Source: Caecitellus pseudoparvulus (lineage: Eukaryota > Protista > Bigyra: Bicosoecida). Taken from it: a stretch of DNA of 48,219 nt. The notes under the pieces are model-generated. The model was not told the DNA's origin. It saw only the letters and a program-made list of their open reading frames with translations, and ran no database searches. This document shows, piece after piece, positions 1-48,219 of this stretch. Location of the stretch: positions 1 to 48,219 of the forward strand of contig CBFFRQ010000114.1 of the NCBI GenBank assembly GCA_965644315.1, in the 5' to 3' direction. The position numbers and the translations under genes were made by a program. Position 1 is the first letter of the stretch. Each line of letters begins with the position of its first letter.

Positions 1-3000
1 TGCTGTGCGGTGGTACCGGCGGGCGGCGGAGCAGGGTCATGCTGGTGGGCAGTGCAGGCTGGGGGACATGTACCGGGACGGGCGGGGCGTGGGCAAGGAT
101 GTGGGTGAGGCTGTGCGGTGGTATGAGGCGGCGGCAGCGCAGGGGCATGGTGGAGCGGCGCGGGCGCTGGAGGGTATCCGTGATCTGGACATCCCGGCTC
201 CATCGCCAGCACCAGCACCATCGCCAGCACCAGCTCCAGCTCCGGCGCCAGCACCAGCACCAAGACCGGGTGTGAGTGATGTGGTGCGTGCATGCCGAGC
301 GGAGGCTGAGAAAGGCGACGCGGATGCACAGCTCAAGCTGGGCATGATGTACCGGGATGGGAAGGATGTGGCACAGGACTTCGTTGAAGCTGCCAAGTGG
401 ATCTTGGCTGCCGCGGAGCAGGGCCATGCCGGCGCCCAGAACCGGATGGCCACCATGCTCAAGGTGGGCCAAGGTGTGGCACGGGATGACGAGGCTGCCG
501 TGCGGTGGTATCGACGTGCAGCAGAGCAGGGTTATGGAGGGGCCCAAGTGAATCTCGGCACCATGTACAGGGATGGGCGGGGCGTGCAGCGTGATGAGGG
601 GGCTGCTGTGCGGTGGTACCGGCGGGCGGCGGAGCAGGGTCATGCTGGTGGGCAGTGCAGGCTGGGGGACATGTACCGGGACGGGCAGGGCGTGGGCAAG
701 GATGTGGGTGAGGCTGTGCGGTGGTATGAGGCGGCGGCAGCGCAGGGGCATGGTGGAGCGGCGCGGGCGCTGGAGGGTATCCGTGATCTGGACATCCCGG
801 CTCCATTACCTACACCTGCACCACCACCAGCACCAGCTCCAGCTCCGGCGCCAGCACCAGCACCAAGACCGGGTGCGAGTGAGGTGGTGCGTGCATGCCG
901 AGCGGAGGCTGAGAAAGGCGACGCGGATGCACAGCTCAAGCTGGGCATGATGTACCGGGATGGGAAGGATGTGGCACAGGACTTCGTTGAAGCTGCCAAG
1001 TGGATCTTGGCTGCCGCGGAGCAGGGCCATGCCGGCGCCCAGAACCGGATGGCCACCATGCTCAAGGTGGGCCAAGGCGTGGCACGGGATGACGAGGCTG
1101 CCGTGCGGTGGTATCGACGTGCAGCAGAGCAGGGTTATGGAGGGGCCCAAGTGAATCTCGGCACCATGTACAGGGATGGGCGGGGCGTGCAGCGTGATGA
1201 GGGGGCTGCTGTGCGGTGGTACCGGCGGGCGGCGGAGCAGGGTCATGCTGGTGGGCAGTGCAGGCTGGGGGACATGTACCGGGACGGGCGGGGCGTGGGC
1301 AAGGATGTGGGTGAGGCTGTGCGGTGGTATGAGGCGGCAGCAGCGCAGGGGCATGGTGGAGCGGCGCGGGCGCTGGAGGGTATCCGTGATCTGGACATCC
1401 CGGCTCCATCGCCAGCACCACACACCAGCACCAGCACCAGCACCAGCTCCAGCACCCAGCACCGGCACCAGCACCAAGACCGGGTGCGAGTGAGGTGGTG
1501 CGTGCATGCCGAGCGGAGGCTGAGAAAGGCGACGCGGATGCACAGCTCAAGCTGGGCATGATGTACCGGGATGGGAAGGATGTGGCACAGGACTTCGTTG
1601 AAGCTGCCAAGTGGATCTTGGCTGCCGCGGAGCAGGGCCATGCCGGCGCCCAGAACCGGATGGCCACCATGCTCAAGGTGGGCCAAGGCGTGGCACGGGA
1701 TGACGAGGCTGCCGTGCGGTGGTATCGACGTGCAGCAGAGCAGGGTTATGGAGGGGCCCAAGTGAATCTCGGCACCATGTACAGGGATGGGCGGGGCGTG
1801 CAGCGTGATGAGGGGGCTGCTGTGCGGTGGTACCGGCGGGCGGCGGAGCAGGGTCATGCTGGTGGGCAGTGCAGGCTGGGGGACATGTACCGGGACGGGC
1901 GGGGCGTGGGCAAGGATGTGGGTGAGGCTGTGCGGTGGTATGAGGCGGCGGCAGCGCAGGGGCATGGTGGAGCGGCGCGGGCGCTGGAGGGTATCCGTGA
2001 TCTGGACATCCCGGCTCCATCGCCAGCACCAGCTCCAGCTCCAGCACCAGCACCAGCTCCAGCACCAGCACCAACACCAGCACCAAGACCGGGTGTGAGT
2101 GATGTGGTGCGTGCATGCCGAGCGGAGGCTGAGAAAGGCGACGCGGATGCACAGCTCAAGCTGGGCATGATGTACCGGGATGGGAAGGATGTGGCACAGG
2201 ACTTCGTTGAAGCTGCCAAGTGGATCTTGGCTGCCGCGGAGCAGGGCCATGCCGGCGCCCAGAACCGGATGGCCACCATGCTCAAGGTGGGCCAAGGCGT
2301 GGCACGGGATGACGAGGCTGCCGTGCGGTGGTATCGACGTGCAGCAGAGCAGGGTTATGGAGGGGCCCAAGTGAACCTCGGCACCATGTACAGGGATGGG
2401 CGGGGCGTGCAGCGTGATGAGGGGGCTGCTGTGCGGTGGTACCGGCGGGCGGCGGAGCAGGGTCATGCTGGTGGGCAGTGCAGGCTGGGGGACATGTACC
2501 GGGACGGGCAGGGCGTGGGCAAGGATGTGGGTGAGGCTGTGCGGTGGTATGAGGCGGCGGCAGCGCAGGGGCATGGTGGAGCGGCGCGGGCGCTGGAGGG
2601 TATCCGTGATCTGGACATCCCGGCTCCATGCTACCTACACCTGCACCAGCCACCAGCACCAGCTCCAGCATCCGGCACGCCAGCACCAGCACCAAGACCG
2701 GGTGCGAGTGAGGTGGTGCGTGCATGCCGAGCGGAGGCTGAGAAAGGCGACGCGGATGCACAGCTCAAGCTGGGCATGATGTACCGGAGTGGGAAGGATG
2801 TGGCACAGGACTTCGTTGAAGCTGCCAAGTGGATCTTGGCTGCCGCGGAGCAGGGCCATGCCGGCGCCCAGAACCGGATGGCCACCATGCTCAAGGTGGG
2901 CCAAGGCGTGGCACGGGATGACGAGGCTGCCGTGCGGTGGTATCGACGTGCAGCAGAGCAGGGTTATGGAGGGGCCCAAGTGAACCTCGGCACCATGTAC

Positions 3001-5187
3001 AGGGATGGGCGGGGCGTGCAGCGTGATGAGGGGGCTGCTGTGCGGTGGTACCGGCGGGCGGCGGAGCAGGGTCATGCTGGTGGGCAGTGCAGGCTGGGGG
3101 ACATGTGCCGGGACGGGCGGGGCGTGGGCAAGGATGTGGGTGAGGCTGTGCGGTGGTATGAGGCGGCGGCAGCGCAGGGGCATGGTGGAGCGGCGCGGGC
3201 GCTGGAGGGTATCCGTGATCTGGACATCCCGGCTCCATCGCCAGCACCAGCACCAGCACCAGCACCAGCACCAGCCCCAGCTCCAGCTCCAGCACCCGCA
3301 CCAGCTCCAGCACCCACACCGGCACCGGCTCCAGCACCAGCTCCAGCACCCACACCGGCACCGGCTCCAAGACCGGGTGCGAGTGAGGTGGTGCGTGCAT
3401 GCCGAGCGGAGGCTGAGAAAGGCGACGCGGATGCGCAGCTCAAGCTGGGCATGATGTACCGGAGTGGGAAGGATGTGGCACAGGACTTCGTTGAAGCTGC
3501 CAAGTGGATCTTGGCTGCCGCGGAGCAGGGCCATGCCGGCGCCCAGAACCGGATGGCCACCATGCTCAAGGTGGGCCAAGGCGTGGCACGGGATGACGAG
3601 GCTGCCGTGCGGTGGTATCGACGTGCAGCAGAGCAGGGTTATGGAGGGGCCCAAGTGAACCTCGGCACCATGTACAGGGATGGGCGGGGCGTGCAGCGTG
3701 ATGAGGGGGCTGCTGTGCGGTGGTACCGGCGGGCGGCGGAGCAGGGTCATGCTGGTGGGCAGTGCAGGCTGGGGGACATGTACCGGGACGGGCGGGGCGT
3801 GGGCAAGGATGTGGGTGAGGCTGTGCGGTGGTATGAGGCGGCGGCAGCGCAGGGGCATGGTGGAGCGGCGCGGGCGCTGGAGGGTATCCGTGATCTGGAC
3901 ATCCCGGCTCCATTACCTACACCAGCACCAGCACCAGCACCAGCACCAGCCCCAGCTCCAGCTCCAGCACCCGCACCAGCTCCAGCACCCACACCGGCAC
4001 CCACACCGGCACCAGCTCCAGCACCCACACCGGCACCGGCTCCAAGACCGGGTGCGAGTGAGGTGGTGCGTGCATGCCGAGCGGAGGCTGAGAAAGGCGA
4101 CGCGGATGCACAGCTCAAGCTGGGCATGATGTACCGGAGTGGGAAGGATGTGGCACAGGACTTCGTTGAAGCTGCCAAGTGGATCTTGGCTGCCGCGGAG
4201 CAGGGCCATGCCGGCGCCCAGAACCGGATGGCCACCATGCTCAAGGTGGGCCAAGGCGTGGCACGGGATGACGAGGCTGCCGTGCGGTGGTATCGACGTG
4301 CAGCAGAGCAGGGTTATGGAGGGGCCCAAGTGAACCTCGGCACCATGTACAGGGATGGGCGGGGCGTGCAGCGTGATGAGGGGGCTGCTGTGCGGTGGTA
4401 CCGGCGGGCGGCGGAGCAGGGTCATGCTGGTGGGCAGTGCAGGCTGGGGGACATGTACCGGGACGGGCGGGGCGTGGGCAAGGATGTGGGTGAGGCTGTG
4501 CGGTGGTATGAGGCGGCGGCAGCGCAGGGGCATGGTGGAGCGGCGCGGGCGCTGGAGGGTATCCGTGATCTGGACATCCCGGCTCCATCGCCAGCACCAG
4601 CACCAGCACCAGCACCAGCACCAGCCCCAGCTCCAGCTCCAGCACCAGCTCCAGCACCCACACCGGCACCGGCTCCAAGACCGGGTGCGAGTGAGGTGGT
4701 GCGTGCATGCCGAGCGGAGGCTGAGAAAGGCGACGCGGATGCACAGCTCAAGCTGGGCATGATGTACCGGAGTGGGAAGGATGTGGCACAGGACTTCGTT
4801 GAAGCTGCCAAGTGGATCTTGGCTGCCGCGGAGCAGGGCCATGCCGGCGCCCAGAACCGGATGGCCACCATGCTCAAGGTGGGCCAAGGCGTGGCACGGG
4901 ATGACGAGGCTGCCGTGCGGTGGTATCGACGTGCAGCAGAGCAGGGTTATGGAGGGGCCCAAGTGAACCTCGGCACCATGTACAGGGATGGGCGGGGCGT
5001 GCAGCGTGATGAGGGGGCTGCTGTGCGGTGGTACCGGCGGGCGGCGGAGCAGGGTCATGCTGGTGGGCAGTGCAGGCTGGGGGACATGTACCGAGACGGG
5101 CGGGGCGTGGGCAAGGATGTGGGTGAGGCTGTGCGGTGGTATGAGGCGGCGGCAGCGCAGGGGCATGGTGGAGCGGCGCGGGCGCTC
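1..5187 (+). repeat. Coding tandem array: 8 full units plus 1 partial, nearly identical, period 603-675 bp
   Basis: The unit anchor ccaagaccgggt recurs at about 260, 863, 1474, 2083, 2692, 3367, 4042 and 4675. Length differences are confined to the ccagca/ccagct microsatellite linker. Confidence 0.95.
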
Positions 5188-5211
5188 AAGTTGGTCCGTG
5201 AGTCGCTTTGA
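2..5211 (+). CDS. Sel1-like repeat (SLR) protein, 5'-incomplete; tandem units of 4 SLRs joined by (Ala-Pro)n linkers; frameshift in the linker near 1420-1460
   Basis: ORFs 5..1561 and 1495..5211 encode the same repeats with the SLR consensus (G-x-A-x-AQ-x-x-LG-x-MY-x-x-G-x-GV-x-x-D...A-x-x-WY-x-x-AAEQ). The frame switch falls in a low-complexity ccagca linker. Stop TGA at 5209-5211. Confidence 0.9.
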
Positions 5212-5480
5212 ATGTAACGTCACAGATTTTGAAGGAATGAGTGTTCGTGCATCAACAATGTTTCTCTTTGACGCACCGCGTTTGCAAGTCATGTATTGTT
5301 CTTTGCATTGAGCTGAAGAAGTGAGGTGCTGCCTTGGTTTGTCTGTTCCCTTCAAGTGAGAGTTGATGAGTTGTGGAGGAGTTTCTAGGTTTGCTTGTTG
5401 GCGTGCGAGGGGCTTGATGCAGAGCTCGTCAGACTAAATTGGCTTCGTGGCTTCCACTGAGCTGCATTGGGTCAAACTGC

Positions 5481-6545
5481 TCACGCATGCCCCGCACCAC
5501 GAGACCTTAGCAAGAGCGTCGCACGCCGCCCATGCCGAGTGCTGGTCCCAGCCCACACTGCATCACGTCCAGCTTGCACGATTGACATACCTTTGTGTCG
5601 CCAGGTGTGCAGCGGGATGGCCCTGTCACCAGTGAGGCCTAGAAGCTCGCGCACGACGTCAGTGCTTCCATTGCAGCATGCCACTCGGAAGGCTGCATCT
5701 GGGCTTTCATCATCCGCCGCATGCACATCCACTAACCGCGCCCCAGTGAGTGCCAGCAGCTCACGCACAATGTCAGCTTGGCCAAAGTAGCATGCCCACC
5801 GGAAGGCAGCCTCAGGTCCTTGCCAATCCCTCGCGTGCACATCCACTGCCCGCACCCCAGTGAGTGCCAGCAGCTCACGCACGATGTCTGCGTCGCCATT
5901 GGTGCATGCGGCTCGGAAGGCAACCTCAGGTCCACTCTCATCAGCCGCGTGCACATCCACCTCTCGCGCCCCAGTCAGGGCCAGCAGGTCACGCACAATG
6001 TTTGCGTGGCTGTTGGTGCATGCCTGTCGGAAGGCAGCCTCGGGTCCATGATCATCTTCTGCATGTACATCGACTTCCCGCGCCCCAGTGAGAGCTAGCA
6101 GCTCTCGCATGATGTCCTGGTGGCCATTGCCGCATGCCTCTCGGAACGCAGCCTCAGGTCCGTCCCAACCTCTCGCGTGTACATCCACCTCTCGCGCCCC
6201 AGTCAGGGCCAGCAGCTCACGCACAATATCTGTGTGACCATTGGCGCATGCCTCTCGGAAGGCGGCCTCAGGTCCATCCTCATCTTCTGCGTGCACATCC
6301 ACCGCCAGGCGACCTGTAAGGCGCAGCAGCTCACGCATCAATGTCAAATGTCCTTTCTGGCATGCAACTTCAAATCCAGTAGTTGTTTCAGAACTTGCCA
6401 GGGCCTCAGCCAAAGTGGCGCTCTGAGCGCTTGCTCGCTGCAAGATGTGCCACAGCTGATCTGCATCCTTCTCTTCACAAGCGGCTATCCACTGGGCCTT
6501 TAGATCTGCTGGGCCGTCAAATGCTGCCATGGTGAGTGACGCCAT
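5481..6545 (-). CDS. Ankyrin-repeat protein with long (~39 aa) repeats
   Basis: ORF 5481..6644 has repeats of VDVHA-x-D-x-x-GPEAAFR-x-AC-x-NGH-x-DIVRELLALTG. The start is placed at the ATG of MASLTM (6545) and is uncertain. Confidence 0.85.
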   Translation of the reverse strand: MASLTMAAFDGPADLKAQWIAACEEKDADQLWHILQRASAQSATLAEALASSETTTGFEVACQKGHLTLMRELLRLTGRLAVDVHAEDEDGPEAAFREACANGHTDIVRELLALTGAREVDVHARGWDGPEAAFREACGNGHQDIMRELLALTGAREVDVHAEDDHGPEAAFRQACTNSHANIVRDLLALTGAREVDVHAADESGPEVAFRAACTNGDADIVRELLALTGVRAVDVHARDWQGPEAAFRWACYFGQADIVRELLALTGARLVDVHAADDESPDAAFRVACCNGSTDVVRELLGLTGDRAIPLHTWRHKGMSIVQAGRDAVWAGTSTRHGRRATLLLRSRGAGHA

Positions 6546-7586
6546 GATACCAGTGGCCGACGTTGAAGTTCGAGCCAATGCCTGAGACAAGCTCGTGCAA
6601 GTGAAGCACTGTGATTGTGAGTAGAAGTGCAGCAGATGTGCCACAGGGGAATTCTTCTAACAATGATGCTGCCAAGCCTGTGGACATGCAAATGTAGCGG
6701 CCGTGTCGGTATTGTGCGCAGAATGCGGCAGGGCGCCTGGTGCGGAAATCGCAACGGCAAGCGACACGCCAGCGCGACACGCACCACCTCCTGACACAGT
6801 GCAGGGAACGACAGGCTCACAGAAATAGCGACCTGAAGAATTTCATTGCATGCTGATTTCCAGGCAGAATTTCCGTCGCCCGTGGCAAGATTCGGTTTGG
6901 TTTGTGCAAAGGCAAAGAGTGTCCAGCTTGGCCTGGTGTATGAAGCCGTGGCAGGGCCAGGCCGGCGGGGACGTGCGGCGAAGAGATACGCCAGAAGGAC
7001 GCATGGGCAGGCTTTTTCTGTGACCCAAGCCAGTGCTGACAAAGTCTCCAGCACCGAGTTGGCACGCCACGCCAAAGGAACGCCACTTTCAAGGCTTGGG
7101 AACGCCAGGGGAACGATCCACCCAAACACCACTGCCAGGAATATCGCAGCTATGGTGCACTCTTCACGTCTCAAAGGAATATGTTTTGGTGAATTCTTGT
7201 TCATCGAGCTGCCTCCAGCCCCACTGTGGCTGTCCAAGCTATTGTACAACCCGGTATGACGCTGACTTCGCCCCTGCCAGCGTATTCTGCCACGTGCAAC
7301 CTGCACCCAATGTTGTTGATTACAAGACTCACCCTTTGACACGTCTCACTGCGCACATCATGTGTACTATTCGCCTGTGGGGGTTCTTCATCAAGCATCG
7401 CCGTGAAGGCATGGTCAAGGTGCAGGAAGCCTTCTAGCGAGACCTCATGCGCCCCTTCGAGCACAAGGTTGACTCCAGGAAAAAAACGCTGTTCAGATAG
7501 CAATCCTCTCTCGGTGCATGCTCTGAGGCTCATCATACACTTGCCCAAGCCGTACGCCGAGCCAGGAAGCGCGTTGTGGGCAGGGC

Positions 7587-10500
7587 TTGGTAGACATTGA
7601 CAGTGTGCACTTCCTGGACGCCACTGGCAGTAGAGTGTCCCTGCTGAGCGATGCGACACAGGTCACGTGTGGATGGGCAGGCGTGCAGGACGTTCAGACA
7701 CCAGTGGTGAGCATTGAAGTGGAGCTTGTGGAGGTGACGGCGGGTGGGACTGGCTCTATCGTGCCGCTGTCCAATGTGCTGTCCCTGGGACCAGGTGAGG
7801 GCCAAGCCACCTTCAACCCCGGGAGCGATGGGGTGCCGGACCCCCTCCCTGAAGGCAGCTTCTTGGCCTGCAGTGTGAAAGCGATCAACGCAGCAGGCCT
7901 TGCGCGCCGAGCAGTGGGGCGCCCTGTACCCTTGGTGACAAGTGGGCCCACTGCCGGTATCGTGCGCGATGGCGCTCGAATGGGCGGCGACGTGGACTCT
8001 TTTGCTGACTGCAGTCAGGTGGCTGCGAACTGGGACTTTTTCGTGGACCCCTCTGGCATCGCAGCGTACGAGGTTGCGCTGGGCAGCGCGGCAGGGCTGG
8101 ACGACGTCATGCCCTGGACAGTCGTGGCATGCGCACGGCGTGGGCTGCGACAGGCCTCGAATTGACGCCTGGGAGCACCGTGTACACCAATGTGCGCGCC
8201 ACGAACATGGCGGGGCACGCCAGCATCGCCTCCTCGGATGGCTTTGCATGTGACGAGACGCTGCTTTCCCTGGCTGGTACGAGTGCACAGACCCTGCTGC
8301 TGACGGCGTTCGGGATCGGGGATCCTGCGGGGCGCAGCACGTGTGTCTGTGCCGACCCCAATGCTGCATTTGTGCCCGACTTCACGCACGGTGGAGGAGT
8401 GTGCCAGCGTGAGCCGGGCTTCGTGCTGAACGCGACGAGCAAGTCTTGCCAACCCTGCGCCGTGCCCGCCTGCAAGCAAGTGCTGGGCAACGACCCCGCC
8501 CTCTGTGACGCCTGCAACTCGGGTGCCACTGGGATTGCTGCCCCCAGCCCGCCAATGTCTTCAGATGCCCCAGCTCTACAGTGTGCTCCAGGCACCTACC
8601 GAGAGGCGGCCGGTGGCGCCTGTGCCCCCTGCCCCCTCGGCACGTACAAGCCCACCCACGGCGCCTCCGTCACTGAGTGCACTCCTTGCGCGCCCTCCAT
8701 GTCTGGCGCAGCAGGCGCCTTTGCACTGACGTTTGATGCCGCTGCAGATGCCGAGAGCGGCTTGTCTGCGGTGGTCGTTTCAGCTGGCACTTCCCAAGGT
8801 GGCACACAGCTCGCGCCCCCTGCCGCCGTGCCTCTGGACTCCCTGAACACATTCCTGGCCTCCAACATTGTGCACGGGCAGCGAGCCTACTTCTCCCTTA
8901 TTGTCGCAAATGGCGCTGGCGAGTACACCAGCAGCACCGCTCGCACGGGTGCAGTGGACGCCACTGGCCCCACCCTGCTGCGGGTGTGGGACTCGCTGCG
9001 GGCGCCCCTGGATAGCGATGAGCTGGCTGCATATTTTGACGCGGCAGCCACGGCATCTGCAGACTTCCTGGCGCTGGCATGGGAGGGTGCAGCGGATGCC
9101 GAATCTGGCCTGGAACACGTGCAGTGCATGTGGGGCACCAGCCCCGGTGCAGAGGACGTCGTGGCAGCGTCCCAGGCAGTTGTGCATGCGCTGCCTGGCT
9201 TGGCCTCAGGCACGTGTTCTGCTGTGCCCGGCTCTGCTCCGAGCCAGGGCGACGTGCTGTACGGAACGGTCGTGTTGACCAGCGCCGCTGGCCTGCAGAC
9301 GTACGCCTTCGCAGACGGCATCGTGGTGGACACGGCAGCACCTGTGCCCACTTGGCTGTCAGGGTCTGCTGCCTGCAGGGGGCATGTAGGGTCCACTCCG
9401 CCTGCTGAGAACATATTCCTGCCAGTCGGAACACCAGTGCACGCCTGTTGGCGGTGGCACGACTCTGTGGCGACTGCAGGCTCCCTGACCTACGAGGTGT
9501 CTGTTGTGAATGCTTCGTCTGGAGTTGCAGTGCTGCCGTGGACTACTCTGGGCACGGCACAAGAGGTATCGCTGCTTCCGCCTGCAGCTGGTCTGGACAC
9601 GAACGCCACCCTGTCCGCGACAACTCTGTCTTTGCCGCTGGGCAGTGGGCAGAAAACGTTGATCCTGTCGGTGAGGGCGACGGACAGCGCTGGGAACGTT
9701 GCAAACACGAGCAGTGGAAGCATCTTCATCGGGCAAGAGGCAGCCTTCTCAGGCTCCATTGCACCTGTGCCGCTGACTGTCAGCGGCAGTGCAGGCGAGC
9801 TGTGTTGCTTCCAGCAGAACACAACTGCCGTGGCTGTGCAGTGGACTGTGGCTTCTCAGGCTCCTGTACACTCTGTGCAGATCTCCCTTGGCACTCAGCC
9901 AGGCTTGCGAGACTTGCGAGGCGCACAGCCAGTGCCGCTGGACCAGCTGCAGGCTCTGCAAGGCGAGCTGCTCGTGTCTGGCTTGAACCTCGCCAGTGGC
10001 TCACAGGTGTTTCCCAACCTCCACGTGCAGTCCAGTGACGGCTGGACGAGTGTCGCCTCCAGCGTGGGTGTGACTGTGGATGCAGTTTGGAGTGCGCCAA
10101 TGCAGCAGCCGCTGTCCATGGCGCTGGCGGCGAGCAGCACCCTGGATGCAGATGGCGTTTGGCAGGGCACAGTGCACAACCAGCGGGCTCTGGCCCGTGC
10201 GCTGCACCCCCTTGCTGCGTCCGTCCTGGGTGAAGCGCCTTCTGCCGTGGAAGGGCAGCTGGCATTCGTGCCAGCCCAAGGCACCCAGCTCAACGAGGGG
10301 TCTCTGGCCGCTGCGGCGTTCACGCAGGCCACAGGCCTCACCTTCACAGCTGACGCGCCTTGGGACGCCCAGTCAGGCATCGCAAGCGCCGCATGGGCGC
10401 TGCTGCCTGTGAACGCCTCTGCATGTGCCGAGGCAGCCGCTTGCGCTGCACATGTTCAACACATTGCTACAGTCTGGAACGCCACCCCCTCGTCCGCTCT

Positions 10501-12496
10501 GGCCACCACGGACGGCCGCATGCGATTCGAGGTTGGGCGCGATTTCCTGGTCGATGCAAGCGACCTGCCCCATGTTGTGGCTGTCAAGGTGGCGAATGGT
10601 GCAGGTGCCGCATCCCTCGCGCTGTCCCCTCTGCTCATCGTGCAACCGCCTGTGCTGGTGCCTGGACTCGTCGCCTTCCCTTCGGCACACCCAGTGGCAC
10701 ATCTGCCTGGCGTGATGACGGCCCAGCATGGCAACGCCCTGCACGCGACACTGCGCCTGCCTCTGCTGCCCTTGGTGCCGCTGACCAGCGTTCAGTACCA
10801 AGTGAGTGTCCTGGCAGACGACGGTTCCATCACGCGAGTGTCAGGTGGCGCATTTGATCCAGCCACACTTGCGTCTGCAACAACAGATACGGCAGTGGAG
10901 CTTGCCCTGCAAGACTTGTCCCTGCCAGCCTCCCTCGTGCCAGGTGGCTCAGTCGTGCGAGTGGACGTTACGACGGTGACGGCCTTGGGCGCCAACCTCC
11001 TCACCAGCTCGCCACCCCTCCTGTTGGACTCCAGCATGCCGGAAGGCGGGCAGGTGCACTTCGCAAGCCGTCTCCTGGACCTGAGCATCAGTGCTGTCCA
11101 AGACGCCGTCCAAGCAGGCAGCACACTTGCGTTGGACCCGCTGCCAGTCGCGGACGTTGAGAACTTGGAGCCGTTGGTGTGGGTGGATGCAGTGGAGCAT
11201 GGCGTTGAGGTGCAGCTTGGGCAGTGGAGTGACGCCCAGAGCGGCATGCGGCAGGTGTGTGCCTTCCTGTCCACGACACCTGCGGGCTGGACACAAGGCT
11301 CCGAGCCTGACAGAGTTTGTGGTGCGACCACCCCTGCAAGTTTGGTGCTGAATGTGACGAGCATCGTCCCAGAGCCTGCAGCTGTCATTTGGCTCACGGT
11401 GGTCGCGGAGAACGGGGCCGGCATTGCGGCACGCGGTTTCGCTCCACTGGCCCTGCTGGACACAACCCCGCCTGCAGAGGACGCTCCAGCTGGACTGTGG
11501 GTGGGGGCTTTGGCTGCAGAGCAGGCCAGCGCCTGCACCCATACTGCACAGCTGGCCGCTGCGGAGGGGGACATGGCGCTGAGTGAACGCGCCCCGCAAG
11601 TGACGGCCCGTGTAGGGCACGTCACGTACCGCGCACAAACCGATGCGCCCGTCGTGCTGCATTGGGCTGGCATTGCAGACCCCGAGACAGGCGTCGCTGG
11701 GCTGGAAGTCCTGCTGGTCACTGGCGCAGGCTTGGCCGCTCCCACAGCGCTGGGTGTGGCAGCCAATGATTCAATCAGCCAAGATAGCTGGATCTTCCTC
11801 AACACAGATGGTCTCTCGACCCCCCAGGAGTTCGTCGGACTATCCATGGATGCCCGCCCCCTCTTCGGCACTTTGAGCATGTGCCAAGGCAGCACGGCGT
11901 CTGACGGAGCAGTGGTCCTGTCGCCCATTCCAGCCGCCGAACGCGCCGCGTCCGAAGCCTGGTTGCTGCACTCTGAGCGCCTTGCCCTCGTTCTGAGGGC
12001 GACGAACGGCGGCGGGCAGCAAACGCTGCTCAGTGCGCCTGTCGCCATGACCGACGGCACGGGTCCAGTGTGGCCTGGCGGCATCACTGCTGTGGTTGAC
12101 GGTGCCGTGCCTGGGCTGGATGCTGACTGCATCGTCGCCCCCACAGCCTTGCACATTGCCTGGGTCCAAGCCACGGATGACGAGAGCGGGCTCGCTGGCT
12201 ACTGGTGGTGTCTGGGCAGCATCCCTGGCGCAGATGACAAGCACCCCTGCACCTGGGCACCGGCATCAGCTGAAGGTGTGTCAGTTCCTGCAGCCTTTGA
12301 AGGCATGTCCGATGCGGCAGATACGCCAACTGTCGCCTTGCAGCGAGATGAAGTGATTTTCGCAACGGTGCGGGCGGTGAATAACGCCGGGCTGGAAACT
12401 CGCGCAGATTCAGACGGCATCCGTGCCTTATGCGACCCAGAGGCTGACTCCACCTGTGATGACGGCGGTCGTCGCGTGCTGTGCTTTGCGCTTTGA
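7587..12496 (+). CDS. Large probably extracellular protein with FN3-like beta-sandwich repeats (W-x-x-x-x-D-x-ESG motifs) and Cys-rich TNFR/GCC2-like segments; frameshift at ~8126; 5' end unresolved
   Basis: ORFs 7587..8165 and 8129..12496 share recurring DAESG/DPSGI/DAQSG/DPETG/DDESG motifs and V-x-A-x-N-x-AG strands, plus CAPGTY...CPLGTY. One extra G at gtggc (~8126) joins them. Coding probably extends upstream of 7587 through another frameshift. Confidence 0.7.
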
Positions 12497-14708
12497 TCAT
12501 GCCTGGGCTGGAGGGGCTCCGCTTTGGAGGCGCGGAATGTCATGAAATACAAACGCTTCGCTTTTCGTGTGTATCTGTGATTACTTTTGTGGAACGTAAG
12601 CTTGTAGCTTGTGCATTTTTCGTGGAAAGGCTTTGGCTGAGAGACTGAACCAAGCAGAATGACTCAGGTGGGGATCTGGGCAGCGGTTGGGGCGTCGCTT
12701 GTCGAGGCGCGGGGTCAGATCGGAGCACCTGTGAGCAGCTCAAGTCGACATTACGTATTTACTAACTCATCGGGGGTGCTTGAGTGCAGCGTTTGCGCGA
12801 TGTGTGCTTGCGGGCTGTCAGCTGCGCCAGGCTCAGGCGACGGTCCGCTAAAGTGAAGCAGGGGCACCGAGAGGACAAATAAGTGCCACCATAGACGCAG
12901 CCAAGAGAACCAATAGTAGTTTAGTGAATATGCTTTACCAGTAATGGGCAGGTAAAGGCGGACTGTGGCCAGCACTGGTGGCTGGCGTGGCGAGTGCAAG
13001 GCGGCGGAAATTGGTGCATGGCAATGGAAACGAAGTGGGAGCCTCCAAGCAAGTACATGGCGAGATCGGCAACGTTGGGATGACTAAACACAAGGCAGGC
13101 AAGTTATATTACACTCCAGTACTACCTGAATTCTTGATCCTGGACTGTTACTAGCTCCTGCGCGTCCATGCTTGCTGACTGGCTTACAAGCTGAAGCTGT
13201 TGGTGTGGGCGTTCAGAGCAGGAACGCGGAGGTGGAAGGGCACAGGATGGTAACTACACTTCAGTCATGCAAATCATGGCGTGGGTGGCGTTGCGAATCA
13301 GTGCTTGTGTGGTGGTCAGTGAGCCGTGCGCCGGTGCTGATTGGGTGGACTTGCATCAAACCCCGCCGGGCAGGTCCAGGAGCGCTGTTTCCCATGCAGA
13401 CAGTGCTGAGTGGGCCCAGACTAGTCACCTATCGCCCTGTTAGTCAAAGCTTCGTCTTGCCGCGGCATGGTGCTCACCAACATTGCGAACCGATGCAGAC
13501 AGTGGAGTCTGGATATGGGGGCGGCGACCTTCGTAGACCAGTGACTGAGGGGGGCGGGCAGTGATGAGAGGTGTGGTGAAGATCACAGCACTATGGATGA
13601 CGGGGGAGCTGGGACGTCTGCCAGCGTGCAGACACCCTTGCAGCAACTGTTGGGAGCTGTGCGAGGGCTGACCTCCTGATGGAAGGTAGGGATGGAGCAA
13701 GGCCTTGCTGGAGGGAGGGCTTGCCAGATTGACGCCCAAGGCGAGCAAAGATGTTCGTCATGCTGCAGTACCAGGTGCGAACTTCAAGTTCTTGTTTGTG
13801 TGGCTCAAGGTCAGGCACGCCCTTGAACGACACGTTCTTCATCAAAAGGAATGTTTATGTGCAAACAACTGCTGTGGATGTCTTGGGGGATCCAGGGGTG
13901 AAATCGTTGGCGTTGCGTGTAGACAGCTCGATTCCTGTCAAAGCGGCACGCCGAAGAGGGGCGTGAACAGGAGAAGCCTTGGGGTGATGGTATCCAAGTG
14001 CAATGTAAGGGTGTGAGGCATTGGGCGCCGAATGAAATGGCAGCAATTGTTTGCCACGCGAGGTGAGACCTGCGTTTCATGCGAAACTGAACCAGCACAT
14101 GTGTCAGTCGATCTGAGCCCCCCCAGCACCCCCCTCCGCACAGCCCACATTGCACACGAGCGGCTTGGCTACAAATGCGAAGACACCACCTTCATATCCG
14201 TGCAGCATCGCCACCTTTGCTCTCAACGGTGGCGTCAGGAGCAGGTGTCGCTTCAAGCTGTTGGTGTCACATTCGTTTGTCACTTCATCGACACGAAAGA
14301 ACAGAGCGATCGGATCCTTGAGTCACAGAGAACGAAAAGGAAGTGGATGAGTATCTTCCATTCAACCTGTTCGCTGGCTTGCAGGTGGCCAAGCATCACA
14401 TGCGTTGCTCGGGCAGCAAGCAGGGCAACTTGTGGATGTTGCAAGCAAGGCCCACGCAGATGGTCCAGTCTCAAGAGCACAGAGGAGCGACCATCCACCG
14501 CACAAGGCAGCATTTGCACATGCGACACGTGGGCGTGTGCCTGGACCAGGCTTGGAGCATGGTTCTTGTCTGTGGCAGCTCGTCCATGGCAGCCGAGCCT
14601 GTGAACACTTCAGCAGCTTGGCGACTTGGCTCGACAAGCCTCAATGGTACACCAGCTTGGAGTGGCGACAAAAGTTCACTGGTATCAGGGTGGAGGGGGG
14701 TAATTTGG

Positions 14709-17700
14709 ATGGTGTGCCTGGCGAGCCTGTGGGCCGGAGTGATGGGTGCTGTGCCTGCATGTTGCGTTGTGAACAACAGCACTTTGACAAGCTGCAATGC
14801 GTGCTCAGGCACAGTGCTTGAAGTCTCAGACGGTGCCTTTAGCAGCATTGATGTGGCTGCATTTGACAACCTCACCAGCCTCAAAAACCTGAACCTGAAT
14901 AACAACGGCCTGACCAGCCTGCCTGTGGGTGTGTTTGGCAACCTTACCAGCCTCACCTCCCTGAGCCTGAGCATCAACGACCTGACGAGCCTGCCTGTCG
15001 GCGTATTTGACGCCTTGACCAAGTTGATACACCTGTACTTGGGCAGCAACAACCTGGGCACCCTTCCATCAGGCGTGTTTGGCAGCCTCACCAGCCTCGA
15101 CAGCCTGGCCCTGAGCGGCAACGAGTTGGTCAGCCTGCCTGAAGACGTGTTTGACAGCCTAACCAGCCTCACGACCCTGTACCTGTTCAGCAACGACCTG
15201 ACCAGCCTGCCCGTGGGCGTGCTTGACGGCCTCACCAGTGTCAGAACCCTGTTCCTGCAGGGCAACGCCTTGACCAGCTTGCCTGTGGGCGTGTTTGACA
15301 GCCTCACCAGTCTCGTTAGCCTGCACCTGAGCTACAACGACCTGACCAGCCTGCCTGTGGGCGTGTTTGACAGCCTCACCAGTCTTTCGACCCTGGAGTT
15401 GAATAGCAACGGCCTGACCAGCCTGCCTGTGGGCGTGTTTGACAGCCTCACCAGTCTTTCGACCCTGGACCTGGGTAGCAACAAGGACCTGACAAGTCTG
15501 CCCATAGGTGTGTTCAACGGCCTCACTAGCCTTGCCGCATTTTCTTCATCAGGATCCCCTTTTGCAAGCTCTTGCCCCCAGCTCCCAACAACAACGTTCA
15601 ACTGCTCCCTGTATGATGGCCCTCTTCCCTTGAGTCCGCAGCTCTGCATGTGTAGCCACTGCCCCATTGCGCCTCCCTTGTCCAACGAAACCATTAGTTG
15701 TCAAACACCGCAGAGCTGCTCAGCCACGCCAGGAAACAACCTTCTCATTTTACAGGAGGGAGCTGTTGTGAATTGTTCTGGCGTCGAATCTTGCTCAAAT
15801 GCCGTCATGTATTGTACGCGCCCATCCACGCCAGACCACTGCAGTATCTCGTGCACTGGTCCGGGCTCGTGTGTAGGCAGCACGCTGTATGGTGCTTGGA
15901 GTTGCATCGCGGGAACGTGCCCCCCAGTCGTGGACATTGTCTGTTTGCCCGGCCAGAGCTTGGCCTTAGCTTCGCCTACACCAAGCCCATCTGCGAACAC
16001 AACAAGCTCACCCACGGCAACACCGTCCCAGACGCCAAGTGTATCACAAACTGCACTTTCCACACCGTCTGCATTCCCGACGCTCTCTGGCACACCATCT
16101 CAAAGCGTCAGTGCCAAGGTCACGTCCAGTGTGAATGCCACTTCTACACCCAGCGTGACGCCGTCACTATCCACAAGTACAACCCCAAGTGGCTCACCTT
16201 CGTGTTTGCCTCTGGCCAACAACCTCACTTACTTCCAGAAATATCCCAACGCCGGGTGTACGGGCAGAAACGAGATTTACGTTGGGTATACTGAGCTGTC
16301 TGCATGTGCTGGAATTTGTCTTTCTGCTTTGAACTGTGTTTCGTTCGAGTTCCACAACGAAAATCACTCTCACTTTCGACAATGCCAAGTTTCAAACTCA
16401 TGCACCTTGGACTTGGCAACTTCACTTCAGAGTATTGATCTCTACTTTCCACTCACAGCCTTGGCCACAGCCACAGCATCAGCCAGTGTGACACCAAGCC
16501 AGCTCCCCAGCGGCTCCATCACACCCGCCATCACCGCATCACCAAGTGCAACCTCCTCTGTGACACCCAGCATCACATTGCACCCATCGGCATCGTCAGG
16601 CAGCACTCCATCCAGCACGTTGTCTGCGACAGGGGCGCCAACTTTTACCGCCAGAGCCACGCCCACCTCCACAGTGTCAGGCTCGCCCAGCGTGTCAGGA
16701 ACGGCTGGTGCGACGGGCACACCGTCGGCGTTTGTGGCCGCCTCGCCCTCCAGCACACGGTCATCGTCTCCCACAGTGTCAGGAACGGCTGGTGCGACGG
16801 GCACACCGTCGGCGTTTGTGGCCGCCTCGCCCTCCAGCACACGGTCATCGTCTCCCACAGTGTCAGGAACGGCTGGTGCGACGGGCACACCGTCGGCGTT
16901 TGTGGCCGCCTCGCCCTCCAGCACACCCTCATCAATTGCCCCTCTCCCCTCAGTTCCCCAAACAACTATTCCCACTCCCATCACAGCACCTTCTCCTTCT
17001 ACGCCCATTTCAGCAGGCTCAAGTTGGGCCTGGCAAGCGGAACGCGCAGGAAACTCCCCTTCAGCCTTTCACCTTGCATTTCCCGGCTCAGCAACCTGCC
17101 ATTCTGGATGTGATAGCGCCACCTCAGCACGGCTACTGCCATGTCCGCGCCAGGGTGCATGTGCAGTGTCCACGAGCCTGGCAGGTATCACTGGCTGCGC
17201 TCAAGGCCACACTGGAGCAGCATGTGGCACATGCATCCTCGGTTGGGCCGCCTCATCCCCTTGCTCTGCGTGTGAACAGTGCCCCGACACCAGGGTGTCT
17301 CCCGCAGCTGCAGCCATTGGATTTGCTGCTATTCAGGTCATCGTGGCACTGTTTCTTGCCGTCTTTGCTCTGCACAATTACGCCAAGGCTCCTGACCAAC
17401 TCACCACCAGCCTGTTCTCGGGCGGACTGCGGATCATGCTCTGGTTCATCGGCATGTCTGCCCAGATTGCTCTCCTCGCACCATCCGGCCCAGACTCCCT
17501 CCAGGCGTCAGCACACTCCCTGCACCAGTGGGCTGGCGCATGTGAGCTGGCCAAGCCGTGGGCAGGCCAGTCCACCACAGGTCTGAACGGCACGCTGTAC
17601 ACTCGCGATGCTGACACTGACTCAGCTGGTGCAGGTGGCATGGCTGTGCTGTCTGGCATCACTGGCTCCAGCAGCTTTGCCAGCTTGCCTTCTGTGGCCT

Positions 17701-19622
17701 GTGCTGCAGGTGGCGGCGACCCATCCAGCCCAGACAACGCTGGCAACCTGTTCATGGTGGCGCTGGGCGCCTTCCTGCTCCTGGCATCCGCACTGACGCT
17801 GGGTCTCACCGAGCCTGCAGCTGGTACAACGCGTGGTGTTTGGTGCAGTGTGTTGCTGTTGCTTCCAGCAGCCGCGTATGTTCGCCTGTTGCCTGCTCTG
17901 CTGCAGCTGCACGCCGAGTTGGTGGGGCTGCGGCCCCAGCACGAAGCACTGGCTGACGCCAACACACCAGCTGGCACCATGAAGGCTGCAGTTCCCTTCA
18001 TCTTCCCGCTTGTGCTGCACATTCTTGCAGGCAGTGTGGGCTTCGTCGCCTTCATGGCTTGGCGTCAGTGGCGAGGAGGGGCGACCGCTGCATTGCGAGG
18101 CGCTACGGTGCGTGGCTTCCTGTCCAACGGCTACCGCATCCAGATGACACCACTGCAAGCTCGTAGCCTTGTGGCGCATGCAGGCGGCGACAAGAGCAGT
18201 GCCATTGCGGATGCCGCTGTTGCTGAGGCTGTGCAAGCTCAGTCAGCATGCTGGGGCTTCGCATGGCTGCTGCCCACACACACATTCCTCGCGATGCAGA
18301 CCACTCTTGTCGCTGTCGTGGCGTGTGTCACGTGGCTGTCCACTGACATTATTCTGCGCCTGTGCATGGTGGGTGGGGCGGTGCTGGGCAGTCTTCTCCT
18401 CGTGCGGTGGCGGCGGCCCTGGTGTCTGGAGGAGCTGACTGACCTGGACGTCATGGCCCATGGCGGCATCCTGCTGCAGGTGATTCTGGTGGGCGCGAAC
18501 AGCCTCCGGCCACCTGCAGGTGTGCGGGGAGTCACTGACGCTCTGCTGTACATCTCCCAGGGCGTCGTTCTGCTTGCCATTCTGCTGGTGGTGGTGCGTG
18601 GGTACAGCTCAGCGGCACGGGCAGTGCTGGCTCAAGTCGGAGCCCGCATCCGGGCTCTGCTGCCTGAACTGGGCAGTGCGGACAGTGCAGGGGACAGCAC
18701 CGTGGGGCAGATTGTGGACAGTCGAGTGCCGACGCTCGTGGACATCGTGTCAGCCCTGGCGCAGCGACTGGTGAGGTGTGGCCGCATCCAGCCAGCCGCA
18801 CCGCGCACCGCCACAAGCTTGGGCACTGTGCTGTCGTTCCCTGGAGGCATGGTGCAGCAAGGGGTGACTGGTAGTCCACGTAGCGATGCCGATGCCGTGC
18901 TGCAGGCACTGGGTCCCAGGGGAGCCGCCCTCGTGTCGGTGGCATCCACGCCAAGGGCAGAGCCAACAAACGCCGCAGCAGAAGGTACACCAGGAGCGCA
19001 GGCAGGCACAAGCGGGGTCCAGCCAACGTCTTTGCTGGGGTTGCAGGAAACATCACTGCTCCCCATCACCGAGGCTGGTGCGGGCAACACGTCCAATCCG
19101 TTGCGGGCAGGCAAGCCGGATGACACCCCTGCACGCAGCGATGAAGGAGCTGGTGCAGAGAAGCAGGGCACTTTGCCACCACAGCCAGGCCAAGCAAGGC
19201 GAACGCCTGATCTGCCAGCAAGCCGGTCGCGTTCACCCGACCAGCTTGCCAACCTGCCATCATCTGGAGCCCCCCCCAGCTCACTGGGGGGACTTGCAGG
19301 GTTCGACCACTCGGTGTTTGGGGCACTGGGTGCGCGTGGAGCTTTTGGTGATGGTGGGTCGAGTTCCAGTTTCAGCGGGGGATTGGGGCTTGGCGGGCAA
19401 GGCGAAGTAACAGGGAACCCCCTGCAGCGCACGCGCCGCCTGAGCATGGGCCACATGGCGGCCCTCACAGACATGGCGGAGCAGCAGCGCACTCGGCGGG
19501 GCTCATTGGCAGCCAGGCGATCCTTCGATGACCGTGGCCGGATGTCCTTCACCAACGCGGCTCGCCGGCGGTCGTCCACCTCCCGGCGCAGGAGCAGCGC
19601 CGTCAAGCCGCCTTCGTCTTGA
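14709..19622 (+). CDS. LRR-containing multi-pass membrane receptor-like protein: signal peptide, ~10 LRRs, Cys-rich region, PAN/Apple-like module, Ser/Thr/Pro stalks, multiple TM helices, cytoplasmic tail
   Basis: ORF 14343..19622. The hydrophobic MVCLASLWAGVMG at 14709 is the likely start. It contains 24-aa LRRs (LTSLPVGVFDSLTSL-x-x-L-x-L-x-x-N), a C...C-x3-C-x5-CVSF module, a C-x-x-GH-x-G-x-x-CG-x-C motif and several hydrophobic segments. Confidence 0.85.
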   Translation: MVCLASLWAGVMGAVPACCVVNNSTLTSCNACSGTVLEVSDGAFSSIDVAAFDNLTSLKNLNLNNNGLTSLPVGVFGNLTSLTSLSLSINDLTSLPVGVFDALTKLIHLYLGSNNLGTLPSGVFGSLTSLDSLALSGNELVSLPEDVFDSLTSLTTLYLFSNDLTSLPVGVLDGLTSVRTLFLQGNALTSLPVGVFDSLTSLVSLHLSYNDLTSLPVGVFDSLTSLSTLELNSNGLTSLPVGVFDSLTSLSTLDLGSNKDLTSLPIGVFNGLTSLAAFSSSGSPFASSCPQLPTTTFNCSLYDGPLPLSPQLCMCSHCPIAPPLSNETISCQTPQSCSATPGNNLLILQEGAVVNCSGVESCSNAVMYCTRPSTPDHCSISCTGPGSCVGSTLYGAWSCIAGTCPPVVDIVCLPGQSLALASPTPSPSANTTSSPTATPSQTPSVSQTALSTPSAFPTLSGTPSQSVSAKVTSSVNATSTPSVTPSLSTSTTPSGSPSCLPLANNLTYFQKYPNAGCTGRNEIYVGYTELSACAGICLSALNCVSFEFHNENHSHFRQCQVSNSCTLDLATSLQSIDLYFPLTALATATASASVTPSQLPSGSITPAITASPSATSSVTPSITLHPSASSGSTPSSTLSATGAPTFTARATPTSTVSGSPSVSGTAGATGTPSAFVAASPSSTRSSSPTVSGTAGATGTPSAFVAASPSSTRSSSPTVSGTAGATGTPSAFVAASPSSTPSSIAPLPSVPQTTIPTPITAPSPSTPISAGSSWAWQAERAGNSPSAFHLAFPGSATCHSGCDSATSARLLPCPRQGACAVSTSLAGITGCAQGHTGAACGTCILGWAASSPCSACEQCPDTRVSPAAAAIGFAAIQVIVALFLAVFALHNYAKAPDQLTTSLFSGGLRIMLWFIGMSAQIALLAPSGPDSLQASAHSLHQWAGACELAKPWAGQSTTGLNGTLYTRDADTDSAGAGGMAVLSGITGSSSFASLPSVACAAGGGDPSSPDNAGNLFMVALGAFLLLASALTLGLTEPAAGTTRGVWCSVLLLLPAAAYVRLLPALLQLHAELVGLRPQHEALADANTPAGTMKAAVPFIFPLVLHILAGSVGFVAFMAWRQWRGGATAALRGATVRGFLSNGYRIQMTPLQARSLVAHAGGDKSSAIADAAVAEAVQAQSACWGFAWLLPTHTFLAMQTTLVAVVACVTWLSTDIILRLCMVGGAVLGSLLLVRWRRPWCLEELTDLDVMAHGGILLQVILVGANSLRPPAGVRGVTDALLYISQGVVLLAILLVVVRGYSSAARAVLAQVGARIRALLPELGSADSAGDSTVGQIVDSRVPTLVDIVSALAQRLVRCGRIQPAAPRTATSLGTVLSFPGGMVQQGVTGSPRSDADAVLQALGPRGAALVSVASTPRAEPTNAAAEGTPGAQAGTSGVQPTSLLGLQETSLLPITEAGAGNTSNPLRAGKPDDTPARSDEGAGAEKQGTLPPQPGQARRTPDLPASRSRSPDQLANLPSSGAPPSSLGGLAGFDHSVFGALGARGAFGDGGSSSSFSGGLGLGGQGEVTGNPLQRTRRLSMGHMAALTDMAEQQRTRRGSLAARRSFDDRGRMSFTNAARRRSSTSRRRSSAVKPPSS
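14838..15535 (+). repeat. 72-bp coding LRR tandem repeats (~10 copies)
   Basis: Repeated ctgaccagcctgcctgtgggcgtgtttgacagcctcaccag framework with variable intervening codons. Confidence 0.9.
16692..16928 (+). repeat. 84-bp coding tandem repeat, ~3 copies (VSGTAGATGTPSAFVAASPSSTRSSSPT)
   Basis: gtgtcaggaacggctggtgcgacgggc recurs at 16692, 16776 and 16860. Confidence 0.95.
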
Positions 19623-19800
19623 GGTTCGGAAGTTCAATGCATTACAGCCTTTTAGCTATTCGAAATGCATTTCACCTCAGCACCACTTGGCACTGTACAG
19701 GTTAGGAAGTTCAATGCATTGCAACCTCTTGTTTTCAACCACACTCACTTCACACTTGCTCCTCGAGAGAAGCGGGCTGCGGCGCTCGCTTGCGTCGCGC
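19623..19800 (-). mobile_element. Degenerate relics (2-3 stacked) of the retroelement 3'-terminal motif
   Basis: ggttcggaagttcaatgcattaca (19623), ttagctattcgaaatgcatttcacctc (~19652) and ggttaggaagttcaatgcattgca (19700) resemble ggttagctgttcaatgcattgcacttcacctc at 31929. gcggcgctcgct (~19779) also occurs near 32000. Confidence 0.5.
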
Positions 19801-21296
19801 ACATATCTTGCACGAAACATGGTGAGTCACCGTGTGAGATGAGCATGTTCCATCAGGAACATGGTATTAAATGTTAGTCGTCGTCATTCAGGCGTTCGGC
19901 GCCAGTTGGGCGAGTTGGGCGCGGGTTTCGGCCTTGGCGTGTTGGGGGCGCCGCGGCGACCCCGCGCACACCACGCCACCCCGCGACCCAAAACGGCCCC
20001 GCCGCGCGTTACGACACCGGGAACTTCAGAATAACTTCTTCGAATGCACTATCAACCCAAAGCAAGCTTTTATCACTCACTTTCTTCCTCCTCTGCTGCG
20101 CCACCTCGCCCGGGAGTGAGGTGGCTCGGCATGGTCCAGGCGGCAGGCGTGGCGGCCGTGTAGCGGGCTCGCCGCGCGAGGTCCGCGGCGGGCTGCCCGC
20201 GTTCCACACCTGCGCCCCGAAGTTGAGCTTCTACCACGTGATTAAACACGGCCCCACAGTACCGGATGCACGTTTTCAGGACTTTCGTCCATCCGGGAGG
20301 TGCGGCGACCACCTCGTGGGGCCAGTGGAATCTTTTGCCGTCTGCGGCACCCCCAGGATTCGGGAGCAACTTTTGCCGCAAGGGCCCAGCAAATTCCTCC
20401 AGTGCTTCAGCAGTCCTCACCGGGCCATGACCCAGCATGTGGGCGTCTTTCAGACCCAGGCACTGTTGTCATGTGCATTTCGTTGCCGATCACTCAAAGC
20501 TGGGCGAGCAGTATTGCCAGCGTGTGGAGCACTGCGGTTGACATTAGCAAATCGACCCCCAGCCTTGGGGAGCATCTGTGAAGGTCAGATGACTTGCTTC
20601 TTGCTCAATCCGCCACACAGTTTGCCAGGCTTGGCCTTCGCTGCTTGACAGGTGTGAGCCTTGCCTTTGCAGGTCATGGCCGTGCCGTCATTGGACTCCA
20701 TTGAACAAATCAATCTGGAGGTAACCCAATACTGCCAAGCATGTAGTGGTGTGCTGTGCAGTCCCTGCACCTGGGCAGCCATGCCATCGTGGACGGCGCC
20801 TTGCATTTGTTTGCGCTGCCGTGGGCAGAGCCAGTCAAACACGTTCTGCAGCTTGGCAGCGAAAGGGGCCGGACTGGGAGCGCTAAGTGGCCATCATTAA
20901 AATTTATCGTCCATATGTCAAAGTGTCAGAATTCGCCTTGCCGCTGTAATCCAGCGGCAGGACGCCAGGGGGCAGTGCAGAGCAGGCAGCTGAGCTGCGG
21001 AAATCGGATGTAGGTGCAGTGTCTTGCACGGGAGACATTTGTGAGCCTGACGCGAGGTGGGGGCGGCTGCCATGATTGGCACGTCAATGCCTTAGAAACA
21101 CTGTTGAATGTGAAGTATGGAGACTGGCGTTCCACCTTGGGCCAGCTGCTGCCGGTGAAGCTCGCCGCTGCTGGTGTCTTGGCCTACTCGCGATGCGGAC
21201 TGGTCGCTGACCAAGCTGCTGGCGGTGGATGAGGGACCCGATGCTGAATGACCATGGAATGAGCTGCACTGGTGTGGGGTTCCACTCCCTCTTTGC

Positions 21297-24200
21297 TTGA
21301 CGGCATGGACGAGGGAGTGCTTTGCGAGAGGTGCTGGTGTTGCTGCCGCTTCGTGCGCCTGGGAGCGTTCTGCCATTGCCACTGACGGCAGCGGCGCCGC
21401 TCAGCGCAGGGTGGCGTGCCTCCCACAGGCGCTGCACAAGAGTGCATGCGTATCATGCCGTAACCTTCAGCATGCTCGCGGCAGTCTTCCACGCCCATCC
21501 CACGATGCCACAGCGTGCGTCGCCACGCCCTCAGCACCAGCTGCATCCACACCCAGCAACTCTCCCTCTGTGACGCCATCAGTGACAGCAACTCGCAGCG
21601 CGACTCCGTCTTCAAGGCCGCCTGAGTGGCTGTCCTCGACTGTGCAGCAAGAAGTGGCCTTGAATGGGGGCACCATCGTTGCAGCACTGCACGATCCAGC
21701 GGTGCTGTTGGTCGGTGCTCAGACAGGGACCAGTGTTGGCGCCCCCTTGTTTCTATCTGACGCAGCAGACGTCGGATCTGCTGCGACACTTGCTGTTTTG
21801 AGCGTGTCTTGCATCGACGCGAGGCTTACGGCTTGGGGTCCTTGTCTGCCCTCGACTGACTGGTGGAGTGTGACTCGAACCTTTACGTCCACGTTTCCAC
21901 GCTTGGTCGTCTCCCTTTCCTTGCAGCTTGGGCCTGCCGCAGTTGATGGGCTGCCACGACTCCCCAGCGCGTACTTGGAGTCGACTGAGAATTCGGGAGC
22001 ATTTGACCTTGTGGTTCACGTCCGTGGCGTCGTGGGCTTGAATGCGACTGCAGTCGTGCCCGTGAAGGTGGTCGACTTGGCTGCAAGCTCAGCGCCACTG
22101 CCTTCCATCGCCCCATCCAGGTCGCCCCTCGTGCGCCCATCGAGCAGCAGAACGCCAACGCCAACGACATCCAGCAGTGCGTCCGCCCAGCCAACGAAAT
22201 CACCCGGTGCCTCCCCCTCGTCCTCCGCCAGCGTCACTCCCCAGCCCCTGCCGTTCCTCACCGCATTCCCCGTGGAAGTGGGCGCTGGTTTTGAGCTGAA
22301 CGGCCAGTCTGATATAAAGTCTCAAGCTGTCATCGTGTCCAGTGTCGAACACGTGCACTGGGACGCACAGATTTCCTTTTGGGGCCAACAGCAGGGCTGG
22401 CTGACGCTGTCTGCAGCCCAGAAGGCGTGACTCCCCGCAAACCAAAGCCAGCAAGGAGTCGTCTTGACCATGCAGTCTGTGAACCTGCCTCCTGGTCTGC
22501 ACCGGGCCACGGTTACCTTCCAGGCAAACTCGACGGCTTCAAGCGAAGCGGCTGGCTGGGCAACTGGGCGACTTCGGGTGGCCGACCTTTAGCCTGTCAT
22601 CGTGCAGGTCACGTTGCGGGTCATCGCGCCGATCTCGGACATACGGCCTCGTGTCATGGAGCGAAACGTCATCCCAGGCGGCAACAGCACCCAACAGCTG
22701 CTTCTGCGAAATGTTGGGTCTGGCACCCTGACCTGGACACTTGACCACGCGGACGCTACATTGGCTCCATGGCTCGCAGTGTGCACCCCAGCAGGTGTAT
22801 GTGGCCATGCTGGAGGCACCGGCTCCGACATTGCTTCCGTGCTTGTCAGTGAGCAGGGCGTCGTTTCGGTTGGATCCTTGCGCGAAGTGTCAGGGGTGCT
22901 GCAGGGGTCCCTTGGCGTGGGTGAGCGCGTGCTCCTCACAGTGTGGCTGGTGTCTCCGGGTGCAGCTGTCAGCGGACTGTTTTCGAGCACCTTGCGCTTG
23001 CGCACGAATGAGTGCGATGCCAAGTCCAAAGCTGGGCAGCTTGATCATGTGCTGCCCGTGACCATGCGCTGTACGCTGCTTTCTGTGGCCACTGGCACCG
23101 TGTCGCTGACAGTGGCGCCAAGCAAGGACGCCTCCGGCATCGCCATTCTGCAGACGTTGGCTTCCTTCGCTGATCTACACGTGCAAGTGGTTCCGTCGCA
23201 GGGCACCACGTCCACAGCCACATGGCTCCAAACAACCACGACAAAGCATGAGCTCTTGCTGCCTGCTTCCACTGGGCAACTGGTGGTGCCAGTCAGCGTT
23301 GTGCATGGGGGTGAGCTGTGTCTTGGGCCACGGCCACCCCCAGGGCTTCTGTGCGGCAGCGGAGAGCTTGCGGCAACAATCCTGGTGCGCATCACTGCAT
23401 TTGTGGCAGAAGGTGCGTCAGGTGCGACGGACGTGGCCGCGCTGGCAGCGTACGAAGAAATCCGGGCTATCCCAGTGCGGGTGCAGGTGCGCGGTGGAGG
23501 GGCGTTCTCGCACACGAGTAGATTCATGCTGCCCGATGCCGTTTCGTGGCCCAAACGCGCTGACCGCGAAATGATTGCCATTCAGTCTGCTTTGAGCGGG
23601 CAACGCAACATGTCCATGGTGGATGCCTCAGCGCCTGGAGGCACAATCATTGTGTCTGAGCGACAGCAAGTGGGGCTCCTGCTTGATGCTCGAGATGCCA
23701 CAAGTCGGGAAGTACAGTCCCTTGTTGAGTTGCCGCAAGTGCGACAGTTAGTGACTGGCGAACCCGACCTGACTGTTGGGCTGGCGGCGCTGGACGAAGG
23801 GCGTGCCGTACTGCAAGTCCAACCATCTCAGCCACAAACTACGCTGCTCAGATCCTCTATCTCTGGGCAAGCCATATATCCGTATCTGTCACGGGGTGCG
23901 GTGGCTGTGCCTGCTGTGGTAGTGAGCCCGACTTGCCGCACCGACAGCGAGGTGCTAGCTGACTCGCAGATGGACTGCATTTGTGCTACTGGCTGGGAGC
24001 GCCGCCAGAGCACCAATGACACTTTTGGGCTTCGTTGTGAACGCTGCCCTCCTGGAACAATCCGGGCCAATGTTGAAAACCAAGAGGCTGCATGCACGCA
24101 GTGCCCTGGCGGCACGTTTGCCAACCTGGCCCAGACCAAGTGCTTGCAGTGCCCCTTGAACGGCGTCAGCTGCGCTGCTGGGCAGTTCAGGCCTCGCCCG

Positions 24201-26498
24201 GGTTTCTGGTGTGATACCTGCGTGACCGATGCGTCCATGGTGCCATCACACCCCAAGCTGCAGGAAAGGTACTGGAGCAAGCTGAAAGATGTGGCCAGTG
24301 CCGAGTTGCAGGGTGAAACAACCAGCGCTGATTCGCCCACGAGACGGCGTCTGCAAGCACTTGTGAATGAGACAGCTGAGTTGCAGGCCGCAGTCGCAGG
24401 GAAAGCGGTTCTTTACGCTGGTGCGAGCATCCTTCAGTGCACGCCTCCAGATGCATGCAGGCCTGTAGCGAACTCGAGTGGCATCTCCTGTGTGCCTGGG
24501 CACAGGGGCATCCTCTGTGGCGAGTGTGCTGAAGGCTGGGCAAGGTCCAGCCCACAGCTGCTTTGTGTGAAGTGCCCCGATGACAGTTTTGGCTTCCTGC
24601 AGAGCATCGGCTCCTGGGTTTTGTTCACGGGGCTCCTCGTGTACTTGGCCCTGCGCACGAGTGATCGGGAAAGCAAGGAGGGCCAAAGCAGGGGACTGCT
24701 CATTGGGGTGTTCCGTGTCATGACCGGCTGGGCCCAGATGTATGCTGTGCTGCTGAGTACCCGCTTGCCTCCTGAAAGCGCGTTGGATGGCCTCATGGCG
24801 TGGCTCTCCTCAGTGTCAGTCGGCGTCGGCACCAACTCGGTGCCTGCCCAGTGCGCCTTGCGTGCAGACATGTACACTCGCTTCTTCATCACCTTGAGCA
24901 TACCCATAGCTGCAGTGAGCATTCCGTTGATCGTAGCGGGTGTGACCAGCATCTTGCAGCGGCAAAGCCACGCAGTGCTGCAGGCTGCTGCTGAGAGGCA
25001 TGCCGAGGAGAAGGGCGGGGGCTCAGTTGGCGGGGAAGGCGTTGCCGAGTCTGGGGTAGAAGCTCCACAGCCCCTTGCCGCTTCCACTCCTCCCAAGAAA
25101 GAGGGTACTTTGGTTGACGATACGTTCGCCTTCCCTGCGCCAAAAACCCTGGTGTCTCCAACTTCCAGGCCGTCTGCGCTGGTTCCAAGGTCCACCTCAT
25201 TCCAAGACGACACAGGCCCGACCGACCCATCTCCAGCAGCGAGACGGACATCTGCGTGGGCTAACTTGGACAACCTGGTCGAGGCTGATGAAGAGTCGGA
25301 AGGCTCAGTTGTCATTGATATGCGCAAGCCGCGATCAAGCCGCGGCCAGGCTGCAGCGCAGGTTGAAGCAGCTGTGATGCCTGGCGCACCGCCGGCCCAC
25401 CCTGCAAGCATGCGCTCTGAGGAGAAAGCTGTGCTGGCAAAGACTGTGGACCTCTTCAAGCAGCGGGCGAGGTGTGCTGAGCAAGCGTATCGCGCAGCCT
25501 TCATCCTGCTCTTGCTGGTGCACTTCCCTGTAGTCGAGGCATGTCTGCGCATGCTGGACACGTACGACTTCCGCATCCTGGGCTTCCTGTTCCTCCGTTC
25601 AGATGTCGCACACGGAAGCATGGACTCCATGTTCCAGACCGCCCAGTTGGCAGCATACCTTGGCTTGCTGGTGCGGGGCGTCGGCATCCCACCCGGCAGC
25701 GCCTGTCTCGTATGCCGCCACAGGCACCATGTCTACAAGCACAGCGTGAAGGCAGTGTACGGTGCGGTGTATGAAGGGTTCAGAATTCCCCGTGCGCACT
25801 CTGAGGACTCACCCCGCAAAGAAGAAGACGAGCCCAACTTCTGGTACTGGGAGTTGCTGGTTGTGCTGCCACGGAAAGTGCTCCTTGCTGCAGTCGCTGT
25901 CACCGTGCGCAATGCCGAGCTGCAAGCAGCGCTGATCTGCCTTGTGCTGTCAGCTTCCCTTGTCGTCCATGTTGCATCCTTGCCGTACGAGGTTACGCTG
26001 ATGAATGCTGTGGAAACCGCAGCACTGACCGCCATTTGTGTGTCTGCCTTCGGAGGCCTGGCGCTGGGCGACGAACTTCTGGTCGGGGAGAAGACGGAGT
26101 TCCTGCTGCAGGGCGCCATCTTCCTAGCCAACACACTGTTCTTGGCCATGACTTTCCTCCTCCTGCTCGGCGCAGGCGTCGCCACCCTGCGTACGCGGCA
26201 CGCTGCAGTCTTTGACTGGCTGAAGCTGTACCTGCAGCAATCGCCGACGCATTCACACTTGAAGCACGTCCCACACCCAGGCCTCTGGTGCTGCACGTTT
26301 GGACCACGCAGGAGCGCAGCGGCCTGCATTGCGCTCGGCAACTGCATTTCTGTGGAGAAGGCAATCGCCCTCTCGCATGATGTGGCCATGGTGCGGGAAG
26401 CTGGCCTGCACCTGGAAGCAGAGGCGACGAGGCTGCAGACCCCAGCCACCCGCACCAAGTCTCCCGTGGTCGTCCGCCCTGCCATTTCTGGCTCTTGA
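21297..26498 (+). CDS. Large multi-pass membrane protein with Ser/Thr/Pro linkers, Ig-like beta-rich domains and Cys-rich repeats; two in-frame stops (TGA 22428, TAG 22590), so either a pseudogene or sequence errors
   Basis: ORFs 21297..22430 and 22602..26498 are in the same frame, and the gap translates as plausible coding sequence (LPANQSQQGVVLTMQSVNLPPGLHRATVTFQ). It contains CERCPPGT, CTQCPGGTF and CVPGHRGILCGEC motifs followed by multiple TM segments. The start is unresolved. Confidence 0.7.
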
Positions 26499-27008
26499 GG
26501 AAAGAATGGAAAGAGAGGGTGACATGGGCTGCAAAATGCATACACTAGTTTGCCTGGCTTGGTGGCAGGCACATTTACGTACATGCCAAAATGTTGAGCT
26601 ACAAGTTTGTCTTCCCTCATTGATGCACTGTCGATGCCAAGTGTCAAATTGTACGGATGGTCTTGCGACGTGCAGCAGATCTCGGCTAAGACTAGGAAGT
26701 GGGGCGATCTCTAGAGGACCATGAAGGTATTTGAGTTGAAAAGAGAGTGAACGGTCCAGCTCGAAGAAGCTGTGGAGGCAGTACGAGGCGAAAGGCACGA
26801 GGGGCAGCAGACGCCACTGCCTCGGCTGACACTTGGAGCAGTTACGGTGCGTGAGGAAAACGCGGAAGCCCAGGTGCTGTTCATGTTCAAAACTGGAATG
26901 TGAAAGTGCAACTTAGAAATTGACCCTGGTCGGCCTGCTGGAGCCTTGCTCCTTCCACAGCGCGGAGGTGCATCGAGGCCACATGTGCGGAATCTGCGCC
27001 GCAACGCC

Positions 27009-28507
27009 ATGGCGAGTGAGGCGGACGATGCCGGTGCCGTGGGAGAGTGGAGGGCTGCTTGCACAGGTGGTGACGTAACCACACTGATGGACATGTTCCA
27101 CGGATCAAAGGCGAGTGCAGAGTCTGTGCTTGGGGCTCTGACAGGGGACGACACTCCGCTGGCTTTTTGAGAGCATGTGGAGCAGGGCACGTTGGCCTGT
27201 TGCGAGCACTGCTGGCCGTGGAGGAAGAGGCAGGCCTGGATGTCCATGCAGGTGATGAGAATGGCCCTGAGGCGGGTTTTCGATTGGCTTGCTGGAATGG
27301 GCATGTGGAGACGGTGCGGGAGCTGCTTGCGCTGAGCGGGGAAAGGACCGTGGATGTGCACGCTGGGGATGAAGACGGGCCTGAGTTTGCCTTTCGAGCG
27401 GCCAGTTCTGAGGGCCACCTGGATGTTGTTTGCGAGCTGTTGCGTCTCGGCAGCGAGCGTGCAGTGGACGTGCGCGCTGGGGACTCGGCTGGGCCTGAGG
27501 CTGCCTTCCGAGCCGCGTGCTTGCACGGCCACTTGGATGTTGTGCGTGTGTTGCTGCGGCTTGATGGGGACCGTGAGATTGATGTGCATGTGGGAGATGA
27601 AGATGGGCCTGAGGCCCCCTTTCGGTACGCGTGTGCACGGGGCCATGTTGGTGTGGTGCGCGAGCTCCTGGCGCTCACAGGCCACCGCGTTGTGAACGTG
27701 CACGCTGGAGATTGGGAGGGACCAGAGGCTGGCTTTCGGAGGGCATGTCAGCACGGCCATGACGCTGTAGTTCGGGAGCTGCTGGCTCTCACTGGTGATC
27801 GGCAGGTAGACGTGCACGCATGTGACGAGGATGGGGCTGAAGCTGGCTTTCGATCTGCATGTGCAGGAGGACATGAGACTGTCGTGCGAGACTTGCTCGC
27901 CCTTTCTGGCGAGCTGGCCGTGGATGTACATGCAAGGGATGCTGATGGGCCTGAGTCTGCCTTTCGGCTCGCTTGCCGGTATGGCCACGCAAACGTTGTG
28001 CGTTTGCTGTTGGCGTTGCCAGCGGAGGGTGCGGTGGATATCCACGCCGGAGACAGAGTTGGGCCCGAGTATGGCTTCCGATGGGCTTGCTACCTTGGCC
28101 ACTTGGCCGTGCTGCGCGAGTTACTTGGCGTGGTTGGCGACGGGGCGATTGATGTTCATGTTGCAGATGGGACTGGGCCAGAGGTTGGTTTTCGGAGTGC
28201 TTGTGAGCGTGGCCACGTGCACGTGGTGCGCGAGCTGTTGGCCCTCACGGGACAAAGAGCTGTGGATGTTCATGTGGGAAGCTGGGACGGCCCTGACGTG
28301 GGCTTCCGCATGGCGTGCAGGAATGGCCACCCGGACGTGGTGCGAGAGTTGATGGGGCTCACAGGCAGCCGGGCCATGCCACGGGAAGCTGCAGCGTTGG
28401 TGGGGGACACTGCCCTGCAGGCAGGGAAGGACGCTGCATGGTACGGAACAAGCACGAGAAGTGGGAGGCGCCATTGTTTACTTCTGAGGTCAGCTTGCAG
28501 GCGGTGA
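27009..28507 (+). CDS. Ankyrin-repeat protein, paralog of 5481..6545; frameshift at a T5 run near 27163-27167
   Basis: ORFs 26946..27170 and 27167..28507 join if one T is added (gct ttt ttg aga gca tgt = AFLRAC). Same ~39-aa repeat and shared C-terminal motif A-x-W-x-GTSTR-x-GRR-x-x-LLLRS. Confidence 0.85.
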
Positions 28508-29352
28508 TGTTTACATGTGGTCGTCGGTCTTGGCTGCAGAGTTCAGTTCTGGGTGGCTGAGGCATCGGAGAGAGCAGTTGCAGGATTTGGCCGGATGATG
28601 CAGGTGAACGTGATCAACAGTTGAAGACAGCAAGCTGCAGAACTCGCGAGACTGATAGAGGCCCCTGTGGCACGTTTTGAGGTCTGGAACTTCCGGGAGT
28701 ACCATGCTGCCAGCCTTGAACTGGGTGTGGATGCAGCGGCTGCTACAGCGCCTATTGAGAGGTCGCTGGGCCCTTCGATGTCCAGGCCTTGGCAGCTTTG
28801 GAGGCAGCTATGAAGTGTAGTCCAAATGGAAGGACACTTTGGCCCCGGGATGATGATGGAGGGGGAAGCACGGCGTGGGGCGCATCGTGTCTCTTCCTTG
28901 AGGTGCTGCATCGGGCGGCTGCTGGGACGCACGCGCAGCATGTCGCCCCAGCCGCTGCTGCCACGTAGCCCACGCGGGGCTATTGAAGGCTCCATATTGT
29001 GTCACGGTGTGCGGAAGGTTGCCACTGCAGACCGAGCGGGGTGGTGACGCCCGCCACAGCCAAGCAAGGCGGGCCGTGCCGCTTCATTTTGGTACTGGGC
29101 ACAATCGGCACATTGCAGCATACTATTTTTGACAAGGACAGATCTCGTAGCTCCAATGTTCTGCTGTGTGAGTACGTCAAAGGGCTTTCGCGCTTGGGGG
29201 TCCGGGAGTCGCCTCCGCTTCTTGATGGCGCATGAAACGCCCATCAGAAGCTGTCAACGCGTGCTGCTCGCGCCACAATGCTTGCCTAGTGCTGTCGATG
29301 CACTGTGTTGCACATGAATTCTCATTTGTACCACTACTAGGGTCCGTGTATC

Positions 29353-31539
29353 ATGCTCTTTTCCCTGTACCACTCGCAGGCGCGCATCAGGCAACACCGC
29401 TTTCAGAACGTGCAGTGTCGGATCCTTCAGGACGCGCTGTGCCCCACGCAGCATCCCTCATTGCCGCGTGGCATTGCCATGGGTCCCCATGCTACGAACC
29501 AATGCGCTAGCGCCTGTCTGTCTTGCGCTGCGCACTTGCAAAAGCGGGCAGGAGCCGGCGCAGCGTGCCGGTGGCGTTTCGCAGTGCTCTCCGCTGCCTT
29601 CCTGGCAACGTTGGGCTGCGCCGAAGCTCACGTTGCACTTCGTGGACTCAGTTTGATGCTGAATGATGTCAACCTTCATCGCCGCTTGGCGAGCACGTCT
29701 GTTGAAGACACTCAGCTATCTTCCGGCGGCTTGCATACCTGCGCCGTGACGGACGGCAAGGTGCGATGCTGGGGCGGAGGCTACAGTGGGCAGCTCGGGT
29801 ACGGGAACTTGAACCCCATCGGAGACAACGAGCTACCAGAAACTGCAGGCAATGTGAACGTAGGCGCTGGTGTTGTCGTGGTCCAAGTTTCGGCAGGAGG
29901 CAGCCACACTTGTGTTGTGCTGGATGACGGAGGTGTCATGTGCTGGGGCTCCTCCATCGCCGGCCAGCTCGGGTACGGCAATAAGGAGAACGTTGGCGCC
30001 TCTGAGGATCCAGCTGCGGCGGGAACCGTTGATTTGGGCTCTGGTGCAGCCGCTGCCCAAGTGTCTGCAGGCAAGAGCCACACGTGCGCAGTGTTGACAA
30101 CTGGGCTGCTTATGTGCTGGGGGTTTGGATCAAACGGCCGGCTTGGGTATGGTAACACCAACAACATTGGTGACAATGAGCACCCATCTGCTGCAGGCGC
30201 TGTCTACCTGGGTGCAGGTCTTGCTGCAGCACAGGTTTCCGCTGGAGACAGCCACACGTGTGCTGTGTTGACGAACGGTGGGGTCATGTGCTGGGGGACA
30301 GCATTCTCTGGCAGGCTCGGATACAGCAACTTCAACCACATTGGTGACAACGAGCACCCTGCTGCTGCAGGTCAAGTTAATTTGGGCGGGGGACGCGCGG
30401 CAGCACGAGTTGCTGCAGGACAGAGCCACACGTGCGTGCTTCTCACGAGCGGAGAGGTCATGTGTTGGGGGTCGGGGTCCAGTGGCCAACTTGGGTACGG
30501 CAACACCGAGTTCATTGGCAACGATGAGCACCCGGCAACTGCTGGGACTGTTGATCTTGGGGGCGCAACAGCATCTCACATCACTGTCGGGAATGATCAC
30601 AGCTGTGCGCTCTTGACGACCGGTGGGGTCATGTGCTGGGGGCTGGGGTCTCATGGGATGCTTGGGTATTCCAACACCGCCAGCGTTGGAGACAACGAGC
30701 ATCCAAGCTCTGTTGGTACTGTGAACATGGGCTCTGGGGCTGTGGCAACTCACCTGTCTGCAGGAGAGCGCCATACGTGTGTGCTGCACTCCCCAGCAAG
30801 TGCCATGTGCTGGGGTGAAGGCCAGCATGGCAAGCTTGGCTACGGCAACACGCAGAACATCGGTGACGACGAGCACCCTGCAGATGCAGGCTTCATTCGA
30901 TTTGTCCCCTCTCCATCCCCGTCGCCCACCTCCTCACCCAGTAGCACTCCCTCTGCAACAGTCTCCCCTTCTGTGTCCCCCACGAGTTCGGCCACCCCAT
31001 CTGTATCGCCGACAGCAAGCTCCTCTTCCAGTCAAACAGCCACTCCATCAGCGACTGCTTCAATTACACCCTCTCCTTCGCAGTCGCCCTCAGTGACGCC
31101 CAGCCACAGTCCCACTCCGTCAAGCTCGGCGACGGCAACTAACAGCCCAACTGCAACAAGCTCGGCGACAGCGACGACAACAGCCACAATGTCCAGCTCT
31201 CCGACAGGCACCCCGTCCTCTTCTGTGACACCGACAACCAGCTCGACGGCGTCTAGCAGTGCAACCGCCACAGTGTCCATGACAAGCAGTGTGACTTCAT
31301 CACCATCCTCATCTGCAGCTGCCCCACAGCCACCCCAGGCCTCCAATCCTTCAGCCATTCAGGGACAGGTGAGCAGCAGCGGGCCGAGTGAAGGGGGGCA
31401 GTCTTGGATGGTTGCTGGCATTGTGGTGATCGTGGGATTGGTCGCTGCTGTTGCTGCATTCGTATTGCTTCAACGCTGGCGTATGCCGAGCCAGTCTGCA
31501 GGAAGTGCAGGAAGTAACCCTGCTCAGACACAGCCGTGA
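29353..31539 (+). CDS. RCC1/BLIP-II repeat (beta-propeller) type I membrane protein with a Ser/Thr/Pro-rich stalk
   Basis: Seven repeats of VSAG-x-x-HTC-x-x-L-x-x-G-x-VMCWG-x-x-x-x-G-x-LGYGN, then an STP-rich tract and one TM helix (WMVAGIVVIVGLVAAVAAFVLL). The true start may be downstream of 29353. Confidence 0.88.
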   Translation: MLFSLYHSQARIRQHRFQNVQCRILQDALCPTQHPSLPRGIAMGPHATNQCASACLSCAAHLQKRAGAGAACRWRFAVLSAAFLATLGCAEAHVALRGLSLMLNDVNLHRRLASTSVEDTQLSSGGLHTCAVTDGKVRCWGGGYSGQLGYGNLNPIGDNELPETAGNVNVGAGVVVVQVSAGGSHTCVVLDDGGVMCWGSSIAGQLGYGNKENVGASEDPAAAGTVDLGSGAAAAQVSAGKSHTCAVLTTGLLMCWGFGSNGRLGYGNTNNIGDNEHPSAAGAVYLGAGLAAAQVSAGDSHTCAVLTNGGVMCWGTAFSGRLGYSNFNHIGDNEHPAAAGQVNLGGGRAAARVAAGQSHTCVLLTSGEVMCWGSGSSGQLGYGNTEFIGNDEHPATAGTVDLGGATASHITVGNDHSCALLTTGGVMCWGLGSHGMLGYSNTASVGDNEHPSSVGTVNMGSGAVATHLSAGERHTCVLHSPASAMCWGEGQHGKLGYGNTQNIGDDEHPADAGFIRFVPSPSPSPTSSPSSTPSATVSPSVSPTSSATPSVSPTASSSSSQTATPSATASITPSPSQSPSVTPSHSPTPSSSATATNSPTATSSATATTTATMSSSPTGTPSSSVTPTTSSTASSSATATVSMTSSVTSSPSSSAAAPQPPQASNPSAIQGQVSSSGPSEGGQSWMVAGIVVIVGLVAAVAAFVLLQRWRMPSQSAGSAGSNPAQTQP

Positions 31540-31652
31540 AAGCGCCACGTGCTGATGCAAACTGGGCCGCGCTCAAGAGCTCATCAAGGGGTTGGACCGA
31601 ATGAATTTCAGGACTCAACCGCCATACACAGAGTGAATCAATTGTGGTGACG

Positions 31653-31683
31653 AATTTCGACTCGCTGATCATGAGTCGAAATT
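31653..31683. repeat. Short inverted repeat (11-bp arms)
   Basis: aatttcgactc - gctgatcat - gagtcgaaatt. Confidence 0.8.
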
Positions 31684-31712
31684 TGGAACTGAGATTGATT
31701 TACTCTGTTGAG

Positions 31713-31826
31713 CTTGTGTTTCCCGCCAAAATTAGTTGAAAATATTCAAAGTAATTGAGACTACATTATATAGAGTAGTCTCAATTACTTAGAAAATTTT
31801 CAATTAATTTTGGCGGGAATCACAAG
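31713..31826. repeat. 114-bp AT-rich palindrome (52-bp arms, 4 mismatches, 10-nt loop)
   Basis: Left arm cttgtgtttcccgccaaaattagttgaaaatattcaaagtaattgagactac (31713-31764) versus the reverse complement of 31775-31826. Confidence 0.95.
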
Positions 31827-31919
31827 ATATTTTAAGTATTTCAATTCAAATATTTCTTACCATAATAGTCTTAATTCTTTAAATTCACTAATTACTTTTT
31901 ATTTCCACTAAGTAACAAA

Positions 31920-31934
31920 TTAGGGTTAGGTTAG
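31920..31934 (+). repeat. Interstitial telomeric repeat at the 3' junction of retroelement copy 1
   Basis: TTAGGGTTAGGTTAG lies directly before ctgttcaatgcattgca. Confidence 0.8.
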
Positions 31935-32736
31935 CTGTTCAATGCATTGCACTTCACCTCCACGCTTGCAACTTGCGCGGTTCGGCTTGGGCGTCACATG
32001 CGGCGCTCGCTGCCGTGCACGAATGCACTGCAGAAGCGCCACAGCGGCTTCCACTTGCGTGGATCTGCAACCAACACAGTCTTGCGACCGTTGTAGAGGT
32101 CACCGCTAGCTAGGGCGTGTCCTACGCCCGCCCCAAGGGGAGAAAGTCCCGTCCTTGGCCAGCTTGAACCACACCACAGAGAGTTCATCCAGGTGGCGCG
32201 CTCGTCAATCAGCACTTCACATCATAATCCAACTCACTTCTCTGCACCATTCTTCATGCTTGTTGCCTTCGACATGCCTGCTGCCGCGAGAGAACCTTGC
32301 GGGGCAACTGCAGGCCGTTGTGAGGGAGGGGTGCTGCTGTGGCGTTTCGCTCGAAACGCCGCGGCAGCGGAGGGACCGCCTGGCGCACGAGTGCGCGCCG
32401 CAGCACCCCTTCCCTTCCACAGGATACTTTCTTCATATCAAGGTCAAACTTCTCTTGCACTTGGATGCTGAGTCCGGAGCCGGTGAGTCTTTGCCTGCGG
32501 CGCCGCGCGTGGGACGTCCGTACGTCAAGCACGGCTTGTTCCACCCGCGTTGCCGCAGGGCTTCTTCGAGGACTTCAGGAGGCTCCATCATCGTCAGGTA
32601 AGTGCCCGTGGACCATTCGTTCAGCAATTTCTCCTCCTTTCGCAGAGCTATTCGTCAATCATCAGGGGGAGCTTCAGCAGGGGCGCTGCTTCGCAGGAGG
32701 GTGACCGTGGTTGTCACCACGACAAACGTAAGCCTG

Positions 32737-35700
32737 CTACTGCCCGCCTGCCCCCTCTGCTGCCCCTCCTCCACTCTCAGGACCATCTCCCATGGAAGTG
32801 GACTGTCTTCCTTGGACCAGGCCGTGATTAAACAAGGTGGACTGCTGGGAGAAGGACCGGGGTGGCCCGCGCTGTGAGCGGTCAGGGAAGTACGTACGCT
32901 GTGTCCTCCGCGTGCGCACATCTCGAGTCTGCCTGTTCACAGCACTGGGCACCGGCTTCGTGTAGCCCGGAAAAGGACAGGTACGGCCATGAGCTGCCCA
33001 CCAGAGGTACCTTGCGTGCCGCTGGACGTGCACGTGCTCTGGCGAGGTAAGTCTGAGCATGCGCTGCAGCACAATGTCCCACGCAGATGAAGCGAAGCCA
33101 GCCCCAGCCTGGAGCAGCTTCTTCCAGAAGGCTGGGGGCTTGACTGGACCACGAGTGGAGCGAAGGCGGAGGTGGGGGTGGCTCATGACAGCCGCCCCTT
33201 CAGGACTCCACAGTTGCTGCGCAGGATCCTCATCGATGCGGAAGGGCCATTGGCCACACAAGAGCAGGCGGAGAAGGAGCTTGGAGGACGATCGAGGGAG
33301 GGCACTCCGGGACTTCGCCGACTGGAGGGCGCGAGTCAGGGGGGCAGGGATGGTCAAAAGAGCGGAGGGGTGCCCACCTTGGGCCACGCTGTTGGACTGG
33401 GCCGCGGTGGCCAGCATGGCTGCCAAGGCATCCTGTCTGGCCTCGTCTAAGGCTGGGTGGCGGCACGAGAGCAAGACGTGCTCGTGCAGCGTGGCCCAGG
33501 AGACACTCCCGCAGAGTGGACACTCCTCAAAGAGTGTCGGGGTGTCTTCGCCATGGAAAAGCTGAAGGGTTTGCCAGAGATGGACCTTCACAACCTGTGG
33601 CCGGTTGCCCTCGCACACCCATAGCAATGGGCTTGGGGCTGACGGGATGGGGTGGAGCCAGCAGAAGAACCGAGCCCCCACACCCACATGGTACGGCCGT
33701 GGGCGACGCACACGGTGCAGGTCACCAGTGGGGGAGTACCCGAGAGCGGGGCACTCGGACGACTGGGCGATGTGCAAGAAGGAGCACACGACATGCTGTC
33801 GGGCGCGCCACGACATGTCGGCAGGGAAGTCCGGGGGCAGCATCAAGCTGGAGGAGGAGGATGCAGCCAGCCCAAGGTACTTGATCTTGGGTGGTGTGGG
33901 ATCCAGATCCAGCGTATCCGTCACGCTGTCGTCTGATGAAGTGTCCGCATTCCCGTCTCTCTGAACCAACTGCTCGAGGGCACTGCGGCTTGGCAGGCAG
34001 CCGTGCAACCACAAGTCGAACAGACCATGAAGGGCGAAGGGGGGCGGGATGCCCGACCGTGCCCGATCCAGGTCACCGTTCAGGTTGACGAGGAACTCCA
34101 TCGTGACTGGGGAGGGGAGCATGTCGAGCGCAATCGGCAGGGTCTGCAGCATGACCCTCGCTACTGGTGTCCCGGCGTGAAGATCGGAGATGAGCTTGCG
34201 GAAGATGTTCGAGCGCAGCTTGGTGGCGCGTATGTGTGCAGGTAGGAAGCCGCACACGGCAAGTTTTGCATAGTTATGCATCCTTGCCAGGGAACTTTGC
34301 ATGCCGATCTGGGTCTTGCTCAGAGCAGTAGCGAGGCCCCGGTCCACTTCGCGCAGGGGAAGGACAGAGTTGCGGACCTGAGTAGCCAGTATGTAGTCCG
34401 CCGCTGCCGTGATGGAGGCACTACCAATACGCTGCTTGAGGTCAATGCCCACCCACTCGCCAGTGAGCAGAGCACTGCAGGCAAACCCTGCTTGCGTGCA
34501 GGAAAGACTGGCCTGCTTGAGAGCAGAGGCCCGTGTCTTGCGGACATCTTCACACAGAGGGGCACCAAGGAAGACATAGCTGCGTGTTCGCTCGATGGGA
34601 ACGCCACCGACGGTGAGTGTCTTTCCAGACTTTAGCCATCTGGATCGCCAAATTGCCTTGCGCCTCTCGTTCGCACAGACTCCGTTGACTGGTGCTGCGT
34701 TGGTAATCACCATAATGCCTGACTTCCTTGGGTTGATCTTCAAGCCAACACGTGCTCCCACAGCCCGCACTTCATGAAACATTCTTTGCATCGCAGATGG
34801 GGACGTGGCCAAGCAAGCAAGATCGTCGGCATACAGAGTGTGAGTGAGGCGGCCTGCAGATGTAGGCACCCCAGCTCCGGCGTATCCCTGTCCAGGGAGT
34901 TCTTGGAGGCGCTGGGACAGAACATCGATGGCGACTTTAAAGAGTAAGGGTGACAGGGCGCCACCCTGAGGGACGCCGCTTGTGACAGGGAGGGGATCGC
35001 ACAGTCCGTGGGCCGTGTGGATGGAGACACTGGCCCGAGACATGTACTCTGACACAGCCTTGAGCAGGGGCTGAGGCAGTCGGGCAGCTTCAAGGATCTC
35101 AAGGATTGCAGCATGGCTGACCGAGTCGAACGCTGCCTTAAAGTCGATGAACATGACAAGGACGTGCTTGTCTGGTGAGCGTCTGAGGTATCCGTTCGCG
35201 GCTTCTTGAAGAGCAATGATTTGCTCGTGTGTGTTGCGTGACTTGCTGAACCCTGCTTGCTCTCGCGAGATCCAAGATTTCATCCATGCTTCCACACAGG
35301 CCGCGACGACGGAGAAGAACAACTTAGCTTGTGGAGGCCGACAGACGATCAGCCTGTACGTGTCCACGCGTCCAGGTCGGCTAGACTTCTTGGGAATGAG
35401 TGTGCCTACACCCTCGTGGTACTTTGCAGGACAGGACCCGTGAGCCAGTGTGTCCAGCAGGGCTTGGGTGTACCTTTCCTTGAAGGCCAGGCTTGAGTAC
35501 TTCAGGTGTTCAGCTTGAAACTGGCCTGTTCCAGGATTGCGGTGCAAGTTGAGAGCATCGATGGCTGACATGACCGTTCGCTTCGTGGGCAGCCAGACTT
35601 CTGGGGGGCGAAACTCTTCATGCTTGGAGGGCAGCAGCCTTGCAAGCCCAAACCGCAGAGGGGTTAGAGCTGTCACATCTGGGCTGATGATCGCTGCCAT

Positions 35701-38700
35701 CTGTTCACGGACAGCTTGTTTTACCGCCGCACTTGCATACACCAGCTTTCCGTCTCCCCCATACACAGACTGAATGGAAGTTGCCCCAATTTTCTTTCGT
35801 CGGCCAGAGAGACGCCTGACATGAACATGGGCAGCGAAGGGATCAGTGAGTGCCAGTTCTTTGATACGCTGCTTGATCTGAGTGACGGAGTGCTTGTGCT
35901 TCTTCTTGAGAAGGTGAGTGCAGCGCCGCATTGACTCTTTTCTCATCCACACAGTATGTGCAAGGTCTTCCGCTATCATACCTCTCTGGTCCTCAAGGAG
36001 ACGGGACATGACAGGATCTGAAGATCTCGCAGTGTTGTGGACCAAAGCAAGGCGTCGATCAATGCGGCATAGCTCACGCCGCAACTTCTTCGCGCGCGCC
36101 GTCATCTTCTTCTTCAGCTTGCTGTACTTCGATACATCGGTGAAGACTTGCAGTACTTCAGGGGATGTTCCTTTGCAGGTGGCGTGTGCTTTCTCAGCCG
36201 CTGCAGCAACCAGCCCGTCCAGCTGGGTCAATGCCTGCTCTTCTTCGGTGCCGGCTGGGGGCAAGGGTGTGGTAGCCTGGGCTTGGTCGAGAAGGTTCCG
36301 GTGAAGCGCTTGCGCTCTTTGGCCTGACGGTGTCGAGGCCGGCCACCATGGCGGGACAGAGTGAGGTCGGGTCAGGCTGTGAGAGGACCTGGTCTCTTTC
36401 GCAAGCTTCACAACCACAGTGGAGGACAGCAAGTAATGGTCGCTGAAGATCAAGTCTGCTTTCCGCTGTCTTCCAGCACTGGAGAACTTTGTCGTGACTT
36501 TCAGGGGACTCGTCATTGTTGTCTTTAGCAGTGGGCACAGAAGGATGTGGTCAAGTGCTCTCTTGTGAGTGGCGTGAGTTGACACACCTGCCCTGCCAGG
36601 GGGTGAGAGACCCGCCACTTGGCAGAGCCTGTCAAGTTCTTGAACATCTTCGTTTGGCTCTGATACGCCGGTCTCATTGACCCATGCCTCTTGCCCCCAG
36701 CACTGCACACCACTGTCACCCGGGTGACAGTTCAGATCCCACATAACCACCATCATGTGCGTATGTTGCAGGGACTCTACGGCAGCGTGCAGTTGTTCCC
36801 AGACCTCCTGCCTATGGGGGAGCTTCGTGTCCGGGTCGGCTAGCGGCTTCTTGCGCTGTGCCGTGTACCAGTTTGGTACGTATGCAGCAATGATAGCAAG
36901 TGGTTTGGGCTTGGCTGGGACTGAACATGCAACGATGCAGCGGCCATCAAGGCCCAGGTCGAGTAGTTGTGTGGCTCCAAGGCGTTTGTCCAGAAGAAGA
37001 GCCACCTCACTTCTCCCTGGTGGTCTGTCAGGTGGGTTGGGTCTAAAGCACTGGAGTCCCACCACCTCAGTGTCAAGGGTCCCATGCCCTCCGGGTTCTG
37101 TCAGGCAGAGTGCAAGCAGGGCGGTGTGGGCTTGAGGGGTTCGTGCACAGTGTATGACCTGGTGAAGGTGGGTTCCACAGGACCGTGCGACGTTCCAGGA
37201 GACGAAGGCCAACTTGGTCAAGCCCTTTCGACCAACAGGGGTGTGTGGGCCCTGGTCCCATCGAGCAGACATTGAGTCCCAACTCTGTGGGATGAACTTT
37301 GCGAGTGGGTCATCGGCCTTGGCTTTCTCCAGCATGGAGGTACTGTGTCGTGTACGTCGTGCTTCTGGAAGGACAACCCGGGTTGCCTTTCCCGCAATGA
37401 GTGTACGCGCATGTGCAGTGCTGTCATTCACCACAAGCGGCAGGGGGGGGTACTCGTCTCGGATGGTCTTGAACGCATCACGCAGTCGATCGCGGAAGGA
37501 CCGTGTGTGACCTGAGAGTGGAGTGACCGCTACTCTGTACACAGTGGTTACCCCTTCCGTATGTAGCCGGATCAGACACTTGTGTAAGGGAAGTTCTGAG
37601 GTAGAGCTTGGCAAATCTGGGTTCCACATGTGAAGCACACCATGGTCATGGTCAATGAGGAGAAGCTGAAGGTGGGCACTATGCGCCTTGGATGGAATGG
37701 TCAAGGCAAAGGCAAAGTACACATCCTCAAAGTAGTCCTCCTGCCGTTCGTCCTCCATCACAGCTCGGACATCAAGCTGACTGCTCGGTAGGAGGTCTGC
37801 GCCCTTCAGCGCCTTGTGACCGTTGTTGATGTGCTGCATGAGCAGGTGTAAGCCGGGAAGGAGGACAGGCGGGGATGCAGCTGACAGCAGGGAGTCTTCA
37901 GGTGCAAAGCGCACCAGGAGTTTGCGAAAGGCCGTCAGATCATCCGGTGCCGCATCCACCTCCCCGCTCCCAGTTCTGGTGACGGGGACGACATCGGAGT
38001 CAGGTGTTTGTGGGGCTGCCATGCCTGCAGAGGCCTTGATGTTGCCCATCGCATGTTGGGCTGCAGCAATGGTTGCTGCGTGATGAAGAAGAGCGAGGTC
38101 ATCTTGCTGCAAGATTGGTTCACCGGCAGCAGTCTCAAGACAGGCCTGTACGCAGTGTCTGTCCTCAGTGTTACTGTACACATGGTCAGAGGACAGGAGG
38201 TCACACAGCTTTGTGTGGTGCTTGATAGACCGTTTCGGTAGGCATGCCGGCACTCGAGGACACGCAGCAAGTTCAACCACTTTGGTTGGGGGCTGGGCAG
38301 GAGCTGCAGCTGCTTTCGGTTCAGGCCCAGTTGTTGTGGGGGGTGCCTTCGGGCTTGGGAAGAGCTGGTCCCATCGCGTGGCTGTGCCCTTGCTGACTCG
38401 AGACGTTGGAAGGGCCACGTCGGCCTTGGTGCGTGGTGGGGTGGTACATGCAGGCGGGCTCGGCTTGGGGGAACCTCTGCCTTCCTCAGACGGAGCAGGC
38501 TCGCTCTTGAACAGGCCAGCAAAGGTGCGGTGGCGCTTGGGTTCCTTCTTTCCTTTTCGCAGGCCTCGCCGCACCTTCTTCTGCCTTCTGCCATCCTTCA
38601 GTGCTTGGGTGTGAGGCTGGGCCTCCTTGGCTGTACTTTCACCGACAGGGGCGTCTCCCTCAGAGGGGACGGAATGTCCGGTGGCATTGTACATGGTCTT

Positions 38701-39260
38701 TGGCTGGGATCGTTGTGCAGCCAGGGAAGTCTTGACAAGGTTCACCACTGATGCAACGTTGCCAGTGGTTTGTGCGAGTATGGTGGCCTGATCATGCACA
38801 CGCTCAGCTGCCTTGAGCACAGAGGTCGGCGCCACAACTCGAACCTTGGCCCGCGCGCTGGCAAACTGCTTGGTCTTGACAAACGCCACAGAGATGCTGC
38901 CTCCCCCCTGAAGGTAGACAGTGGCGTCGTCTGCAGTAGCAGCAGCCTCGCGCAGACATTGGGCAAGCCTCGGGCTGTCTCCAGTGCTACTCATAGACAC
39001 AAGCAGGGCAGGGACAGAGCCAGGAGAGTGACGCAGTGCCGCGCTAGCGCGGGCAAGTTCCGCACACAGCCCTGGGAACGTAGTGTCTACCCCGTCTCCG
39101 TACATCTCCAGCCATTTGTCACGGAAGGTTGAAGCTTTTGTTGCTGTTGTTGATTCCTCCAGTCCAGGAAGTACTCCACCCAGCTCGAACGTGCGCGCGG
39201 CTCCGCGGCGCGGCATGTCAGCAAACACTCCTGTTCTTGGCGCGCGCACTGGCTCTGCTA
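32737..39260 (-). CDS. Retrotransposon polyprotein (putative Cys protease, APE endonuclease, RT, CCHC knuckle); N-terminus continues at 41194-41318
   Basis: APE motifs SWNV, CLTE, AYVP, WDLN, LDHIL and SDH (~36430-37215). RT motifs YRLI, QAGF, FIDFKAAFDSV, GVPQGGALSPLLF, YADD (~34822), GLKINPRKS and YVFLG. Knuckle CPLC-x10-H-x4-C. Confidence 0.93.
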
Positions 39261-41193
39261 GGTCTCGTGAAACCCTGCAATAAGGGCAAATGTAGGACAA
39301 ACTGATATAAGGTCTAGCACTATGCTCAACATTCTTAGAGCAATTTTGCGTTCTTGGAGGTTTTGCGCAACAAGACCCGGCGGGGGGGCTTCGCCAAAAT
39401 TCAAATACTTCAAATTTGAGTTTTTTGTTTGATGGTGCCGTTGGCCGTTGGCGTTACGGGCACCGAAAGAAAACGGCCAATCACCCAAGGCCGTCTACCT
39501 CTTTCAGAATAAGCGCTGGCTCAAAAATTTCACGCAATTCATGGCCAACCTCAAGCTTTCTCATAACTTCCGCCATTTGTTCGCCCGGTTTCCTCTTCCA
39601 AGCCGAATTCTCACCCAGTGGTGATGGCGACGAAACGAGACCGATCCGGCGCCCCGTTGCGAACGGCCACAGCTGTCCCGGAAAGGTCGTCACGCGGAAT
39701 AGCTCAAGGAATTCTTGAAGCAAGTGCCCACATGATGAACCTTGGTGCGGCCTCACTTGTCACAGGGCAGTCGTTGCTTGTACACTCGGTGCATGCCTTG
39801 GCAGGCCAGCTTCGAGCCGAAGGCTACACCCGCAGGGATCAGCGGGAAGCGAAGTTCGGAGCAGCAAAAGGCAGAGGTAGGCTTCGTAGGATCAAGCCAC
39901 TTGTCATTCGCCAGTCTATTGAAGCGACGCTGCAGAACCCGAGGCACTGTTGGAGGTTAACGGGGATGAACGCAGAGATGTACAGGCACTTCTCTGACGA
40001 AGTCCAGAGAGCTCTCGTAAAGGCCAAAAACATGCAAACCAAGCAGCACTCAGCCTTTGTACGGATTTTCATTTGCATTTCCCAGCTCCGTGGGCACCCT
40101 CCTGCCGCTCTGGCGATCATTACGAAGATGCCGGAAGGATCTATGCATGGGATCTTCCGGGAGGTGATTCCCTTCGTCCTCTCTGTTGCCACCAGAAATT
40201 TGATGCTCAAGATACCCGAAGATCAGCGGGACGTGTCTCACGGGATTTTTGGCGGCGCACTTGGCCGTGTTGTCGGGGCAGTGGATGGGGTAACCATCCC
40301 GATGCAAGCGATGCCGGGCCGACCCCAATCCCACTACAACGTCCACCACAAGATTCCAGGTTACGACTTCCTGCTTGTGACAGACCTCACTGGAGTTCCC
40401 TTGGCTATTTTTGAGATGGGGCCTGGATCACAGTCTGAAGTTGCGGCGGCGTCAGACGCGGTGCGAACCCTGCGCCGCCATGGAGTCATGGAGCCAGGCG
40501 ATCTGCTGCTAGGAGATGCATTGTACTGGCACTCCAACAAGCACATTGTAGCGGGAGACAAGCCATCCCACCTCAAACAGTGGGCCGACAAGATCACCCA
40601 GCACATTGAGGCTGGGTGGGAGGATGCCGAAGAGCTCGAGAGGCTGCGCATGGCGTCTGGGATGCTGCTTAGCTTGGATCTGCGAACGGAGATGATAAGC
40701 AGCGCAAGGCTTGTAGTGGAGAACTGCAACAACGTCATCTGGGACTGGGACTCCTCTGGGTTTTACGATTCCGCGTTGTACGGCATCCTGTTGGCCATTC
40801 GGGGTTGTTGAGTGGGGTTGGGAACCATGCTGGCTCCCGCCAGCCGGATGGGCGGCCATCTGGAAAGAATCCAAGCCAAAACTAAAGTCCGTAGTACTGG
40901 GATAAGTTGTGCAGCTTTTAGTATGCTCTGAGTTGGATTTGAGTGAAGTATCATTTTATTCCTGCAAACCGATTTCCGCAATTCTCACTTGCCAATCACT
41001 ACGACCTACAGCAAAACCTGCATCAGGCTGGCGAGTGCAAGCGATTGATTCCGCATGAAGTACATATCGATCAGTTTTTGGTGGGGTTCCCAACTCAAAT
41101 ATCCCAAGAATCCTCATTTCGCCATTTCTGATATAAGCCTGAACTCCTACAGTAGTCAATCAGCAATTTCTTACTGTAAGGTTTCACGAGACC
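39261..41193 (+). mobile_element. IS5/PIF-Harbinger-superfamily (ISL2-like) DNA transposon, 1933 bp, 24-bp TIRs, TA target duplication
   Basis: Left TIR ggtctcgtgaaaccctgcaataag (39261-39284) and right TIR cttactgtaaggtttcacgagacc (41170-41193) match at 21/24 positions, with the outer 14 bp perfect. TA flanks at 39259-60 and 41194-95. Single transposase ORF. Confidence 0.92.
39624..40811 (+). CDS. DDE transposase (DDE_Tnp_4-like) with an N-terminal HTH
   Basis: Triad motifs GAVDG, LLGDALY and RLVVEN, plus GPGS and HYNVHHK. HTH-like region RLTGM...RIFICISQLR...LAIITKMPEGSMHGI. Confidence 0.88.
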   Translation: MATKRDRSGAPLRTATAVPERSSRGIAQGILEASAHMMNLGAASLVTGQSLLVHSVHALAGQLRAEGYTRRDQREAKFGAAKGRGRLRRIKPLVIRQSIEATLQNPRHCWRLTGMNAEMYRHFSDEVQRALVKAKNMQTKQHSAFVRIFICISQLRGHPPAALAIITKMPEGSMHGIFREVIPFVLSVATRNLMLKIPEDQRDVSHGIFGGALGRVVGAVDGVTIPMQAMPGRPQSHYNVHHKIPGYDFLLVTDLTGVPLAIFEMGPGSQSEVAAASDAVRTLRRHGVMEPGDLLLGDALYWHSNKHIVAGDKPSHLKQWADKITQHIEAGWEDAEELERLRMASGMLLSLDLRTEMISSARLVVENCNNVIWDWDSSGFYDSALYGILLAIRGC

Positions 41194-41318
41194 TATCTGC
41201 TGCAGCACACTTGGAAACGAAGAGAGCGCCCAGTACTTGGCTGACTTGGACTGCCATGACGATGATGAGAGCGAAGCAGTTGTTTTCAGGTGCAGGCGCC
41301 CGTGAGGGGAGCACACTG

Positions 41319-44300
41319 AGGTTAGACAGTCAATGCATTGCAATTCGCTTCCACGCTTGCCACAGGCGCGGTGCAGCTGGGGCATCACACGTGGTGTCCT
41401 GCTCACCGTCGCACACGAGTGCGCTCCGGTGTACACCACAGCGGCTACCATGTTAATGGATCTGCAGCCAGCACAGACGTGAGTCCGTTGTATAAGCCGC
41501 CGCTTCGCTAGGGCGTTTCAACGCCCGCCCCTTCGAAAGAAGGTCCACATGCCCGCGAGGGGGCCAGAGCTCGGTCTCTTGGGGGGGTGCGCAGTCAGCG
41601 CCACCCACTCAGACATTCCATCAGCTTACAATTCAACTTCCCCCATTATCCCGGGCCGGTTTCCGACTCGGGCCCGGGACTTCGTCCCACTGTGGGCCCT
41701 ACATGGGCCTCAGTGCCCGGGACAAGTGGGGGCGTTTCGCAGTGGGGCAGTGCACCTGGCAGCATCACACACTGCCTGCCCCGCCGAACACCTGAGGAAC
41801 GCCTTGTTCTTGGTACGTTCCGCGCCCTTTCCGATCCTTTCTGCGCAGGTAAACCCTTGGAGTGCTTGTGGACGGCTTGGATCCTGGTGAGTCCTCTCTG
41901 GCGGCGGCGCGCCTGACGCCCGTGCGTCAAGCACGCCAAGTTCCGCACGCGCCGCTGCAGGGAGACAGCTAGGACTTGTATGGGATCAAGAACCTCCAGG
42001 TAAGCACTGTGACAGCATTTCTTGACCTATTCCTCTCCGCTTCGCAGAGAGAGGTCAACATGAAGGGGGCCGCTTGGGCCCACGTTGCCAAGCCTTCTGG
42101 TTCCATCGTGGTTCTCACCACGCCTTGCAGAATTTCTTTCACAGATCCACGGACGTTCTTCGGAGAGTGCAAGGACTACTCCGAGTCGGATCCCGAACTG
42201 GAAGGACTATCAGGCCTGGAGACACCTACATCGAACAGAGTGGACTGGGTGCTGAAGGAGCGTGGTGCACGCCGTTCAGAGCGCACTGGGTAGTAAGTGC
42301 GCTCGAAGCGCCTCGCCCGCACCCTCGCCGTGTGCTTTCTCACTGCACTCGGCAAGGGTGTGGAGGATCCTGGTAGCGCACTCCCGCGACCATGCGCCGC
42401 CCACCACAGATATCGCGCATGCTTCTGCACAGGTAGGAAGTCCTCAGAGGTAAGTTTCAGCATGCGCTTCACACACTCGTCCCATGCAGATGAGGAATAC
42501 TCAGCCGCCTTCACAAGCATCGTCTTCCAATAGAGTGGAGGAAGGAGAGGACCCTCGGAGTTTCGAAGAGTCAGGTGGGGATTCGACAGCACAGATGCCT
42601 GCTCCCTGGACACATGTTGGAGCTCTGCAGCAGTGCCCCATCGGAATGGCCACTGACCAAGGAGGAGAAAGCGAAGCATGGTCTTGCGCTCTGGTGTGCG
42701 AAGGTACAGACCAGCCTCCCAGCGGCGCAGGGATGCTACCAAGAGTGAAGGGACCCCAACGCGGTGGGGTTGTGGGTTGCTCGACCCTTCCTCTGCAGAA
42801 CGAAGTGTCAGCTGGAGGACGCTTGTCAGGGTTGCTGCTCTGGACTCTGCCAGAGGGGGGTGGGGGCAAGCAAGCAGGATATGCTCATGGAGGCTGGACC
42901 ACATGCGGCTGTGGCACAGCGGGCATTCCCGAAAGAGAGTAGGGAGATCTTCGCCGTGCAGCACTTGTAAGGTCTGCCACAAGTGTACTTTCACGCGTTT
43001 CTGCTGATCTCCTTCACAGATCCAGAGGAGCGGGCTCACTGATGAGGGAATGGGGTGAAGCCAAGCAAACAGTCTTGCACCAGGACCAATGTGGTAAGGC
43101 TTCGGACGTCGTGCGCGCGGAATTTCACTTGCGCAGGAGTAAAGAACCTCGGGGCAGGACACTGTTGTGGCGATGTGCAGGTACGACTCGACAATGTGTT
43201 GTCGTGTGACCCATGGAGTTGAGGCCTCAAACACAGGTGGCCATCGCAGTGAACTTGGCTCTGCTGCAGCAAGGCCGAGAAGCTCAATCTTTGGAGGAGA
43301 TGGGTCCATGCCTTGACAGACATCAACTCCGTCGGTTTGGCCAGCATCTTCTGCATCAGGTTGGGTGCAGTGGTGGGTCATGTCTGCCGTGGCTGGAAGC
43401 GCACCATACAGCCACAGGTCCAGTAGACCATGCAGGGCCCAGGATTCTGGGACGCCGTTTGGGGCTGGCTTGTCAAGTCGAATATTTGTCTTCACAAGAA
43501 ACTGCATGTCTATGGCAGGTGGGAGACACTCGATGGCGTGTGGAAGGGAGTAAAGCAGAGCGAGAGTGGCTGGGGTACTGCGCTTGATCCCTTTCAGGAG
43601 CTTCTTGAAGATATTGACTCTGTGTTTGGTAGCTCGGATGTGTGCTGGTAGCACCCCGCATACGGCAAGCTTGGAGTAGTTGTGCATGCGCAGGAGTGAG
43701 CTCTGCATGCCAAGTTGGGACTTGCTCAGCGCCTTTGCCAGGCCCCTGTCAACGTCCCGGAGTGGGAGTACAGAGTTCCGAACTTGCGTTGCAAGAACAT
43801 AATCTGCTGCACTTGTGATTGAGGCGACGCTCATGCGGTGTTTCAAGGCAACATCCAGCCACACACCACTAAGCAAGGCGCCGCAGGAGAAGCCTGCCTG
43901 GCAGCAAGAGATGCTGGCCTGTCTGATCGCGAGAACTCTGGTGCGGTTGGTGTTGTCTGATAGGGGCGCCCCAAGGTAAGTGTAGCTGCTTGTCCGCTGG
44001 ATAGGGACACCTTTGACCTGCAGCTTTGCGCCTGACTTCAGCCATTTTGACCTCCACAACCCTTTTCGTCGTTCCGTTGCACATACTCCACGATGTGTCG
44101 AGGCACTTGTGACAATCATCACCCCTGATTTCGCTGGGTTGATGGAGAGTCCCACCCGCTCACCAAGAGCTTTCACTTCTTGAAACATTCGAAGCATCGC
44201 AGCAGGGGAGGTGGCGACACATGCCAGATCGTCAGCGTACAGGGTGTGCGTGATGTGGCCGTGGGGCGTTTCGATCCCTGCCCCAGCAATGCCCTGCTGA

Positions 44301-47300
44301 GGGAGCTCATGAAGTCGCTGGGATAGGACGTCAATGGCAATCTTAAACAAGAGAGGTGAGAGTGCACCGCCCTGGGGGACGCCATTTGTGACCGGAATGG
44401 GTTCACAGAGTCCGTGTGCCGTTTGAATGGCAACACTAGCGCGCTTCATGTAGTCCTTGACACATGATAGCAGTGGCTGTGGAAGATTTGCTGCGGTGAG
44501 TATCTCAAGTATGGCTGAGTGGTTGACGGTGTCAAAAGCCCCCTTAAAATCGACGAAGAGTATCATGACGGCCCGGTCAGCTGAGACTCTCACATACTCG
44601 TTAGTCGCTTCCTGGAGGGCAAGAATTTGTTCGTGCGTGTTACGGGTGCGTGTGAAACCCGCCTGCTCTTTGGATATCCACGTCTTCATCCAGTTCTCAA
44701 CGCAGGTTGCAACCAAGGAGAAGAAGAGTTTTGCAGGTGGAGGTCGACAGACAATGAGTCTATATGTGCAGACTTGACCCGGCTGGCTGGTCTTCTTTGG
44801 TATGAGTGTGCCGATCCCTTTATGATAAGAGACTGGTGGCAGGCCTTTCTGCAGTGCCTCGAGCAGGACTCTTGCATACTTCCGCTTCACAGGTAGCGGT
44901 GAGTACTTCAGGTGCTCAGACTGGTATGTTCCAGATCCTGGGCTTCGGTGAAGATTGAGCTTGTCTATGTGTGAGACAACACCGTCTTCCATCGGGAGCC
45001 ATGTGTCTGGAGGCTTGAAGTGAGGGGAGTTCCCAGGAAGGAACCTGGACAGACCAAATTGTAGCGGAACCACCCGATTCTCCTTGGGGCCGATGATTCG
45101 TGTCATCTGTTCGTGGACAGCGCTCTTGACGAGGTGCGGAGAGGTAACGAGGTCGCCTTCTGTGCTATACACTGATTGTAGTGGGACCGCTCTGCCGTGT
45201 CGACGGCGCCCGGATAGTTGGCGTATGTGCGTGTGTGCAGCAAATGGGTCAATGTGGATCAGTTCACGGAGTCTCTGTTTGACTTGATGGAGTGCAGTTC
45301 GGTGTTTCTTCGCAGCAAGTCTTGAGCATCTTCTCATCGCCTGTTTTCGTTGTCGTTGCGTTCCATCAATGTCTTCCTGTAGCATCTGTTGGTGCTCCCA
45401 CACACGTCTTGCTTTGGTGCGTTGCTCCTCTTCTGATGAGTTCATCAGAAGGGTGTGGCGTCGCTGGGTGCGAGCCAGCACTTTTCGCATTCGTGCCACT
45501 CTGGCTGTCAGCTTCTTCTTCAAGGCACTGAACTTTCGAACATCTGTGAGAACTTGGAGCTGTTCTTTGGTTGATGCCTTGCAGCATGAGTGTGCTTCAT
45601 GAGCAGTGTGTCCAATGATTGCATCCAGTTCAGAGAGGTGTGCCGAAGGGTTTGTTGGGGGTGTAGCTGAGGCAATGTGAATGGCCCGATTTACAGCAGT
45701 CTTGAAGTATAGCTGTGCTTTGACTCCTGCTTGCGATGAGGAAGGCCACCAAGGTGGGGCAGAGGCTTGGCCTCGGGGCAGGCGCTGTTGCTTCAGTGGG
45801 CCGTGTAACCTCACAACCACAGAAGCCGAGAGAAGGTGGTGGTCACTGAAGGCCAACTTGGATGGATCCCGTTTTCCAGCTCGCGAGAACGTGGTGGTTA
45901 CTTTCAGCGAGTGTTTGATGTGGGCAGCAAGCCTGGGGCACACGAGAATATGGTCAAGAGCCCGCTTGAAGGATGCTTGTGTTGAGTGTCCGCTCTTGCC
46001 CGCCGGTCGTAGTTCTCCTTCCCTACACAGGGTGTCAAACACCTCAACGTCTACAGTTGGGTCGGGTACTCCTGTCTTGTTCTCCCAGGCGTCAGAACTC
46101 CAGCATGTCATACCAGAGTCTCCTGGGTGGCAGTTCAAGTCTCCCATGAGCACTATCATGTGAGTGTGGCGCAGGGACTGCACCGCATCGGAGAGCTGTT
46201 CCCATACTTCCTGTCGATGGGGAAGTTTGGTGTCGGGATCCGCGAGCGCCTTCTTACGCTGAGCAGTATGCCAGTTCGGAACGTATGCACCAATGACAGC
46301 GAGAGGGAGTGGTGTACACGGAATGGAGCACGCCACCAAGCAACGTCCATCAATGCTAAGTCCTGTCAGGGGGGACGCATTAAGCCGACGGTCAAGTAGC
46401 ATGGCGACCTCACTCCTTCCGTGGGGCCGTTGAGGTGGGCTTGGACGAAAGCATTGAAGCCCAAGCACTTCCGTGTCCAGATCTCCACGGCCACCAGGCT
46501 CAGTAAGACACATGACCAAGCGGGCCGATCGGTTGATCACTGATCGCGCACACATGATCAGTTCATGCAGGTGGTTGCCACCTGAGCTTGCCACATTCCA
46601 CGAGACAAGTCCCACGTGCGTGGTGGATGTCCGCCCGATGGGTGTATGGGGACTTTGTGCCCAGGTTTGGCCGTGCGCTGGGATCGAAACAGGAAGAAGT
46701 TTACGAAGCGGATCATTTGTCCTGACATGCTCAGCAGTGGCTGTTTGCCTCCTGGTTGTCCTTCCACATGGCAAGACAACTCGGGTCGCTTTGCTGGCGA
46801 TGTATGTCTTCATGTGGACTGTCCCGTCTTCATCTACGAAGGGGATCGGTGGGTATCGTTCCTTCAGGTTGGCGATTGCTTGCTTCATCCGATCTCGCAG
46901 AGGAGCAGGAGAGCCGGTGGGCTTTGACACTGAGACCCTGTACAGAGTTGTAATTCCTTCTGAGTACAGGCGCTCAAAGCAGTTTGTGATGGGGACGGCA
47001 GTGCTTTGTGTTGGCTCATCCGGATTCCACATCACAAGTAGGTCTCGCTCTGTGTCTACCAAGACAAGCATGAGGTGAGCTGTATCAGATCCTTCCGGTG
47101 CGGAGAGTGCAAACGAGAAGTGCACATCCTCAAAGAACTTCGCATGGTTGCTTTCCTTTCGCACAGAGTTGATGTTGACTTCTCCTTTGAGCGATGGTGA
47201 CTCGCCATGTAGTTGCTTGTAGCCTCGGTTGAGTTCTTCTAGGAGAATGTGAAGACCAGGAAGAAGGACGGGGGGTGTTGATGATCGCAGTGATGAGTCG

Positions 47301-48110
47301 GGTGGAGAGAAGCGTTCAAGCAGTCGAGCAAAGAGAGCAAGGTTGTCTTCTTTCTGTAGAGCAGGGGGGGATCCAGCTGGGTTGATTGCCTGGACGTCAG
47401 AGTCGGATGAGTCATGTGTGTCCTCCAGCTTCTTGCTCTTCAGTGACAGGTATGCACGCCTTGCGCCCTGAATCGCGGCTGCATGGTGCAGCATGACAAG
47501 GTCTTCTGCTTGCAGGAACTGTTCACCGGCAGCTGATTCGATGCACGCTTGCACACAGTGCAGTCCGTCTTTGTTCCCAAAGACATGGCTTCCTGACAGA
47601 AGTGGGGCGACGAGGTTTCCTTCTTGAAGGGGATGCTTCGGAAGAACGCCTGGCTGTCGGGAGCAGTCCTGGAGCTTCAGTATATGTGTCCGACAGCGAT
47701 GGCCCGGAGTCTCTGTTGCACAGGATGCAGCAGCTCCAGACTGCTCTTGCTTGGCATGCATCTCCTCCACAGGTGGTGACATGGCCTCAGAGCATTGCGG
47801 GCTCGAAGGAGCAGGTGGTGGCGATGAGCTATGGGGGAACAGCTTGTCCCATCGTGTGCCTGCTCCGGAGCGTACACGTGAGGAGGGAAGTGTCTCATGG
47901 AGAGGCTCAGGTTTGGGAGAGGTAGTTGGCGCTCGTTTTGCAGTGACGAAGACTCCTTTGCCACTGGTGCTCCTGTCCTCAGGTGGGGTTTTGAAGAGGT
48001 CAGCAAACGTGCGCCGTGGTGCTTGAAGACTTGACGGAGATGCTTGCTGCCTCTTGCCACGTCTTGTTTTCTTTCGATGGCCGTCTTGCATGATTGGTTT
48101 GTCTTTCCCA
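41319..48110 (-). mobile_element. Telomere-associated non-LTR retrotransposon, copy 2 (diverged subfamily, 5'-truncated)
   Basis: 3' end aggttagacagtcaatgcattgca at 41319-41342, a ~0.85 kb 3' UTR and an intact APE+RT ORF. The 5' end is cut at 48110 where copy 3 begins. Confidence 0.9.
42176..48091 (-). CDS. Retrotransposon polyprotein (putative Cys protease, APE, RT, CCHC), N-terminally truncated
   Basis: SWNV, CLTE, GDLN, LDHIL, SDH; FVDFKGAFDTV, GVPQGGALSPLLF, YADD (~44228); CPLC...H...C. The first Met (MQDGHRKK) aligns to internal KDGRRQKK of copy 1. Confidence 0.93.
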   Translation of the reverse strand: MQDGHRKKTRRGKRQQASPSSLQAPRRTFADLFKTPPEDRSTSGKGVFVTAKRAPTTSPKPEPLHETLPSSRVRSGAGTRWDKLFPHSSSPPPAPSSPQCSEAMSPPVEEMHAKQEQSGAAASCATETPGHRCRTHILKLQDCSRQPGVLPKHPLQEGNLVAPLLSGSHVFGNKDGLHCVQACIESAAGEQFLQAEDLVMLHHAAAIQGARRAYLSLKSKKLEDTHDSSDSDVQAINPAGSPPALQKEDNLALFARLLERFSPPDSSLRSSTPPVLLPGLHILLEELNRGYKQLHGESPSLKGEVNINSVRKESNHAKFFEDVHFSFALSAPEGSDTAHLMLVLVDTERDLLVMWNPDEPTQSTAVPITNCFERLYSEGITTLYRVSVSKPTGSPAPLRDRMKQAIANLKERYPPIPFVDEDGTVHMKTYIASKATRVVLPCGRTTRRQTATAEHVRTNDPLRKLLPVSIPAHGQTWAQSPHTPIGRTSTTHVGLVSWNVASSGGNHLHELIMCARSVINRSARLVMCLTEPGGRGDLDTEVLGLQCFRPSPPQRPHGRSEVAMLLDRRLNASPLTGLSIDGRCLVACSIPCTPLPLAVIGAYVPNWHTAQRKKALADPDTKLPHRQEVWEQLSDAVQSLRHTHMIVLMGDLNCHPGDSGMTCWSSDAWENKTGVPDPTVDVEVFDTLCREGELRPAGKSGHSTQASFKRALDHILVCPRLAAHIKHSLKVTTTFSRAGKRDPSKLAFSDHHLLSASVVVRLHGPLKQQRLPRGQASAPPWWPSSSQAGVKAQLYFKTAVNRAIHIASATPPTNPSAHLSELDAIIGHTAHEAHSCCKASTKEQLQVLTDVRKFSALKKKLTARVARMRKVLARTQRRHTLLMNSSEEEQRTKARRVWEHQQMLQEDIDGTQRQRKQAMRRCSRLAAKKHRTALHQVKQRLRELIHIDPFAAHTHIRQLSGRRRHGRAVPLQSVYSTEGDLVTSPHLVKSAVHEQMTRIIGPKENRVVPLQFGLSRFLPGNSPHFKPPDTWLPMEDGVVSHIDKLNLHRSPGSGTYQSEHLKYSPLPVKRKYARVLLEALQKGLPPVSYHKGIGTLIPKKTSQPGQVCTYRLIVCRPPPAKLFFSLVATCVENWMKTWISKEQAGFTRTRNTHEQILALQEATNEYVRVSADRAVMILFVDFKGAFDTVNHSAILEILTAANLPQPLLSCVKDYMKRASVAIQTAHGLCEPIPVTNGVPQGGALSPLLFKIAIDVLSQRLHELPQQGIAGAGIETPHGHITHTLYADDLACVATSPAAMLRMFQEVKALGERVGLSINPAKSGVMIVTSASTHRGVCATERRKGLWRSKWLKSGAKLQVKGVPIQRTSSYTYLGAPLSDNTNRTRVLAIRQASISCCQAGFSCGALLSGVWLDVALKHRMSVASITSAADYVLATQVRNSVLPLRDVDRGLAKALSKSQLGMQSSLLRMHNYSKLAVCGVLPAHIRATKHRVNIFKKLLKGIKRSTPATLALLYSLPHAIECLPPAIDMQFLVKTNIRLDKPAPNGVPESWALHGLLDLWLYGALPATADMTHHCTQPDAEDAGQTDGVDVCQGMDPSPPKIELLGLAAAEPSSLRWPPVFEASTPWVTRQHIVESYLHIATTVSCPEVLYSCASEIPRARRPKPYHIGPGARLFAWLHPIPSSVSPLLWICEGDQQKRVKVHLWQTLQVLHGEDLPTLFRECPLCHSRMWSSLHEHILLACPHPPLAESRAATLTSVLQLTLRSAEEGSSNPQPHRVGVPSLLVASLRRWEAGLYLRTPERKTMLRFLLLGQWPFRWGTAAELQHVSREQASVLSNPHLTLRNSEGPLLPPLYWKTMLVKAAEYSSSAWDECVKRMLKLTSEDFLPVQKHARYLWWAAHGRGSALPGSSTPLPSAVRKHTARVRARRFERTYYPVRSERRAPRSFSTQSTLFDVGVSRPDSPSSSGSDSE

Positions 48111-48208
48111 AGGGTTAGCTACTCAATGCATTGCAGATTGCCTCCATGCAGGCTACATCATGGTACAGCTTGGGCTTGGACATGTGGTGCCACCTGCGCC
48201 ACTCCTTT
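48111..48208 (-). mobile_element. Retrotransposon copy 3: ~100-bp 3'-terminal stub
   Basis: agggttagctactcaatgcattgca...cctcca...gcttgggc...acatgtggtgc aligns with the first ~80 nt of copy 1 (ggttagctgttcaatgcattgca...cctcca...gcttgggc...acatgcggcgc). Confidence 0.8.
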
Positions 48209-48219
48209 GGTTAGGGTTA
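48209..48219 (+). repeat. Start of a probable terminal TTAGGG telomere tract
   Basis: The window ends in GGTTAGGGTTA. Only about 1.8 repeats are visible. Confidence 0.6.

What the first reader, a model, noticed from the sequence alone, without database searches (positions are those of the whole stretch)
31920..48219. Head-to-tail array of poly(A)-less APE-RT retrotransposons ending in telomere-complementary CTAACC, apparently added serially to a chromosome end
Seen in sequence: three family members are on the minus strand. Each 3' end reads GGTTAG-N4-TCAATGCATTGCA on the + strand (31929, 41320, 48113), preceded by TTAGGGTTA, GA and AG respectively. There is no poly(A)/poly(T) and no visible TSD. 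Each copy is 5'-truncated and directly abutted by the next copy's 3' end, and the last stub is capped by GGTTAGGGTTA at the window end. Established knowledge: this polarity (3' end centromere-proximal, G-rich strand as primer) is that of Drosophila HeT-A/TART, silkworm TRAS, Magnaporthe MoTeR and Athena/Terminon Penelope-like elements. The RNA terminus ...CUAACC(CUAA) resembles the vertebrate telomerase template CUAACCCUAAC. Inference: the RNA 3' end anneals to a TTAGGG 3' overhang or to a freshly healed end, the RT extends the chromosome, and telomerase re-caps truncated copies. A single-ORF APE-type LINE working this way in a TTAGGG protist may be undescribed.
Basis: partly seen in the sequence, partly recalled or inferred. 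Interest (0 to 1): 0.92.

Follow-up and report, generated by a model that had tools for sequence, protein, structure and literature searches.

The report
Telomere-specific retrotransposon array at chromosome end
The last 16 kb of this contig is a chromosome end built from stacked copies of a previously undescribed group of jumping genes that live only at telomeres of a marine protist, end in a telomere-matching six-letter tag instead of a poly(A) tail, and coexist with ordinary telomerase repeats.

Summary
Three minus-strand LINE copies end at 31929, 41320 and 48113 in GGTTAG-N4-TCAATGCATTGCA, with no poly(A). Each is 5'-truncated and abuts the next copy. They belong to three families: two autonomous APE+RT+CCHC elements (52% aa identity) and a 90-bp stub of an abundant 2.93-kb RT-less partner.

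Genome-wide, 84 of 84 copies of the motif lie within 30 kb of a contig end, all with the 3' end inward. Other ends carry (TTAGGG)x40-271, and a TERT gene is present. An independent metagenome scaffold holds a full-length copy flanked by telomere repeats on both sides.

Of 57 distinct 3' junctions, 40% have no telomere repeat beyond the hexamer, including joints to unique host DNA. A third of repeat-bearing joints are one G out of register, against 0.6% in bulk tracts. This fits priming from exposed G-strand 3' ends on an RNA ending in CUAACC.

The APE domain is under strong purifying selection (dN/dS 0.03), so a nicking route is not excluded.

The RT forms its own long-stemmed clade, with about five relatives among 1.8 billion proteins. 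I found no paper describing it.

This scan already reported the same system on other contigs of this genome. I rate it a new variant of a known kind.

The parts
31920..31928 (+). Nine letters of telomere repeat (TTAGGGTTA) between unique AT-rich subtelomeric DNA and the first element. They are one G out of register with the element's hexamer.
31929..41319 (-). Copy 1, family 'CTGT': an autonomous single-ORF LINE. It lacks about 155 nt of the 5' UTR and carries a nested DNA transposon.
   Evidence: 97% nt identity to the full-length metagenome copy L057 positions 210-7669; Pfam APE and RT
31929..32736 (-). The 808-nt 3' UTR of copy 1. On the RNA strand it ends TGCAATGCATTGA-ACAG-CTAACC. The last 140 nt can be aligned across six families, with covarying hairpins.
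32737..39216 (-). Intact ORF of copy 1, 2159 aa. Order of regions: N-terminal region (1-665), APE (about 663-932), RT (about 1263-1532), C-terminal region with a CX2C..H..C knuckle. No RNase H and no REL domain.
   Evidence: dN/dS 0.13 for the whole ORF, 0.027 for APE, 0.053 for RT against L057
39259..41195 (+). Nested DDE_Tnp_4 DNA transposon with 26-nt terminal inverted repeats and a 5-bp target duplication (TCTGC at 39254-39258 and 41196-41200). It sits in the 5' UTR of copy 1, about 40 nt upstream of the ATG.
   Evidence: empty site seen in L057
41320..48112 (-). Copy 2, family 'ACAG': an autonomous LINE truncated inside the N-terminal coding region. The open frame is 48091..42176 (1971 aa, APE and RT).
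   Evidence: contigs of other samples continue at least 847 nt past 48111
48113..48202 (-). A 90-bp stub (3' end only) of the abundant 2.93-kb RT-less partner, family 'CTAC'.
48203..48219 (+). Filler TCCTTTG running into GGTTAGGGTTA, the start of a telomere tract, at which point the contig stops.
19623..20455 (-). Internal fossil of an older chromosome end. Two short stubs (27 and 50 nt) and 756 bp of the 3' end of a fourth family ('GAAG') are stacked directly after the stop codon of a host LRR gene, with no telomere repeat.

Best explanation
SHOWN. Window 31920-48219 is the terminal retrotransposon array of a chromosome end. It belongs to a lineage-restricted clade of single-ORF non-LTR retrotransposons with this domain order: N-terminal domain, APE endonuclease, RT, CCHC knuckle.

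In this genome the clade is found only at chromosome ends. It is always head-to-tail with the 3' end toward the centromere. There are at least six 3'-end families plus a very young 2.93-kb partner that encodes only the N-terminal domain. The elements have no poly(A). Their DNA copies end in a conserved AATGCATT palindrome, 4-5 variable letters, and the hexamer CTAACC, which is the complement of the telomeric G strand.

INFERRED. The RNA ends at or is read from ...CUAACC. Reverse transcription is primed by an exposed 3'-OH of the G-rich strand that pairs with 0-6 nt of that hexamer, often only with the terminal CC.

Most primers carried three or fewer TTAGGG repeats, or none. Candidates are eroded or broken ends, or the 3' end of a cDNA that had just been made.

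Synthesis often stops early, which gives 5' truncation. Telomerase is present and then adds TTAGGG on top, or another element is added. The result is an array like the one in this window.

ODDS. That this is a telomere-dedicated LINE array: about 0.95. That free-end priming of the healing type is the main route: about 0.5. That the conserved APE makes the primer by nicking telomeric duplex: about 0.3. The two routes may coexist.
For: - Position and polarity: 84 of 84 motif copies lie within 30 kb of a contig end with the 3' end inward, and the reversed control pattern has 0 hits.
- RT copies: about 91 matches, nearly all near contig ends.
- Real telomeres: (TTAGGG)x40-271 at other contig ends.
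- Independent sample: metagenome scaffold L057 carries a full-length copy flanked by telomere repeats on both sides.
- Other strains and samples hold the same families with different truncation points and joints.
- Activity: ORFs are intact and under purifying selection. Partner copies with different joints are 100% identical over 800 nt.
- Junction spectrum over 57 distinct joints: 9 with less than the full hexamer, 14 with the hexamer only on non-telomeric DNA, 11 with the hexamer plus out-of-register repeats, 17 with 1.5-4 repeats, 6 with longer tracts.
- Register: 11 of 34 repeat-bearing joints are off by one G, against 7 of 1186 units in bulk tracts, Fisher p 4e-14.
- Joints of unique host DNA to an element with no repeats.
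- The variant hexamer GGTTCG is inherited by two independent insertions.
- A TERT gene is present.
Against: - The APE domain keeps all catalytic motifs in five families that are only 37-61% identical, and it has the lowest dN/dS of the ORF (0.027). That is hard to square with a purely endonuclease-independent life cycle.
- No RNA data exist, so the RNA 3' end is inferred from DNA joints only.
- Short internal tracts could have contracted after insertion, although the identity of the copies argues against long elapsed time.
- Joints are not all independent events. The eight AGTTAG partner dimers look like one unit that has spread.
- For this particular end, only 11 nt of telomere are assembled.
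Confidence: 0.6

Rival explanations
1. Insertion is strictly endonuclease-dependent and site-specific, as in TRAS and SART. The APE nicks the G strand of duplex TTAGGG repeats and TPRT starts there. Joints without repeats arise secondarily, when the RT jumps from one RNA template to the 3' end of another within the same event.
For: - APE catalytic motifs are conserved and dN/dS is 0.027.
- The model has an APE1/L1-EN fold.
- Some elements lie inside long tracts, with x36-x114 repeats on both sides.
- Full-length L057 is flanked by repeats on both sides.
- Precise joints of a full-length 5' end to the next 3' end (AGTTAG dimers) look like end-to-end template jumps.
Against: - Four joints connect unique host DNA directly to the hexamer. 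They cannot be template jumps, because the host gene lies on the opposite strand sense.
- 89% of joints have fewer than 4 repeats proximal to the element, while terminal tracts hold 190-270 repeats.
- Three registers occur at the joint instead of one.
- SART1 needs at least 3 repeats and inserts at one position (PMC7265360).
Confidence: 0.3
2. The arrays are relics spread between chromosome ends by recombination or break-induced replication, and the elements no longer transpose.
For: - Identical composite units recur at several ends: eight AGTTAG dimers with spacing 2927-2928.
- Paralogous LRR genes sit next to arrays on other contigs.
Against: - At least 57 different joints exist.
- ORFs of 2000-2400 aa are intact, with dN/dS 0.13.
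- 24 or more partner copies with different flanks are 100% identical.
- Other samples have different truncation points.
Confidence: 0.05
3. The stacked joints in this window are assembly chimeras of repeated subtelomeric sequence.
For: - The contig is short (48 kb) and ends in repeats.
- The 41319/41320 joint was not checked with reads.
- The X1 unitig covers the 48112/48113 joint by only 28 nt.
Against: - The same architecture occurs at about 52 contig ends and in an independent metagenome scaffold.
- The 5' parts of copies 1 and 2 are unique in the genome, so there is no alternative placement.
Confidence: 0.02

Closest known systems
TRAS1/SART1 of Bombyx mori (R1 clade, APE-type, telomere-repeat-specific LINEs)
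   Same: These are APE-type LINEs confined to telomeric repeats of a host that has telomerase. They include many truncated copies and several families.
   Different: - TRAS and SART have two ORFs and a poly(A) tail.
- They insert at one fixed position of the repeat and need at least 3 repeats (PMC7265360).
- Both orientations exist between the two families.
- Here there is one ORF, no poly(A), a telomere-complementary hexamer, three joint registers, and 40% of joints without any repeat.
- TRAS1 and R1 endonucleases were not among the 50 best structural matches of the APE model.
HeT-A/TART/TAHRE of Drosophila (Jockey clade)
   Same: - Head-to-tail polar arrays with the 3' end toward the centromere.
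- Variable 5' truncation.
- An abundant partner without RT that keeps only the non-enzymatic protein.
- Addition to non-telomeric ends (terminal-deficiency healing in flies; host-DNA joints here).
   Different: - Flies have lost telomerase and telomerase repeats. Here TERT and long TTAGGG tracts coexist with the elements.
- The fly elements end in oligo(A) and have separate gag and pol ORFs.
- The kinship of the RTs was not testable here.
MoTeR1/MoTeR2 of Magnaporthe, FoTeR of Fusarium, Cnl1 of Cryptococcus (CRE-clade, REL-endonuclease elements)
   Same: They lie in TTAGGG telomeres of telomerase-positive microbes. They lack poly(A) and form a two-component system of a long RT element plus a short partner with shared termini.
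   Different: Those elements carry a restriction-like endonuclease C-terminal to the RT and cluster with CRE/SLACS (PMC12857005). Here the endonuclease is an N-terminal APE and no REL motif is present.
Endonuclease-deficient Penelope-like elements (Athena, Coprina, Terminons)
   Same: The 3' ends carry telomere-complementary sequence thought to pair with the G overhang. They sit at chromosome ends with the same polarity. This is from my own knowledge and was not tested here.
   Different: Those elements have a different RT class (PLE, telomerase-like) and no endonuclease. Here the element has a LINE-type RT with a conserved APE.
Endonuclease-independent L1 retrotransposition at dysfunctional telomeres (Morrish et al. 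2007, cited in PMC4700185)
   Same: A LINE RT uses a deprotected chromosome end as primer, and the joints lack target-site duplications.
   Different: That is a laboratory phenomenon in repair-deficient cells with an ordinary dispersed LINE. Here the whole clade is dedicated to chromosome ends and its 3' end matches the telomere.

Membership tests
APE-type non-LTR retrotransposon (LINE) | An APE (Exo_endo_phos) endonuclease N-terminal to the RT, with catalytic residues | tested here: met
   PF03372 hit in both ORFs. Motifs SWN, TEPGG, YVPN, GDLNxH, LDHIL and SDH are kept in 5 families. The AF2 model matches APE1, ExoIII and L1-EN at E about 1e-10.
APE-type non-LTR retrotransposon (LINE) | LINE-type RT, no LTRs, 5'-truncated copies, C-terminal Cys-His knuckle | tested here: met
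   PF00078 at E 1e-31. Best PDB matches are R2Bm RT at 2e-20 and L1 ORF2p at 2e-15. Truncations seen. Motif CPLCG..HEHxLLxC.
APE-type non-LTR retrotransposon (LINE) | Poly(A) or A-rich 3' tail and target-site duplications (typical, not universal) | tested here: not met
   All 3' ends read ...CTAACC with no A run. A target-site duplication cannot be seen in tandem repeats, and none is seen at joints without repeats.
TRAS/SART (R1 clade) | Two ORFs (a gag-like ORF1 with zinc knuckles, plus ORF2) | tested here: not met
   A single 2159-aa ORF. Full-length L057 has only a 317-nt leader before it.
TRAS/SART (R1 clade) | Insertion at one fixed position of the telomeric repeat, with several repeats required | tested here: not met
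   23 of 57 joints have no repeat beyond the hexamer, and three registers occur. The requirement itself is taken from PMC7265360.
TRAS/SART (R1 clade) | RT groups with R1-clade references | not testable with these tools
   No named reference sequences could be obtained. Among 151 RTs the telomeric families form their own clade (SH-like support 100, stem 0.83) whose nearest neighbours are unnamed.
HeT-A/TART/TAHRE | Polar head-to-tail arrays at chromosome ends, with 3' ends proximal | tested here: met
HeT-A/TART/TAHRE | The elements replace telomerase (no TERT, no short-repeat telomere) | tested here: not met
   TERT RBD domain scores 79 bits in a 1389-aa frame. Terminal (TTAGGG)x191-271 tracts exist.
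HeT-A/TART/TAHRE | A non-autonomous partner that encodes only the non-enzymatic protein | tested here: met
   The 2.93-kb CTAC element has a 755-aa frame that matches ORF residues 1-665 only, and it shares the 5' 360 nt and the 3' 215 nt. This is an analogy, not kinship.
MoTeR/FoTeR/Cnl1 (CRE clade) | A restriction-like endonuclease downstream of the RT | tested here: not met
   No PD-(D/E)xK motif or Pfam hit in the 600-aa C-terminal region. An APE is present instead.
Dualen/RandI | Both APE and REL endonucleases plus RNase H in one ORF | tested here: not met
   No RNase H and no REL were detected. The N-terminal domain gives only weak papain-like fold hints.
Penelope-like telomeric elements | PLE-type RT without APE | tested here: not met
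   LINE-type RT with APE.

The most novel reading that the evidence does not exclude
The elements act as a second, RNA-templated end-healing system beside telomerase. Their RT would prime on bare or nearly bare chromosome ends without any nick and use the terminal CUAACC of its own RNA the way telomerase uses its template. It might even copy the last letters repeatedly, which would explain the TTAGG five-letter units next to the joints. The host would tolerate or depend on this for rescuing ends that have lost their repeats. That would be a living functional intermediate between a LINE and telomerase in a free-living protist.
Probability: 0.2. Interest if true: 0.85.

Novelty: new variant of a known kind. 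Interest (0 to 1): 0.66.

Why it matters
Retrotransposons dedicated to telomeres are known from only a handful of lineages: flies, silkworm and other arthropods, a few fungi, rotifers, Giardia and Chlorella. Each case informs the old question of how telomerase and retroelements are related.

This would be an independent origin in a stramenopile flagellate with several unusual features:
- an APE-type LINE that has swapped poly(A) for a telomere-complementary tag;
- several diverged autonomous families and a burst-active RT-less partner;
- arrays on about 50 chromosome ends, side by side with working telomerase.

The organism appears to be culturable and to have several sequenced strains. If so, whether the elements heal bare ends or cut into telomeres can be tested directly.

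The joints to host genes, and the internalised fossil array 28 kb from the end, suggest that the elements take part in subtelomere turnover.

Tried and rejected
Left-end telomere tracts were therefore only seen in the 3-kb loci.
- Searches for other copies of the 5'-most parts of copies 1 and 2 found none in the genome.
- BLAST of the rest of the window against the array found nothing. The internal fossil was found only through the short motif and other loci.
- The perfect palindrome TCAATGCATTGA is not a general genomic motif: 2 sites only.
- The search for homologous proteins with the APE-RT piece alone gave only distant LINEs.
- The protein atlas gave generic LINE clusters with no clade or taxon.
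- The listing of cluster members gave no names.
- P0049 and P0050 are chimeric animal gene models.
- The contigs of P0046, P0045 and P0047 carry no telomere repeats or 3' motif.
- Two metagenome pattern scans, one for the 41319/41320 joint and one for the general 3' motif, found nothing.
- The APE has no PDB hit by sequence. Its fold does not single out TRAS1 or R1 endonuclease.
- The N-terminal domain model (pLDDT 68) gave only weak papain-like and DUB hits, E 0.03-0.4.
- Pfam found nothing in the N-terminal or C-terminal regions.
- The Pfam architecture of the nearest tree neighbours did not name a clade.
- The organism was not identified directly. 'Marine' comes from metagenome holders. 'Probably Cafeteria-like' rests only on earlier notes of many mavirus-like virophages in this genome and is an inference.
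- No RNA run holds the sequence.
Copies were only compared.
Full report
OBSERVATION

The motif GGTTAG-N4-TCAATGCATTGCA is present on the + strand at 31929, 41320 and 48113. None is expected by chance. The letters before the three sites are TTAGGGTTA, GA and AG, as reported.

The window is an entire 48,219-bp contig (C114) of a 30.6-Mb, 215-contig assembly. Its left 31.9 kb carries long intronless host ORFs on the + strand. The right 16.3 kb is the array.

ANATOMY IN THE WINDOW

Two large minus-strand ORFs carry APE (PF03372) and RT (PF00078) domains. They are only 52% identical in protein, so they belong to different families. I name families by the four variable letters in the motif.

Copy 1 (CTGT, 31929-41319):
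- It is 97% identical in DNA to a full-length element on an independent ENA metagenome scaffold, L057 (7,707 nt).
- That element is flanked on both sides by telomere repeats and begins CTTTCCAAATGTCAACC....
- Copy 1 starts at position 210 of L057, while the element there starts at position 55. Copy 1 therefore lacks about 155 nt of leader.
- Its ORF (39216..32737, 2159 aa) is intact.
- A 1,937-bp DDE_Tnp_4 transposon sits in its leader, about 40 nt upstream of the ATG. It has 26-nt inverted repeats and a 5-bp duplication.

Copy 2 (ACAG, 41320-48112):
- It is cut inside the N-terminal coding region.
- Contigs from other samples hold the same element at about 98% identity and run at least 847 nt further.

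Copy 3 (CTAC, 48113-48202):
- It is a 90-bp stub of a 2.93-kb element.
- It is followed by TCCTTTG and then GGTTAGGGTTA, where the contig stops.
- A unitig of run X1 crosses the 48112/48113 joint by 28 nt.

GENOME-WIDE PICTURE

- The motif occurs 84 times, and the reversed control pattern 0 times.
- 69 hits are on the minus strand, 1.3-30 kb from contig starts. 15 are on the plus strand, 1-15 kb from contig ends.
- All 84 therefore point with the 3' end inward, p about 1e-25.
- About 52 contig ends are involved.
- Other ends finish in (TTAGGG)x40-271, and tracts of x36-x114 lie between elements.
- RT matches (about 91) and APE matches (about 42), mostly without stops, are also concentrated near contig ends.
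- A TERT gene is present.

THE FAMILIES

- At least six 3'-end families share the terminal AATGCATT palindrome, 4-5 variable letters and CTAACC.
- The last 140 nt of the 3' UTR can be aligned across all six. The predicted hairpins have 13 pairs with compensatory changes.
- The CTAC element has a defined 5' end (...CATTTGGAAAG on the + strand) that it shares with the CTGT family.
- CTAC encodes only a 755-aa frame homologous to residues 1-665 of the autonomous ORF.
- CTAC copies with different flanks are 100% identical over 800 nt, so they are very young.

THE PROTEIN

- The APE region keeps all catalytic motifs in five families that are 37-61% identical. It folds as an APE1/ExoIII/L1-EN nuclease, pLDDT 77, Foldseek E about 1e-10.
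- Against L057, dN/dS is 0.13 for the ORF, 0.027 for APE and 0.053 for RT.
- The C-terminal region has a CX2C..H..C knuckle but no RNase H or REL motif.
- The conserved N-terminal domain gives only weak papain-like and deubiquitinase fold hints.

JUNCTIONS

I collected 57 distinct 3' joints:
- 9 keep fewer than six letters of the hexamer.
- 14 have just the hexamer (6-8 telomere-like letters) on non-telomeric DNA.
- 11 have the hexamer next to repeats that are out of register.
- 17 have 1.5-4 repeats.
- 6 have longer tracts.

So 40% have no repeat beyond the hexamer and 89% have fewer than four. Terminal tracts, by contrast, hold 190-270 repeats.

Among repeat-bearing joints, 11 of 34 have a unit one G short or long right at the joint. 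In bulk tracts the figure is 7 of 1,186 units, Fisher p 4e-14.

This pattern is what an RNA ending in ...CUAACC would give. Such an RNA has only two terminal C's, which can pair with primers ending in one, two or three G's.

Several joints connect unique host DNA straight to the hexamer:
- window 19622/19623, directly after a stop codon;
- C42:705443 (locus L050);
- C67:18256 (locus L054);
- the right end of C89 (locus L035).
These are documented.

They cannot be template jumps, because the host gene is in the opposite sense to the element RNAs.

Two independent insertions of one subfamily share a variant hexamer GGTTCG. This argues that the hexamer travels with the element rather than being added by telomerase.

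Eight partner dimers join a precise full-length 5' end to TTAG-CTAC. This fits an end-to-end template jump, or spread of a dimer as one unit.

MECHANISM

The data fit reverse transcription primed by an exposed G-strand 3'-OH with 0-6 nt of pairing to the terminal hexamer. The primer is usually an end that has few or no repeats. Telomerase then adds repeats over truncated or complete 5' ends.

Repeat tracts laid over 5' ends are seen. They are also seen in another sample, where the ACAG element stops at 46808 and continues into repeats.

The strong constraint on the APE argues that nicking matters as well. A SART-like strict requirement for repeats (PMC7265360) is nevertheless not met. I put free-end priming as the main route at about 0.5 and nick-primed insertion into telomeric duplex at about 0.3. 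The two may coexist.

RELATIVES AND LITERATURE

- An exhaustive HMMER search of 1.84 billion representatives found only eight proteins at E <= 1e-30. About five are real kin.
- One is a 3,724-aa ORF on a contig of another organism that starts with CCCTAA repeats and has the same polarity.
- Another is a 2,150-aa ORF from a coral metagenome.
- In a tree of 151 RTs, the telomeric families and these kin form one clade with SH-like support 100 and stem 0.83. Its nearest neighbours are unnamed.
- The best solved RTs are R2Bm and human L1 ORF2p.
- Clade placement against named LINE clades could not be done here.
- Seven literature searches and look-ups found no description of such elements. The known fungal telomeric elements are REL-type (PMC12857005).

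CONTEXT

- Runs from several studies, including marine metagenomes, hold the array sequence.
- Earlier notes of this scan report many mavirus-like virophages in the same genome. That suggests a Cafeteria-like bicosoecid, but this is an inference only.
- The scan had already followed up the same system on two other contigs (s1-641841, s1-636067).
- My results agree on the arrays and on the RT-less partner.
- They disagree with the earlier statement that the elements insert only into TTAGGG repeats.

VERDICT

It is an independent, undescribed lineage of telomere-dedicated LINEs. The mechanism of priming remains open.

Noticed in passing
window 39259-41195: A DDE_Tnp_4 (Harbinger/IS5-like) DNA transposon nested in the leader of copy 1. 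It has 26-nt inverted repeats and a 5-bp target duplication (TCTGC), not TA. The empty site is seen in L057. It lies upstream of the ATG, so it does not interrupt the ORF.
   Followed up: yes
window 19623-20455: An internalised fossil chromosome end 28 kb from the present end. Two stubs and 756 bp of a fourth family are stacked directly after the stop codon of an LRR-receptor ORF, with no telomere repeat. Host genes lie distal to it, so the subtelomere must have been extended later.
   Followed up: partly
window 19415-19623; L050 928-1136; L054: The 3' coding end of the LRR-receptor gene has 78%-identical paralogues on C42 and C67, each again followed by a telomeric element 3' end. This looks like a subtelomeric gene family that repeatedly sits as the last gene.
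   Followed up: no
window 37222-38199 (ORF residues about 340-665): A conserved N-terminal domain, kept by the RT-less partner, with invariant CVQAC, AHL and WNPD motifs. Its model gives only weak papain-like, Josephin and USP fold hits (E 0.03-0.4).
   Followed up: partly
window 31929-32068 and equivalents in five other families: The last 140 nt of the 3' UTR can be aligned across six families, with 13 covarying base pairs. The terminal 25 nt (palindrome plus hexamer) are predicted to be unpaired.
   Followed up: partly
L056 (Logan contig, 18.7 kb): A distant relative in another organism: a 3,724-aa ORF with a different 2,100-aa N-terminal part, its APE at most 43% identical to any copy here. 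It lies 7.5 kb from a contig end that starts with CCCTAA repeats, and its 5' end faces the telomere.
   Followed up: partly
L039 about 9300; L003 about 1480; G000:C177:9363-9422: Extremely short stubs (10-37 nt of an element 3' end) embedded in telomere tracts or between elements. They suggest abortive reverse transcription followed by renewed repeat or element addition.
   Followed up: no
window 31650-31920; L017; L035 end; L037: AT-rich islands (GC far below the 60% background) lie directly proximal to the first telomeric joint at several ends.
   Followed up: no
L045 (G000:C18:155162): Another stack of short element stubs with one and a half telomere repeats, about 155 kb from a contig start. 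It may be a second internalised old end. The contig length was not obtained.
   Followed up: no
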